A stretch of 63,194 nucleotides of DNA, counting the filler, from Craspedostauros australis (lineage: Eukaryota): the NCBI GenBank assembly GCA_030167865.1. It is 12 parts of 12 records of this genome, joined end to end, with 100 filler letters (N's around TTAATTAATTAA, not from the genome) between each part and the next. Parts side by side here need not be neighbours in the genome. Positions count along the whole stretch, not along the records: positions 16,019 to 26,040 come from JALAGF010006600.1; 11 more parts are not named here. One strand, given 5' to 3'. A model generated the notes under the pieces. The model was not told the DNA's origin, searched no databases, and was given only the letters and a program-made list of their open reading frames with translations. The position numbers and the translations under genes were made by a program. This document shows positions 1-63,194 of this stretch, one piece after another; position 1 is the first letter of the stretch; every line of letters begins with the position of its first letter.

Positions 1-799
1 GAGTACCAATGTGAAATCCGAACGTGAGTGCCACATGTGACATGAATGGAGGGGTGTGAATGTGAAATGCGATATCCCTCTATTAACCAGCCCTTTTGAA
101 GTGCCGATTTGCATCAACCAGCCTGTTTTTTGTGACTTAAAGTATCAAAACGTCCAAATGTCGATGCGACGTCCTATCGACAGAGAGGTTTCGCATCGAC
201 TTCCAAGGTTAGCGCATAAATGTAGATTACCTGCAACACGCACGAAAAAGACAAACCACATCACATAAATATGACACACTCATCATAGAATGCAAGTAAA
301 TAGTCCATACGAATATGTGACATGCAATGAAGGGAATTAACGCCTACTTTAGTCATAGATATGTGCATCATCCATCCATTTGCTCCGATTCTTTGCGCCA
401 TGGATCATGTTCTGGCCAAACCTTCATAGCATGGCTCCATACATATTCCATCTAAACAAGACCAGCGAATCGAAAGCATTCCAATCGGTATACTACCAGC
501 TTGCGAGTGTCTATAGCCATCTGGAAGGTGTCACAGATCACATGCTGTCATATCACGGCTTACGCCACGGTGACTGTGTACTTCACAAAGAACTTCGACC
601 AAACCTTCATCTGAAAGATCCAATACATCAAAATTTGCAAGCATCATCACAGCAACCGCGCGAAAGTGGGTACAGTGGGTGGATTACAAGGATCATTAAC
701 ATTCTGGAAGGGGTGCCCCTATCCAAATCCATGATTCGAGTGATGCTGTGCGGAACACATCTCGTTGCACAGAACTTCGAACATGCGTGCATAGAAAAT

Positions 800-2120
800 G
801 TCAACCGGAATCCAAACCAACCCGGCGCCCACTTCCAACACACTCCAAAGGATCTGGTCACGAAGTATGAGGTCTCCAATCCATCTGGAAGGGAGTCAAA
901 TCTGAGAATCTAGATATCGAGTGGTGTTGTGGGTGACAGTACTGTGACCTACGCACCATACTGTGCAGTAGATTGCCCATATGTGTCAGGAATCGTGTGT
1001 TCTGAAACACCATATTGCCGCACCTCCCAAGAGTAAGGAGCCGAACGTCGTGATATTCTACATTACCGCAACTCCCACGTTTGATCATTGTGACACAGAA
1101 AAATGTGAGCTGCACGTAACTCGCGGTGGAGAACGCCACGTGCCAAATGCGAACCATACCTTGACGTTCATGACTCCAATGCAGGAATGCGAATCACATA
1201 TGTATGTCGCAGGGGGCAGGGATGTTGGAATCGTGACCAACATCACGACATGAGTAACTACGGCCCCCATGTCGCAACCAATGAGAAAAGAGTACTGGAG
1301 GAAGGCCGATGTCACGAAGTGTGAGATGGCCTGTGAACGAACCTGAGATGAGGAACATCCAGGAAGCCGGTGAAGTGATCGGCGAAGAAACAATCAGAAA
1401 CGACAGGAGAAGCATCGGAGATGATCGGAGATGGTCGGAGATGTGAGATGGTCGAGGAGCTGAATGAGCTCCCAACCAAGGTGTTTCCGTGACGAGTGGG
1501 AGACCGTGATCTGATGGAATGAACCGATCTGTGTGATGCCTACGACTCGGCGATGTCTAAGGCATCGAAACTATCAGCGGAGGACAACGTGCTTGTGTGC
1601 ACGAACATGGGGTACTCGGTGGTGCTTGCATGTCCATGATGAATTTGCGATGAATGCAAGATGGATGCCTGCTAGACCAACAGAGGAACCCATGGTGATC
1701 TCAGAAGGAGATCAGACTTTGAAGTTGAGAGCAATGAAGAGCTCACAGTTCAGAGAAGTAGATTCTAACAAACGATTAGCTTTCTACTATCACACCACCC
1801 CGGATTTCCAACACATATGTGCATATAAAATGTCAATCACAATCAAATCCAACCTGGCGCGCACTTACAACACACCCCAAAGTGTCTGGTCACGAAGTAT
1901 GAGGTCTCCAGTCCATCTGGAAGGTAGTCAAATCTGAGAATCTAGATTTCGAGTGGTGCTGTGGGTGGTAGTACTGTGACCTACACACAATACTGTGCAG
2001 TAGATTGCCCATATGTGCATATAAAATGTCAATCACAATCAAATCGAACCTGGTGGGAACTTACAACACACCCCAAAGTGTCTGGTCACGAAGTATGAGG
2101 TCTCCAATCTGTCAGGAATG
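800..2120 (+). repeat. ~195-bp tandem repeat array, forward orientation, interrupted by 984-1813
   Basis: TCTGGTCACGAAGTATGAGGTCTCCA recurs at ~853, 1885 and 2081; more diverged units lie upstream (CCAAACCTTCAT at ~416 and ~599). Confidence 0.9.
984..1813 (+). mobile_element. LTR retrotransposon 3' fragment: internal piece, PPT and ~591-bp LTR (1223-1813)
   Basis: CATATG is duplicated at 978-983 and 1814-1819 inside a repeat unit. Purine tract AGGGGGCAGGGA (1211-1222) precedes TGTTGGAATC...GATTTCCAACA inverted termini. Confidence 0.75.
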
Positions 2121-2207
2121 TATCCGTGTGGAAGGATCAGTCTAGCCTGATGCCAAGGTCACCGTGCGGCCTCACAAGGCACCGCTCGAAATCTAGATTC
2201 TCAGATA

Positions 2208-5200
2208 TCCGTAAGGAAAATTTTGTGTGGGCGTTTTCGTAAATGTCCTGAGGAGGACATTTATCGCTTCCTGTCGATGTTTTTCCCACAACTGTCCTGA
2301 GGAGGACAGATAAATTATCTGTCCTCCTGAGGACATTTAATTTTGGCGTTTGACTGGCTGGAACACGTATCCACGACACAAATTATGAGTGTCGCGACAA
2401 TTCATCGCGTTGTTGGCTGGCGCCATCTGCTTCGTTCTTTTCTGTGCGCTTGTTCTGGGTGTTAGCGCACCTCCACTTGCATCGCGGTACTTGCTTGTTC
2501 TAGTTTTGTCTCCTGCGTCAACAAAACCATGCTAATGTGTGTCTACTGTCCGACAAGCTTGGCTACGTCTATTTTACAGTCTTTTCTTAGCGGATGCTTT
2601 GCGTTTGTTTTTACCTTGTCTTCCACTGCAACTACGTTCTACCCCATTTGCAATTCTTTCTTTCATTCGAGTTTCCGCCGCATCTCTCCATTATACTGCC
2701 AATGCAGATTTCTAATGTATCTCTCTCTCTCTTTCGAGGTGGCTGTTTTGTTCAGACCTTTTCTTGTTGATTGTTGCAGCTGCTGTATCCGTTCTTTCAT
2801 CTTTGTCTTCGTCATTGCTGCTATCATGCTTGTCTCACTCTATGTTCGTAAACAATTCGGTGGACTCCGTCCTCGCGACTCGGGGAGGATGTCCATCATG
2901 GTCGCTGTGGTATTCCCTGTCACCGCAATCTGAATCTTGTTGGGAGACAGTGATTGCGGAATCGCTGTCACTTCCGTTTCTGTTTCGGTTGCAACTGCCA
3001 CTGCCACTGCCACTGCCATCGTGGTTGTTGTTGCCATCGCAGTGGCTGTTGATGTTGCCATTGCTATTGCCGCTGACAGTGCCATTGCTGGTGTGGTAGT
3101 TTTGGAACATGAGGTCCGCAAGAGACCTCATATCAGCAGAGAGCCTATCTTGGGTGTAGCGCAACTGAGAAGTTTCTTGCTCCACGCTGTCACGATCCTC
3201 CTCCTAGCGGTGGCATGTATCGCGCATTTTCTGTTGCTGATTCAACATGTGCTGGATGAATTGGCTGTTGTTGCTGTTGTTGTTATTGTCATTGCTACTG
3301 TCCCTGTCCTTGCTGCCATTTCTGTTGCCATTGCCATTGCCGCTATTGTGGATGTGTGCGCTTGCCTCCACAGCTGGTACTGAAAGGGGGGAAGCAGACC
3401 AGACCACCATGATTGGATGAAGTCCGGCTTGGGTGGGAGCAGGAGGCATTGCCACATGCAGCCAATCTGCGAGTTTGTTTCGATTTTGTTCAGCCTGTTG
3501 AGGAGGCTTGCAGTGTTCTGCATCTTCTGTTCCATACTCACGCGTGGCTTCTTCTCAGGCTTCGTTGTGGTGGATGACATGCAGAAAGATGAGGCATTCT
3601 CTTCATTTCCTGCTGCCTTCTGTTTGCGCGCGGCTTTGCCAGCCTATTCCTTTGATATTGCAGGGCGCAGGGCGAGCATGTGGGACCTTTGCTTGTTGGT
3701 GATGCTATTGCATCCTTGAATTCTTTGCTCCAAGGTGACACAATCCTTGGCGTAGTCCTTGCGCTCCTGTATCAGGTTGGTGAGCTCATTGAGCCACTGC
3801 TTCATATTCTCCGTCATGCCGCTGCAGCAAGGGGTGCGCTTCAGGAGAGTTTTGGTGAGCTCCAGGAAGTTTTTGAATCGGTTGGCCAATGCAGACTCTT
3901 GTGGCATATTCGGAAACACCGTGGAGTTCTGCTGGTGTAGTTCGTTGCAGATGATTGTCCATGCTGTGCCAATGAGTGGTATCCATGGCTGGTTTGGAAG
4001 CCTGATCATCACATTCATGGGGATTCCGTTGCATGGTTGTGGTATGTGCAGCCAAGGCAAGCAGTCCACCTTTCCCTTCAGTTTGTAGTACATTGGAGGG
4101 AAATGCTATGCGGCCTTGCCAACAGTGGTGGTGGGATCAGGCCATGAAGTGGGCTGATTACTGTTGCTACCAACCATCACAATTTTGAAGACTGAGGTAG
4201 GAGGAGCTGGTGGCTTCTTGCAATGGCATGCCCTCTTATTGTTCGTCTGGTCCGTAGATGGCGGTGTTGTGCAGGGTAAGCCATCAGTGACAGACATGGT
4301 GCGGGATTCGTTGCTGTTGCATTCCGTGTAGGCAACACCTGCGTCCTGAGGAGACTGCACCAACATGAATACATTGGGACACCATGTGATGGTTGGTGGC
4401 TGCTTCACATTGTCGGCATAGGAAGGTGGTTGTATTGTGCAAGTGGATGGTGCGGGAGACTGCGCTGCAGTCCCATCAGGATGGTCACTGTTGTTGTTGA
4501 GGCGAGGGGTGGAGAGATAATCGAAAGGATGGGATGGATCTGTGATGATCGGGAGACGATACGGATGTGTTGTGTGTGTGTGATGATGTGAGATTATTAT
4601 GGAGACTCTGATTGTCTCCGCAGAGACTGTGAACATGGGATTTGCTGCTGCTCCGTCTGTCATCCGACCGTGTACCAACAGGATCAATGATGGAAGAATA
4701 TGGCTTGTTGATTTGGCAAGAAGATGCACAGTGGGGTGGGGTATGGATGAATTGGCTGTTGTAGGTGGGTGTGGATCAGAGGAAAGCAAAAAGGTAGAGT
4801 GGTGTGGATGATGCGGATGATGCAGAGGAAGCATGTGATGCGATGTAATCCCATGACATGGATGTGTTGCGGTGGTTCTCCTTGACGTCGTGGTTTGAAA
4901 TGGAATGCAAATGAGATAGCCCAGCGNNNNNNNNNNNNNNNNNNNNNNNNNNNNNNNNNNNNNNNNNNNNNNNNNNATGGATGTGTTGCGGTGGTTCTCC
5001 TTGACGTCGTGGTTTGAAATGGAATGCAAATGAGATAGCCCAGCGACAAGCATGGAGCAACGAAGACGACAAGAACAATAAAACAACGCAGAATAAAGCA
5101 CCATGATTGGCTAATGTTCGGTTAACGCATGGAGCTGCTAGTTTGCTGGAACTGTGCAAGCTTAGAACATATCAGCTTGGAGCNCACGAACTTAAATCTA

Positions 5201-5798
5201 TTCGGCTTGCGCCAAGGGAGAAGCTCNGATGCCNCCCCTCGAAAGGTGTGGCTATCGGGCTGTGGCTCCCTTGCAGGCTTGCTTGTGAAGGGCTGAGCGG
5301 AGTGCGAGAGTCCTCTATCGCAACAACGAGAAATCAACCAAGCTTTTTAAAAATGGACACACAGTTACATGGCTCCATTGATGAAAGAGGAAACATAACC
5401 AGGACACACAAGTTCTAGAACACAATTAGAGATCCCCCAACACCCGTAAGTGATGCAACTGAAAGCAGATGCTGTAGAATATAATATAATAATATAATAT
5501 AATAGTATAGAATAGTATTCTGGAATAGTATTGAACAGATTGGCATGTGGATGTGCAGATGGCAAAAAAGAACGGAGCAGATGACACCAGCCACAACGCG
5601 ATGAATTGTCCCGACACTCATAATTTGTGTCGTGGATACGTGTTCCAGCCAGTCAAACGCCAAAATTAAATGTCCTCAGGAGGACAGATAAGTTTTCTGT
5701 CTTCCTGAGGACAGTTACGATGCATGTCAAAAATAAATGTCCTCAGGAGGACAGATAACACTAAATGTCCTCCTGAGGACCGAAACTTTCCTTACGGA
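2208..5798. mobile_element. Non-autonomous TIR DNA transposon, ~235-bp imperfect TIRs, TA (or ATAT) TSD
   Basis: Ends TCCGTAAGGAAA / TTTCCTTACGGA; 2315-2440 is a near-perfect inverted copy of 5565-5690. Removing it restores the host unit TCAGATATGGATGCCTTCCAG (consensus TCAGATTTGACTACCTTCCAG). Confidence 0.9.
2835..4093 (-). pseudogene. Degenerate Myb/SANT(trihelix)-like, coiled-coil, Asn/Gly-rich gene inside the TIR element
   Basis: Broken frames 3644-4093 (AWTIICNEL..LANRFKNFLE..WLNELTNLIQER), 3242-3580, 3204-3455 and 2835-3185; no DDE domain visible. Confidence 0.4.
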
Positions 5799-6400
5799 TA
5801 TGGATGCCTTCCAGATGGACTGGAGACCTCATACTTCGTGACCAGACACTTTGGGGTGTGTTGTAAGTGCGCGCCAGGTTGGATTTGATTGTGATTGACA
5901 TTTTATATGCACATATGGGCAATCTACTGTACACTATGGCGCGTAGGCCATCGCACGACCACCCACAGCACCACTCGAAATCTAGATTCTCAGATTTGAC
6001 TACCTTCCAGACGGATCTAAGACCTCATGCTTCGTGACCAGACGCTTTGGGGTGTGTTGTAAGTGGGAGTCGGGTTGGATTTCATGGTGATTGACATTTT
6101 ATATGCACATATGGGCAATCTACTGCACAGTAATGTGCGTAGGCCATCGCACGACCACCCACAACACCACTCGAAATCTAGATTCTCAGATTTGACTACC
6201 TTCCAGATGGACTGGAGACCTCATACTTCGTGACCAGACGCTTTGGGGTGTGTTGTAAGTGGGAGTCGGGTTGAATTTGATTGTGATTGACATTTTATAT
6301 GCACATTTTGACAATCTACTGTACAGTTCGATGCGTAGGTCACAGTACTGTCACCCACAGCACTCGATATCTACAAACTCAGATTTGAATACCTTCCAGA
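5799..6400 (-). repeat. ~195-bp tandem repeat array, reverse orientation, about 3 units
   Basis: CCAGAC(A/G)CTTTGGGGTGTGTTGTAAGT at ~5843, 6038 and 6233; reverse complement of the 800-2120 unit. Confidence 0.92.
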
Positions 6401-6649
6401 AGGATCCTGGTCCTGGTAAGCTGGGAGTGTACCCAGTCGAACGCCCTTGATGCTCTCCAAGTGTTCAAATGCCATCATCTTGGGCCTTCTAATGCATACC
6501 TTGCCAATTCATGGCACACTGTGGACAGCATGAGACACTTTTGGAGCCATGATGATGCAACAGACTACTATACATCAGCATTGCATTGCAGAGTGTTATC
6601 TACAGGGAATGTTATGGCGAACTATGCCATTGTGCTATGATGGGTTAGT

Positions 6650-7094
6650 CTATTCTTCATCCTGCACGCTGCCTCCCAGTTGTTCCATCACTTGGGGCAG
6701 AATCTTATCAACTTGTTTCTTTTTGCTCTTCACAAGGGTGGATGGAATTGGTTTTGGGCAACTGTGAAGGAAGTGACCGAGCTCGCCGCATCCTGGGCAC
6801 AGTCGCACTCCTCCGGCTGTTGATGGATTGTCGCTGTTGGTAGTTTTGCGCTTTCGACCAGACTTCGCGGAAATCACCATGGGTGCCACGTTCTCTGCCA
6901 CCAATTGTCTTCGTTCCACCCTTGCTCGTTGAATGGGCACCATCTTTTTTCCGTGTTGCTCCAACCATGTGGCAGTATGCCATTCCTTGCTGTACCAGCC
7001 AACGTTCTTGTAGTGAAAGACACCTGGTGGTGCATTCCTGGGCTTGGCAGCATCTGTGCGGAACACTGCGAGGATGTGGAGACAGGGTCTCTTG
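6650..7094 (-). pseudogene. MuDR/Mutator-type transposase C-terminus (end of SWIM finger, CCHC knuckle)
   Basis: KRPCLHILAV..GRKRK..LCPGCGELGHFLHSCPKP; truncated upstream by a LINE tail. Confidence 0.7.
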
Positions 7095-10000
7095 TAATAA
7101 TAATAATAACACACTGATTATCCCCTCATCGGAGGGTTGCCTCGAAAGCTTTAACGTCGCCGGCACACAGCGAACCCATACGGGCCGACTGCGCTCGAAC
7201 GACCTACCTAGGCCTCTCACTCCTGGGTCTACCGCTGGTTGCCACTCCACCGGGCCATAAAACGTACCGCACTGGGCATCCGGAATCCTCCGCTATGCTC
7301 TTCACTCTCTTTTTGTAAGGCCGAGGGGCTGCTTGCCTGCTGTCGCGCTTAACGCCACGATCGGACTCGCCGTGCCCTTCCTGCCACTGTTGTTGTCGAA
7401 TCGGACCTCTTCCTTTTCCGTCTAGCGCTGGCCGCCCGTGCCGCCTGCACGTGCTTCACCCACGTCAGCTGATTCGCTGCCGACTGTCGCCTCACCGCCG
7501 CCTCCGTTGTGAGGGTCAACAGCCACGCGTCATCTCCCGTTAGGTTGCCCACTCCCTTCCTCCATTCTTTGCGTACTGCACGCGCCGCCTCCCGCGTCAA
7601 CTTCGCTGCCGCGATCCCGGACTCGCTTTCGTGCAACACCTTGTTTCTCGCTTCCCACGCTTTCCACCGGACTTCCCACAACCCCACTATTGCTCTTGCA
7701 ATCCAGTTCGCCGCTGTCCCTGGCTGTTCGTGGAGCTCCATCATCTGCTCTTGCATTAGTCCCCATTTCTTAGACCACTGGCCCCTCACCATCATATTCC
7801 ATCCTATACTTGCCTGCTCATCGACTGCCTGGCTCAATTGTGGCCCTTGCTCACTCTCCAGCCTCAGCCCATCGCACCATGCTCCAACCTGCCGGACTAG
7901 TCCGTGCACCATCAATCCGCTTCCGCGCCCTGCCAGCATTCCTGTTTCCCACTCTTTCATAGCTGCTGGCATTGCATGACATGATCCGTCGTTTCCTCGC
8001 ATTGCCCGCATATTGGGCACAGACTAGTTATCAACATCTAGATCGAAATTAAGGTACCCATCTCCCATGACTAAAACGTGACTCAATATTTTTTTATTCG
8101 ACTCGATTTGAGAGTATAGTCGGATGAGTCTTGATTACACGGATGATATCCAGTCACTACTGTCATCGATCCTGACGTAGTCACTGACATCATCAATGAC
8201 ATCAGAGGATCAGTCAGTGTGATCCTCGGAATCGAGATTATATCTTAGTCATGGTATGCTGACCTGTCTAGCAAGACCGAGTGCATCATTGAGCACGTGG
8301 CAACAATACTTAGGATCCAGAACAACATCGTCAGGGATGATGCAAGCACCCCGCCGACGTAGACGGATCAACTCTTATGTAATCAAACAGAGATCAAGGC
8401 AGACAAGATCAGACAGAGATGAAGAAAGACCCAAAGGCGAGAATAACACAAGATATCGTGTAGATCGACATGCCATCTTGGGCAATGTTTTAGGAAAGAC
8501 TGTGAGAGAAACCACGAGGTAATCGAGCAGCACGATAGCAACCGTGCAATAGGCACCATCTTTAGAATGATGAGATCATCATCTCATAATCCAAACTCAA
8601 TCATCAATTGATACAACTAATAGCAACAACAACAACACCAAACACACCGACTCCACCTCTTGGCTTGATCACCCTGGCGGCGTAGTAAGTGCAGTGTTTG
8701 GTGCCCTATCCTGTATCGAATTGCTGATTATCACTAGTCGCCCAGAATTTCCATTTGTGCATATTTCTGCCGACGGGCCCGAAGCTGCACGCATGCTTTG
8801 CCACCCACTGCCTGCGCCTTGTCGTGATTCGTCCCATGGCTAATCTCGCCGCCGCAACATCCACTGCTGACATCTGTTCCTTACGGATACGACCCACTTT
8901 GCGTTGCCATCCTGTGGTCCGTTGGCCTTGTACGTAGTTGCGGAGCGTCTCCGTCAAACTCGTGCATACCTTCTTGCCGTCCAACCACACCGACCACTCA
9001 TTGGCTCCCCACTCATTGTCACCGCAATCCGCTTCGCTCGACTGCGCTGCTCCGGCCTGCTTGTCGACTTCATCGTTCCAAAACGCGAACTCATCCTGTG
9101 CAACGCCTCGGTCTCTTTCCAGCTGGTGGCCATATACGTGCTTGTACCGTAGCTGTACTGGTAGTCTGCGTTGTATACCCCGTATCTCCCGGAGGATGTC
9201 GAAGTGCTGAACTGCTGTACTGACATCTTGTGTGTATTGGACTGCGTGGATGCCTGCCATTTTGTTGTCGCACGCCACCACCACTGTTTTACCAGCTGTG
9301 TCATGTCGTTGGCGGTCGCGCTTCATGATGCTCTCGACTCTTCGCAACGCCTGGAGAATCCCTCCGAGCTCTGCACGGTACGCACTCTGCACTTGTTTGC
9401 GACCTTGCACCGCTGCTGCCGCTGCCACCAACCCCTTGCGCCGTCCATGCCTGTTGAGTGAGTACGCCGCCGTGCTTCTTCCGTTTTTGAACGACCCATC
9501 TGTACTCACCACTGCATCCCCTGCGGCCACTGCCTCCAGCCATTGCTTTTCTGCCCTGCTCAGTCGCTTGTCTGACTTTGGCTGACTCCGCTGGACCCTG
9601 CCTCCTGTCCCAACCACGTGTAGCTCCTGACGCATTTCTCGCACAAACACCGCTCGCCCGCCTTCCGGTGGCCCACTCGATGCTCGTTGCGTACGTTGGT
9701 ATCGTTCCATGCCCGGAATCATTCCTTCCCTGCCTCTCCATTCGGTCCACTCCTTCGGCCCATCGCGCGTCCACAGCTTTCTTCCATTCTCGGCCCGTAC
9801 CGCGCTAGCCTGCTCCAGTTCCCATTCCTCACTATGCCTTGCTTTCTTTGCTATACGCGTCATAGCTTGTTTCCACAACGCCCAGTCTTTCCGCGGCAGC
9901 GGTCCCTGTCTCAGCCATTGGATGTGCTCTCTTCCTCTCCACTTGCTTCCTTCTTCCATTGGACTTCTCGCCACTACTCGCCGGCTCCTTGCTTCGACCA

Positions 10001-10338
10001 CATCTGCCACGCTAACCACCTTCATCACTATTCTGCACCTGTTCAATCGGATCCGTTGCTCCCTGCTATATCCTGCTCTCGTTAGCGCCACCATCAACCA
10101 CTCGTCTCTTTCATGGACCAGCCGAGCCGTGTCCGTTTTTTCTTTCAACCTTATATTGCACTCATGCGTTTCTCGCCAGACCGTCTTGATCCAGCAATCT
10201 GTCGCTAGGAATGCCCACTGGTTGAAATCAATCTCGAACGCCGAGCTGCCTACACCCACTTCGGTTTTCATTGCCTGTATGCTGCCTCTTAGCAGCCGGC
10301 CTGTCATGTTGTCCCTGCTTCCGTGCTCCAATACCATC
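7095..10338 (-). mobile_element. Non-LTR retrotransposon 3' half: post-RT region, RNase H, CCHC finger, 3' UTR, (TTA)5 tail
   Basis: ORF 8706-10337 has RNase H motifs (STDGS, SAYRAELGG, ACDN, HVYGHQ, NDEVD). Excising 8029-8733 restores FWATSLCPICGQCEETTDHVMQC, then a frameshift into 7349-8020. (TAA)5 on + at 7095-7109. Confidence 0.9.
8029..8733 (+). mobile_element. Solo LTR (family A, TA..CA termini) with 5-bp TSD CTAGT
   Basis: CTAGT at 8024-8028 and 8734-8738; closely similar inverted copy at 60216-60929 next to a Copia pol and PPT. Confidence 0.93.
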
Positions 10339-10438
10339 NNNNNNNNNNNNNNNNNNNNNNNNNNNNNNNNNNNNNNNNNNNNTTAATTAATTAANNNNNN
10401 NNNNNNNNNNNNNNNNNNNNNNNNNNNNNNNNNNNNNN

Positions 10439-10978
10439 TTCCCAACTAAACCTCAGATGACGATATCATCTGACAGACCGTAACATCACCAATGGAACGT
10501 GACATCTGGAGAGCAGAAGGACGCCTACTGACGTCGACAGGATGTCATCGTGTCACCACGTCGACATCTGTCNNNNNNNNNNNNNNNNNNNNNNNNNNNN
10601 NNNNNNNNNNNNNNNNNNNNNNNNNNNNNNNNNNNNNNNNNNNNNNNNNNNNNNNNNNNNNNNNNNNNNNNNNNNNNNNNNNNNNNNNNGAGTGTCGAAT
10701 GCGGAGTACGCATCGAACACGGAGTATCGTGTAGCACGAGCACACGATGTTGAGAGAGAGAGAGAGAATACAGAGAGGAGCGAGAGAGAATCTCGCGTAC
10801 CGACTCATAGTCGGAGACCGAATCTACGAAACAGATTGAAGCACCGAGAGCATCGGGCAAGAGAACAGGCGTACACCGAGAGGATCGGAGTAGCCAACTA
10901 ATGAAATAGCAAACGAACGACTATCAACCAACACCACCTTCCACGATCGTAGGTTACCGTGAGCGGAACTTGCCAACA
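10439..10978 (+). mobile_element. LTR fragment (family B) inserted into a Copia RNase H
   Basis: Ends GGAACTTGCCAACA; inverted homologue of 26855-27390. Confidence 0.85.
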
Positions 10979-13900
10979 ACGGTCCCTTCCTCGACACTGA
11001 AGAAGAAACACTGCTCTTTGGCCTTTCATCAAATCCGGGAATGCATTGCCGCTGGAATCATCGTGTTCGCCCACATCGCGTCAACTGACAACATTGCTGA
11101 CATACTAACCAAACCGCTTTCCAAGACACCATTCCACCACATCACGTCGAGAACGATATTCCAGAACTCAATTCACGAGTCTGGATACCACAGCGAAGCC
11201 ATATCACAGGCTATAACACAGAACAGAACAACCAGAGCAGATGATGATCCTGATCTAACAGCCACGAAGACGCGAGAACCATCACCACCGAAGGAAGAAC
11301 ACACTATGAGCGTGAACATGGCGAGGTACCAACAGACCTCTATGAAATACAGCCCGACATCGAAAACCTTCCGGCTAACCAGAACCCAACAAGAACCGAA
11401 CCCCCTCGAAACAGCACAAAGGAGAACACCCAGGCCCATCAGGCGCACCAAGAGTACACCAGCCTCGCCCAACCGCCAACAGACGCGAAATTCCAGTGTC
11501 GTATGCGACATGGCCGACACCCATGCCACGAATCAAAACCACGTGCCTACCGACAATTTCCTGATCCGGCGTGGTGACACACCACCATCAGCCCTCACCG
11601 ACGAATTCAGCACACTCTCAAGCATCAATCCCTCCGCGGCATCATGTGGAAGCGACGTCCTCTACTACCCAAGAGACATGCTGGAGACAGCACCCATCAT
11701 GCCATCCAACCAATCACACGTCGCCACATCGACCAAGTTCTGGAAACCGCCACCTGGAGCCATCATGCCAGCTATTGAAGAAGGTACCTGCGAAACTTCC
11801 TTCCACACGGGCCTGACATCTCGGATTTTCGTCACACCTGAGCACGAAACATACAGATGTGACATGCTGATTGCTGAACTCCAGGAGGACCTGGCACGGA
11901 ATGCGACCGCACCCTCTTTTGCATTCCGCAACATGAACATGACTTCCCCTCAAAAACGGAGCCGACATAACCGAGACCCTGGACACAACCTCACCCCATC
12001 CCAGACGAGGACACCCAACATGACGTTCCCAAAGCACACCCCGTTCTACAATGGCCACCACTGCCCCGTCCCCGGATCCAGGGTGCTATATCCTGCAGGA
12101 AAGAAGGGAACCTTCCAAGGAAACGTCGTTGGGTACAGTGGCCGCAGAGTCCAGATCTACTGCACGAAAGGAACAAGAAGGCACCAACCGGCCTTGTTAC
12201 CTACGCAGAGAAACAATCCATCTACCCTCTCACCCTCTCTGAATATATGGACAATGACCTTCAAGCCAACGAGGTCCTCAGCATCGCCATAGCCGATGGA
12301 CAGTGCTTCTACTCCACTGAAGACAGTGCATGGGGCGAACCACCCGACGAGTTCCGCGCGACCATTCGGAAACCATCCATATGTCACTTCTTCAAAGTAA
12401 GGAAGAACCGGATCCCAATCATCCTCGCACGCGCAAGGAAGGCACGAGAGGTCCGAAAGCAAAGCGACACCCTCGTCACCAACCTCACGCGAGAGGAGAA
12501 AGCGCTCGCGGATGAACCCAATCCCCCCACCGACGAGGATGACATGGTCGACGGAATACCAGCCCTCGAAGACACCAGACCCAGTCTCGACGTGGGAGAG
12601 ACACCAGAGAGCAGATTCTTGGATGAGATCCCTGATGGATACTTCGACAAGAAGATGACCGCAGAAGAAGCCAGCCATCACAAATCAGAGACGTATCACG
12701 ATGGAGACCAACAACCGCAGGACCCAGAAGGTGTGATTGACGTGGAAGCAAAAATCGCAAGTGGAGCGGTAATCAGCCATCCCAGACCTCCCATCAGGCG
12801 ATCCTCACGACCATCACCAATGTCCAAAATCCTGACAGCCACACGAGATGGACAAGGATACACAGACAAGATTCGACCAAAGCCCGTGATCCCAACCGAC
12901 CATTCTGTGGACAGCGCGTCCGTCCCAGAGCCTGGCGACAGTGACGATTCTGGGTCCATCTACCGACCAGAAGACAAGTCGACCAAGCGAAACCAAACGC
13001 CGCGACGACACAGCCCTGGAGCCAGCAGCAAGCGAAGCAACCGCCCCAAGAGAAAGGGGATCTTCGATGAATCCGAGGACTCCACCGTTTCCTCGGGATA
13101 CTTGGGAGTCAATGAGATCGACAAAACCAGGTCCGCCAAGAAGACCACTAGTGGGACCATCAACACCGAAAGGGGACCCACTATGACCGCGGAAGAAACC
13201 TACCGAGGCGGCAGAACCGGTGCCTCCCATAACCCAGGATGAACAACCAGAGGTCCCTACACTACCGGAGGAACCAACCGATGATGACGTGCCGGTAGCA
13301 ACCGCGTACCCAGCACCTGTGAACCACAATGAGTGTGCGGACATCAACACTCGCAAACTCCGCGTCTTGAACCATCCATCGACCCCCGACACTCCGGAGA
13401 CCAGCAACGCTAACAAGAGAGCCCGAACGGAGCCCCGACCAGCGATCGCATACCTGTCACCCCGACGTCTTCGATCTGGGTACATCATGTCCAGCAATCA
13501 AGGACCAACGATGATGCAACCATCCATTTTCCAGATGCCTCCTGACCCCACCGCTCAGATCAAGGCCGTTCTTCAAACCGACAGCAGGACACTTCCGGCC
13601 ATCCAAGCTCTCGCCGATGTCCTTTTTCGCGGAGGGCTTGACCACATCAACCACATCCAACAGGTCAGCATCACCTCCTTGCTCAATGAGGCATTGGAAC
13701 ACATGTCCACCAACCGCCACCAAAGCCGCAGCTACAACGACGACAACGAACATTCCGAATGAAGCCCGCTTGCCGCCATCTTGGGCGGCGGAACGAACCA
13801 CACTACGATTAGCTTTCTTGCTTTCAGTCAACTCACGTTTCGACGTGAGATGAAGGGGAGTAATAGAGCTACACTAGTACCCATCTTAGAGAGAGAGACT

Positions 13901-14388
13901 ACAAATCATCCGACTCGTCAGCATTCCAGTGGATCGAACGAATACTTCACCGACCCCCACGTTTGGGGACAGATCCAGAACCTTGAAGCAGATCTTCGGA
14001 ATTCGTGTCAGGGAACCAACAGGGTTCCGATAACCGAGCCACTGACACCCACCATCGCCAAAACACCGACACAGGGAAACAGTACCCCAGCAACGCGCAT
14101 CATCGCCCATTGTCTCTCACAGAACTCAGACAACGGATCTCGACCCACGGTACTCAGGCTACACAACCAACACGCATTGTCAATCAGGACACCACAGGAG
14201 ATCCCCCTCGAAGGGAAGAACCATAGCACTAATCTCATAATCCGCACGTTTCTTCACCATCTACCAGTATTCTAAATTGACTACTTGTGGAACAGAAGAC
14301 TCACGTTCGGACCGCTTGCCAGTCAAGCCTCTGCCTACAGCTAAACAACAGCCAACAAGACAACAGCCATTACGTTTGGGCTCTATTA
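10979..14388 (+). mobile_element. Ty1/copia 3' end: RNase H end, ~2.6-kb extra coding region, PPT and TA..TA LTR
   Basis: KKKHCSLAFHQIRECIAAG..NIADILTKPL continues into ORFs ending at 12292, 13242 and 13762; GAAGGGGAG PPT at 13852-13860. Confidence 0.85.
13861..14388 (+). mobile_element. 3' LTR (family C, 528 bp) with TAATAGAGC..GCTCTATTA termini
   Basis: Starts right after the PPT; perfect 9-bp terminal inverted repeat. Confidence 0.75.
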
Positions 14389-14769
14389 TCTCCACATGGG
14401 TTCCATTGATCCAAAGCCTAGACAAAGCAGCAGCCTCGGTATGCCCACCGCCACCACGCAATCCTCAACATTTCGTTACAAGTAACCGCCTCACCCACGT
14501 GAAATGTGAGTGTGTCGATGATAGACACGACTGGACAGCATGTCGAAACACGACTGACGATTCCGAACCCCATTTGCNNNNNNNNNNNNNNNNNNNNNAC
14601 GCTACTAGGCAAAGGCTAATGCGAAAAATATAACTTTGTAACTATAAGGCTCAGGAGTCTATAACTTCACGCACACCCAATACAGCATAGCAGGATGAAT
14701 TCAGTGCTGAAATATTGTATCAGAACGAAGCTACAATCGTATCCTGAATGGGTCTTATGCTCACGCTGG

Positions 14770-15365
14770 GTCCACGCAGCAAACAGCTCGAGTCTGTTGT
14801 CCATTTGGTATTGGAGAATCACACACAGAGCCTCGAATGGGTGCACATGGCACTGGTGGCCATGGCGAACNNNNNNNNNNNNNNNNNNNNNNNNNNNNNN
14901 NNNNNNNNNNNNNNNNNNNNGCATGTCGAAACACGACTGACGATTCCGAACCCCATTTGCTCTGCACCGTCCGCACGCTTAACGCTACTAGGCAAAGGCT
15001 AATGCGAAAAATATAACTTTGTAACTATAAGGCTCAGGAGTCTATAACTTCACGCACACCCAATANNNNNNNNNNNNNNNNNNNNNNNNNNNNNNNNNNN
15101 NNNNNNNNNNNNNNNNNNNNNNNNNNNNNNNNNNNNNNNNNNNNNNNNNNNNNNNNNNNNNNNNNNNNNNNNNNNNNNNNNNNNNNNNNNNNNNNNNNNN
15201 NNNNNNNNNNNNNNNNNNNNNNNNTGGGTGCACATGGCACTGGTGGCCATGGCGAACAGTGTCGCTCATGGTCTTCAAGTTCTTGATTCGGCAGTTCAAG
15301 CGCTCGTGTCGGTAACGAGCGCGGCTCTTGAACTTCGCATCATCTTTTCGTGAAAAATCCTGTTC
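14770..15365 (-). pseudogene. PIF/Harbinger-type (DDE_Tnp_4-like) transposase C-terminal fragment; gapped, collapsed assembly
   Basis: FKSRARYRHERLNCRIKNLKTMSDTVRHG..HVHPFEALCVILQYQMDN..LF across two overlapping pieces. Confidence 0.65.
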
Positions 15366-15439
15366 TTGGGGCCTGCACACCAATCGCCAACCCACACACA
15401 AACAGCTCAAGCGAGTCCCGCGACCTGTGTGCTTCCACC

Positions 15440-15532
15440 AAAAAATGCATTTGGTGTACAAAAATTGCATTTGAAGTGCATTAAATGCAAATGCAGTGCA
15501 TTAAATGCAAATGGAGTGCATTAAATGCACTT
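15440..15532. repeat. Short tandem/palindromic GTGCATTAAATGCA repeats
   Basis: Three tandem copies at ~15476-15530 plus degenerate copies upstream. Confidence 0.7.
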
Positions 15533-16863
15533 TCAGTTGTGCATCAGATTGATTCGTGACTCAAACAACTACAGTCACAACGGCGGTCATTGGACACCAA
15601 TAGACGATCTCGTTAAATATTGTACTTAACGACACGACATTTACTGGTCATTTTCAGCGAATGCAACGACACAGATTGTGGAGGTAAGACTAATTCGATT
15701 AAACAGCCTCGATTCATCTCTCTGGTCAAATGAGTCAAACGACGCACGTTTCAATGGGTTTGCCAGGTGTTGCTGTTGATGACGTGGTTGCGAGCGTGCA
15801 GCACTCGGGAAGGGAGTTTTGGGAATAGCAGGAACAGGGTTTACCGCAGCTTCCAACTTAACCCTTTACCGTTAATGACAGTCCCAACTCATGTCCCACA
15901 GCAAACTTGTCCGAGCGGNNNNNNNNNNNNNNNNNNNNNNNNNNNNNNNNNNNNNNNNNNNNTTAATTAATTAANNNNNNNNNNNNNNNNNNNNNNNNNN
16001 NNNNNNNNNNNNNNNNNNAGACTGGCTGAGATGGAATGTCATTGTGGGACGTCATTCACGAGTGATTGAGGTTGGCCTTTTAGAATTGCGCTGGGCCCAA
16101 TTACTTTCCATTTTTTGGAGCGAAATCAATTAATTGAAAACGCGTTTCCATTATCCATTTTATTTTACATTATCGGGACTGGCTTTCAATTAATGGAAAA
16201 GCGAAATCCATTTTCCATTGTGCTTTCCATTTTTTGGTATGGAGAGGCGTTGCGCGGGACTCGATAGCTTGAACAACAAACATCAATATGTTATGAGTAT
16301 GCCTGTGTACATGTCATTGACATTTAAATGAGATCAATTATTTAACCTATCATTCCCAACGTACTTTTTACAATGATGGCCTTCGAAGAGGAGAACGAAG
16401 CGAAAAATTGAAGGAGAAGAGCGATGAGGTCGAATTAGTCGAATGCCGTCGAGGTTGATGCATTTGCCGAGTGTCCCAGAAGGATCCAATCCACACGAAC
16501 CAGAAGGGTGCGATCAAGAGAAGGTTCCGCCCACACGAATCAGAGGGGCGCGATCATGAGGAGACAAACACAGGCAACCACACAGAGAGAGAGAGAGAGG
16601 GACGCGATCAAGAGGAGAGGATACATGCAAACAAGACCACAACACAACAACACAACCCCATACTCGAGCACCTCAACAACAGACACCGAATTGCCACTCA
16701 TATTCATCACACAGTGCATGATACTCATACTGATGCAAGCCATTGAAGACACACAATCGACATCTCTGCCATAGGTCGCTCAGACTACACACCTCCTCGA
16801 CAGGCAATCCAACGCCAATCGTCCAACGTCAATCGTCCAGCAACCATCGACCATCCCCTCAAC

Positions 16864-19800
16864 ATGCCGAATGTTACGAACGAACAACTGTTTGATGCTG
16901 CCTGGGAAGGTACCTTGTCGGTGTTGAAGAAATGGAAGAAGCAGAACAAGAAGAGCAAGAAAAAACGGGTTGATGCCAACAAGGTTATAGACTGGTTTGG
17001 TCGCACTGTCCTTCATGAGGCATGCATACACGGCCAGCTGGAGTGTATCAGGTACCTCATCAAATCATGTGGAGCTGACATCAACTGCGAAGACAACGCT
17101 GGCTCCACTCCCCTTCATTACGCATGCCACAACGGCCAGCTGAAGTGTGTGAAGTACCTCATCGAATCATGTGAGGCAAACATCAACTGCAAAGACAATG
17201 CTGGCTCCACTTCCCTTCATTACGCATGCATGCGTGGTCAGCTGGAGTGTGCGGAGTACCTCATCAAATCATGTGAGGCGAACATCAACTGCGAAGACAA
17301 CAATGGAAACACTCCCCTTCATGTGGCATGCATAAACGGCCAGCTCAAGTGTGTGGAGTACCTCATCGAATCATGTGAGGCGAACACCAACTGCAAAATC
17401 TACGATGGTTTCACTCCCCTTCATTGGGCATGCCGCAACGATGACCTGAAGTGTGTGAAACACCTCATCATATCATGTGGGGCGACCATCAACGGCAAAG
17501 ACACAATTGGAAACACTCCCTTTCATGTGGCATGCATACATGGCCACCTGGAGTGTGTGAAGTACCTCATCAAATCATGTGAGGCTAACATCAACTGCCA
17601 AGACAACAATGGAAACACTCCCCTTCATCGGGCATGCATGCGTGGTCAGCTGGAGTGTGCGGAGTACCTCATCGAATCATGTGAGGCGAACATCGACTGC
17701 CAAAACAACAATGGAAGCACTCCCCTTCATTACGCATGCCACAACGGCCACCTGGAGTGTATCAAGTACCTCATCGAATCATGTGAGGGCAACATCAACT
17801 GCAAAGACAAAGCTGGAAACACTCCCCTTCATCGGGCATGCATGCGTGGTCAGCTGGAGTGTGCGAAGTACCTCATCGAATCATGTGAGGCAAACATCAA
17901 CTGCAAAGACAATGCTGGCTCCACTTCCCTTCATCGGGCATGCCGCAACGGCCACCTGGAGTGTATCAAGTACCTCATCGAATCATGTGAGGCGAACATC
18001 AACTGCAAAGACAACAATGGAAACACTCCCCTTCATGTGGCATGCATAAACGGCCAGCTCAAGTGTGTGGAGTACCTCATCGAATCATGTGAGGCGAACA
18101 CCAACTGCAAAATCTACGATGGTTTCACTCCCCTTCATTGGGCATGCCGCAACGATGACCTGAAGTGTGTGAAACACCTCATCATATCATGTGGGGCGAC
18201 CATCAACGGCAAAGACACAATTGGAAACACTCCCTTTCATGTGGCATGCATACATGGCCACCTGGAGTGTGTGGAGTACCTCATCGAATCATGTGAGGCT
18301 AACATCAACTGCCAAGACAACAATGGAAACACTCCTCTTCATGTGGCATGCCGCAATGGCCACCTGGAGTGTGCGGAATACCTCATCGAATCATGTGAGG
18401 GCAACATTAACTGCCAAAACAACTTTGGTTCCACTCCCCTTCATCGGGCATGCCACAACGGCCACCTGGAGTGTATCAAGTACCTCATCGAATCATGTGA
18501 GGGCAACATCAACTGCAAAGACAACAATGGAAACACTCCCCTTCATCGGGCATGCTACAACGGCCACCTGGAGTGTGCGAAGTACCTCATCGAATCATGT
18601 GAGGCAAACATCAACTGCAAAGACAACAATGGAAACACTCCCCTTCATCGGGCATGCCGCAACGGCCACCTGGAGTGTGTGAAGTACCTCATCGAATCAT
18701 GTGAGGGGACCATCAACTGCAAAGACAACAATGGAAACGCTCCCCTTCATTACGCATGCCACAACGGCCACCTGGAGTGTGTGAAGTATGTCATCGAATC
18801 ATGTGAGGGCAACATCAACTGCAAAGACAATGATGGCAACACTCCCCTTCATCGGGCATGCTTGAATGGCCAGCTGGAGTGTGCGAAGTACCTCATCGAA
18901 TCATGTGAGGCGAACATCGACTGCAAAAGCATCTTTGGTTCCACTCCCCTTCATCACGCATGCCGCAACGGCAAGCTGGAGTGTGTGAAGTACCTCATCG
19001 AATCAGCCCATGCCGATCCCGACATTCAAAACAACGGCAACAAAACCCCCCTCGATTTGATCGATGCAGACCTTGACACTGGAATCAAGAGATTGATCAT
19101 GAAGCGTCGCATTCACCACAACCCACAACTGCAGCAACGCTTGCAACAAAACGAGCAAAAGAATAAACAACCACAAGAACATTTGAGACCGCATTTGAAG
19201 CAGAAGAAGAAAGGGAATCAACATTCACAAGAACAGTTGGGACAGCAGTTGAAGCAAGAGAATGAACAACTACAAGAGCAGTTGAGACAGCAGTTGAAGC
19301 GGAAGAAGCAAGAGAATGAACACAAACACAGTAGCCACAAGAGGACCACCATCAGCATCGGAAAAGACCGGCTCAGATCCTTTCATACCGAGAACAGGCC
19401 AGACACAATCTTCTTGTGTGGACAGGGCGACGACCAACAACCAATCAAGGCAAACGCTGAAGTCCTCATGATCTCCGTCCCATCCATTGAGACACTGATC
19501 AGCTCTGGAATCCAACATCAGCACACGAATGATGGTACCAAAGACGGCACGCCCCCCATGCAAGTAACTATCCCTCTTCCCAACCTTCAAGCAAAACACA
19601 TCCGATACATCCTCCAATGCATCTACACAGGCGAGATATCCTTTGATGACAGTGCTTGTGACAACGCTGCTGCTCACGTTGGCGCTCGTGCTGACGCTCA
19701 CCACGATGCAGATGCCCTTCACCAGTCAACTCCCATCCTCACTGGACAGGATGATCTGCAACAGCTGATCCTTGTGGCCGACCTGTTCGGTTTCTGGCGA

Positions 19801-20223
19801 CTCAAGCTTGTTCTTGAAGCAGAGTTGGCCCGCAAGCATCTCACAGAGGACACCATGATAGATGTGCTGATATTCGCCCATCAACACAACTGCGTGGTGT
19901 TGAAGGATGCAGCAATGAGAGTGGCAGCTGAAAATGAGAAAGATTTGTTCACTCATCCAGATTTCAGCAAGCTGATTCTACAACCCCAACTGATGAGAGA
20001 CATTCATGTCCTCCGCAGTGGGGGAGCAGAGAGTGATGGTACTGATGATGAGTACAGCCAGATGTCCATGGTGAAGCTGTACAAGGTTATAGATGAGGAT
20101 GAGGGTACAGTACAAGTGGATTCATACATGGATCGGGCAACATTGGTGGACTTCGTCCGCTCTATGAGTACCAAATCATCCAAAGTGAATGAGACGGACG
20201 GCGCTGCTGAAGAAGCGGAGTGA
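16864..20223 (+). CDS. Ankyrin-repeat (20 x 34 aa), Gln-rich coiled coil, BTB/POZ-BACK protein, 1119 aa; probable Cullin-3 substrate adaptor
   Basis: Intact ORF with G(N/S)TPLHxACxxGxLxCxxYLIxSC repeats. The C-terminus has a BTB/BACK pattern (ILQCIYTG, LILVADLFG..LK, VLIFAHQHNCVVLKDAA). Confidence 0.95.
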   Translation: MPNVTNEQLFDAAWEGTLSVLKKWKKQNKKSKKKRVDANKVIDWFGRTVLHEACIHGQLECIRYLIKSCGADINCEDNAGSTPLHYACHNGQLKCVKYLIESCEANINCKDNAGSTSLHYACMRGQLECAEYLIKSCEANINCEDNNGNTPLHVACINGQLKCVEYLIESCEANTNCKIYDGFTPLHWACRNDDLKCVKHLIISCGATINGKDTIGNTPFHVACIHGHLECVKYLIKSCEANINCQDNNGNTPLHRACMRGQLECAEYLIESCEANIDCQNNNGSTPLHYACHNGHLECIKYLIESCEGNINCKDKAGNTPLHRACMRGQLECAKYLIESCEANINCKDNAGSTSLHRACRNGHLECIKYLIESCEANINCKDNNGNTPLHVACINGQLKCVEYLIESCEANTNCKIYDGFTPLHWACRNDDLKCVKHLIISCGATINGKDTIGNTPFHVACIHGHLECVEYLIESCEANINCQDNNGNTPLHVACRNGHLECAEYLIESCEGNINCQNNFGSTPLHRACHNGHLECIKYLIESCEGNINCKDNNGNTPLHRACYNGHLECAKYLIESCEANINCKDNNGNTPLHRACRNGHLECVKYLIESCEGTINCKDNNGNAPLHYACHNGHLECVKYVIESCEGNINCKDNDGNTPLHRACLNGQLECAKYLIESCEANIDCKSIFGSTPLHHACRNGKLECVKYLIESAHADPDIQNNGNKTPLDLIDADLDTGIKRLIMKRRIHHNPQLQQRLQQNEQKNKQPQEHLRPHLKQKKKGNQHSQEQLGQQLKQENEQLQEQLRQQLKRKKQENEHKHSSHKRTTISIGKDRLRSFHTENRPDTIFLCGQGDDQQPIKANAEVLMISVPSIETLISSGIQHQHTNDGTKDGTPPMQVTIPLPNLQAKHIRYILQCIYTGEISFDDSACDNAAAHVGARADAHHDADALHQSTPILTGQDDLQQLILVADLFGFWRLKLVLEAELARKHLTEDTMIDVLIFAHQHNCVVLKDAAMRVAAENEKDLFTHPDFSKLILQPQLMRDIHVLRSGGAESDGTDDEYSQMSMVKLYKVIDEDEGTVQVDSYMDRATLVDFVRSMSTKSSKVNETDGAAEEAE
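16999..19038 (+). repeat. Coding tandem array of 20 x 102-bp ankyrin units
   Basis: Exact 102-bp period without indels; units 4-6 (17305-17610) are nearly identical to units 11-13 (18019-18324). Confidence 0.97.
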
Positions 20224-20526
20224 AGTACCATGCCATATTATGCCATAACAGAAGTCTTCGAGAAGTAAACGCATGACAGAATTGAGATGATGAAAAGAGG
20301 ACTCGAGTCAGTTGTCGGAGGGAGAGTATTCACAATCAGACTGCGAATGGTAATTACATATTCTATTGAGTAGCGTTATGTATTCTACACCACAAAAAGA
20401 AACGGCCACAGCGGACAGTTGTGACCTGCACAACCAGACAAGATCGTTTCGCTCCCATTATGACGGTTGGTGATCACACGCTTGCTGAGCGACTCATTCA
20501 ACTTCAATCCGTTGCACCATCCACCT

Positions 20527-22327
20527 TCACATGGGTGGATGTCCACGTGCCTCTTCCAGTTCTTGCTTCGCCTTTGCCAGCTGCGTCTTGAGATCTAGTT
20601 GCCGAACGCGAATATCTTGACAGATCCGCTCGAGCTTCGCCACCCAGAGCTTGTGCTCAAGAATTTTAATCTTCTTTGTCTTCCGCTTGGGCTGAGACGA
20701 TGACCTGTCGTGTTGTGGATTGGTGTTGGTGCTGTCGGTGCTGTTGATGCTGTTGGAACCACGAGAATGAGGACGCGGACGATGATCTGGAAGAGAAGGA
20801 GCGCGGCGAGTTCAACAGCGCTGATATCATTGGATGATGCGACTTCGTCCGCAACAGCAATATCGTCAGCGATATCATCATTGGTAGTACTGTGGCTGAG
20901 GGCGGATCCTGTCTCATTGCTGGTTGACCGGGTTCTCCTCTTCCGCTTCTTTGATCGGACGCAGATCCTCGTATGGCGATACCCGAGATGTTTCTGTTCC
21001 TTTTCATCGTCTCCGCGGTCACGATCGATAGCGCCATCGTTCCCGTCGCTACCGTTGTTGCCGTCACTTTCGTATAAGGACTCGTTGCCGTCATCATTTG
21101 GTGGAATGGGAGTGCTCCCGTCATCTCGGTCTTTGTCATCGTCGCTCCCGTCGCCGCTCTCATCTTCGGTTTCGTCTTCTCTCTCCTCGTCACTGTCGTC
21201 GGAGCATTGGTCGTCGTGACAGCGGGGCGCACTTGTGGGGAACTCCATGCCCGTCTTTGCGGAGGTGGGTAAAGGCCTCAGTGATGGTCGCGGGCTGGAT
21301 TCGGGAGAGATAGTGGCTTGTGACGATCTCTCCGCAAGCTGGGGAGCGTCCTTCAGCACTTTCCAACAAGCCGCGAGTATCTCGACGCTGAGAGAGCGGT
21401 TTTCGCCCTCCGTCTTGTGTGACTGAGTTGGGACAGACTAGCTCCGGGACTGACTCGGGACTTGACTGTCCATTCCGCGTACACGGTACTCGGTACCCAA
21501 GACCGATACTATGATGAAAGGCTACCACACACACGATGTGTAGTTGAACTGCAATCCTTGCGTTGCTCGCCCTCCAGCTCATGCACCCCTGCCACCTATC
21601 CACCTCGTCACCCTGCCGAACATGCATCTGTCTTGAAGCATATCCATGTGAATGGATCAGTTACTGCTCTATGGGTGATGATACTGGAAGACTGTATGTG
21701 TGCAGGATCACCACGGCATGTTGCTGCGCAACAAAGAACGGCTGAAGTACGACAGCATGAACCCCACCTTTTTACTCGATCGTCCTATCAATAGTAAGCT
21801 TAACACATAAAACAAGCAATCAGAAACAATCTTCACAGCTTACTTCCAAGTTTACTACAGTTACACCATCGTCTGATACAGCTTTGCTCTCAACATCAAA
21901 CGGTGCCAAAGCCGGTTGAAGGGCAGATCATCCTCCTGACAACGTGCAAAAGACACGGTATACTAACTGACTGGTACCAATTTGCAATCCATCGCACTTC
22001 GGCTTCTTCCGACATGTGCGGAGTCGATGGGTGATGTTCTCGAAGTTGGAGGACAGGGCGCCGGATTCTGTTGAAGAAGGCCCCGAGACTGTATTGATTT
22101 GAGTGTAGGGATATGTGGACATTAGATGCTGCTTCATCATTGTTGGTGTCGCCTCCGCTTGCGAGCTTTCCATCCAATTCTTGGTTGTATTGGTTGATGC
22201 TCTGGTTGAACATCTTCAAGATGAGAGGCCAACGTCGTTCCCCACGCTTGAGTGGTTTCTTATTTACTTCCATAAAGGCGACGCAAAGAAACCGCGCTTT
22301 CGTTGGAGTCCAGCCAAGAGGCGGCAT
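20527..22327 (-). pseudogene. Myb/trihelix(NAM-associated-like) paralogue 1, interrupted by a 543-bp insertion and with a 3' frameshift
   Basis: MPPLGWTPTKARFLCVAF..WIANWYQS | HKTEG..ACWKVLKDAPQ; the terminal coiled coil (LWVAKLER..AKQELEEARG) is in another frame. Confidence 0.8.
21426..21968 (+). mobile_element. 543-bp insertion, probable solo LTR (family D), AGTT..AACT termini, 5-bp TSD GACTG
   Basis: GACTG at 21421-21425 and 21969-21973; precise removal makes paralogue 1 collinear with paralogues 2 and 3 (23 aa from W to CW in all three). Confidence 0.8.
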
Positions 22328-22929
22328 CGTGAAGGAGTGGATTTGTACTGTTTGAGTGTCTCCTTTGATGCTATGCGTTGTTCTATGATCGACGATGGCG
22401 CTGGCTCTTGTTTCGTGGGTGCAGTTGCGAGCGATGAAGACGAAGCAGAAGAGAGGAAGTTTGAACGCCAGTCTTCTGAAAAGGTCAAGTTGGAAGATCA
22501 ACGCAGCGATTGGTGTGCGATGCCTCTCTGTTGCTTCTTCTGCTTCTGTTGCTGTGTCCGTTATGATCGACGATGGAAGTCAAGTATCGATCCTGATGTG
22601 ACTTTCTGCCGATGTGCGTGGTACGTCTCATCGATGGAAATTTGCATTTGTGGAGAGGGAGGTATCTGCGCCGACTTCCGCAAACTCGACAAGCATTCAC
22701 GAAACATCATGCGCTAGCTAGTGCACGATGATATCCAGAGGTCTCAACAGGAAAGAGATGGTCGCATGTCCATGCAAACTGTGATCTGTTCCATTATTCC
22801 CTTCGGAATGTCCACCCACCTGAAATTGGCACCACCAATCGGATCCTGCATACACATGCATTCTCCAATTTCCCCATTGCTCCATCTCTCGATCCATCCA
22901 CGCATGTGAAAGTTCGACACCTAATGACT

Positions 22930-24201
22930 TCAAGCCGAGCGATTGCGATGTGCCTCCTCCATTTCTTTCTTCGCCTCAGCAACCTGAAGCTTCAGATTGA
23001 GTTCCTGCAGGCGCAGATCGTGATAGTTGCGCTTAAGCTTGGTAAGCCGGAGTTCCTCGCGAATCGTGTCCATCTCCTCGCTGCCTTGGAGCGCCTTGGG
23101 TGGTGTGCTTCTTGCGGAGTCTCGGTCTTCTGTTCGCGTGGCTTGCGCTGTTTCTGAACGCACCTGCGGCGTGCCGTCTGTGTTGTCACGACGGTGTCCG
23201 CGATGCTGGCGACGACGACGATACCTGACTGTTTTGGCAACGCCATTGCCGTCTCCGGCTGCGTCGCCGTTTTCCACATGGGCGCTATCATCCGTGTTGC
23301 CGTCCTCCGCATCGTTATTGAGGACGACAAGCGTGCTCCTGTCAGCATCTACGGATACGCCACGATGCTTGCGTTTGCGCGATGGGGTATACCCAGTCGC
23401 AGTCGCAGGCTGTTGGTCATTGGATCCTCGCATCTGGATGGCGCTGTCGTTGTCGTTGTCGCTGCTGCTCTCCGTGTTCTCGTAGCTGGTGACAGTAGCA
23501 GGCGCGTACTCGTTGTCGTCGTCGTCGTCATCCGGATTGTATTGATCGTCCCCGCTCGTTCTGACGGAATTGTCTCCGTCTTCGCTTGCATGATCGCCGT
23601 CAGTCTCACCATGAGGGGATGAGCCTTGATGGTCGCAACGGTTTCGAGCGCGGACTGATGCCGCGACTGATTTGCGTGCGAGGAGGCGAAAAGGTCGAAG
23701 TGTGAGTTGTGGATAGGACTGAGCAAAGGCAGGTGAGGAAGCATCTGCAATTTGCGGCGCGTCCTTCAGGAGTCTCCAGCACTCCACGAAGGCGTGGATG
23801 TTGAGGCGAGAGTGTCTGGATCTTTTGTGCCACGATTCGCGCCAATCTGCGATCCATTGGAATTCAGCTTCCTGCGAAGTGTGAGGTGTTGGCGGAAGAT
23901 GCTTTCGAAGTTGCAGAGTGGAATGCCGGACGGTGCCGAAGATGCGTCTGAGACTATCTGCAGAAACCGTGCATGCGAGGTCATCGCAATCATCGCCGAA
24001 GTCGCTGTTGTTTCTGTCGGCGTTTCCTCTGTTCGCTCTCTCTATTGCCATCCGTTCGTTGTACTGCGCGATGCGGCGCTTGAAATTCTCAAAAATGAGA
24101 GACCAAGTTCCGCTTTTGCATATGCCTGGTCCCTTCTTGATTTCCAGGTAGGCGAGGCAAAGCATCCTCGCTTTCGCCGGAGTCCAGGAAGGTTGCGTCA
24201 T
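22930..24201 (-). CDS. Myb/trihelix(NAM-associated-like) paralogue 2 with acidic region, NLS-like motif and C-terminal coiled coil
   Basis: MTQPSWTPAKARMLCLAY..GTWSLI..ECWRLLKDAPQ..PSRKRK..LRLTKLKRNYHDLRLQEL; start chosen by paralogue alignment. Confidence 0.85.
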   Translation of the reverse strand: MTQPSWTPAKARMLCLAYLEIKKGPGICKSGTWSLIFENFKRRIAQYNERMAIERANRGNADRNNSDFGDDCDDLACTVSADSLRRIFGTVRHSTLQLRKHLPPTPHTSQEAEFQWIADWRESWHKRSRHSRLNIHAFVECWRLLKDAPQIADASSPAFAQSYPQLTLRPFRLLARKSVAASVRARNRCDHQGSSPHGETDGDHASEDGDNSVRTSGDDQYNPDDDDDDNEYAPATVTSYENTESSSDNDNDSAIQMRGSNDQQPATATGYTPSRKRKHRGVSVDADRSTLVVLNNDAEDGNTDDSAHVENGDAAGDGNGVAKTVRYRRRRQHRGHRRDNTDGTPQVRSETAQATRTEDRDSARSTPPKALQGSEEMDTIREELRLTKLKRNYHDLRLQELNLKLQVAEAKKEMEEAHRNRSA

Positions 24202-24778
24202 TTTAGAGAAGAAGTGAGAATGTGCTGTGTGAGTATTGGCGGTGACGATATTCCATGGACTGCCCTTGGACTCTTCGCTCAAGCTTTGGTGCAGTGTCTG
24301 CTGTTGTGTTGGATTTGGTGACGCTGGATGGTGTTGTTGTGTGCCTGGCCTCCTGGTTGGAGTTGATGGGCGACTTTGTGGGGAGGGGATGCGTGGATCT
24401 TCTGGTGATGCCAAAAGATACGGTTGCACTCGATTGAGTCAATCGCAGTGATTTGGATGGAGGTGGCTTTCTCGATGAGAACCTCTCTCTGGTCAGAGAG
24501 GGCTGGTGTGGCGGAACCACAAACGAGACCGACAATACCATTCATCTGTGCAACAGATGCTCTCTCATTCCATCAACGAACCCAAACGTTGCATGCATCT
24601 CATCGCTTGGCTCGGCACAGCGAGTGATAACTTCATTCATCTAATATTTGCAAGAGAGGTCAGGGGCTTTATCTGAACGCTGTGCGAGTTGAGGATAGCG
24701 TGTGGCGCTGGTCTGTATACGCCGTGACTTCATTCCTTCATTTGTTCATGCATATGCAACGATCGACATCTATATCCT

Positions 24779-26032
24779 TCAAATCGTTCGATCACCACGA
24801 GCTTCTTCCACTTCTTTCTTCGCCCTCTCGACCTGGAGCTTGAGGATGAGTTCTTGAATGCGCAGTTCGTGGTAGTTGCGCTCAAGTTTAGCTACCCGGA
24901 GCTGTTCGCGGAGCAACTTGGTATGCTTGCGGTCATGCAACGCTTGAGGCAACGTGATCGTTGCAGTTTCCATTGGCGTTGTCCTTTTTGTTGGCTTTAG
25001 GCGCCTGAGTGGATAGGCGTTGCCATTCATGTCGTTGTGGAGGTGTTGATACCGACGACGTGTGCGCTTTGGTCTTGGATCGTCCCTGATTTCGTCGGCG
25101 CTCTCCACGTTGATATCATCGTCTGTGTTGCTGTCCATGTCATCGCTGTCGACGACGGCGCGCGTGTTGGAATGACATGTGCCGGGATCTGCAGATACGC
25201 GACGACGCTTGCGCTTCCGCGATGGGGCGCGAACAGTCGCACGCCGTCGGTCTATGAATTGCCGAGTGGGATTTCCGCTGCTGTATACGGTGGGCCTCGC
25301 GTTGCCGCCGTCGTCGTCGCGACTCGTGATTTTGTTGGGTCTGTTGGGGGCTATAGACGCATCCTCCTCCTCCTCTTCTTCATCTTCGTCATCGTCACCG
25401 GTATTACCTGCGTCGTCATCTTCGTTGCTATCATCGCTATCAAGTTCATGATCTGCGTGTTGACTGTCGCGACGGCCGATGGCACAGGCAGATGTTTTGG
25501 TACATTTGCGCGCGATGAGGCGAACTACCCGATGCGTTGGCTGTGGATTGCATCTGGAGGCAGCTGAAGAATCATCTGCAATTTGCGGAGCGTCTTTCAA
25601 GATCCTCCAGCACTCCAACAGTAAGTTGCTGTGCAAACCCACGCTCGCGCCTCTGGCTGCGTATGATTGGTGCCAACGGTCGACCCACTGAGCTTCTTGC
25701 TTTCTGGATTTGTGAGGGTTCGGCGGACGCACTTTTCGGAGATCGAGGATGGTGCACCGGATCTTGCTGAATATCCTTCGATACCGCGCGGTGTCGTGAA
25801 CGCATGAGATCTTCTTGATATCGCCTGCTGATGCCGCAGAGTTTTTGCGTGCGCGTGCACCCTTTGCATGCTTCCTTGCGACTCTCCTGTTGTGTGCCTG
25901 GATGGCTTTCTTCATGTTCCGTGAAATGAGGGGCCAGGTTCCTTTTTCGCACCTCCCTGGTCCTTTGACCACCTTCAAGAATTCAAGGCACAGCATCCGC
26001 GCTTCCTCGGCAGTCCAGAAAGTACGCCGCAT
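24779..26032 (-). CDS. Myb/trihelix(NAM-associated-like) paralogue 3, 417 aa
   Basis: WTAEEARMLCLEF..GTWPLI..ECWRILKDAPQ..PSRKRK..LRVAKLERNYHELRIQEL. Confidence 0.85.
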   Translation of the reverse strand: MRRTFWTAEEARMLCLEFLKVVKGPGRCEKGTWPLISRNMKKAIQAHNRRVARKHAKGARARKNSAASAGDIKKISCVHDTARYRRIFSKIRCTILDLRKVRPPNPHKSRKQEAQWVDRWHQSYAARGASVGLHSNLLLECWRILKDAPQIADDSSAASRCNPQPTHRVVRLIARKCTKTSACAIGRRDSQHADHELDSDDSNEDDDAGNTGDDDEDEEEEEEDASIAPNRPNKITSRDDDGGNARPTVYSSGNPTRQFIDRRRATVRAPSRKRKRRRVSADPGTCHSNTRAVVDSDDMDSNTDDDINVESADEIRDDPRPKRTRRRYQHLHNDMNGNAYPLRRLKPTKRTTPMETATITLPQALHDRKHTKLLREQLRVAKLERNYHELRIQELILKLQVERAKKEVEEARGDRTI

Positions 26033-26854
26033 TGTGTACGNNNNNNNNNNNNNNNNNNNNNNNNNNNNNNNNNNNNNNNNNNNNTTAATTAATTAANNNN
26101 NNNNNNNNNNNNNNNNNNNNNNNNNNNNNNNNNNNNNNNNCCGTGAGAATCAGTATCGATCTGAACCGGGTGGGACGAAGACATCAAATAAAAAGTCTGT
26201 CCAACCACTCGTGAACTTGACGATGTCACTCAACATGGAACATGCGACGTTGCCATGCACTTAACGACAAGAAGAATCACGTCATCACAGTTTCGACTCG
26301 AACTAACGCCCGTAACGTCGAAATGAGCACGTACTACTCCGCTCGCACGAGTTTGCAGCACCTTGCCGGCTCGCAGTTCGGTTGGTTGCCGTTCAGTGTT
26401 TTGGGAGCCGCGGCAATTTTGGAGAGACTCCTTCGCAATGACGTTCCCGGCAAGCCTGACAGGTTGTCAAGTTGCTGGACATGATGACGTGGGTTGAAAT
26501 GTCTGCGACCTCTGAACTCTCTTCGAGCTCCTCTGTGTATACCATGCATTGAGTACCTTAGTATGATACTACAAAATCGATGCGATACCATTCGTATAGA
26601 GCATGCGCCTAACCCGGCACACTCAGTATATCTTCGACAGTGAATCGGGTTCTCCACTAGTCTCCCGTGCGTGCCCACTGTGACGAAGTAGACAAAAATA
26701 CATAGGCACATTCATGTACACAGCGCACTGCTCATTGCGCACTCCTACCTTCGTCAGACTCAACTGAAAGGCAATGCGTCACTTTGCACCATACTAGCAT
26801 CATCCATGGCATCCATGTTGGTACCTGCTTCCTGCTTGTGTCATCCTCGTGGTC

Positions 26855-27660
26855 TGTTGGCAAGTTCCGCTCACGGAAGCCTACGATCATGGAAGACGGT
26901 GTTGTTGATAGCCGGTCTGTTTGCAATTTCATTAGTTGAGCACTCCAATCCTCTTGGTGTCTCAGTTGTCTTGCCCGATGCTCTCGGCGCGTTTGTCAAT
27001 CTCGTAGATTGGATGGTCCGACTATGAGTCGGCACGCGGGATCCTCTCTCGCTGTTATTCCTATTCTCTCTCTCTCTCAACACCATGTGCTTGTGCTACA
27101 TGAAACTCCACGTTTGATGCGTGCTCCGCATTTGACACTCTGTTCGTTCACTACTGGCTCCTACTCCACAAGTACTTACCATTTGAACTTCACCTCCTGT
27201 ATTCATGATCTTGATGCCCTTCGGTCATCGGATCTTCATCTCCTGCTCTGACCTGGAGACAGATGTCGACGTGGTGACACGATGACATCCTGTCGACGTC
27301 AGTAGGTGTTCTTCTGCTCTCCAGATGTCACGTTCCGTCGATGATGCGATGGTCTCTCAGATGATATCGTCATCTGAGGTTTAGTTGGGAAGCACTTCGA
27401 GATTCACTCGATACCATACATTTCCATTGATGGATGGACAGACAATGTTCCTGATTCTCTCAGAAATCACTGATTGCAAATCTCCTCCAGAAATCCTGCT
27501 CCTTTTCATGTGTCCGAATTCGTGATGTGATTTTGGCAAATCACAGCATACTATTGACACGAGTGTAGTTATACCGTCCAAGTGCGTATGAGAGAACAAC
27601 AGGTGAACGATGCACATATACATGTACATCTCGACATATACTCACATGTACATCTCGACA
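26855..27660 (-). mobile_element. 3' LTR (family B, ~806 bp, TG..CA) of a Copia element
   Basis: On the minus strand, PPT CAGGAAGGG is followed by TGTCGAGA...TTGCCAACA, directly downstream of pol. Confidence 0.88.
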
Positions 27661-27762
27661 CCCTTCCTGTGTGCATTCGGTCATTNNNNNNNNNNNNNNN
27701 NNNNNNNNNNNNNNNNNNNNNNNNNNNNNNNNNNNCTCGACACCCTTCCTGTGTGCATTCGG

Positions 27763-28778
27763 TCATTCGAATGTTCTCGATGTGTCAAGGTACGACTTCT
27801 CATGTTCACGTTGTAAGTCGGCCTTGATGTTCTTGGTGAATCCGTNNNNNNNNNNNNNNNNNNNNNNNNNNNNNNNNNNNNNNNNNNNNNNNNNNNNNNN
27901 NNNNNNNNNNNNNNNNNNNNNNNNNNNNNNNATGTGCCGCGATCGTTGGGATGTTGATGGGTTCTTGGCGATGAAGATCGCTCCGATGTTGTCCACACGG
28001 ACCTTGATCGGTGTCTTTACTGGAACGCCCACACTTTCGAGTAGCTGCATGATGAAGAAGATCTCCTTTGCCGCTTCGGAAAGGGCAACGTATTCTGCTT
28101 CGGATGAGCTGAGTGTGACGGCCTTCTGTGCTTTGGATCGCCAAAGGATTGGCACCTTGCACAGGTATAGGATGAACCCTCCTACGCTTATTCTTGTGTT
28201 CTTGTCTCCTGCGTATTCGCTATCGCAAAAGAGCTCCATGTCCCAGCCGTCATCGTCTGGACGCGCTGCATGGATCTTCAATCCATAGTCCTTTGTATCG
28301 ATCACGTACTTGATGATCCGATACATCTCCTTCATTGTGGCCTTGGTGGGCCCGATCAATACCTTGGAAAGTTCCCTCACAGGGTTCGCGATATCTGGTC
28401 GCGAGTGCTTGATGAGGAAGAGTAGCATACCGACGCCTCGGCGGTATTTGGCATGTTCTTCCAATCCGACCTTCTGCAGTCCGTTGTCGTCGGATGGTCG
28501 TACGATGATTTGACCCGGGGTTCCCAGTGTCGCGTAGCGTTGCATCTTCTCAACCTTGGTTCCAAACTCTTCGATAAGATGTCGGATGAGATGTGGTTGA
28601 CGCAATGTCGCTCTGGTCTTGTCGTGGTTCAACTCAATGTTGCAGCTGAGGTAGTCTCCGAGTCCACGCTCGATTGTTACCTTGAATTTGCTGTCTTGGA
28701 TGTCCTTCAGAAATGTCTCCAGTGCCTTGGAGTCTCCGCAGCAAAAGCAATCGTCCACATAGATGGCCACGATCATGC
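27763..28778 (-). mobile_element. Ty1/copia pol fragment (RT and RNase H)
   Basis: IYVDD, SRPDI, FCDSEYAGD..RISVGG, LSSSEAEY, VDNIGAI, FTK. Confidence 0.95.
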
Positions 28779-28943
28779 NNNNNNNNNNNNNNNNNNNNNN
28801 NNNNNNNNNNNNNNNNNNNNNNTTAATTAATTAANNNNNNNNNNNNNNNNNNNNNNNNNNNNNNNNNNNNNNNNNNNNACCATGATCCGGACTTCAAGAC
28901 TTTCTGGAAACAACTCCATGGCAAAGAGCTGCCACCGAAGACC

Positions 28944-30209
28944 GTGTTCACTCTGCACTACCCACCAGAAAAGCAGATCGACTGCTACAGTGTCACACCC
29001 AAGCGGATGGAATACTGGGACATGGCCATCGAAGCAGGATTCACTTTTCATGACTTGGAATCGATGGTGAAGCGGCGGCACGAGCACGTTGCTGTATCAC
29101 CTTGTATTTTACTGAGCGGTTTGCCTGGCTTGTGCTGCAGGCTGATGCACATTCGATCCCTGAGTCTGGATTATGGCACCATTGACCAATTCGGAGAAGA
29201 AGACAAGCAAGTGATTCGCTTCGTACTTCGATTGGTTGCCGAACACCCACTCAAGTCTTCATTCGACAAAGGCATCGAATTGCCTCAACGCTTCGTGGAG
29301 ATGAAACAGCTCCACGATATCCCTCTTGTGACAAATTGTGTGCATTTGGATTCATGTGATCTTGTTGATTGCGACAAGCTCATGTTCAACATCTCCCAAA
29401 ACCCGAAATACGTTCGGTTCGGTGACTGCAAGCTCGCCAATGGTGGCGCTGATTTGTGCAGATGGCTGTCTCCAAACAATTGCAGCGTCACCGGAGTATC
29501 CATTTTATTCACCCGTGTCACTTGTGATAGCTTGGCAAAGCTATTCCGGTCAAACAAGCGCATCAACAAGCTCAACATCAGTTTCTGTCGGCTCACCGAC
29601 AGACAACGAATGTACTCGCGACAAGAAATCGATCAGATCATCCAACTCCTTTCAGATGCATCACACCTGAAGGAGCTTTGGGTTGCCAATGATTGTAAGG
29701 GGTTATCGCGACAAGAACGAGATACATGGGGCGACATTTTTATATCGCTACTGGGAAACAAGAGCTTGTCATATTTCGGATACCGGCGCTATGGTGCTCC
29801 CAGCATGTTTGAGGTTCCGCCCCAGATCTCCTCGACACAAATGGAAGCACTTGAGCAAGCCATGGAGCAGACTACCCAACTCACCTGTCTCCGCATTTCT
29901 CCAAGCCTGCCCAACAAACATGCCCATTGGTACCATGCACTTGTTGAACGTACCTTGCGTCGAAATTATCGCACCAAGATGAGTTCAATGCCGCGTTCCC
30001 TTCCAACATGGTCGCGACCACTGGCCCTGTTTGGGGAGGTGCTGATGAGAATAAGCAAACGTCAGAGTAGACTTGATCCAGTGGGTTCCACGAACGAGAC
30101 TTTTCACATTCTGCTGCAGTGCAGTGACATGTTGAAACAGACGTGGGACGATCGTATTGCCGATCAGCAACGACCAGACACGACAGAAGAAATAGCGCCG
30201 CAGCGATAA
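28944..30209 (+). CDS. Degenerate RNI-like leucine-rich-repeat protein; 5' end uncertain
   Basis: 421-aa ORF with LFRSNKRINKLNISFC, HLKELWV, LLGNKSLSYF and TTQLTCLRI repeats; GTG start near the scaffold edge. Confidence 0.7.
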   Translation: MFTLHYPPEKQIDCYSVTPKRMEYWDMAIEAGFTFHDLESMVKRRHEHVAVSPCILLSGLPGLCCRLMHIRSLSLDYGTIDQFGEEDKQVIRFVLRLVAEHPLKSSFDKGIELPQRFVEMKQLHDIPLVTNCVHLDSCDLVDCDKLMFNISQNPKYVRFGDCKLANGGADLCRWLSPNNCSVTGVSILFTRVTCDSLAKLFRSNKRINKLNISFCRLTDRQRMYSRQEIDQIIQLLSDASHLKELWVANDCKGLSRQERDTWGDIFISLLGNKSLSYFGYRRYGAPSMFEVPPQISSTQMEALEQAMEQTTQLTCLRISPSLPNKHAHWYHALVERTLRRNYRTKMSSMPRSLPTWSRPLALFGEVLMRISKRQSRLDPVGSTNETFHILLQCSDMLKQTWDDRIADQQRPDTTEEIAPQR

Positions 30210-30650
30210 GATCATGGGCCTTCTGCCAGCGCAATGAAATTGGCAGCCAACTGGCCACACTAATGAAAGCGACGGAACTTGTGATTGGCGCTCGGTGTTC
30301 ACAAAGCAAAGAAAGGTGTGTCGATGATTGATATCATACGATGCTGTATCACCTTAAACAACTGTAGGACAACTTCTCTCATCCAACTCCACTGACTGCA
30401 AGCGAGTCGAGTATGTCCATGCCCGTGCGCATTCCTGGAAAGACTACAAAACTGATGCATCTGCAACGACGAGAAACCGCCTCGCGCAGCGTCAACCAAC
30501 AACACCAAACAAAGCAAAGAGAGTCACGATGATACTATTATACGATACTACTATTCGGGATACTCTATCTCCGACGATCGGCATGCTTGACTTGCGGTCA
30601 ACGAAAGTCAGAGGCGTCGGCAGCGAGAGTCGCAAAACAAAACTGATGTT

Positions 30651-32099
30651 TCAGCCAGCCAGCACGACACCTGCTGCGATGCCACCGCCGATGATGAGGA
30701 CAGCCGCGATGACGACGGGGACCATGATGTTGCTCTTGGTCGGTGCTGGTTCCTGCAACGTCGGCTTTGTGGTGGTGGTGGCCGTCTGTGCCTCAATGTC
30801 GACGTAATGCATGCTTGTGGTGTTGCCGGTGTCCTGCTCGACCACGTTCTTCAGATCGAGATGGTTGCTGGATCCCTTGGAGGGTCCGATGGATTCTTTT
30901 CGCGTGAGCTGCTTGACTTGTGGATCTTGATTGGTGGTTTGCGCCGGATCAGTTGTGGGAGTCATGGGAGTGATGGATATTTCAATGGAGTTGGTGCGCG
31001 AGACGAGCTGGGTGGGCATGTCCTCGTTGGTGTCGTTGGTCTCGTTGAGGAGGATGGCGGAATGAGTGNNNNNNNNNNNNNNNNNNNNNNNNNNNNNNNN
31101 NNNNNNNNNNNNNNNNNNGCCAGCACGACACCTGCTGCGATGCCACCGCCGATGATGAGGACAGCCGCGATGACGACGGGGACCATGATGTTGCTCTTGG
31201 TCGGTGCTGGTTCCTGCAACGTCGGCTTTGTGGTGGTGGTGGCCGTCTGTGCCTCAATGTCGACGTAATGCATGCTTGTGGTGTTGCCGGTGTCCTGCTC
31301 GACCACGTTCTTCNNNNNNNNNNNNNNNNNNNNNNNNNNNNNNNNNNNNNNNNNNNNNNNNNNNNNNNNNNNNNNNNNNNNNNNNNNNNNNNNNNNNNNN
31401 NNNNNNNNNNNNNNNNNNNNNNNNNNNNNNNNNNNNNNNNNNNNNATGGAGTTGGTGCGCGAGACGAGCTGGGTGGGCATGTCCTCGTTGGTGTCGTTGG
31501 TCTCGTTGAGGAGGATGGCGGAATGAGTGGATTGGCTTTTGTCCAAAACCACCCCGGCTGAAGCGGAACTGCCGCTCATGAGGCGGTTGGCGGATGTGGA
31601 GATGTACGTTGACGCTGGGTCTTTGGCGGAAGGTGGATCCTCACCGTCCATGTCCATGTCCACATTGCTGTGGTTGGATTCCTTGGAAAGGGAGTTGGTG
31701 GAGTCCTGGTTGCCGTGGTTGCTGGTCGATGAATTGGAGGTTGCGGCCGTGCGCTGGGTACCGTCATTTTTTGGCGGAGACCATGGAAGAGAAGAGCCCG
31801 GAATCCCCATTGGAATGGGCACCGAATTCGCCTGGCTTGCGTTTGTTGNCAGTTCTGGTGGANGGTCGCTCCGTCTCGTCGCCCTCCTCGCCTTCGACGA
31901 CAGACTCCAGTCCACCTTCCTGGCGGATGGAGGACATCCTCTTGGCGGAGGAGAAGCCGAAGGACGAGATCCCCGTTGGAGGAGGCGTTGGGGCTGTCCT
32001 GGACGGCGCGGTGGTGGCGGTGGTGGGAGATGTTCCGATCGGGCGTGGGCGCTGGTCGGATGTGGAACGGAATTCGTCATGAAAGGAGTCGTCTCGCAT
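30651..32099 (-). CDS. Ser/Thr-rich protein with a C-terminal TM helix; possible pseudogene, collapsed assembly
   Basis: Ends VPVVIAAVLIIGGGIAAGVVLAG-stop; frame change near 31770; 3' part duplicated across gaps. Confidence 0.5.
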
Positions 32100-32234
32100 G
32101 GAGTCGTCCTCGTCTGTGAACTCGTCGAAGCCTCNNNNNNNNNNNNNNNNNNNNNNNNNNNNNNNNNNNNNNNNNNNNTTAATTAATTAANNNNNNNNNN
32201 NNNNNNNNNNNNNNNNNNNNNNNNNNNNNNNNNN

Positions 32235-33807
32235 TGCGTTCGCGACCGCGCAGTCGCGACATACCGGCATCTCGCCGATAATCTTCCATCCGTATTGAGC
32301 TGCCGTTCGCTTCATGGCTTCGAGTGGCGCGTGGCCGAGCATTCGATGCAAGTTCACCGCGCTGATCTCCTTGGATGGGTTCTTGACGATGGCTGTGCAA
32401 GCCTTGTCGTCGTTCGTTGGCATGATGGGATGCATCTGCACTCCCGTGATGAATCCGTTGGCTGTGGGGAAGACTCGGTCGAACACGATCTTCGTTCCGG
32501 ATCCGTTGATGATGTCCATCAGAATGCCGTTGCTACCAAGCTGGTAACCGTTGTACAGAGCCTTGTTCGTGGAGAAAAGGTTCACCGCCATTTTCGGTGT
32601 GTACTTCACATCATCAAGCCGGATGATGTGGCCGGTGTTGTCTCGTTGCTTGACCTTCAAGCGAATGGATCCCATTTTGGGAGAGTCCAGTTTCGTGCTG
32701 TCTCCCACTTGGACGAATGATTTGATGTGCCGCACGTTGAAGAGAGCGGCGTCTGAGTTGACGATGTGACACGAGGCTCCACTGTCGGCGAGCCAGGTGT
32801 TCTTGTCGACCTTGTCCTTGTACTTGGTGCTTAGCTCGTGGAGCTGCTCCACGGCTGCCGCAGCTATCTCGTCGTTGAAGCTGCCGTCATCGTCATCTTC
32901 GTGAACTCCATCTTCGTTGNNNNNNNNNNNNNNNNNNNNNNNNNNNNNNNNNNNNNNNNNNNNNNNNNNNNNNNNNNNNNNTGATCCTGTGGCTGGATCG
33001 TATGGGTGGACGCGTGATCGCTCTCGCAAGAGTACACGCATGCATCCTCCAAGGATGTAGTGCAGGTCCGTCTCTGGGATCGTCTCCGTGTTGTCCGCTT
33101 CCAATATGCGGTTGATGACGACCGAATTGGCGAGAATCTCTTCGATTGATCTGAAGTTCTCGGATAGGATGGNTCCCATCATGTTCACCCATATCGGTCT
33201 GAGCACTCCTTGTACGTGTCCTGGGAAGAGTTTCGTTCCTGCTTCCATTACGGCGTCGAAGATGAGTTGCTTCTGGATTACCAATGCTGTCTCTGTTGCA
33301 TATGGGACGGTATCATGACGATGGAGGTAGTTGGAGTTGTTGGGATCCTCAATCGGTGGGAAGTCAATGTTCCCTGGGTAGACGACGCGCTCGTTCGGAT
33401 TGAAGCTGTCGTCCGGATGATTCTCGGTTTCGTCGCTGTCATCTTCGTCGAAGATGCCCGATCTGTTGTTCCCCGCTGCTGGAGGAGGCGGCGCCGCGCC
33501 GCGGTTCACCTCGTCGTCTTCATCTGCGCCGTCCTCGTCGGCGTCGTCGTCGTCATCGCTCATGGCCTCTTCGATGTCGCTATCGTTGGCCTNNNNNNNN
33601 NNNNNNNNNNNNNNNNNNNNNNNNNNNNNNNNNNNNTGCGCGTTGAAGCAGCATTCGTAGCTCACTTCGCGTCTTGGATCCACCTCGTGGATGATTGGCT
33701 CCTCGCTGAGCCACTCCGGGACAATCTCATCGTCCTGTACTTCGTCGTCACTTCCGACGCACTCGAAGTTATCGAAGAAGGAGTCTTCGATGTAGTCGTC
33801 GGACACC
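32235..33807 (-). mobile_element. Ty1/copia fragment: long NC-PR spacer, protease, GAG-pre-integrase
   Basis: WLADSGASCH, VKYTP..NLFS, LHRMLGH..CRDC. Confidence 0.92.
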
Positions 33808-33907
33808 NNNNNNNNNNNNNNNNNNNNNNNNNNNNNNNNNNNNNNNNNNNNTTAATTAATTAANNNNNNNNNNNNNNNNNNNNNNNNNNNNNNNNNNNNN
33901 NNNNNNN

Positions 33908-34542
33908 GATCGTACTATTCAGAACTGTGAGCTCATTCTCTTCAGCTCCTTTGCCTTTCGTTTCTCATGTAGCATCTCCTGCAGCAGCATCTCGTTAGAC
34001 TGTTGCATTCATGCATCTCATCATCATGGATCATCGCNTGCATGCATGAGGCCTCATCCGCAGGCATCCTTGTCATGCACATCGTCGTGCATATCCGAAG
34101 GCATTCCTGCCTTGCGACTCGTCGTGCATATCCTTATTCTACATTCCCTGCGGTACGATTCCACAGTCTTGCGTTTCGCTCTTGATCTCCTGACACCAAA
34201 CTTTACGATTGGTGTCATGATTGATGTCATGTTTGATGCCCTTTCTGAGTTGTTCTAGTCTGTGGGTGACACGTGCCATGATCTCCAGATGGGGTGATCA
34301 TCAATCGGTCGGTCATCATCCTCCTTCCCATGATTTGGATGTCGTGGTCTTTTCTTGATACACAGAGGACAGGCTTGTTTGCTTGGTAAGACTGGGGTCA
34401 TTCCCGTGTGATTCGTGTCGTGGGTGGAATGGANAATATTCAATGGTGTGACNAATAATATCCAAAGGTGTGACAAATAATGTTGGGAGTTGCGGCAATC
34501 ATGGGTATCTTTCCGACAGAGTCGTACCCTCGATTCCTGACA
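33908..34542. mobile_element. LTR-like fragment (family E) ending GATTCCTGACA; its end recurs at 34746-34827
   Basis: The same ~80-bp terminus abuts two unrelated retroelement coding targets. Confidence 0.7.
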
Positions 34543-34695
34543 AACAGATTGAGATGATCTGTGTGTATTGTTATTTGCTGACCAAGGAGAATGTTATTGA
34601 ATGCTTTCAGTGTTTCGACTATGCTGAGAAGCTCCTTCTCTCCTGTGGTATACCGCGTTTGAGCGGCATTAAGTTTACGAGTATAGAATGCCAGT
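34543..34695 (-). mobile_element. Ty3/gypsy RNase H fragment
   Basis: LAFYTRKLNAAQTRYTTGEKELLSIVETLKAF..LLG..IHTDHLNL. Confidence 0.9.
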
Positions 34696-34827
34696 NNNNN
34701 NNNNNNNNNNNNNNNNNNNNNNNNNNNNNNNNNNNNNNNNNNNNNTCCAAAGGTGTGACAAATAATGTTGGGAGTTGCGGCAATCATGGGTATCTTTCCG
34801 ACAGAGTCGTACCCTCGATTCCTGACA

Positions 34828-37230
34828 GTGGTGGGAACCAAGGGCGGGCCCACTGAGAGTGGAGACCCACGCAAGGCGTGGAAGGCCCTTGAACGCATCT
34901 ACGAGCAACGCACTGCGCCTNTNAAGGCAAAGTTGTTGGCTCAACTCAANGGGATGCGNTTGAAGAAAGGNGAGCACCCAGACACGTTCCTAACNGANAT
35001 GGAAGTGCTGCGTAATCGCCTCGGTAGTACTGGNATCAAGATNGATATGCAACAGTACCACATGCTCGTACTCAACGCCCTCGGAAGGGAATACGAGACG
35101 GACGTCAAGCTCTTGGAGCTCAAGTTCGACGGTATGGAGGACACCATGACCCTCGAAGACATCCGCGAAGCTGTCAGTGCCACCTACGACGGCCGACACC
35201 TCAAGCTCGGCGGCAACAGACGTGAGAGCAACAGGGAAGAGACTGCATTCGCTGCAGTAGGAGGCTTCAAAGGTCACTGCCGCAACTGTGGTGCCTACGG
35301 CCACAAGAAAGCAGACTGCCGCTCCGCCCCCAAGAAAGACAANGGCAAGAACAANAAGAGTGGCCAAGGAGTCAACAACAGCAAGCCCAAGTTCAATGGG
35401 GAGTGTAAGTACTGCGGTAAGAAGGGACACAAGATCCTACAGTGCTTCAAGCTGAAGGCAGCCATGAAAGAGGCAGACTCGGCTAATGTGGCAACTGATG
35501 GGATGGAAGGAAATAACGACGTAGCTCTTGTGATGACCGACGAATTAATTTGTGTGCCCACCTCGGGAAACACGAACGAATTGGAAAATGTGACCAACTT
35601 GTCTGTGAACACAGGCGAGGCGNNNNNNNNNNNNNNNNNNNNNNNNNNNNNNNNNNNNNNNNNNNNNNNNNNCCGCAACTGTGGCGCCTACGGCCACAAG
35701 AAGGCAGACTGCCGCTCCGCCCCCAAGAAAGGCAACGGCAAGAACAAGAAGAGTGGGCAAGGAGACAACAACAGTAAGCCTAAGTTCAACGGGGAGTGTA
35801 AGTACTGCGGTAAGAAGGGACACAAGATCCTACAGTGCTTCAAGCTGAAGGCAGCCATGAAGGAGGCAGACTCGGCCAACGTGGCAACTGATGGGATGGA
35901 AGGAAACAACGACGTGGCTCTCATGATGACAGATGAGCTAATTTGTGTCCCCACCTCGGGAAACACGAACGAATTGGAAAATGTGACCAACTTGTCTGTG
36001 AACACAGGCGAGGCGAAAACACGCGACAACGACAGCAACTACCAAGTTGACTCCAAGGTAATGGAGGACGTCGCCTTTGCAGCCATCGTCGAACATACTG
36101 ACACATCTCCCATTCTTTCTTTGAGACCACACAACGTCAACAAAAAGATGAGCAACTCCAACCAAGGACAAGAATCCTACTATGACGCAAGCCTCACCAA
36201 CGAAGGGGCCACCGACACCGAGGACGTGGATGACGACATGGGGGATGCCAACCGAGAAGAAGAGGCACGTCGCCCTATCTTCAACTTCGCCCCAGAGCTC
36301 TCTCGTGTGGACCGCATGATCGGGAACTCGACNGGGCTTACCACCAACACGGCCTGGTGCCCTCTGTGCCTCAAGCGAGGACCACTTTACGCCTGGTGCG
36401 TGGAGTGCCCCCAAGTCCCTTTCTTCATCCAGCTCCACAACGAGCCGCGTGGCAATGTGCCAACGAACGACGAAGAGCGCGCGGAACGACGTACCAGACT
36501 CGAAAGAGCTGGCTCCCTCCGCAATGCGGTTCGAGCATCGCTGAGCAACGTGCTCAAAGCCGATGATGTGCGTTGTGAGCTCGCCTTACTGTGCTATGAC
36601 GCTGTGGCCACTCACNNNNNNNNNNNNNNNNNNNNNNNNNNNNNNNNNNNNNNNNNNNNNNNNNNGGCCACTCACAGCTGGGACCGCGTCCCTCTCATCG
36701 AGCCACGCACGGTGTATTTCAAACTGCACGAGATCGGGATGCTTACCACTTTGAGTGTGTGTCGCAACCCGTGCAACATCAACAACAGTTTGGAGTCTCG
36801 TCAGTTCGATCCCTTTCCCAGCGATTTGATTTCGCGCATAACCCACCATGCCGCAAACTCCATCAGCTGGACCCATCACCAAAGTGACTGCGGAGTCAGA
36901 CTCCCAAAGCCAGAGCACTGGGTGCTGCCAATCTACTCTGAACGCGAAGAGCAACACGAAGTGGCAATGGTGGTCGGCAACACCGACAACGTCAGCGCAA
37001 GGCGCTCCTCCGTCGCACCGGACAACTACGAGAGCAACACCTGGTTGGGAGATTCTGGCGCATCGTGCCATCTCACCAACAACGACGAAGGGATGACTAA
37101 CGTTCGCGTCTCCGATCAGAATGTGAAGATCGGGAGCGGGCGCTTTCTCAAGGTAACCAAGGTGGGCGACAAGCGCATGACCGTCATGCAAAGAAACGGG
37201 AGGAGATACAACGTGGTGCTCAAGTCGGTG
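34828..37230 (+). mobile_element. Ty1/copia gag (capsid, CCHC knuckles), long spacer and protease
   Basis: GDPRKAWKALERIY, CRNCGAYGHKKADC, CKYCGKKGHKILQC, WLGDSGASCH. Confidence 0.93.
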
Positions 37231-37330
37231 NNNNNNNNNNNNNNNNNNNNNNNNNNNNNNNNNNNNNNNNNNNNTTAATTAATTAANNNNNNNNNNNNNN
37301 NNNNNNNNNNNNNNNNNNNNNNNNNNNNNN

Positions 37331-39003
37331 GCATTTGCAGCATCTGCGGCCGCGTGGGATGGCGTCTCGTTTGATCTTGCTGTACACCTTGCGTGTGTCC
37401 ATGGAGTTGAACTCTTTCTTGATGGCTGCTCGATATCCCTTTCGATGGATAGGGTCTGGATGGTTGAAGGCTCCATCGAATGTTGTAGGTTCGATGTGCT
37501 TCTCTGGTTCTTTGTTCTCGTCCTGCATCGACAGTCCGATGTCGATCGCTGGTGATTCGGTAATGATTGCATTCATTCCGTACAGTCCTGTTGTGCTATA
37601 GTGAGTGATCTCAATCTCTCCTTCATCTGCAATTTCTTCGTCATCTGTAGTTTCGTTGTTGGAGTCGTCGATCATCTCGTCGCTGAGTTCATCACTGTCT
37701 TCGTTGGATGATGGATCGCTTTCATATCCTTCTTCCTTTNGACCTCGTTCGTTGAAATCTGCGAGTTCACGCAGAGCTCTAGAAATATTCTTTCCTGTAG
37801 TTGACTTGGGATTAGTTTCTCCCTTCCTGCCTCGTGATTCGTGACGTCGGATCCTCTCCTTTCTAGCTATGTCATGCTTGTTTGGTTTGCTCGGTGGAGA
37901 TCTGGATGGTGTGTCATGTGTAGACCTCGCTGGTGTGTTTGGAGGGGTGACGCCTGTATTATCATCGGCTTCGTCGCCGGATGGTAGGATCTCGTCATCC
38001 TCATGATTGGATTCGCTCCGATCTTCCTCGTCGTTGTGGACTAGTTGAGTCACTACTCCGTCGTCCTCATTATCCTCATCGTCGCTGTCCGATAGGATAT
38101 AATACCTGTTGCTGTCAGCGAAAGATACTCTCTTCGCTTCTGATGCTTGACGCGTTGCCGTCCTTGGCATTGCTCCCTTCCGTCCGATGGTTGTGAAGCC
38201 GTCTGCGTCCGTTGTTCCTGTTTCGTTGGATATGTTCGGTGCTGGTGCCCAGCCACGGAACTGTCCGTATGATTGGTTGAGCCACTTGATATCGCGTGAG
38301 CAGATCAGTGACTTGGTCGATGGTCTGTACATGTTGTAGACCCCTGATGCATGTTGGTGTGCATACCCGATGAACACCATCTCTTCTCCTCTATTCTTGA
38401 GCTTGGCGGTAATCCCGCCGTAGGTAGTCTTCACAACACCCACCTCTCCGNNNNNNNNNNNNNNNNNNNNNNNNNNNNNNNNNNNNNNNNNNNNNNNNNN
38501 TGTTTCATTGGATACGTTCGGTGCTGGTGCCCAGCCACGGAACTGTCCGTATGATTGATTGAGCCACTTGATGTCGCGTGAGCAAACGAGTGACTTGGTC
38601 GATGGTCTGTACATGTTGTAGACCCCTGATGCGTGTTGGTGTGCGTATCCGATGAACACCATCTCTTCTCCTCTATTCTTGAGTTTAGCGGTGATCCCGC
38701 CGTAGGTAGTCTTCACAACACCCACTTCTCCGAAAGTGCGGAGTGCATCCGCNTANGGTGGATCATTGCCGAAGAATTGTCGNTGTGGTGACTCCTTTTG
38801 ATTCTTCGCTACGGTGATGTTGGCGATGGCGGTGGCAGTGCTAGCAGCTGCTGCCCACAGGCCATGCCTATACTCTTCGTCGAGCTGTGCTCCGTTGAGC
38901 ATGGAGCGGATCTTGGTGCAGAGGTACGCGAACTTGCGTTCTACTCTACCGTTCTGTTGCGGTGTGTTCGATGCCGTGAATTCGAATTTCACGTTGAGTC
39001 CTG
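37331..39003 (-). mobile_element. Ty1/copia integrase C-terminus to RT start
   Basis: TPQQNGRVER, LRTFG..KLKNRG..FIGY, SRDIKW, EPTTF..AIKKEFNSM. Confidence 0.95.
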
Positions 39004-39103
39004 NNNNNNNNNNNNNNNNNNNNNNNNNNNNNNNNNNNNNNNNNNNNTTAATTAATTAANNNNNNNNNNNNNNNNNNNNNNNNNNNNNNNNNNNNNNNNN
39101 NNN

Positions 39104-39512
39104 TCGACGGAGTGACCCCTAAATATGCAATGACGGCCTATAACCACTTGGAACGCACCCATTGGGGACCATACCATGGCCCACCATTGTTGGTTTGCTC
39201 GCGCATTGATCATTTGTATGCACATCTGTCCAGAACACGATATTCAGTGGCGCTGAATATTCACTGTCATATGAATCACCAAATTCGACCGGAGGATCCT
39301 ATAAATACGTAATTACGACCTATAACCACTTGGAACGCACCCATTGGAGGCCGTACCATGGCCCACCATCGTTGGTTTGCTCGCGCATTGACNNNNNNNN
39401 NNNNNNNNNNNCCAGAACACGATATTCAGTGGTGCTGAATATTCACTGTCATATGAATCACCAAATATGACCGGAGAGACCCCTAAATATGCAATTACGA
39501 CCACCCCCACTG
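39104..39512. mobile_element. End of a Tc1/mariner-like element with 182-bp subterminal tandem repeats
   Basis: CTATAACCACTTGGAACGCACCC at 39138 and 39320; the array stops at CCCCCACTG|TA (CAGTG terminus plus TA). Confidence 0.55.
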
Positions 39513-40111
39513 TATCGCAGATGGATTTCTTTACGGCGAGCGCCTGATCACTGTCTCATGCCATCTGGGTGCTCTCTCATCTCACTCTATCATAGTATTT
39601 TCCACGCGTATAGAGCCTATGTTCACAAATGATAAACATATCGTTCATACAAAGTCCAGACTTTAAACAAGCGCACATGGTAGTCGCTATGCGCAAAAAA
39701 ACAACATAACAATTGGAGATACTCCGTTGCAATTGTTTTTACCTTGTCATTTTAACGCGATACTACGTAAGAGCTAATCAAATGAGTATAGAGGTTTATT
39801 TGTGGGACTGGATCGTACCGTGTAACTTGCACTGTGTTCCTTGTTTGGTCATGAGTCTGATTCGCAAAAAAAAAATTCTCAATTCGCTAATATGAAAGTC
39901 ACGCCAGTCGACTTTCCCAATGCCGCCCAAACTGCTAAAACCAGAGGCTCTCACAGTACGTGCTCATGATTAAACAATTTCCCTCTCTGACACGTCACTA
40001 ATTTGGGACTAGCTAAGGCGGATCCACGGGATACTACGAATCGGCGATCGAAAAGAGGAAGTACCACGGATGGGAGACACCATTCCGTTTTGCGAAGTTG
40101 ATTTTGCGAAT

Positions 40112-41930
40112 GAGCAAATTCACTAACCAGGTCGTTTTTGAGGCCAAAGTTCACTAACCAGGTCGTTTTGGTGCCTGGCATGATGATTGGATCAATGGAA
40201 TGGCCGGCGTATCACTGCGACAGACTCGAAAATAATAATTTAGCCACGAAGTCGACACATCAACCATTTCCCTGTTGGACAGCGTAGAGTACTCTAGTTC
40301 ATGATGNNNNNNNNNNNNNNNNNNNNNNNNNNNNNNNGACCTGCTATATTGCATACTGACATCAGCCATTGGCATGTCCCTACCTTGAACATTCTACATC
40401 CAACTGGAAGGAGATTCAGATCATATGTAGTCAGTTCCTGTGATACCATTCGGTCGCTGTGTGTATTGTGTTGGTTATATGTGCATGCAAAAGGCCAAGC
40501 ATACTTGATTCTACCAACCGCATCACTCCAAGCACACTCCAAAGGGTACGGCCACGAAGTTTGAGGTCTCTAATCCGTCTGGAAGGTACTCATATCGATG
40601 GATCTGGATATCATGTGATCCTGTGTGTGGCAGTACTGTGAGCAACGCATCAAACTGTATAGTAACTCGACCATTTGTGCAGGTAAAATTTCAGTTGCGA
40701 TCCAATCCAACACTACCACCACTCCAAGCACACTCCAAAGAGTACGGCTATGGAATTTGAAGTCTAGACTCTGGTTGGAAAGGATCGAAATCTACGGATG
40801 CAGATATCGAATAGAAGTGACTGACGTCGTTACATGGGGCTCACCTGCGCGCATGCCAAGACCCCTTTCTGATGGATCCAAGACCTCAAACTCCATAGCC
40901 GTACCCTTTGGAGTGTGCTTGGAGTGGTGGTAGTGTTGGATTGGATCGCGACTGACANNNNNNNNNNNNNNNNNNNNNNNNNNNNNNNNNNNNNNNNNNN
41001 NNNNNNNNTGCGTACCGTACTGTACCGCCCCCACAGCATCACATGACATCCTGATCTGTAGATTTCGATCCTTTCCACATGGATTTATCACTCCAACCTC
41101 TATATCCGTAACCTTTGGAGGAGGCTTGGAGTCATCGAAGTGTTAGATTGGAATATGATTGACATTTGGTCTGCACACATGCTCAGAACGCTGTACAGCG
41201 CGATGCGTACCATTCCGTACTGCTTGGTATCAGCATCCGTAGAATTGGATCCCTTCTAAACGGATCTAGGACTTCAAACTCGATGACCGTACTCTTTGGA
41301 GTGCGCTTGGAGTTGTCCAGTTGATTGGATCTCTGAAAATGGCCTGTGCAATACATCGATATGCATAATACTGCACAAGGCGATGCATACCGTGCAGTCT
41401 CATCCGACGCAGTACTATGTGGTATCAGCATCCGTAGATTTCGATAACTTCCAGACGGCTCTAACACTGCAGGCTCCATGGCCGTACTCTTGGGAGTGTG
41501 CTTGGAGTAGTGCGGTTGGTATCATCAAATATGCTTGACCTTTTGTCTGCACAGTACACACAGTGACTGAACGGTATCGCAGGATTGGACTACATGTAAT
41601 CTGAAACTCCTCGCAGTTGGGTCTGGACCATCCCAAAGTAGGTACATGCCAATGGCTGATGTCAGTATGCAATATAGTTGGTTGGACCCTCTACTCGTAT
41701 TCCACAGAACAGGATTCATCACCAACATTATTAACTTGTCTCGTCTACTCTAATCTACTCTACTCTACTGGGAAACGGTTGACGTGTGTATTTCGCGGCT
41801 AAATTAATATTTTCGTGGTTGTCGCAAGGACGCGCCTGTCAACAGTCCGGCCATTGTGATTGGTCAGACACCAAAACGACCTGGTTAGTGGACTTTGGCA
41901 TCCAAAACGACCTGGTTAGTGAATTTGCTC
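40112..41930. mobile_element. Non-autonomous Mutator-like foldback element with 10-bp TSD
   Basis: TTTTGCGAAT at 40102-40111 and 41931-41940; TIR GAGCAAATTCACTAACCAGGTCGTTTT; inverted homology extends far inward (40340-40385 vs 41635-41680). Confidence 0.93.
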
Positions 41931-43066
41931 TTTTGCGAATTATCGAGTTTGTTGTGATGTTTTGGTTTTGATGACGTCGACGTTTCGTCACATCGGATGA
42001 CGTTGAAGGAGGAATCTTGGGGGACGCGTTAGCACGCACGAATATGGTTGTATTCGGTGTTAAGTAGCTCCCCCTTTTGAGGTTTTGATTAGTTGGGGTT
42101 GTGACATGCCTGTGTCACATTCGGGGGCATCCGATTCATGTGTGTGTCTTTGGAGGTGCAATTTGGACACCATGACGGCGCGCTTCAATGTGCGGGGCGC
42201 AACGCGTGAGGGAGCAGTTCGCGATGTTTGAAGAGAACCCTCTCTCTGGTTTGGTGGTTGGAGTTGACGATCTGGCGACTGCGAAGGAGAAATCCAACCA
42301 GAACCTCCTTGAACACGTGAAAGGGCGCGAGAATTCCAAAACAGGGTTTGGGTGGCACACAGCCCACACATGGACCGCAACAACGGGGAGAGAGGAACTG
42401 GCCGCGAACGCGGAGAGGCGGCAAGGTGCCAAAGGCTCCATTCATCGACGCTACGATCAGCTTGACCACCACCCAGCGCGAAACAGAGAGCACCACGGAC
42501 TGTTTCTCCCGTTCGAGACATCGCATTCGCAGCCGCACACACACGAGTGGTTGTACCCACAAGCCACACCACAACCACCAAAAGGTACGAGTCAGTGCGA
42601 GCCGCCACAAGTATTTGTGTAGTACGCCAGAGAGGGATTGCCAATTCAATGCCAGTCATCCACTCCATCCACTCCATCATCATTTCTGGCTCCCATTCAT
42701 CCGCACCGAGTTGAATTGCAGTTGCATGTGAAGATCCACAATAGCGACATTAGTGACAACAGCGACAATAGGCACAACAGGAGAGGCACAAACGCAAGGC
42801 TCCAGTTCATCAGTCGCCTCGTCGATCATCTCACCGATCAGGCCTCCCGCTCACCTCCGAGCATCTGTCCATTCCTCCGCTCATTCACAGATTGTGTTCG
42901 CATCTTTGATTTTTGCCGAAAGTGGATCCAATCCAAACCACACAATTCACATCACACACTTCACATCACACACTTCACAGTCACATATAACACCATAAGT
43001 GGTACGAAGGGACGCTCATCATCATCATAATCATCACCATCATCATCATTACAAGCATCATCCACA

Positions 43067-45128
43067 ATGGCCGAAAAGACAACAACCGCCACCGCCAGCA
43101 AAACCGCCGGTGCAGCCGCTGCCAAGACCAAAGCAAAGGCCTCCGGCGCATCTGTCAAGAAGAGCGACTCCATCATCAAGCGCGTGAAGAAGCTGTTCGG
43201 AGGCAAGACCAAGAAGAAGCCAAGCAGCAGCCGCAGCTCCGGCTTCAGCTCAGCCAACAGCATCTACACCCGCGATGACAAGAGCCTCTTCTCCGCCGAG
43301 TCCAGCCAGCACAACTCCGCCTCGAATCTCGCCAACGCAGGCGCCAAGACAGCCACGGATGCCGTCGCGGACGGCGCCAAGGCTGCAGCCACGGCCGCGG
43401 ACGGCAAGAGCGTCGCCTCCACCTCGAGCAAGAAATCATCCGCCACGCGCCGTTCCTACCTCCAGGTCGTCCTCCTCCTCATGGACCCAAAGACCAGACG
43501 CTTCGAATTGCTGCAGCTCGAATTCGATTCCGAAAAGGCCAAGGTCTCCGACATTCTGCGCCAAATCCCGCTGGCCGTCACGGAGGACATTATCAAGAAC
43601 ATCAAGTACACCGGCGTCTTCAACGCCAACCGAGCCGTCAAGCTCGAGGACGACAAGCTCTCCGAATTTTGCAAGGGCAAGGACGTCCTTGTCGCCATCC
43701 CCAACGACATGGACCCCGAGGGCACCATCCGGTTGGCTCGTCCCATCTTGGGCGATGACAAGGTCATCGATATGGTACGTGCCACTCCAATACCATGCGT
43801 TGCCACATCATGCGATGCTGTCATTCATTTGCTTTTATCTTCTTTGCGTGCGTGCGTGTATTGGCAGGGAGTATTGCACTTGTTGCTGTTGCTGCTGCTT
43901 TCCGCGCCATGTTTTTTGCCTTCGCCTGCAACGTGCAGCATCATGCTCTGCACAGATCATACGCGCACATGTACCACCTTTCCAATCCAATGTGTTAGTG
44001 CAAGGATCTATTATTCAATTCTCCACAAGCAAGCAAACAAACAAGCAAACAGACGCACAAACAAACAGACACATACACAGCACATGCCATCCTCTACTCA
44101 CAATTGCATTCGTTCCGCATTTCTGGCGAATCAAAAATGGCGAACAATGAAAATGGCGCCATCCAATTTTCTCACACCCATGATCACGAAAACGCACGTC
44201 GGCAACGCCCACTCCCCGCGCAAACCGCTGCACATCCACTATACCAAATCAAACCAATATTTTATGTACGACGAACCATTAGCTCGAATCGACCGGTGTA
44301 AACATGGCTCCATGGAAGGAAACCTTCAGCAAGGCTGCCAGCGAGGACGCCGCAAAGGCCGACAAGTCCAAACCAGACGAGAAGGCGGAGGCAAAATCGG
44401 AATCGGCTCCAGACACGAAAATGCCGGCAGCCGCCACTGCTGCCAAGAAATCCGATGCCACCAAGTCCGATGCCAAATCAGAAACCAAGGAAGCCTCGAA
44501 ATCCAGATCCATCACGGAAACGCCGCCTTCGACCTCCGTTGGCGGATCCGAATCATCGGCGTCGACAGCATCGGCATCCAGCTCCGCATCCCGATCGATG
44601 CCAACCACCACCAAAAGCAAGAGCAGCTACACCTCCCTCTTCCTCCTCATCCTCATCCTGTGCATCTTCCTCTTCCCATACGTCCACGACTACTTCACTG
44701 CCCCAGTCGCCGCCGGAAAGCCATTGGCACCGGGCTCATGGAGAAGCCGATGCGGCCTCAAAAAATACTACACCCTGTGTGACGATGCTTTCCTCGAGGT
44801 CAACGACGACGGCATCGTCAACATCTACAACGACCAGAAGGACCTCGTCCTCACCATGGAGGGTGCTGTGTGCCCGAAGAAGGTCGTCGCTGACACCAAG
44901 GACACTGCTGACGCCACCGCTCCTGCCGCCGGTACCATTGATAACGATTGCGTCGATGGCCTCGTCATGACGGAAGAGGGCGACATCATCATCGGTGGCA
45001 AGCAGGTCAAGCATGCTAAGATCCGATCGAAAGAGGCGCTCGAGGATTTCACCCCATGGCCATTCTTCAATGTTCCGAATATCAATATCAAGACGGCGCC
45101 AAGATTCAAGATGTTCAAGCCACTTTAG
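43067..45128 (+). CDS. Uncharacterised single-pass membrane protein; exons 43067-43774 and 44283-45128
   Basis: A GTACGT..ATTAG intron (43775-44282) joins KVIDM|LESTGVNMAPWK in frame; TM segment LFLLILILCIFLFPYV; strong codon bias in the exons only. Confidence 0.85.
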
Positions 45129-45913
45129 ATCAGCTCAAGCCAAGCCAACCCAATCAAAAATAAATCCCACGTCAAGAAAGCAAGTCAAGTGGAATCGCTG
45201 GACCAAGAAGGATCCAGCAAAAACATACAGCACCGCAAAGCGCACACGCCAAATCACACCACACCATAACATGAGGAATAGATGTGTCACATGTCTCAAG
45301 TACTCATACTCGTACAAATACTACATGCCGTCCGAAAATGCTCATGTTCGTAATGGCGTTGTCGTGTGGTCATGAAGGGGAGTGTGTGAGCTGGGTGATC
45401 CGGTCGGTATCAGCGGGAGGCTGGCACGGAACTGTGTTGATTTTGTGTGAACAAGATGAGTTCAGGAGTCAGCACAATGGTGTCGTGTCGCACATGTTGT
45501 GTTCATGAGTGAAACCGTCAAACCGATCCCGCCATTTCGGAAATTAGACGGAAGAGGAATCGTTGCGATTGGTCAAATCCTGTGTAGTCGTGTGTCTGAC
45601 ATTGCATTGACTGAAAGACTGAAAGAGGCTCATTCATACAGATCATCCATTTGTTGTGATTCATTTCTTGCGTTTCACTCACAAATCGCGAATCTTCGAA
45701 CAACGCAACAGAAGAAAGAGGAACAATCCATTCCGAGTGTTGAGGGTGTTGGCGCAAGTCGTCGCGAATGATGCACACATGCCTCGCGCGAGCGCATGGT
45801 ACACACAGCACATGTCATAGATTACTGGTGCAAATACCTCTGCAGACACGGAGGGAGTGCGTCGGACGCCGTGCACCATTCGCAACTGTCAGACCTGGGA
45901 GCATTAGGCCACA

Positions 45914-47918
45914 ATGGCATCCGCAGCGCAACGGAAGTCGAAAACAGATCCGACCGAAACGGATTCCAAGGAAAGCGCCCAAGAGAAAGCCAAGCGGCTG
46001 CTTGATGGCGCCACGGACGTGCTGGAGGCAGTGGACCAGGCGCAAATCTTCCAGCAGAGAGACACGCGTGACTTCCCTACCTTCCAGCGGTCAGAGGTTC
46101 GGTTGGCGGAGCGCAAGCTGGGGAGCGGAGGATTTGGCATTGTGTACACTGTGGAGGAATTCACGTTGGCGTCTGAAAGCTCAACCAGCGTGGACCAGTC
46201 GAATGATGATGAATCACCGTCACAAGACGCCGCAGAGAATCCTCCGCAAGGCACAGATGATGCCGAAGCAAAGCACTCCGATCCAGTCGATTACAAACTG
46301 CTGCAAGACCTGGGCGAGGTTCTGGGTCTGGATCGAAGGCGCCACGAAGCGGATGGTGGTGACGAACATGGGGATGCAGAGATGCATTACGACGTCGAGT
46401 CGGCCCGAGGAATTATGAAAGAACGATGCATCCGTATGGGGCAGGCGCGGTATGCCCTGAAGCACCTGCGGGATGATTTGGATGAGGTGGACCGCGTTCG
46501 TGGCATGATCGATTTGGCAATCGAGATTTCGTACTTGAAGGTCTTGTGGCATCCCAACATCAGTAAGTGGATGCACGCGGAACCGATAGTCCACTCGATT
46601 GCAAACACAGGCGTTGCACGGACCGTTCGTGGGATCCAAAGAGGTCGGCAAAACCAATGTTTGGATGTTGTGATCGCCGCTTCTCAGCTTTGACTCACCC
46701 GTCCCAATCGTTTTTTTCTTCTTCTTCTCCCTCCGCACACCCCCGGCACAACATGCGCGCTTCAGTCAAAATGAGAGGCGTGTCAGATACTGTGCGCGTA
46801 TCTCCGGATACATTCCTCATCCTCGACCGGTTATTCGGAACCCTGGACGACAAGTTAGACGACTGGCGTCAAATGTACGAAGCCAACAAGGGCGGGTCTT
46901 GCATCTGCGGCAGACAGGGTAGGAACGAACCTGCTTTGCAGCAGCTGATGAGAGATCGACTGCTCGTTGCATACGATCTGACCCAGGCCTTCAGGTACTT
47001 GCATTCGCACAGGTAGGCTTAGAAGTAGAGTTGGCACACTATTCATCATTGCATTGTGCAGTGTGGAGTGCACAGCCTTTGCCACGACCGATCGATGTTG
47101 CTGCCAACCAAACTCATCAAAAACTCACACTCTCACGAACCCATGCATCCATGCATTAATACTTCAACGGCTGTCATGTCTGCGTCTCGTCGTGTCTCGA
47201 CCATCCGCTCTGCTCCATACCAAACGCATGCGATGCTCCATTCGAAAATCCACGATTGTACCACACGGTGCGTACTATTATTGTTTTTCTTTTCGAACCA
47301 ACCCACCGCCGACAAAACGATCCATCTTCTCTCCGGGTACATATGTGCAGACTGCTCTATCGCGACATCAAACCGGAGAACTTTGGATTTGATGTGCGTG
47401 GCGATGTGAAGGTATTTGACTTTGGCCTTGCACGCTCGATGGAGGAGAAGGATGCGGTCAAAGGCTACGGCTTCCAGCTGACCAAACTGACAGGAAGCGT
47501 ACCGTACATGGCGCCGGAAGTGGCACTGGGCAAGCCGTACGCCCATGAAGCTGATGTCTTCTCGCTCTCCATCGTTCTTTGGGAGATGCTGAGCTTGAAG
47601 TGGGCGTTCAATGGTTATTACCTGAAGGAGTATGTTAAGTTCGTAGTGAGGGGGAATGAGCGGCCCCCGGTCAACGCGAGCTGGCCCGCAATCATCCGCA
47701 CGATTATCGCGGAAGCATGGGATGTGGAGCCACAAAAGCGCCCAGGGATGAAACGCTTCGGAACGTTGCTGCGAGGAGTCTTGGAGAACATCTCGCCAGA
47801 CGACGAAGTCGTCAATCGCACCCAGCATATGCTGAATCGTTCCAGGCGATCGTTCCGATTCCGTGCCAGCAGCTTGCGGTCACCTCGCCACACGATCCAT
47901 CGTGGCGATGAGCAGTGA
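45914..47918 (+). CDS. Protein kinase (TKL-like); introns 46563-46765 and 47013-47350
   Basis: LGSGGFGIV, YALK, spliced HPNIIKMRG and HRLLYRDIKPEN, DFG, YMAPE, DVFS; canonical GT-AG sites. Confidence 0.93.
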
Positions 47919-48675
47919 CGTCGCTTGTCTGCAGGTATGTGGAGATGGATACCTGTGTACGGATGTGGTAATCGCATGGGTGGATGTGGATGTGGATAGA
48001 CACTGGTGCCAACAGACCAAGCGCGCACACGCCCATACGAGGTGCGTCGGTGTGTTTGATAGCCTTGCGATAGTACAATTACTCGTAGAGTAGATCGGTC
48101 GAAGAGCCGATTCCTATGAAATACCAACCTGTGAACCATCTCAACGCGTGAAAGATGTTGCACGTCGAGGAGATTCGTTGTACATACAGTACTCGTACAG
48201 AATACGCGGAGGGCCGACATGAGCAAGATGATCAACACCTTGTTATCGCTTGTGCCAACCTACGTTTGACTGCCACATGCATGGTTGATTACGGATCCTT
48301 GATCGACTCACGTGCGATAGCCAGGTCACAGGAATCGTGATTGCAGTTTTGACATCTATCCTCCGATTACTCGTAGCTTGTAGGTACTAACACACTACGT
48401 ACCATCCCTTTGCTCCAATCAGTGCCTCGTCTCCATGCATGCCGACGCTTTCCATCCCATCACCAACGAAGCCGATGAGCATCCAACGGACAATCGCAGA
48501 GAACATCATTCCTCTCCGTATCACTGCTGCTGCTGCTGCCACCACTCTCATGTCCTTCCCAAACCCCACGCGGTCTCCAGAGTTGGTTGCGGCGCCTCAC
48601 GTACGTACTCGTAACTCTCCCCCCATCACCCCAATCAGGAATTCGTTGCGTGCCATGGCTCAACGTGCATGATCC

Positions 48676-51600
48676 TTACTTGTTCCGCGGTCCCGTGTAA
48701 TTCTTCAAGTACTTGACCACGGACTCCTCACCTCTCGTCTCCCATTCCTTGCGGTTGGCTTTTGCGTAGTTGAGGTATTCCGCTGATGACACCCCGAACA
48801 CGCCGCATTCTTGCAGTTTGCGTGCCAATGGAATGATGTAAAAGTCGAAGAAGCCCATCTCGCCTTGGTACCAGCCCACCGACGGATCCGTGTCGGAACG
48901 TCCCATCTGATAAGCCTTGTACATTTCATGGAACAACTTCTCGTTCCATTTGACGTAGATGTGCCAGTGCTGCATGGTGTGGGCGACGTCAGATGCCTGG
49001 ATCAAGTGCTCGATGACGATGGTGGCCATCCGGTTGGCAACTTGCTGGTGGCCAGACTTAGCGTTCGCATCACCTGACAGCTTTCTGCGCTGCTGGAAGG
49101 CTGTATCCCAGCGCTCCTTCCGAAGCACGCCCAGATCCTTGTCCATAATGTCCGTGGCCAGCACCATGTTCACCATGAGCTTGCGGAACCGTTCGAGCTC
49201 TTCCTTGGTCTGGTAGATGCAAGCCCGGAAGTCTGCGTACCTTGGCTCCATCAGAAGATCCCAGGCGAGGTCCAGAGAGTTCTGCTCTGCGATGCTCTTG
49301 TTCTTGTACATCTCAGCCAGAGGTGTCTTCTCCTTGGCAAGCTGCGTGTTGGGCACGCCCTGATGATCCACATCGTGGATAAGCGCTGCGAAAACACAAG
49401 CGAATTGCGTGATGGGGTCGGAGGTGATGCCGAAGGTGTACTTGTGCAGATCTTTCGCGGTGTCCGTCGTGTAACGCATGGCCTTGTAGTCGATGGAATC
49501 TGCGGTCACGATTCGCGACAGCAACTTGATCGTCGACTGCACGACGTGGCTGGCGTGCGAAAAGCCGTGGAACGAGTTGTCCTGGTACATGTTGCAAATG
49601 GTTCGGACGAAGTCCTCCACCTGCGAGAGCACTTGCGGGCTGATCTTGACCGATTGCGGGTCTATTTTTTGTTCCATCGCATGGTTTGGGAGCTGGATGA
49701 CCTCCGTGAGCTCGTCGAAGGATGACTCGCCGGGCTGCCGGAAATTCCCTGCCTCGCCTCCTTTGATAACTTTGCGGGAACCAGACTTCGGATCTCGCAT
49801 GCTGACTATCTTGCGAAGCAACGTATGGAGCACATCAACGTTCCATTGGATCTCAAGTTCGGCATCGATCCGATATGCCTTGGTCTTGCGAGTTCTGGCG
49901 GTTGGTGTTGTTGTTGCTGCTGCTGCCAATTGATTTGATCCCTTGGGTGACGGGCGGGCTTTCGAGATTGATTCAGAGGAATCGAATTGGCTGTTGCTAT
50001 TGGTCTCACTGGAGCTGCTCTCGATGCTTCCTGCGATGCTGTCATCATCGCTGTGCTGGTTTTCCATTCCGTTGGTCGACTCGAGTTGCGCTTCTTTTTT
50101 CTGTGCATCGTACATCTCACGCTGCCCTCTGACCACCCAGTACGTTTGCAGCGAGCCTTTGCCCTTCGCCATGACCTGGTCCTCTCGCTCCATAATCCAC
50201 AACGCCTTGCCAGCCTCGATGAGCTCGTCCGCAGTCTCTTGCGAGACTTGGATGCGATTTGGAATCCCGGTCTGCTCCATCCGGGCGGCCGTGTTCACCG
50301 TATCACCGAACAGCTGGAAGCGCGACTTGTCGCCGCGAAGCACCCCGGCGGTGACAGGTCCGGAGTGCAACCCGAGTCTCATCTTCAGCTCTGTCGTGTC
50401 CGGGCCCAAGGTCACGGCGAGTTTGCGGACGATCACCTCGATCCTGGCCACGCACGCAATGGCGAAACGCGTCATCACGACGGCATGGTCCGGCATAGAT
50501 TCGGGCAGGCCCGTCACTGCGACGTAGCAATCGCCGACCGTTTCGACCTTGAAGACCTGCAGGCGGCGGGCGATCTTATCAAAGCAGGCAAAGAATGCTT
50601 CCAAAAGTTCAAAGACCTCAGCTGGCTGTCGGACGCTTGACCACGCTGAAGGTGGTCCATAGAATGAACGCGAATACGTAATTAGAGCGTATGTACAAGG
50701 TGCAAGGTAGACGCAGTAATGTTTGAGATTCAATCAATGGTGAAGATACCAATATCCAGCATGTGCGGATTGTATGCCGAGAAGTCAAATGGTAGGGGTG
50801 CAGTGGGGGTGAGTGCGGTGATCGATGGTTGATGGTGTTCAGAGTGCCAAAAGCAGTGCATCGTAGTACCATCCCAGACGTATGTAGTACAATTCAACAA
50901 GCAACAAATATTTCGTTCTGAAATTCATGAGGAAGTTCTCCCTCGGCATCCACAACAAAATCAACGTCGCACAGAGTCGAGCTTCGTACCTGTGAAACCA
51001 ACCACGTCGGCAAACAAGACTGTGACGTGCGGGAACAGATCTGCAATCGGCTTGGACTTTTTACGAATGATGCGTTGCGAAAGCCGTGCGCGGGGACGTG
51101 GTCTTGCTTGCTTCGGGGAGTGGCCCGCCTCCCAATTCGTCGTATCCACGGAATCACAGTCTGTGCCGAACTCCCTGGATGGAGTCGGAGCTGTTCCAAC
51201 GAACGAATTCTTCTTGGACTTGCCCCGTTTGGACTTCTTGCTGCGTTTCTTTTTACGATCTCCGTCGTTGAGCAGCCGATCGCGCACGTTCTGCGGGAAC
51301 AGGGAGCTGACGATGGTGGCAGATCGTGCTGCCACCTTCAAGATCTTCGACTGCCTGTTCTCCACGAGATAGTCGTACAGCACGAAAGCCAAAGCTGTGA
51401 CCACGAAGGTGATGCTGACTGCGATGGCATTGACGAATGGCTGGTTCGTGTGATACTCATCAAAAAAAGCCTGCGTCGGGTATGCGTGAAACGTGTACCT
51501 GCACTGACTCAATTCGCTCATGCTCTCGAACGGTTGAGTCTCCAGGTACTTGTCCGTGTCCTTTCCGTCGATGTCGTCATGGTGATCGCCCACTCCCCAG

Positions 51601-53488
51601 AATGTGCTCACGGGTCCTTCGACTTCGAATGTTACTGTGGTCGAAGCGTTGCAATCGTTGCGAATGACCAGGCTGATTGCTTCGGTGGTCCTGTCGTAGA
51701 TGTTGTTGAACAGCGGCGTCCATGGGATCTGCGTTCCCAGCGACCCCACCATCTCGCCGCTCGCATCTCCGTCCTTCGACAGCTGGCTGATCTGCAACGT
51801 CTTCCAGATGGGGGTGTCGTAGTAGATCGATGGACCAAGCAATGGATCATCTGTGGGCTCGTCTACTTGGCGGGCTTCGACATAGCCAAACAATCCGCGC
51901 CTTGCCTTTTGTGAGCGAAGGTGCGTTTGCCGGAAGGGGCCGTTGCCCAAGGCGTCGAAATTGAAGATGTACACGGACTCGATGGGTGAAGTCTGTGCCA
52001 CTGGGACGAAGAAGTCCAACCCTGGGTACGTCGTGGCTGGTTTGTAGTCATCCAAATGCTCGACAACTTCGGGCGATGCACCGCCGTAGATGACACGGGA
52101 CTTGGTACGAGTCAGTTCCGACAGGGTGGGCTCGACGGGGCGCCCCTGATATTCCAGCGCTTCCTCGATCCAGCCAGTGTTGTTGGCATGAAACTGCTCG
52201 TAGGAAGCACGCTGCTCGTTGGCGACGTGAACGAGCATGATGAGGTAGAAATTGCCGGTCGTCTTTTGGAGATCCTTTGCCAACGCCTCGAAGCCAGGGA
52301 TGGTGATGTTGGGCCAGTCTGTGTCTGGGATCGCACGGGCGATGGATGTGATGTGGAGAGCTGCGGTATCGATGTCCGATGCCAGCTCCTCCACGTTCTC
52401 GTTTGCTTTCGCCACGATCTCCGAAACAGCCTCCCGGTACTGCGAGGGGAGTGCATTCGAATGTTGGAGAAGAGGCAGTGGCAGCGACGGCACCAAGAAG
52501 GAGAGAGAGGGAGGGAGAGATTGAATGAGTGAGAATGAAGAGAAAAGACGAGAACAATACTCATACTTATGTTCGTGGCGAGATCATTCGAGCAACCAGT
52601 CCACTCGCATGTCATGCACGGTGCCACATGATGTAAATGCGAGTAAGGAGGAGAGCGCATGATCAAACAATCCGAGAGCAACAGTTCAAGGACAGCGTCA
52701 GCGGCAATGGCATCGAGGCAGTTCCTCTCCCTGTTTCCCACAAGTTGGCATCGAACAACGGCAAGATGCGGCTATTCGTTGGCATGGCCCAAACATACCC
52801 GTTTATGGAAGGCGTTCTCCTCGTTCGTATCGGCGATGTAGTACACCACGTAGCTGCTGCTGGCCGCTGCGATGAGCAACACAATGAAGAAGAAGACCTT
52901 GGATCGTTTCAACCAACGCGTTTCCGTTTCTGCCAATTCTTCATTGTCAGAATCCGGTGATGATCCAGCCGCACCGGAGTCAGGTTTGGCCTCTTGATGC
53001 GTATCATCGTCTTCGACGTCGCCATCGTCGTCGTCGTTGTCTGACGATTCCATCGAGATGGGTTCGATTGGAAGCTCGTAACGTTGGTCAAGATTCTTGC
53101 CATCGCCGTTGTTGTTGCCTTTGTTGATGTTGCCTTTGTTGATGTTGTTGACGTCGCCAGGAAAGATGTCATCCTTGAAGGAGTTGCGTCTTGAGAATCG
53201 TTGATGATTTACAGAAGGAGTGGTTGTCGTGGTTGTGTCCATGGACCCTCCTGAAGAACTGACGCTCGTGTTGATGAAGGAAAGTTCGCCACCCTCTGTC
53301 GAAGATTCGTTGTCGACGGCTCGATTTTGGTGCTGCTGCTGCTGCTGCTGCTGCTGTTGCACGGTGGCGACGTGACTATGGTCTGTCAAGATCTCTTCGT
53401 ATTCATCATCTTCGCTGGAGGATGGCGCCCCATCGCCGCCGTCTTTCTTCATTGCTCCGAACATTTCGTGGTTGGGTTTGGGTGCCAT
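48676..53488 (-). CDS. Transmembrane class III nucleotide cyclase - class I phosphodiesterase fusion; introns 52440-52798 and 50646-50989
   Basis: TM, extracellular domain, TM; spliced LFADVVGFTAWSS; KVETVGDCY, RFQLFGDTVNTAARME; PDE motifs FH..SHASHV, HDVDH, LATD, ASDV. Confidence 0.95.
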
Positions 53489-54060
53489 GGTGGTGGTTGT
53501 TTGTTGTCTCCTCCTGTGTATACGGCTATGCTCGGCTATGCTGTGCTCTGCTCTGCACGCGTGCGTACTCTTTCACCTCTCTTGGAAGTGTCTGTATGAG
53601 TGGTAATATCCCTAATGAGATTTTGGGCCCCCGATGTGACAAATTTGGCACTTCACATTGATGTGACAAATTTGGATCGATGTGCCACATTTGTCACATC
53701 CTGTGTGTTCGCATCGGCCAGCTGAGGTGGTACTGATAAAGTTTTTTGACTTCCACACAGCGTTATCGCGGAGAGGCGCTTTTGTGTCCTCAAAACTCTT
53801 GATTGTTGTTTCTCCAGGATTGGCGTTTGTGCTTCTGTTGGTTTCCGACGACGGTGAGACTATTCGATGCTTCACGGAACTTGTTTCAGTGCTATTTCCA
53901 AGCGAAGTCTGCGATTTTCATCCAATCATTGTCTTTCAACAGTGTCTATGCACGAAGCGTNNNNNNNNNNNNNNNNNNNNNNNNNNNNNNNNNNNNNNNN
54001 NNNNTTAATTAATTAANNNNNNNNNNNNNNNNNNNNNNNNNNNNNNNNNNNNNNNNNNNN

Positions 54061-55417
54061 ACATGGGGTTACACATTGGTGCACTCTGTCGAACGGATAC
54101 GAAAACAAGGAACCACCCACTCCCAACTCTGCCTTGACAGCTTGAATAGAGCATGTCAACATGCGGCCCGTCGGTGTATCCCCGTGCACTTCCTCAAACG
54201 CCAGCTGTATCTGCTGCACCAGTTGGCGGTGCACCGGATTGGGGACCCCGAGTCCTCCGAGCGAGATTGGGGCGTAGACCAGGTCTCTGGGGAATGTTCT
54301 GGAGCATCCCATCTGCGGCAGTGCCGCCAGCAACGCCGGTGCCATAATCCTTCGCCATTGGGCCTCCGTGAGCTGAGTTATCCCCATCACATATTCGATT
54401 GACTTGATGAACCGAAGCACGAGAGCACACCGCGCGTCCTCCTGGGAAAGTTGGGATCGCCTCATTTTACCGGCAAAATCTTCCGCCTTCTTTCGGAGCA
54501 CTTGAATCTGCTGCTCCTCGCTCTCATCGAATGACAGGAACACTCCGAGTGTGAACAATGGCTGCTCCAGGGGTCGGCGCGGAATGTCTCGGCGCTCCCC
54601 GTCCCCGTCCTTGATGGCTATCCCCTCGCTCTCCGTCCCGTCCTTCCATCGCCACTGACCGTTTTCAAATTGGGGAAACATAGACCACCACGCTGATTTC
54701 TTTGGGACAATTGCTCCTCCGGTAACTCGTAGCAGCTCGCTCCAGTCATGCACCATTTCTGCAAAGTTCTCTGCCGTCGCCATCGCGCCTCGACCCAGCA
54801 TGACCAGATCGGTGTCATCCACAAACGCAGACCCCAGNNNNNNNNNNNNNNNNNNNNNNNNNNNNNNNNNNNNNNNNNNNNNNNNNNTGTCATCCACAAA
54901 CGCAGACCCCAGAATATCGAAGGACCCTTCGCTACTTGGGTAAGCGATGGTCTGTTTGTGGCCCCTCTTCTCCATGGCTTTGAACATTACCGAGCTGATG
55001 ACTGCCCAAATTGCGGGTCCTGCACCATTCCCTTGTCCTATGCCATGCATGCAACAGTCGATTCCACTGCTGTAAGACTGCTTCGAAACTCCGTAGGCCG
55101 TGCTAATGCGATGCTCGGCATCTCGAAGTGTGCGGAACATGCATCTTGTTGCTGACGGGTTGGCTCCTGCTGCAATCATTACGGTCGCCGCAAAATTGGG
55201 AACTATGCGGTCGTAGCACGACTTCGCATCGTTGGAGCAAAACCAGATTGGCACCTTCTTTTGTTTGCCAATGTCAATGCTCACTCTCTTGTTGAGTGCA
55301 GCGCTGATGGCCGATCGACCCTTCCTGCTCCCGAACTGAAACTCGGACAACCACCCGCGCTCTTCTGCGGTGGCCATCATTTGTCTTCCCAGCCTCTTGT
55401 TGTTGAGGTTGAATTGA
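54061..55417 (-). mobile_element. Non-LTR retrotransposon reverse transcriptase fragment
   Basis: QFGSRKGRS, NDAKSCYDRI, GIGQGNGAGP, FVDD, GGLG. Its C-terminal end resembles the start of ORF 8706-10337 (TGRMLTCSIQAVKAELGVG vs TGRLLRGSIQAMKTEVGVG). Confidence 0.95.
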
Positions 55418-55517
55418 NNNNNNNNNNNNNNNNNNNNNNNNNNNNNNNNNNNNNNNNNNNNTTAATTAATTAANNNNNNNNNNNNNNNNNNNNNNNNNNN
55501 NNNNNNNNNNNNNNNNN

Positions 55518-55655
55518 CCCTGTAATTCTGACGAATCACAGTATACTATCGACACGAATGTAGTTATACCGTCCAAGTGCGTATGAGAGAATAGCGGGTG
55601 AGCGATGCACATATACTCGTACATCTCGACATATACTCACATGTACATCTCGACA
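55518..55655 (-). mobile_element. LTR family B terminus inserted in a Copia gag-PR spacer
   Basis: Matches 27540-27660 and ends CATCTCGACA. Confidence 0.85.
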
Positions 55656-57640
55656 GTCATAGTCATCGTCGTTGGGATCCTCGTTCCCGTCGTCCATGCT
55701 GTAGTAGGTCACGCCGTCGTAGTATGGCTCTACAGCCGCTGCTGGGGTCGTGCTTTCCCAGTGAAGTCCTGTCACCGGATCGTATGGTGTGACGCGTGGT
55801 CGTTCGCGTAAGAGCACGTGCATGCATCCTCCCAGGATGTAGTGCAGGGTCATGTCTGAGATTGGCTCGTTGTTGTATTCCCCCTACAATCGGTTGATGA
55901 CTGGTCCCTTGGCGAGAATCTCTTCGATGGACCAGAAGTTCTCACACAGCATTGTTGCTGTCGTGGACACCCACAGGTGTTGCTCTCCTGCGTCGACATC
56001 GTCTGGGTATAGCCGCATGCCTGCTGTCATCACAGCGTCGTGGATGAGCTGTCATTGCATAGTCTCCGCGGTTGCTGTTGGTCGTGGGATCGCATCGTTT
56101 CTGAAGCTGATGCCTGGTCTTGCGAATTCCGCGATCGACACATATGCGATGTTGTATGAGTAAGCAACTTCCTCATTCGGATTGAACTATTCCTCCTCTA
56201 CTGTTTCATCACTGCTGTCTTTGTCAAAGATGCCCGTTCTGTTGTTTCCTGCTGCTGGAAGAGGCGTCGCCTCGCTGCCATTCATCTTGTCGTCGTCACA
56301 GTCCGTGCCATTCTTGTTGGGGCCAGCGCCGTCTGCGTTCGCGGCCGCTTCGATCTCGATATCAATGGCCTCTGTTCCCATCACAGCTGTGTTGCCAGAT
56401 GGATGGATGATTTTGCTCATGTTGAAGCAGCACTCATAGCTGACTTCACGACGTGGATCCACCTCATGGATGATTGGCTCCTCGCTGAGCCATTCTGGCA
56501 CGACCTCGTCGTTGTGTACTTTGTCGTCGTTCTGTAAGTGTTGGAAGTTGTCGAAGAATGAATCGTCGATGTAGTCGTCAAACACCTCCATGCAGAACAG
56601 CATGTCCAGTATAGAGAGCACCATCTCATGGCCACTCTTCTTGTATCCCTTGTTTGCTGTGTTGACCTGCTCGTTGGCCTTCTTCTTCTCATAGAACTTC
56701 TTCTTTCGGCACTCCGTATCGCAATGCACAATGATGCTGCAGTAGTGGCATTTCCTGCTGAATCTACTTCCTCTGCCTTTGTTGTTTCGGTTTCCATTTT
56801 TTTATTGTTGATACTGTTCTTCTTGTTGTTCGTTTTCTTCCGCTCGGGGCAATCCGCAGATCAATGACCATACACACCACAATTGTGGCAGGTTCCCTTG
56901 AAATTACCAGAGCTCGCAAACCTGGCATCATTGCTCTTCATAGCGCTGTCCTGGAAATCGTCGATATACGCCTTCCCTCCTTGATTGGTCGAGTATCCTG
57001 TACAAAGGACTCCTCGAATGGCGCTGATGGTGACCACTGCAGCATTGATTGTGAGTTGGTATTCGAAGTTGCTCACTTGTTGTTTGTACTCGATGGCCAC
57101 GGTGCTGAGAATCTGCATGATCATCTTGTCTTTGGTGATCATGTATCCCACATCCAAAAGGCAGGAGTGCAGTAGCTCGAGCCGTGTGATGTAGACATCT
57201 GGATCGGTGTCCCTCTTCATCTTCTTGTTGTTGAACTGACGTTTGAGCTTGATTTCGGTTGGTATGTTGGTTGGCTTGAACTTCTCTGAAAGAATGTTCC
57301 ATGCCTCATGTGGGTTCCCTTGGGGTATTTGTCGGAGATGCACTGGTTGATGTATTGGATGGTTTGCTTACCTGTTCCCTTCTCTGCATCCACGATGAGG
57401 ATCAAATTGCTGAAGCAGTTGGCTGCCAGCTCGTACGTCTCCTCCATCGCTTCCTTGTCTGCTCCCATGGCAGCTGCGATCTCGCTCGCAGTTGGGATTT
57501 TTGTCTTGCCCAACATCACATCTCTTGTCCTCTGCGCACGCGCTTTCGCTTGGGACTCCCAGTTGTTGTAGTGCTCCTGACTACCGCTGAACAACGGCGC
57601 CTTGATGCGTTGCTTGTTCATGTTGGTTGATGTTGCCATG
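55656..57640 (-). pseudogene. Degenerate Ty1/copia gag and spacer, homologous to 32235-33807
   Basis: PLFSG..NWE, GNPHEAW, DPDVYITRLE, CHNCGVYGH-stop; shares PIIHEVDPRREVSYECCFN and LHYILGGCM; stops and frameshifts. Confidence 0.88.
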
Positions 57641-58119
57641 TTGCTTCGTTGTTTTGTTGATGTTGCACGCACGCTTGTTATTCCCATTTGTTTCTGTGTG
57701 ATCACTTTTTTCAATTTTTGCTTGTGTTTGCGCAGAGATATTTCCGTCACAAATTCTTCTTTTCGTGTTGTCGCGCTTTTTCCATGTTGCTCGGCTGTGC
57801 GAATGGTCTTCGCCACATCTGTCTCTTCTTCCTTGATGCCCATGAGAATGCTCTTCTGCACTCGTTGTTGTCTTGCAGACATTTCCTCTTTGGTCTTGTT
57901 GATTGCGCTTCCTGCTGCGCTCAAGAGGACAGTGGGCACACCCGCTTCCTTCTGTGGTTGAAGTGGAGTCTTGCTTGCACCTTCTTCTTTTTTATAGTCG
58001 GGTTGGACAGAGGGATGTCTTTCAATTCCTCTTCCTCGCTCATTCAGCCTTGTGCTCTTGAGCGTCGCTGTCTGCTTCGTCCAATCCATGGGCTCTCCCT
58101 GATCTATTGTTCATGAATG

Positions 58120-59359
58120 TGTTGGCAAGTTCTGTGCATGGATACTGCTGGACTGTAGATGTTGGCAGTGATGTTACGTTGATATCTCCTATTTCATTAC
58201 TCTGCTTGCCAACGCATGATATCTCTTGTGGCTGTTGTCTTCAATGCTCTCAAAGTCTCTTTCACTACTCTCAGAGTCTCTCCCAACTATGAGTCGGCAC
58301 CTGAGATCCTATCTCGCTATTTCATGTATTCTCTTCTCTCTCTCTAACAAACGAACGAGCGAACGTTTTATGGACACTGACAGGAAGGTGAGGGTGCGGC
58401 TGTGGTGCCGAAGGAACTGCACCGCACGGAAGAAGACCTTATCCACGGTAACAACGTAGTTTAAATGTACCGAACACTGTTTTTATGAGTTGAGCACTTG
58501 TGCTTCGCGGTTACTTCGTCAGCGGTTTCAAACTGGTGGGCTGCAGGCACTGCCAGGGAAGCAGTGCAGCAGCATTAGGAGGTGGAGGAGGTGTGTCATT
58601 GGCACACGAATCAAGCAATTGCAACGGAAATTTTGAGAACAAGTGACGTTGGCGATAGCGCCATAGGCGCTGGTGCCAAGGTAATGGCAGCAAGCGAGCA
58701 TGGCAAAGCCGGGCGATGCTGACCGAAGGCCTTCCGAAAAAAGGAAAACTCTTTCTCTCTCTCTCTCTCTCAGCCGTAGGCCGTTCTCTCTCTCTCTCTC
58801 TCTTGTGTGTGTTAATACCATGTGTGTTTTCGTGTATTCAACATGCCCTCGATCATCCCTCTCACAATGACCTACTACGTCACATGTAGTAGTCAGTGTC
58901 GTGCACACTCTGCACCTTGCACTTTCCACAATCACAATGGCACCTTGGTTGTAGATTCCTGCCTTCTGTTCTGATCTGTAGCCAGCTGTCGATCTGGATG
59001 ACGATGACTTCTGAGTCAATGTCAGTCATTGTTGTTTCATGCTTGTGCTGATTCCACATTCCATTGATGATGCTGCAGGAAAATCACATTGGTGTCACTT
59101 CAGGTTTAGTTGTGAAGTATGTCGATTTGAAATCGATGTTACATGTGTCTCTCAGTTGATGGACAGACCGGATTCCTGATACTCTCAGAAATGATTGTAC
59201 ACAAATTTCTCCAAAATTGTGGACTCATTGGCATGCGTAAATTTGTATTGTCATTCACTCGATCACAGATTGCGAATGGCACAAATTTTATTGCTGGTTG
59301 CGCATAGAGGACGAGAACAATGGGTGAGCAATGCACATACACATATGCACATTCAGACA
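58120..59359 (-). mobile_element. Diverged 5' LTR related to family B, containing a ~450-bp insertion
   Basis: TGTTGGCAAGTTC start on +; ACTATGAGTCGGCAC, AGGTTTAGTTG and GATGGACAGAC blocks are collinear with 26855-27660. Confidence 0.75.
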
Positions 59360-60215
59360 ATCTGCTACAACCTTTTGATCTGTTCGCGTTGTTCATCCAT
59401 CTTGGGAACTTGTGTCACACCAAATTTCTCTTTGCGTCCGTCAGTGGCTATGCTGATGAATGCTTGGACTTCTTATACTGGTGTTGTTTTGCCTGCGGTT
59501 GCTGTTGCTTTCCCACACCATCTGTATTGTTGCTTCATCATGCCCTTCACCAAGTTGTGGATCAACCGGCCCTCCTCTGCCAGCACTGCCTTGTAGGTGA
59601 ACCACTTGGCTGCGTTCTGGACTTTGCCTAGTAGAGACTTCCACATGCTTGTCATTGATTTCTTGCCATGGACACTCTCTCATCATTTTCTCCTTGAGCA
59701 AGAGCACTCCTCTTCTCCAGTTCCTTGTTCCTGGCCTTTGTTGCTGCAGCCTTGACAGCCCTTGCTTGCAACTGTCTGCTTCTGCCTATGCCATTGGCAG
59801 TCTCCTTATGGATTTTTGTCTTTTTGCTGGCTGTTGTCACTGTTTGTGCCACCTTTTTTGTATCCATTCTATGGTTAACGCAAGCCAACTTTGGTACTGT
59901 CTTGGCATTTGCGTTCATCTGTTGTAATAGTTTTGCTTGCTTCTACTTTTTGGTTTCTCTGGTCTCTGGTGTTATCATAATCTCTTTCTATAGTTGCGCT
60001 CGTTGGCGCTTGCTGGATCCCTCTTTGGATGCTATTCTCTTCCTCACACGTTTTCTTGCTGCAGCAAGTTCTGCTTTTACTGCCTTCGACATCCTTGCTG
60101 GACTTTGAACGTTGCCATCACATCTTCTTGTCACTTCCACGGTAGTCCTTTGCAGAAATGGCAGCTTGGAGTGTGCTGATTGCTCTGCTCGTTCCTGTAT
60201 GATTGGCATGTACTG

Positions 60216-60929
60216 TGATAATCAGCAATTACACACAGGACAAGATGGGAGCACCAAACACTGCACTTACTACGCCGCCAGGGTGATCAAGCCAGGAGGT
60301 GGAGTTGGTGTGTTTGGTGTTGTTGTTGTTGCTATTAGTTGGTGTGTCAATTGATGATTGAGTTTGGATTATGAGATGATGATCTCCTATTGCTAATGAT
60401 GGTGCCTATTGCACGGGTTTCTAATGTGCTGCTCGATTACCTCGTGGTTTCTCTCGCAGTCTTCCCTAAAACATTGCCCAAGATGGCATGTCGGTCTACA
60501 CGATATCTCGTGTTATTCTCGCCTTTGGGTCTTTCTTCATCTCTGTCTGATCCTGTCTGCCTTGATCTCTGTTTGATTACATAATGGTTGATCCGTCTAC
60601 GTCGGCGTGGTGCTTGCATCATCCCTGACGATGTTGTTCTGGATCCTAAGTATTGTTGCCACGTGCTCAATGATGCACTCGGTCATGCTAGACAGGTCAG
60701 CATACCATGACTAATATATAATCTCGATTCCGAGGATCACACTGACTGATCCTCTGATGTCATTGATGATGTCAGTGACTACGTCAGGACGGATGACAGT
60801 AGTGACTGAATATCATCCGTGTAATCAAGACTCATCCGACTATACTCTCAAATCGAGTCGAACCAAAAATATTGAGTCACGTTTTAGTCATGTGAGATGG
60901 GTACCTTAATTTCGATCTAGATGTTGATA
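60216..60929 (-). mobile_element. 3' LTR (family A, TA..CA) preceded by PPT AGGGGAG
   Basis: Inverted homologue of 8029-8733; PPT at 60930-60936. Confidence 0.93.
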
Positions 60930-60953
60930 CTCCCCTATGGTCGGGAGTCTTGT

Positions 60954-61862
60954 TCATCCACCCAGAGTCTCTCCTTTCCAAAATAGAAGCGGCCTCACTA
61001 ACGGCCAGTACTTTGCCCATGGAAGGAACTTGGTCATGACGTCGGCTACGTTTTCTGTTCCGTCTATCTTGCAGAAATGCAGGATCTTCGCAGCTACTGC
61101 GGCACGCACGCGGTGGTACGCCAATGCATTGTGTCGTTTGGACAACACACTGTTGGGAATGGTGGAGGATGTGATCACGCTCTGGTTGTCTCCGAACATC
61201 CAGGCGGGTCCATCCAGTGGAATCCCCATTGCACGAAGAGTGAGGCGCATCGCAATCACTTGCTCTGTTGCCTGTCTTGCCGCGACGAATTCCGATNNNN
61301 NNNNNNNNNNNNNNNNNNNNNNNNNNNNNNNNNNNNNNNNNNNNNNNNNNNNNNNNNNNNNNNNNNNNNNNNNNNNNNNNNNNNCACTTTGCAGTGCATG
61401 AGGTTGGCATCTACAAACGTCGTCATTCGAACTGCCTTGCCCTTGGGTGTTGGATCGTCGTCTGCGGTTTCCTCTTCATCGTCACCATACACAGAGTACA
61501 TCCATTCATGGTCAGGGATCTCAAAGTAGCGCTCGTGATCTGGAATTCCCGTTCTGAACCTGATGGCGGCGTCAGAACGCTTTCGGAGGTATCCATACAC
61601 ACGTTTAGCGCGGTCCATGTGACCAATCCTGGGTTGGGCTCTGAATCTAGACAAAGTCATCACGGCTGCAGCAATATCAAACCGACCCAATGTGATGCAC
61701 CATTGAAGGGCGCCAATGAGTGATTGGAATTGTCGGGTTTCTACAGGGTTTAGTTCGCGCGATGTGTCTAGCTCGGGAGCGTCGTTGTGTTCCATGGGAC
61801 TGGTGTAGGTCCGTGGAAGCTCCCCATGCACCTGTTCGTAATTCGCCAGCATCCGTTTGATG
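60954..61862 (-). mobile_element. Ty1/copia (CoDi-like) RT end and RNase H
   Basis: GALQW..GRFDI, FVDAN, FGDNQSV..KRHNALAYHRVR..NVADVMTK. Confidence 0.95.
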
Positions 61863-61962
61863 NNNNNNNNNNNNNNNNNNNNNNNNNNNNNNNNNNNNNN
61901 NNNNNNTTAATTAATTAANNNNNNNNNNNNNNNNNNNNNNNNNNNNNNNNNNNNNNNNNNNN

Positions 61963-62274
61963 AATCGATTGGGGCGATTGCAGCACGAGCGAATCATCCG
62001 ATGATGATGACGATTCCTCCTACGACGACGAGCTGGCAATCATGGTCGTGGATCGCACGCGCTTTCGTGCATCCGACCACCACACCGACACACCTGATCA
62101 ACACACATGGCTCGCCGACAGTGGAGCCTCATGCCACATTGTGAATTCGGACAAGGGGATGTTCAACGTCTGCCACATCCAATCCTTCGTGAAGGTCGGT
62201 GACAACACACAACTCAACTCACCAAAGATGGGATCCATCTATCTCCGAGTGAAGCAACGCGATAACACACAGCG
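61963..62274 (+). mobile_element. Ty1/copia protease fragment
   Basis: TWLADSGASCHIVNSD..SPKMGSI; close homologue of the protease at 32640-32800. Confidence 0.9.
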
Positions 62275-63194
62275 TGATAGACAGCAATTACACACAGGAC
62301 AAGAAGGGGAGCACCAAACACTGCACTTACTACGCCGCCAGGGTGATCAAGCCAAGAGGTGGAGTTGGTGTGTTTGGTGTATTTGGTTGCTATGTTATTG
62401 GTGTGTCAATTGATGATTGAGTGTGAATTATGAGATGATGATCTCCTATTTCTAATGATGGTGCCTATTGCACGGTTGCTAACATGCTGCTCGATTACCT
62501 CGTGGTTTATNNNNNNNNNNNNNNNNNNNNNNNNNNNNNNNNNNNNNNNNNNNNNNNNNNCGTCACGAACGCGTTGGGCCTTTCTTGGGCCGGAATCAAA
62601 AGGAAGGGGACAGCGTGATGTCACCAGGGCATGCGCAGCACTTCGGTATCCGTTCACTCTCACGATAGATGCTTGCGACTGTTAATCTGATAAACAGCAA
62701 TTACACACAGGACAAGAAGGGGAGCACCAAACACTGCACTTACTACGCCGCCAGGGTGATCAAGCCAAGAGGTGGAGTTGGTGTGTTTGGTGTATTTGGT
62801 TGCTATGTTATTGGTGTGTCAATTGATGATTGAGTGTGAATTATGAGATGATGATCTCCTATTTCTAANGATGGTGCCTATTGCACGGTTGCTAACATGC
62901 TGCTCGATTACCTCGTGGTTTATCTCGCAGTCTTTCCTAAAACATTGCCCAAGATGGCATGTTGATTTACACGATATCCCATGTTATTCTTGCCCTTGGG
63001 TCTTTCTTCATCTCTCCTGGTCTTGCCTAATCTTGACCTCTGTTTGATCACATATGGATTGATCCGTCTACGTCGACGGGGTGCATGCATCACCCCTGAC
63101 GATGTTGTTTTGGATCCTAAGTATTGTTGCCACGTGCTCGATGATGCACTCGGCATGGCTAGACAGGTCAGCGTACCATGACTAAAACATAATC
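62275..63194 (-). mobile_element. Two family A LTR ends (62275-62510 and 62688-63194) with different flanks
   Basis: TGATA(G/A)ACAGCAATTACACACAGG starts, homologous to 60216 onward. Confidence 0.88.

Follow-up and report, generated by a model that had tools for sequence, protein, structure and literature searches.

Introduction

Does a diatom gene that encodes a long series of similar ankyrin (ANK) units produce a protein with a diversified binding surface, and what would such a surface recognise? The recognition of viruses, parasites and mates by diatoms is little known at the protein level, and the locus described here is a concrete, testable candidate for it. It lies in a window of 63,194 nucleotides, filler included, from the assembly of Craspedostauros australis (GCA_030167865.1). 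A reading of this DNA made from the sequence alone (the sequence-only reading) had described a natural DARPin-like array and proposed a diversifying module for the recognition of non-self or of a substrate, in analogy to the sensor domains of fungal NLRs. The locus is a natural binder scaffold with its variable residues where protein engineers put them, and the BTB-type domain attached to the array is of a kind whose normal role is to pass bound proteins on to a ubiquitin ligase. Since the ANK units differ mainly at the positions that grip a partner and are joined to a BTB adaptor domain, the product may be a fast-changing target-recognition protein.

Locus and protein architecture

The open reading frame (ORF) of C. 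australis encodes 1119 amino acids, runs uninterrupted from ATG to stop and is intronless according to the ORF listing and translation. The protein consists, in this order, of an N-cap, 20 ANK units, a C-cap, a Q/K-rich linker, BTB/BACK and a C-terminal tail (Table 1). A single-sequence AF2 model of residues 1-317 (mean pLDDT 67.4) places the helices of the N-cap at residues 6-28 and 38-55, followed by pairs of helices that recur every 34 residues and occupy unit positions 4-10 and 14-23. The N-terminus of the ORF can be aligned with the relatives P0321 and P0122 and its C-terminus with P0121; P0321 is a 114-residue transcript fragment carrying the N-cap, with 88% identity across the BLASTP-aligned stretch. 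The abundance of lysine near the N-terminus hints at a nuclear signal. The linker contains an internal 45/54-bp tandem repeat at 19160-19322, as detected by Tandem Repeats Finder (TRF).

Table 1. Features of the ANK-BTB gene (positions along the whole window)
Feature	Position	Strand	Evidence
ORF, single	16864-20223	+	translation without stops; no N in 16019-26040
N-terminal helical cap, aa 1-45	16864-16998	+	AF2 helices; cap kept in P0321
Lysine-rich stretch of N-cap, aa 22-35	16927-16968	+	
Array, 20 ankyrin units of 102 bp / 34 aa	16999-19038	+	TRF, translation, Pfam
Higher-order duplication, units 4-10 to 11-17	17305-18732	+	identities at offset 714
C-terminal capping half-repeat, degenerate, aa 726-749	19039-19110	+	translation; relatives show same cap type
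Gln/Lys-rich linker	19111-19350	+	TRF and translation
BTB/POZ domain, divergent, aa 842-994	19387-19845	+	Pfam, AF2, Foldseek
Low-confidence insertion in BTB, aa 930-961	19651-19746	+	AF2
BACK/3-box-like helical hairpins, aa 998-1051	19855-20016	+	family profile, hhalign; Pfam sub-threshold
Two-helix C-terminal tail, conserved	20068-20193	+	common to ANK-BTB and MATH-BTB relatives

Common descent and growth of the array

The ankyrin units of the array descend from a recent common ancestor. TRF analysis has identified a repeat at 17010-19005 with a period of 102 bp, 19.6 copies, 81% matches, 0% indels and a score of 2337, and Pfam finds 20 Ank stretches (PF00023, E 3.3e-200) as well as Ank_2 (PF12796, E 1.7e-256) in the whole protein. 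The 20 units of 102 bp given by the sequence-only reading are all in frame, its residue lists are exact (E, Y, Y, V, W, V, R, Y, R, R, V, W, V, V, R, R, R, Y, R and H after LH, and likewise the dipeptides after AC and the turn tripeptides), and the DNA scaffold motifs that it quoted occur at fixed offsets within units. Its term "near-identical" is too strong: pairwise identity averages 80.7% at the nucleotide level (range 65-100%) and 68.0% at the amino acid level (70.5% for units 2-19), and 41 of 102 nucleotide columns are invariant across the 20 units, or 54 of 102 across units 2-19. CCCCTTCAT is present at a fixed offset in 14 of the 20 units and TACCTCATC in 17, both being absent elsewhere in the window, and a scaffold 22-mer occurs 15 times against 0 expected from 100 shuffles.

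Codon choice goes with the position in the unit. Cysteine is encoded by TGC at position 9 (20/20), TGT at positions 16 (20/20) and 24 (19/19) and TGC at position 30 (17/17), leucine by CTT at position 5 (18/18), CTG at position 14 (18/20) and CTC at position 20 (19/19), glutamate by GAG at position 15 (15/15) and GAA at position 22 (15/15), and lysine by AAG at position 18 (11/13) and AAA at position 31 (13/13). Because one amino acid has different fixed codons at different unit positions, codon bias is ruled out as the cause of the low synonymous divergence. The sequence-only reading had counted the synonymous sites as part of an almost invariant scaffold; their position-specific conservation is real, but the pooled pS of 0.19-0.21, which comes mostly from codons 1, 11, 12, 18, 26 and 33, shows that they are not invariant overall. 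The array contains 76 cysteines in 680 residues, four per unit.

The array grew through multi-unit unequal exchange, visible as a duplication of seven units (714 bp), in which units 11-17 (18019-18732) form a second copy of units 4-10 (17305-18018). Identities per unit at this offset are 102, 102, 100, 85, 93, 91 and 94 of 102, and the longest identical run is 266 bp (17294-17559 = 18008-18273). Units 8 and 15 differ at 9 of 102 nucleotides, all within codons 1, 2, 7, 33 and 34, and the differences between units 9 and 16 are confined to codons 10-13 and 33-34. A PHI-type permutation test gives p 0.008, with 69% of the informative site pairs incompatible, and the turn cassette DNNGN and Arg at position 7 are each used in 7 of the 20 units. 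The sequence-only reading contains neither the 7-unit duplication nor the cassette swaps nor the BTB fusion.

Positions of variation and site tests

Variability is concentrated at unit positions 33, 34, 2, 7, 10 and 11, whose entropy ranks are 7, 2, 5, 3, 1 and 10 of 34, respectively (one-sided Mann-Whitney p 2.5e-4 for the excess). Alignments with DARPins map these positions onto library positions 2, 3, 5, 10, 13 and 14, which form one exposed surface randomised in an artificial ankyrin binder library, according to the available part of its description (PMC3308923). Thus, both the alignments and the entropy ranks bear out the proposed coincidence with engineered-binder positions. The further proposal that variation is focused on the binding surface is correct as to the enrichment at the six groove positions, but positions 13, 17, 18, 22, 31 and 32 vary as well. 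The differences between units are mostly short multi-nucleotide patches at codon 7, at codons 10-13 and at turn codons 32-34 plus 1-2. These variable patches correspond to helix 1 and the loop/turn, which make up the binding face of ankyrin domains.

Site tests have been carried out with our own FEL-type code on the 18 unique units, using an all-site tree and a scaffold-only tree; they compare, as do all our selection analyses, units within one gene copy, and are inflated by recombination among units, which is present here. With both trees, codon 7 shows a beta of 6.0-12.2 (two-rate p 0.002-0.014) and codon 34 a beta of 5.1-6.8 (two-rate p 0.00014-0.003). Codon 2 (two-rate p 0.03-0.05) and codon 10 are marginal, and these tests give no signal of beta > alpha at codons 11, 13, 17 and 33. 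At codon 7, the pooled pN amounts to 0.74, compared with about 0.2 for pS across the whole array. The array-wide omega is 0.77-0.78 by maximum likelihood and 0.82-0.86 by NG86. For the six positions that we take to be the original DARPin set, dN/dS computed for this class alone is 0.81-0.82, since pS at these positions is high too. Synonymous rates are raised at codons 1, 11, 26 and 33, which adjoin variable codons, suggesting that the variable patches may be older haplotypes that escape homogenisation rather than fast-evolving sites. The word "diversifying" therefore fits codons 7 and 34, and marginally codons 2 and 10, but neither codons 11, 13, 17 and 33 nor the array as a whole; likewise, the per-site dN/dS comparison that had been suggested as a check gives a nonsynonymous excess at codons 7 and 34 but an array-wide omega below 1.

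The C-terminal domain and its family

The C-terminal domain resembles the BTB/BACK part of SPOP, with a putative BACK region. The Pfam BTB match (PF00651) is marginal, with 25.1 bits on residues 830-1119 and 20.7 bits on the whole protein at a cut-off of 20.5, and the BTB matches of relatives reach E 2.8e-8. For the C-terminal part, AF2 gives a model with a mean pLDDT of 82.2, in which residues 101-118 fall below 50. Its best Foldseek match is the SPOP BTB structure 4j8z (E 1.4e-8, TMt 0.83, rmsd 3.1), and among the 76 matches at E<=0.001, SPOP BTB/BACK is followed by KEAP1, KBTBD2, KLHL11 and NPR1. Consistently, the family profile matches SPOP BTB-BACK chains with E 1.2e-15 to 3.7e-14 and hhalign matches a SPOP-named protein with a probability of 98.1%, both alignments extending through the BACK region of SPOP. 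The Pfam models BACK (18.9 bits, cut-off 20.9) and BACK_BPM_SPOP (18.7 bits, cut-off 27.4) stay below threshold, and a single-sequence PDB search with the C-terminal part returns only a chance-level match (E 0.05).

In KLHL3, the Cul3-contacting phi-x-E motif is M83-S84-E85 in the alpha3/beta4 loop, as given in the available part of PMC3616122. When the motif is placed manually after the alpha3 helix, it reads Ile-Gln-His in the diatom protein, and in the alignment of relatives, with the same manual placement, the hydrophobic residue is kept and the Glu position varies. A homodimer prediction of the BTB/BACK part (score 0.10, mark 0.32) carries no weight either way. In the C-terminal tail, Y244 and R262 are invariant in the family alignment, and AF2 predicts helices at 240-249 and 262-281. 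The nearest Atlas cluster has SAP in 31% of its members; a SAP domain in the tail was considered and rejected, as Pfam finds none even at E<=10.

The protein belongs to a raphid-diatom family with either ANK or MATH ahead of the SPOP-like BTB. A search with the C-terminal domain yields 129 representatives at E<=1e-3, or 20 at E<=1e-10, and a Pfam scan of 20 of the 129 has revealed eight with ANK and BTB and eight with MATH, seven of the latter also having BTB. The named members are C. australis and Stauroneis constricta, the nearest named relatives, in agreement with the diatom affiliation assumed before. P0124 (535 residues) and P0253 (603 residues) are grouped in a single 90% cluster, and one has two ANK units more than the other. 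A whole-protein homology search among proteins of near length is dominated by generic ankyrin proteins (best identity 46%), and a search of proteins of 615-1959 residues with the C-terminal region yields no relatives, which proved to be shorter. The exact 1119-residue protein has no match in a collection of 15 billion proteins, and the exact scaffold 22-mer is found at 0 loci in metagenomes. Scans with the family profile give 73 pattern matches in metagenomes and scans of viral contigs give 85, with 0 confirmed in either, and so the viral contigs offer no sign of a giant-virus origin. In titles and abstract openings of the literature on diatom ankyrin-BTB proteins no report of such a family was found, and those on the C. 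australis genome, among the matches listed, contain nothing on it.

Proposed function and alternative explanations

We propose, with a probability of roughly 55%, that this intronless ANK-BTB gene encodes an adaptor of the BTB (probably Cul3) type, that its solenoid is the putative variable substrate-recognition arm and that the diversity of the groove is selected. The ANK array is plausibly a recognition module. The solenoid would work as the target-recognition arm in the way that MATH-BTB/SPOP adaptors do, the ANK groove would choose the substrate, and BTB/BACK would bring in a ligase of the cullin-3 type or, at the minimum, associate with itself. Selection would keep or promote diversity at groove positions, and unequal crossing-over together with patchy gene conversion would keep the scaffold uniform and shuffle the variable patches among units.

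An array of this kind could also be an ordinary ankyrin scaffold for a fixed partner, expanded recently and under no continuing diversification, the groove differences being the usual repeat-specific contacts. This is unlikely, although it deserves serious weight: the overall omega is below 1, few variant states are present and they are re-used (DNNGN and Arg at position 7, 7/20 each), synonymous differences go together with the variable patches, and helix-2 positions 13, 17, 18 and 22 vary too. Such a scaffold is, however, at odds with codons 7 and 34, where the nonsynonymous rate exceeds the synonymous one 5-12 times, with the high pooled pN at codon 7 (0.74 versus a pS of about 0.2), with 7-unit blocks that have already diverged almost solely at the groove patches, and with unit numbers that differ among family members. 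A wholly or partly artefactual array, in which the assembly has collapsed, expanded or chimerised paralogous units, is very improbable. The 20 units cover 2040 bp without frameshift or stop and with 0% indels by TRF, no N occurs within 16019-26040, 220 of the 1084 placed contigs of sequencing run X1 are at least 99% alike, and an independent transcript fragment matches the N-terminus and the first two units. The suspicion of an artefact arises from the window being a gap-rich draft (2304 N in 69 runs), from the perfect 266-bp internal duplicate, which is hard for short reads, from single run-X1 contigs that join 16954 to 18330, 17440 to 18262 and 18147 to 18868, and from the 339 of 1084 placed contigs that fit two places; the contigs that make these joints, however, were built by de Bruijn assembly, where jumps inside repeats are to be expected. 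The RNA type of run X1 is only guessed and no expression claim rests on it, and runs X2 and X3 contain next to nothing of the ANK-BTB gene.

A sensor of non-self or immune cues comparable to the repeat domains of fungal NLRs is improbable as well. The ANK domains of Podospora NLRs have a similar pattern of conserved units, concave-face variable sites and reshuffling, as far as the available part of PMC4986451 describes them, and the diatom family is lineage-restricted and multi-copy. However, Pfam analysis of the whole protein shows no NACHT or NB-ARC, its matches being limited to Ank families, BTB, BACK and an overlapping DUF6602 below threshold. BTB/BACK is the sole partner domain, and a death-type effector is likewise absent. 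The same available text defines highly conserved repeats by at least 85% identity across at least 100 residues (PMC4986451), a level reached by 5.8% of the 102-residue block pairs, all at the 7-unit offset. Nothing ties the gene to infection or incompatibility, and in another raphid diatom, BTB/POZ families are reproduction-biased in expression, according to the available part of PMC7335047, which points to biology other than non-self. The fungal-NLR analogy and the term "non-self" are therefore not supported: NACHT/NB-ARC is absent, the partner is SPOP-like BTB/BACK, and identity falls short of 85%.

Our preferred reading, a substrate-recognition arm of a BTB adaptor, can be extended to a whole repertoire, although this extension is doubtful. 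Raphid diatoms would have swapped MATH for long ANK solenoids in a lineage-specific family of SPOP-like BTB adaptors of E3 ligases, and reassortment of the groove would produce rapidly changing receptors for proteins of pathogens or mating partners. The shuffling of groove residues may proceed through unequal crossing-over and gene conversion over short patches, the pathogen targets may be proteins of viruses, oomycetes or chytrids, and the repertoire may be a ubiquitin-ligase counterpart of the repeat-shuffling of fungal NLRs. The ladder of four cysteines per unit could add redox or electrophile sensitivity, a property of the Cul3 adaptor KEAP1. If strains are polymorphic in unit number and groove, concerted evolution combined with diversification would reach a photosynthetic stramenopile from fungal NLRs, and the same repeat-receptor mode would extend from NOD-type receptors to ligase adaptors. 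If they are not, the locus still illustrates neatly how an ankyrin array has recently expanded within an ANK-BTB family specific to one lineage.

Comparison with known systems

The putative use of ankyrin repeats as the substrate-binding part of an E3 adaptor would be shared with FEM1, ASB and poxvirus ANK/F-box receptors, and FEM1C is among the PDB sequence matches of the diatom units, as NPR1 is among the fold matches of the C-terminal part. NPR1 and ABTB/BTBD11 are BTB+ANK proteins. All of these differ from the diatom protein in domain order and partner box, and to our knowledge none of these types has been described with a long, internally conserved, patch-shuffled array.

The ANK, TPR and WD repeats of fungal NLRs, as presented in the available part of Dyrka et al. 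2014 (PMC4986451), resemble the diatom array in their 33-34-residue ANK units, internal conservation, variable or selected sites at inner helices and the hairpin/loop, and unit reshuffling. Unlike them, the diatom protein is without a NOD domain and is fused to BTB, and its internal amino acid identity is 68-70%, compared with the criterion of at least 85% in the same part of PMC4986451; 8% of the unit pairs reach 85%.

The diatom units align to DARPin chains (5lec, E 4.8e-94). Typical DARPins have 2-3 units, whereas the diatom array has 20. The natural units are 34 residues long, with one extra residue after helix 2 that appears as an alignment gap, and differ from DARPins also in having four cysteines each and in varying at helix-2 positions. 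The six most informative natural variable positions are those numbered 2, 3, 5, 10, 13 and 14 in the artificial ankyrin library, as far as its available description goes (PMC3308923).

The MATH-BTB/SPOP adaptors of Cul3 have an N-terminal recognition domain followed by BTB and BACK/3-box, an order that the diatom protein shares with its putative recognition domain, its BTB and its BACK/3-box-like hairpins, and the C-terminal domains match by profile (E 1.2e-15), fold and hhalign. The putative recognition domain is a 20-unit ankyrin solenoid in the diatom protein rather than MATH, its BTB carries an insertion of about 30 low-confidence residues, and the Glu of the Cul3-contact motif is not kept, on manual placement of the motif. 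Expanded MATH-BTB families reportedly show adaptive evolution in the substrate-binding domain (said to have been described by Thomas in 2006). Among the relatives of the C-terminal domain that lack ANK, the closest are MATH-BTB proteins of diatoms, which have the same tail.

Gene Model and Architecture

The ankyrin array lies in a single open reading frame within 16019-26040, where no N letters occur, and relatives begin and finish at places matching its start and end. Pfam finds 20 ankyrin stretches (E 3.3e-200) in the whole protein, where its BTB match is marginal; in the C-terminal 290 residues only, BTB scores 25.1 bits (cut-off 20.5) and two BACK models fall slightly under their cut-offs. 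The protein combines an ankyrin array with a BTB domain, and the Gln/Lys-rich linker between the two, with its internal tandem repeat, is a possible coiled coil. The N-terminal cap contains a lysine-rich stretch that resembles a nuclear localisation signal; P0321 (a 114-residue C. australis transcript fragment) has it too, and more distant relatives lack it. Upstream of the start codon, at a distance of about 250-350 bp, stand three GCGATCA-type motif copies and a (GA)n run, and a 14-bp tandem repeat directly precedes the codon; all of these are possible elements of the promoter or leader.

Elsewhere in the window, one frame joins a guanylate/adenylate cyclase catalytic domain (E 8e-39) to a cyclic-nucleotide phosphodiesterase (E 2e-29), and a protein kinase fragment stands next to it. 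The guanylate-cyclase/phosphodiesterase fusion is a typical diatom architecture. The N runs comprise 14 recurring pairs of exactly 44 N with 12 bases between, 50-N runs and single Ns; the pairs look like a masked or withheld recurring element, unlike ordinary assembly gaps.

Features of the gene and of the surrounding window
Feature	Position	Strand	Details
Short motif copies and (GA)n run	16505-16620		
Tandem repeat before ATG	16808-16839		14 bp
Single ORF	16864 (ATG) to 20221-20223 (stop)	+	1119 aa
Lysine-rich stretch	16927-16968		aa 22-35
Ankyrin array	16999-19038	+	20 successive in-frame 102-bp units
Second open frame	17561-18049	+	162 aa
Second open frame	18173-18682	+	169 aa
Perfectly identical run	17294-17559 = 18008-18273		266 bp
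Degenerate capping half-repeat	between array and BTB	+	
Gln/Lys-rich linker	19160-19322		periods 45 and 54 bp, 2.3-3.2 copies, 74-82% matches
Two-helix C-terminal tail	20068-20193		
Protein kinase fragment	47160-47915	+	
Cyclase/phosphodiesterase ORF	48679-50733	-	
Paired 44-N runs (examples)	10339-10382/10395-10438, 15919-15962/15975-16018, 26041-26084/26097-26140		

Common Descent and Rearrangement of the Units

Tandem Repeats Finder reports a period of 102 over 17010-19005 (19.6 copies, 81% matches, 0 indels, score 2337), and one 22-base piece of the unit is present 15 times across the window versus 0 times in 100 shuffles. The sequence-only reading described near-identical units. The in-frame 102-bp repetition is borne out and its per-unit residue lists are reproduced exactly, but near-identity is too strong a term, with mean pairwise identities of 80.7% for nucleotides (range 65-100%) and 68% for amino acids. 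The DNA motifs that it quoted each keep a constant offset; among them, CCCCTTCAT is present in 14 of 20 units and TACCTCATC in 17, and these two are absent from the rest of the window. Invariant nucleotide columns number 41 of 102 across all units and 54 of 102 across units 2-19. The second frame stays open through parts of the array because the repeat unit is free of stops, and it is not evidence for a further gene. Four cysteines per unit, at scaffold positions 9, 16, 24 and 30, amount to 76 in 680 residues (11%, versus 1.7-3.6% in nine family relatives) and may form a buried ladder along the solenoid.

The units share a recent common descent. Cysteine is written TGC at position 9 (20/20) and 30 (17/17) and TGT at 16 (20/20) and 24 (19/19); leucine is CTT at 5 (18/18), CTG at 14 (18/20) and CTC at 20 (19/19); glutamate is GAG at 15 (15/15) and GAA at 22 (15/15); and lysine is AAG at 18 (11/13) and AAA at 31 (13/13). 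Since codon choice for one amino acid is fixed separately at each position, the units are alike by descent, and codon bias is ruled out as the cause. Synonymous differences, when pooled, come to about 0.2 per site, well short of saturation, and they fall mainly in codons 1, 11, 12, 18, 26 and 33.

Units 11-17 repeat units 4-10, with 102, 102, 100, 85, 93, 91 and 94 identical bases of 102 in successive pairs. This is a multi-unit duplication, indicating array growth through unequal exchange of seven units (714 bp), and the perfectly identical run indicates that part of the array was duplicated or converted very recently. Differences between paired units are patchwise, not scattered point changes. 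The nine base differences between units 8 and 15 all lie in codons 1, 2, 7, 33 and 34, including TAC to CGG, and units 9 and 16 differ in codons 10-13 and 33-34 alone, a linked synonymous change in Gly among them. Position 7 has also been reassorted against the dipeptide at 10-11, since His-Asn and Met-Arg each stand beside Tyr or Arg, and Arg-Asn beside Trp, Arg, Val or His; of the informative site pairs, 69% are incompatible, and p is 0.008 in a PHI-type permutation test. What emerges is a uniform scaffold whose units swap three small patches (codon 7, codons 10-13 and the turn).

Variation on the Presumed Binding Face

Shannon entropy is highest, in order, at positions 10, 34, 7, 13, 2, 17, 33, 32, 31 and 11. 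Alignment of the units to PDB DARPin (designed ankyrin repeat binder) chains sets the register; one additional residue after helix 2 accounts for the 34-residue length, and unit positions 33, 34, 2, 7, 10 and 11 correspond to positions 2, 3, 5, 10, 13 and 14 in DARPin register. An excerpt of a paper on an artificial ankyrin library states that exactly these six positions were randomised and calls them one exposed surface (PMC3308923). In the array they rank 7, 2, 5, 3, 1 and 10 of 34 in entropy (one-sided Mann-Whitney p 2.5e-4) and hold about 40% of total entropy in 18% of positions; 11 of the 21 replacement codon differences in the seven unit pairs fall on them. The original DARPin design set, which we take to be positions 2, 3, 5, 13, 14 and 33, gives p 6.7e-4. 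An AF2 single-sequence model of residues 1-317, with a mean pLDDT of only 67, makes unit positions 4-10 and 14-23 helical, which separates positions 7 and 10 by one turn of helix 1 and leaves positions 31-34 and 1-2 in the loop or turn. Variation is focused on helix 1 and the turn. The proposed concentration on DARPin-type binding positions is thus upheld as enrichment and not as exclusivity, since variation, mostly conservative, also occurs on or close to helix 2 at positions 13, 17, 18 and 22.

Pooled Nei-Gojobori dN/dS for the whole unit is 0.82-0.86. Among subsets, the 26 less variable codons give 0.47-0.57, and eight codons picked after data inspection give 1.43-1.44. The a priori DARPin set gives 0.81-0.82 because synonymous differences are high at those positions too. 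A custom fixed-effects site test was applied to the 18 unique units (GY-type model, F3x4 frequencies, branch lengths under one omega) on an all-site tree and on a scaffold tree without the six variable codons, and global omega was 0.77-0.78. Under the array-wide synonymous rate, beta is 5.8-11.9 at codon 7 and 5.1-6.6 at codon 34 (p 3e-5 to 2e-13). With a free site-specific synonymous rate, p is 0.002-0.014 at codon 7, 0.00014-0.003 at codon 34 and 0.03-0.05 at codon 2, and at codon 10 it depends on the tree (0.08 with all sites, 0.9 with the scaffold). Recombination is evident among the units and inflates site tests of both kinds. Nonsynonymous excess is present at two codons, 7 and 34. The idea that dN/dS exceeds 1 at the variable codons holds for these and more weakly for codon 2; it fails for the unit as a whole and for codons 11, 13, 17 and 33, where the site test on the 18 unique units found no such excess. 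Synonymous rates are raised at codons 1, 11, 26 and 33. Since synonymous differences accompany the variable patches, the patches may be older haplotypes that survived homogenisation, not rapid new change; under either view, diversity is retained at the patches while the scaffold is uniform.

The C-Terminal Domain and Its Family

An AF2 model on a 17-sequence alignment (mean pLDDT 82.2, pTM 0.78; model residues 101-118 form a disordered insertion) finds SPOP BTB structures as its top Foldseek matches (4j8z, E 1.4e-8, TMt 0.83), followed by KEAP1, KBTBD2-CUL3, KLHL11 BTB-BACK and NPR1. The family profile matches SPOP chains at E 1.2e-15, and hhalign gives 98.1% probability against an SPOP-named protein. 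The Cul3-contact motif of KLHL3 is M83-S84-E85 in the part of PMC3616122 consulted. Manual placement puts Ile-Gln-His there in this protein, with a third residue not conserved in relatives, so that fold and family, and not the motif, are the grounds for the putative Cul3 binding. The two-helix tail is conserved and common to ANK-BTB and MATH-BTB diatom relatives; a SAP domain is present in 31% of members of the nearest ESM-Atlas cluster, and Pfam found no SAP in the C-terminal part.

HMMER with residues 830-1119 against 1.84 billion representatives gives 129 proteins at E<=1e-3, 20 of them at E<=1e-10. Among 20 of the 129 searched with Pfam, eight have Ank and BTB and eight have MATH, seven of these also with BTB. 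The named close relatives all come from two raphid diatoms, Craspedostauros australis and Stauroneis constricta, and metazoan SPOP/SPOPL come next at E ~1e-8. Relatives have the 34-residue unit and the LH-x-AC signature in common, but just 3-7 units. P0321, from the C. australis transcriptome, covers the N-terminus and first two units at 88% identity, indicating a close paralogue or allele in transcript data. Two relatives in one 90% cluster, P0124 and P0253, are exactly two 34-residue units apart, and the shorter has a unit resembling a hybrid of two in the longer, much as unequal exchange would leave.

Possible Function and Comparison with Known Systems

We put the probability at about 55% that the protein is an SPOP-kind BTB adaptor in which a long ankyrin solenoid replaces MATH as the substrate-binding arm. 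The BTB part would recruit cullin-3, the ankyrin groove would pick the substrate, and selection may favour diversity at the groove. An ordinary ankyrin scaffold with a fixed partner, seen shortly after expansion, is rather unlikely; the whole-unit dN/dS is compatible with it, and the nonsynonymous excess at codons 7 and 34 speaks against it. That the array is a misassembly is very improbable. The long identical run and three single-contig joints within the array (skipping 720, 821 and 1375 bases), found among contigs of sequencing run X1, could be read that way; the uninterrupted 20-unit frame and the match of P0321 to the N-terminus and first two units point to a genuine array. X1 places 1084 contigs on 16744-20285 (220 at least 99% alike, 346 at 95-99%, 518 at 90-95%), with many alternative letters in the array and also in the non-repetitive C-terminal part, as would be expected if the organism behind X1 had several related copies; 339 contigs fit two places, and such cross-placement and the de Bruijn nature of the contigs allow no firm inference on copy number, alleles or assembly.

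A non-self sensor in the manner of fungal NLRs, which the sequence-only reading proposed beside substrate recognition, is distinctly unlikely. The array has a pattern like that of the highly conserved ANK repeats described in the consulted part of PMC4986451, but the class assignment falls on two defining features: the NOD domain is absent here, and identity stays below 85% over 100 residues except at the seven-unit offset. By analogy, reproduction offers an alternative biological setting to defence, as a portion of the Seminavis genome paper places BTB/POZ families among reproduction-biased, fast-diversifying genes (PMC7335047). Among the titles and abstract openings listed in literature searches, none deals with a diatom ANK-BTB family. 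As an SPOP-kind adaptor, the protein would work in the mode of the MATH-BTB adaptors, from which it differs in its recognition fold, ankyrin.

Follow-up and report, generated by a model that had tools for sequence, protein, structure and literature searches.

How a tandem array of similar ankyrin repeats comes to carry different combinations of a few variable codons, and whether the short palindrome GCATGC directs their reassortment, is the question raised by a locus of the diatom Craspedostauros australis (NCBI GenBank assembly GCA_030167865.1). The window, that is, the whole stretch of 63,194 nucleotides that was analysed, contains an intact single-exon open reading frame (ORF) of 1119 amino acids at 16864..20223 on the plus strand (ORF list and Pfam), encoding, in this order, an N-terminal leader, 20 ankyrin repeats, a Q/K/E-rich linker and a SPOP-like BTB/BACK C-terminal domain. 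The array (16990..19029, plus strand; TRF and unit alignment) is composed of 20 in-frame units of 102 nt (34 aa) each, unit n starting at 16990+102(n-1). TRF gives a period of 102, 19.6 copies, 81% matches and 0 indels, and the alignment identifies units 1, 5/12 and 20 as the most divergent. The units are ankyrin repeats by several measures: Pfam finds Ank in 20 stretches (3.3e-200) and Ank_2 at 1.7e-256, the AF2 model gives two helices per unit, and the PDB matches are DARPins and ankyrin-1, with E down to 1.8e-116. The linker between the array and the BTB domain is encoded by imperfect 45/54-nt repeats (19160..19322, plus strand; TRF and translation).

The C-terminal region (19306..20220, plus strand; AF2 model, PDB match and Pfam) comprises a BTB domain and a BACK-like helical domain. 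The Pfam BTB scores of this protein, 20.7 and 24.0 bits, are marginal against a cut-off of 20.5, while relatives reach 34.4 bits, and the BACK_BPM_SPOP matches are weak and under the cut-off. The AF2 model of this region, built on a 17-sequence alignment, has a pLDDT of 82.2 and a pTM of 0.77, and the PDB entries that it matches best are of the human SPOP BTB domain (E 7e-8, target-normalised TM 0.81-0.82); together, model and Pfam show a BTB fold followed by a helical region, as in SPOP-type BTB/POZ proteins. No NACHT or NB-ARC domain was found among the nine Pfam families at E <=0.01 in this protein, which therefore does not classify as a NOD-like receptor. It is probably a diatom ANK-BTB protein with the ankyrin array as its recognition domain, and a putative Cullin-3 (Cul3) substrate adaptor, a role suggested by fold and family resemblance. 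Searching for homologues of the last 380 aa at any total length yielded 110 relatives, of which 10 had E <=1e-30, and the same search limited to similar total length returned none; with the whole protein, only generic long ankyrin proteins were retrieved, at identities of at most 46% among the 120 matches listed. Twelve relatives were scanned for domains, eight having ANK+BTB and two MATH+BTB, and the ANK+BTB relatives carry about 4-8 diverged repeats each, as counted by eye in the protein sequences.

Variation within the array is concentrated in codons 2, 3, 5, 10, 13, 14, 16 and 34, entropy being highest at 13, 10, 3, 2, 16 and 5. In the AF2 model these codons map to the loop and the inner helix (helix 1, residues 7-13 of each unit), the modelled ankyrin binding face, and entropy, model and the alignment with DARPin D12 agree in clustering the variable positions on the ligand-binding face, a hallmark of the highly internally conserved (HIC) repeat arrays of fungal NOD-like receptors (NLRs). 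Amino-acid identity is 0.856 in the framework versus 0.428 at the variable positions, and the 20 units carry 17 different variable-residue signatures, every unit of the non-redundant set (17 units, with units 11-13 left out as copies of 4-6) having its own. Nei-Gojobori pN/pS is 0.52 for the framework and only 1.15 for the variable codons, which are saturated and recombining, so that this value carries no information and does not demonstrate positive selection. Selection for diversity at the binding-surface codons is probable. The position of these codons makes it plausible that their exchange would yield new specificities.

A scan for [CT]T[CT]CAT-NNN-GCATGC-NNNNNN finds 20 in-frame copies at an exact spacing of 102 nt, from 17011 to 18949, and the unit numbers used in a preliminary description of the locus agree with this series. 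That description had also reported all four combinations of TAC or CGG at codon 10 with CACAAC or ATGCGT at codons 13-14, and they exist at the units that it named: TAC+CACAAC in unit 2 (17119-17121 and 17128-17133), and further in units 8 and 18; TAC+ATGCGT in unit 3 (17221-17223 and 17230-17235); CGG+ATGCGT in units 7 and 9 (CGG at 17629-17631 and 17833-17835); and CGG+CACAAC in unit 15 (18445-18447 and 18454-18459). The alleles differ, as described, at 3/3 and 6/6 bases, and the upstream block AATGCTGGCTCCACTTCC is followed by CTTCAT and then TAC in unit 3 (17197-17214) and by CGG in unit 10 (17911-17928). Over the 17 non-redundant units, the two-by-two table holds 3 and 1 in its first row and 1 and 2 in its second (Fisher P=0.49). 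Codon 10 and codons 13-14 look freely assorted, a pattern that requires exchange or else the same multi-base mutation more than once.

Repeated mutation without any exchange would have produced the shared codons by recurrent point changes under strong diversifying selection at the binding-surface codons. In agreement with this, the alleles include one-step neighbours (CGG-TGG, GTG-GAG and TAC-CAC at codon 10; CGC-CAC-TAC at codon 13), and the many variant letters present on the gene in another sequencing run (run X1) include CGG>CTG/TGG-type changes at codon 10. Moreover, 311 of the 465 informative site pairs are incompatible, a saturated level that is independent of distance and is seen even inside codon 10, so recurrent mutation contributes. 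These observations contradict the earlier view that the combinations arose by module swapping rather than point mutation, which clearly contributes besides exchange. As the sole source of the combinations, however, point mutation is improbable, since TAC and CGG differ at all three bases and a path from CAC to an arginine codon would end at CGC, not CGG. Codon choice is also fixed per position, with arginine encoded by CGG in 7/7 cases at codon 10, by CGC in 6/6 at codon 13 and by CGT in 3/3 at codon 14, and isoleucine at codon 13 by ATA in 5/5, against a mixed background usage (CGG 0.20, CGC 0.33, CGT 0.11, ATA 0.12). Because synonymous choice is fixed in this way, the alleles are copies and not convergent mutations, and the combinations are therefore best explained by repeats exchanging sequence through unequal crossover or gene conversion.

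The mosaic structure of individual units argues in the same direction. Unit 15 (18418..18519, plus strand; alignment), the sole CGG+CACAAC unit, is identical to unit 8 over positions 31-102 (72 nt), and eight bases differ within positions 7-30, confined to positions 7-8, 12-14 and 28-30; the change at 12-14 is GGAAGC versus GGTTCC, both encoding Gly-Ser, and such a three-base synonymous swap is beyond the reach of selection at the protein level. Unit 3 (17194..17295, plus strand; mosaic parse and alignment), the sole TAC+ATGCGT unit, resembles unit 2 over positions 1-30 (two mismatches) and unit 7 over positions 31-88 (one mismatch), and its junction must fall in 17224-17229, the GCATGC itself. 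Unit 10 (17908..18009, plus strand; alignment and mosaic parse) is identical to unit 3 over positions 1-27 and unit-15-like over 28-102, and the exchange ends on its left side somewhere from unit position 19 to 28. Units 3 and 10 belong to a duplicated block of 410 nt (17150..17559, plus strand) with a copy 714 nt, or seven units, downstream at 17864-18273. The two copies differ at 18 bases, and 16 of these lie within the 34 nt of 17221..17254 (plus strand; unit 3 positions 28-61, compared with unit 10 at 17935-17968), while 17294-17559 is repeated exactly (266 nt), so that units 4-6 equal units 11-13. Point mutation cannot have placed 16 changes in 34 nt beside 266 unchanged bases; a divergent patch of this size in a nearly identical 410-nt block is what a short conversion tract leaves behind.

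Arrays of this kind are also prone to assembly errors, and the array could be a mis-assembled blend of alleles or paralogues in which unit order, unit number and some mosaics are unreal. The window is a gapped draft with 2304 N in many runs, the exact 266-nt internal repeat exceeds typical short reads, and 1080 short contigs of run X1 lie on the gene at >=90% likeness, which implies many similar copies; short-read assemblers can omit, create or chimerise repeats in such arrays, as noted in passages of PMC12222747. On the other hand, the array lies inside a gap-free stretch (16019-26040), the 1119-aa frame is intact, and 217 of the 1080 contigs match at >=99% on 16400-20600 (4.2 kb). The concern, already voiced in the preliminary description, that the mosaics might be assembler chimeras may hold for the arrangement of the units but does not reach the combinations themselves: these span 15 nt, and the contrast between units 3 and 10 spans 27 nt, against assembler words of 21-77 in the same source (PMC12222747), and two variable sites only 6 nt apart cannot have been recombined by a path switch between them. 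Run X1, the one sequencing run recovered, has a word share of 0.18 and contigs too short to bridge array units, and is silent on unit order; it lists no alternative letters at codons 10-14 of unit 3, where its exact cover is uncertain. It gave three contig joints, with skips of 720, 821 and 1375 nt; calculated from the coordinates, the 720- and 821-nt skips leave the units in register and bring new alleles at codons 13-16. On this evidence, assembly artefact is an unlikely source of the pattern.

Formal tests of recombination were restricted to this one array, that is, to 17 independent units. The four-gamete test that the preliminary description had proposed, with a violation considered robust when the alleles are >=2 nt apart on both sides, was violated by 5/36 module pairs, all involving codon 10 or the codon 1-5 module. 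The strict minimum is two exchanges, in the intervals 15-28 and 30-37 that flank codon 10, and Rm indicates at least 13 exchange intervals. PHI-type tests on three unit sets were not significant (P=0.26, 0.43 and 0.16). In a triplet-mosaic permutation at the nucleotide level, 2/200 permutations reached the observed value, and with each codon as one character 55/200 did, which is not significant; the triplet statistic, driven mainly by the divergent unit 20, makes a poor test. These tests are weak and do not single out recombination, for which the copied alleles, the Gly-Ser swap and the 34-nt patch are the evidence.

Given exchange, it could be directed by sequence, with GCATGC (and CTTCAT) as preferred points at which codon modules are swapped, possibly in mitotic cells, as a programmed generator of diversity. 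This would fit the location of both robustly required exchanges on either side of codon 10, the unique signature of each of the 17 non-redundant units, and the further variable-codon alleles found in the same frame in run X1. It would also fit the behaviour of codon 10, which is associated neither with codon 13 (P=0.26) nor with codon 14 (P=0.61), only 7-12 nt away, whereas equally close codon pairs do associate (13-15, P=0.006; 2-4, P=0.007; 3-5, P=0.016); an unlinked codon 10 would be predicted by a local hotspot and by a fast-mutating codon alike, and its single-base allele neighbours mean that mutation can unlink it. GCATGC itself is the invariant Ala-Cys codon pair (codons 11-12), whose constancy reflects the conserved Ala-Cys that it specifies in helix 1, and the same amino-acid pair is present, by eye, in most repeats of the diverged relatives' proteins. 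The codons invariant at the nucleotide level are 9, 11, 12, 19, 24 and 26, about five others thus being as constant as the pair in question. The window holds 46 GCATGC sites, 23 of them outside the array, where they are at chance frequency (about 29 are expected for the whole window), and DNA folding of 4/20 units gave z-scores of 0.0 to 0.7, with no hairpin or cruciform signal.

The idea of the palindrome as a hotspot finds no footing in these results, nor does the proposed enrichment of breakpoints at GCATGC, since the two required exchanges fit uniform breakpoints. With at least 13 intervals and uniform endpoints, the calculated probability that exchanges strike the gap between codons 10 and 13 (7/102 bonds) is ~0.60 for one or more events and ~0.23 for two or more, so no hotspot is needed. 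Exchanges there are also the easiest of all to detect, as the sites on either side are the two most variable. The statement that recombination resolves within a few bases merely restates that an endpoint fell between markers 6 nt apart. Apart from this gene, the 63-kb window contains neither donor cassettes nor a second copy of the repeat or the C-terminal domain, the framework pattern CTTCAT-N3-GCATGC-N6-GG... had 0 matches in a metagenome scan, and a related-locus search with units 14-19 gave 36 pattern matches, 0 of them confirmed by tblastn. Sequence-directed shuffling is highly improbable, and as the data do not call for it, such a mechanism would leave the present view unchanged. Two other readings were considered and rejected: a restriction site, in view of the lack of excess outside the array, and a diversity-generating retroelement or VLR-type cassette system, in view of the lack of donor copies in the window. 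The differences at the variable codons are not limited to one base type, and the reverse-transcriptase fragments found in the window resemble those of retrotransposons.

We consider it likely that ordinary unequal crossover and short conversion between the units of a recently grown ANK-BTB array, together with point mutation, generated the pattern, with GCATGC playing no directing role. On such a course, an ankyrin array would stand in the place that the MATH domain has in SPOP-type relatives, and recent tandem duplication would have expanded it to 20 units, compared with the few diverged repeats of the relatives. Misaligned units would then undergo unequal crossover and exchange short gene-conversion tracts, copying and homogenising the framework, and every exchange of this sort would leave a chimera behind as well. 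A few binding-surface codons would stay different through point mutation, probably helped by selection for diversity. The four TAC/CGG by CACAAC/ATGCGT combinations would be by-products of one or two exchanges whose endpoints fell by chance in the 6 nt that separate codon 10 from codon 13. Direct observation covers the anatomy, the folds of the domains, the alleles as copies and the conversion-like patch, and we infer the timing and mechanism of the exchanges, the selection for diversity and the Cul3 adaptor function.

A much broader reading is that hypervariable ANK-BTB receptors resembling Cullin-3 adaptors form a large family in diatoms, their binding surfaces diversified by exchange of small codon modules within and between arrays, perhaps often enough for variants to arise in clonal growth and possibly favoured near codon 10; these would be analogous to fungal HIC NLRs, with coupling to ubiquitination, and could serve in pathogen, symbiont or mate recognition. 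This reading is unlikely on present evidence. The pattern described here, if long reads and paralogues bear it out, would extend the combination of a near-identical scaffold, hypervariable binding-surface codons and repeat exchange, a strategy so far documented mainly for fungal NLR receptors, to diatoms and to a BTB/Cullin-3-type output, and would give diatom biologists candidate fast-evolving recognition genes. Passages of PMC7335047 describe expanded, fast-diversifying BTB/POZ families with reproduction-biased expression in Seminavis robusta. Ankyrin arrays of this kind in diatoms are not described among the matches listed in a single, incomplete literature search.

Several known systems resemble this array in part. 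TAL effectors are built of a near-identical tandem unit of 34 aa (102 nt) with a hypervariable residue pair and acquire new specificities by repeat recombination; they are bacterial, DNA-binding effectors of another fold, and the likeness is one of analogy only. DARPin D12 has inter-repeat variable positions 2, 3, 5, 13 and 14 that align with variable positions here, and these, with 33, are the randomised positions of the library; DARPins are synthetic and have a 33-aa unit, whereas the present unit has 34 aa and also varies at positions 10 and 16. In both nematodes and grasses, MATH domains are under adaptive evolution. SPOP/BPM MATH-BTB adaptors have the C-terminal fold in common with the present protein, and the family members P0133 and P0134 carry MATH instead of ANK, but the recognition module here is a 20-unit ankyrin array and Cul3 binding is putative. 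MATH-BTB proteins are CUL3 substrate adaptors in a family that expanded in grasses, according to passages of PMC4091423.

The closest parallel is provided by the HIC arrays of fungal NLRs (HNWD WD40 repeats; ANK and TPR repeats, e.g. P. anserina Pa_3_8560), which resemble the present array in that their tandem units are nearly identical and evolve in concert through unequal crossover and conversion, some being chimeric, and in that pairs of variable codons are reshuffled. Positive diversifying selection at the variable codons, and differences in repeat number and content among alleles or paralogues, are further marks of HIC arrays. In the sections of PMC2873952 that treat Podospora WD repeats, chimeric units and shuffled codon pairs are shown experimentally to arise in vegetative growth, and among 143 spontaneous vegetative mutants 12 new residue combinations were found, nine by shuffling and three by point mutation. 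The same regime is described for fungal ANK/TPR repeats in parts of PMC4986451, where HIC repeats are defined by >85% amino-acid identity between repeats over >=100 aa. Identity within the present array is lower, with a mean of 0.69 for the 17 units and 0.76 for 14 core units, and reaches >=85% in 16/190 unit pairs. In contrast to the fungal proteins, there is no NACHT/NB-ARC domain, the array is fused to BTB/BACK, and the host is a diatom. The regime is already known from fungal NLR repeat arrays; the setting is new, the mechanism is not.

The ankyrin array is the repeat domain of an intact 1119-aa open reading frame (16864-20223, plus strand, from the ORF list), in which Pfam recognizes 20 ankyrin repeats, and a pattern scan with unit alignment resolves it into 20 in-frame units of 102 nt, the first at 16990 and each carrying CTTCAT-NNN-GCATGC-NNNNNN (unit n is the nth from that point; codons are numbered within units). 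The BTB domain is marginal in Pfam, with 20.7 bits in the whole protein and 24.0 bits in the C-terminal piece for a cut-off of 20.5, and when the C-terminal 305 residues are modelled with AF2 (alignment with 16 relatives; pLDDT 82.2), the top PDB matches are the human SPOP BTB domain (E 7e-8, target-normalised TM 0.81-0.82). An exhaustive search returned 110 relatives of the C-terminal 380 aa, 10 of them at E <=1e-30, and a domain scan of 12 fetched relatives found ANK+BTB in eight, MATH+BTB in two and BTB-type matches only in two. By eye, the ANK+BTB proteins among the fetched sequences have about 4-8 diverged repeats of the TPLHxACxxGH...YL.ES type, and this gene's array is therefore unusually long and homogeneous for the family. 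The product is a candidate diatom Cullin-3 substrate adaptor, with the ankyrin array as its putative recognition module. Between the array and the BTB domain lies a Q/K/E-rich linker (19160-19322) made of imperfect 45/54-nt repeats, possibly a coiled coil. Two short tandem repeats precede the gene, one of 14 nt x 2.3 copies (16808-16839) ending 25 nt 5' of the ATG and one of 20 nt x 2.8 copies (15475-15529) about 1.3 kb upstream of it in window coordinates.

Codon entropy is highest at unit positions 13, 10, 3, 2, 16 and 5, and amino-acid identity between units is 0.856 in the framework versus 0.428 at the variable positions. Each of the 17 non-redundant units (units 11-13 repeat units 4-6) has its own variable-residue signature. 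Positions 2, 3, 5, 13 and 14 match, in a HMMER alignment, the positions that differ between repeats of DARPin D12. In a single-sequence AF2 model of the array (pLDDT 68), helix 1 comprises residues 7-13 of each unit and helix 2 residues 17-26; position 10 shares a helix with positions 13 and 14, three and four residues ahead of them, and is thus predicted to lie on the same helical face.

The preliminary description regarded the GCATGC palindrome as an exchange point at which codon 10 (TAC or CGG) is shuffled against codons 13-14 (CACAAC or ATGCGT). The unit alignment confirms all four combinations, TAC+CACAAC in unit 2 and additionally in units 8 and 18, TAC+ATGCGT in unit 3, CGG+ATGCGT in units 7 and 9, and CGG+CACAAC in unit 15, as well as the allele differences of 3/3 and 6/6 bases and the occurrence of AATGCTGGCTCCACTTCC upstream of TAC in unit 3 and of CGG in unit 10. 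A 2x2 table over the 17 non-redundant units reads [[3,1],[1,2]] (Fisher P=0.49), so the two sites appear to assort freely. These combinations span 15 nt and the unit 3/10 contrast 27 nt, and path switching at assembler word sizes of 21-77, the range in passages of PMC12222747, cannot produce either.

The alleles at the variable codons are copies and not convergent mutations. Arginine is written CGG at codon 10 (7/7), CGC at codon 13 (6/6) and CGT at codon 14 (3/3), and isoleucine at codon 13 is ATA in 5/5, while background usage, taken from the non-repeat parts of this gene and a cyclase ORF, is 0.20, 0.33, 0.11 and 0.12, respectively. Units 8 and 15 are identical over positions 31-102 and have eight base differences within positions 7-30; these include GGAAGC versus GGTTCC, both encoding Gly-Ser, a swap that therefore cannot be the product of protein-level selection. 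The 410-nt block at 17150-17559 has a second copy, 714 nt downstream, with 18 differences, 16 of them confined to a 34-nt patch (17221-17254), and unit 10's version of the patch resembles unit 15, with one difference inside it. The unit 8/15 contrast and the patch bear the hallmarks of unequal crossover and of short-tract conversion from one repeat to another; in the simplest reading, a tract of ~34-75 nt would have been copied into unit 10 later than the block duplication. An exact 266-nt internal duplicate (17294-17559 = 18008-18273; units 4-6 = units 11-13, a 7-unit offset) stems either from a block of three units copied very recently or from duplication in the assembly; its length exceeds that of typical short reads. 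The exchange between repeats proposed in the preliminary description is thus supported by the fixed synonymous codons, the GGAAGC/GGTTCC swap and the conversion-like patch.

The amount of exchange was estimated in several ways. A four-gamete test limited to alleles at least 2 nt apart on both sides found violations in 5 of 36 module pairs, each involving codon 10 or the codon 1-5 module, and requires a minimum of two exchanges, one within interval 15-28 and one within 30-37. Single-site incompatibility is saturated (311/465 pairs; Rm 13-20), occurs even within codon 10, and is independent of distance in a PHI-type test (P 0.16-0.43). In a triplet-mosaic permutation test, the observed value was reached in 2/200 permutations at the nucleotide level and in 55/200 with codons as single characters. 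Linkage between variable codons falls off within a few codons, the mean z being 1.82 at 1-3 codons (28 pairs), 0.68 at 4-8 codons (35 pairs) and ~0.5 beyond, and 22 of 171 codon pairs reach P<0.05 (8.6 expected). Association was found for pairs 13-15, 2-4 and 3-5, and none for codon 10 paired with 13 (P=0.26) or with 14 (P=0.61). A hotspot or rapid point mutation at codon 10 could each explain this lack of linkage. Codon 10 alleles contain the one-step neighbours CGG-TGG, GTG-GAG and TAC-CAC, and in a public sequencing run compared as short contigs (X1), codon 10 shows C>T and G>T changes in units 15 and 16; together with the incompatibility inside codon 10, these argue against the earlier exclusion of point mutation.

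The hotspot itself finds no support. GCATGC is an Ala-Cys codon pair, which by eye most repeats in the diverged relatives also have, codons 9, 11, 12, 19, 24 and 26 show zero nucleotide variation across units, and coding constraint accounts for the motif. It is not in excess beyond the array (23 sites there versus ~29 expected for the whole window), and z-scores for DNA folding, computed on 4 of the 20 units, were 0.0 to 0.7. Of the 102 bonds, 7 lie between codons 10 and 13; assuming uniform endpoints and no fewer than 13 exchanges, the calculation gives P ~0.60 for at least one endpoint there and P ~0.23 for at least two; a hotspot is therefore unnecessary.

X1, a run of uncertain kind, contains 0.18 of the sampled words, and 1080 short contigs from it match the gene at >=90% likeness (217 at >=99%, 346 at 95-99% and 517 at 90-95%), each shorter than needed for rebuilding arrays. 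Variant letters are numerous in the non-repeat C-terminal part too, which implies a family of closely similar copies, alleles or strains. Summed contig depth is highest (up to ~18,600) in non-repeat region 19220-20206, where 27 variant positions are listed, suggesting that the BTB part, too, exists in many close copies. Among three contig joints listed, coordinate arithmetic shows that two keep the unit register, and other variable-codon alleles and combinations therefore occur elsewhere; one joint has GCTACC in place of codons 13-14, with a unit-12-like left and a unit-19-like right side, and another replaces codons 15-16 with GGC AAA. The window, a gapped draft, contains 2304 N, and the array sits in the gap-free stretch 16019-26040. 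Short-read assembly is described, in passages of PMC12222747, as dropping, inventing and chimerising repeats of such arrays, so the order and number of units, like the exact duplicate of three units, are provisional, as assembled.

Elsewhere in the window, the domain scan detects a 685-aa ORF (48676-50733, minus strand) fusing a guanylate/adenylate cyclase catalytic domain to a cyclic-nucleotide phosphodiesterase, with its top named matches in pennate diatoms at ~50-54% identity. Copia-type LTR retrotransposon pieces broken by N runs (32187-38992 and 54013-55380, both strands) carry Pfam gag, Pol beta-barrel, retroviral SH3-like and weak RVT_1 matches. Tandem repeats of 196 nt x 3.1 copies (5807-6404) and 182 nt x 2.2 copies (39108-39502) may be related elements, since TATGCACAT is common to their consensus units.

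The array would exemplify a regime in which a small number of hypervariable binding-surface codons, set in a near-identical tandem scaffold, are reshuffled through unequal crossover and conversion. Judged from one draft array, lineage and domain partnership are what is new, and of moderate interest, the kind of system being already known; a literature search turned up no account of hypervariable ankyrin arrays from diatoms. The same regime is established in the Podospora HNWD WD40 repeats, where the passages of PMC2873952 consulted report 143 spontaneous vegetative mutants with deletions, duplications, chimeric units and an 88-bp conversion patch, and 12 new residue combinations, nine from shuffled parental codon pairs and three from point mutation; passages of PMC4986451 describe it for fungal ANK and TPR arrays. 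The diatom locus appears to work in the same way as these fungal NLR repeat arrays, but it is not an NLR, since the Pfam scan found no NOD domain, and its internal identity is under their 85% criterion (0.76 among 14 core units; >=85% in 16/190 unit pairs). The effector part resembles SPOP-type MATH-BTB adaptors, and in the diatom Seminavis robusta, according to passages of PMC7335047, BTB/POZ families are expanded, reproduction-biased and fast-diversifying.
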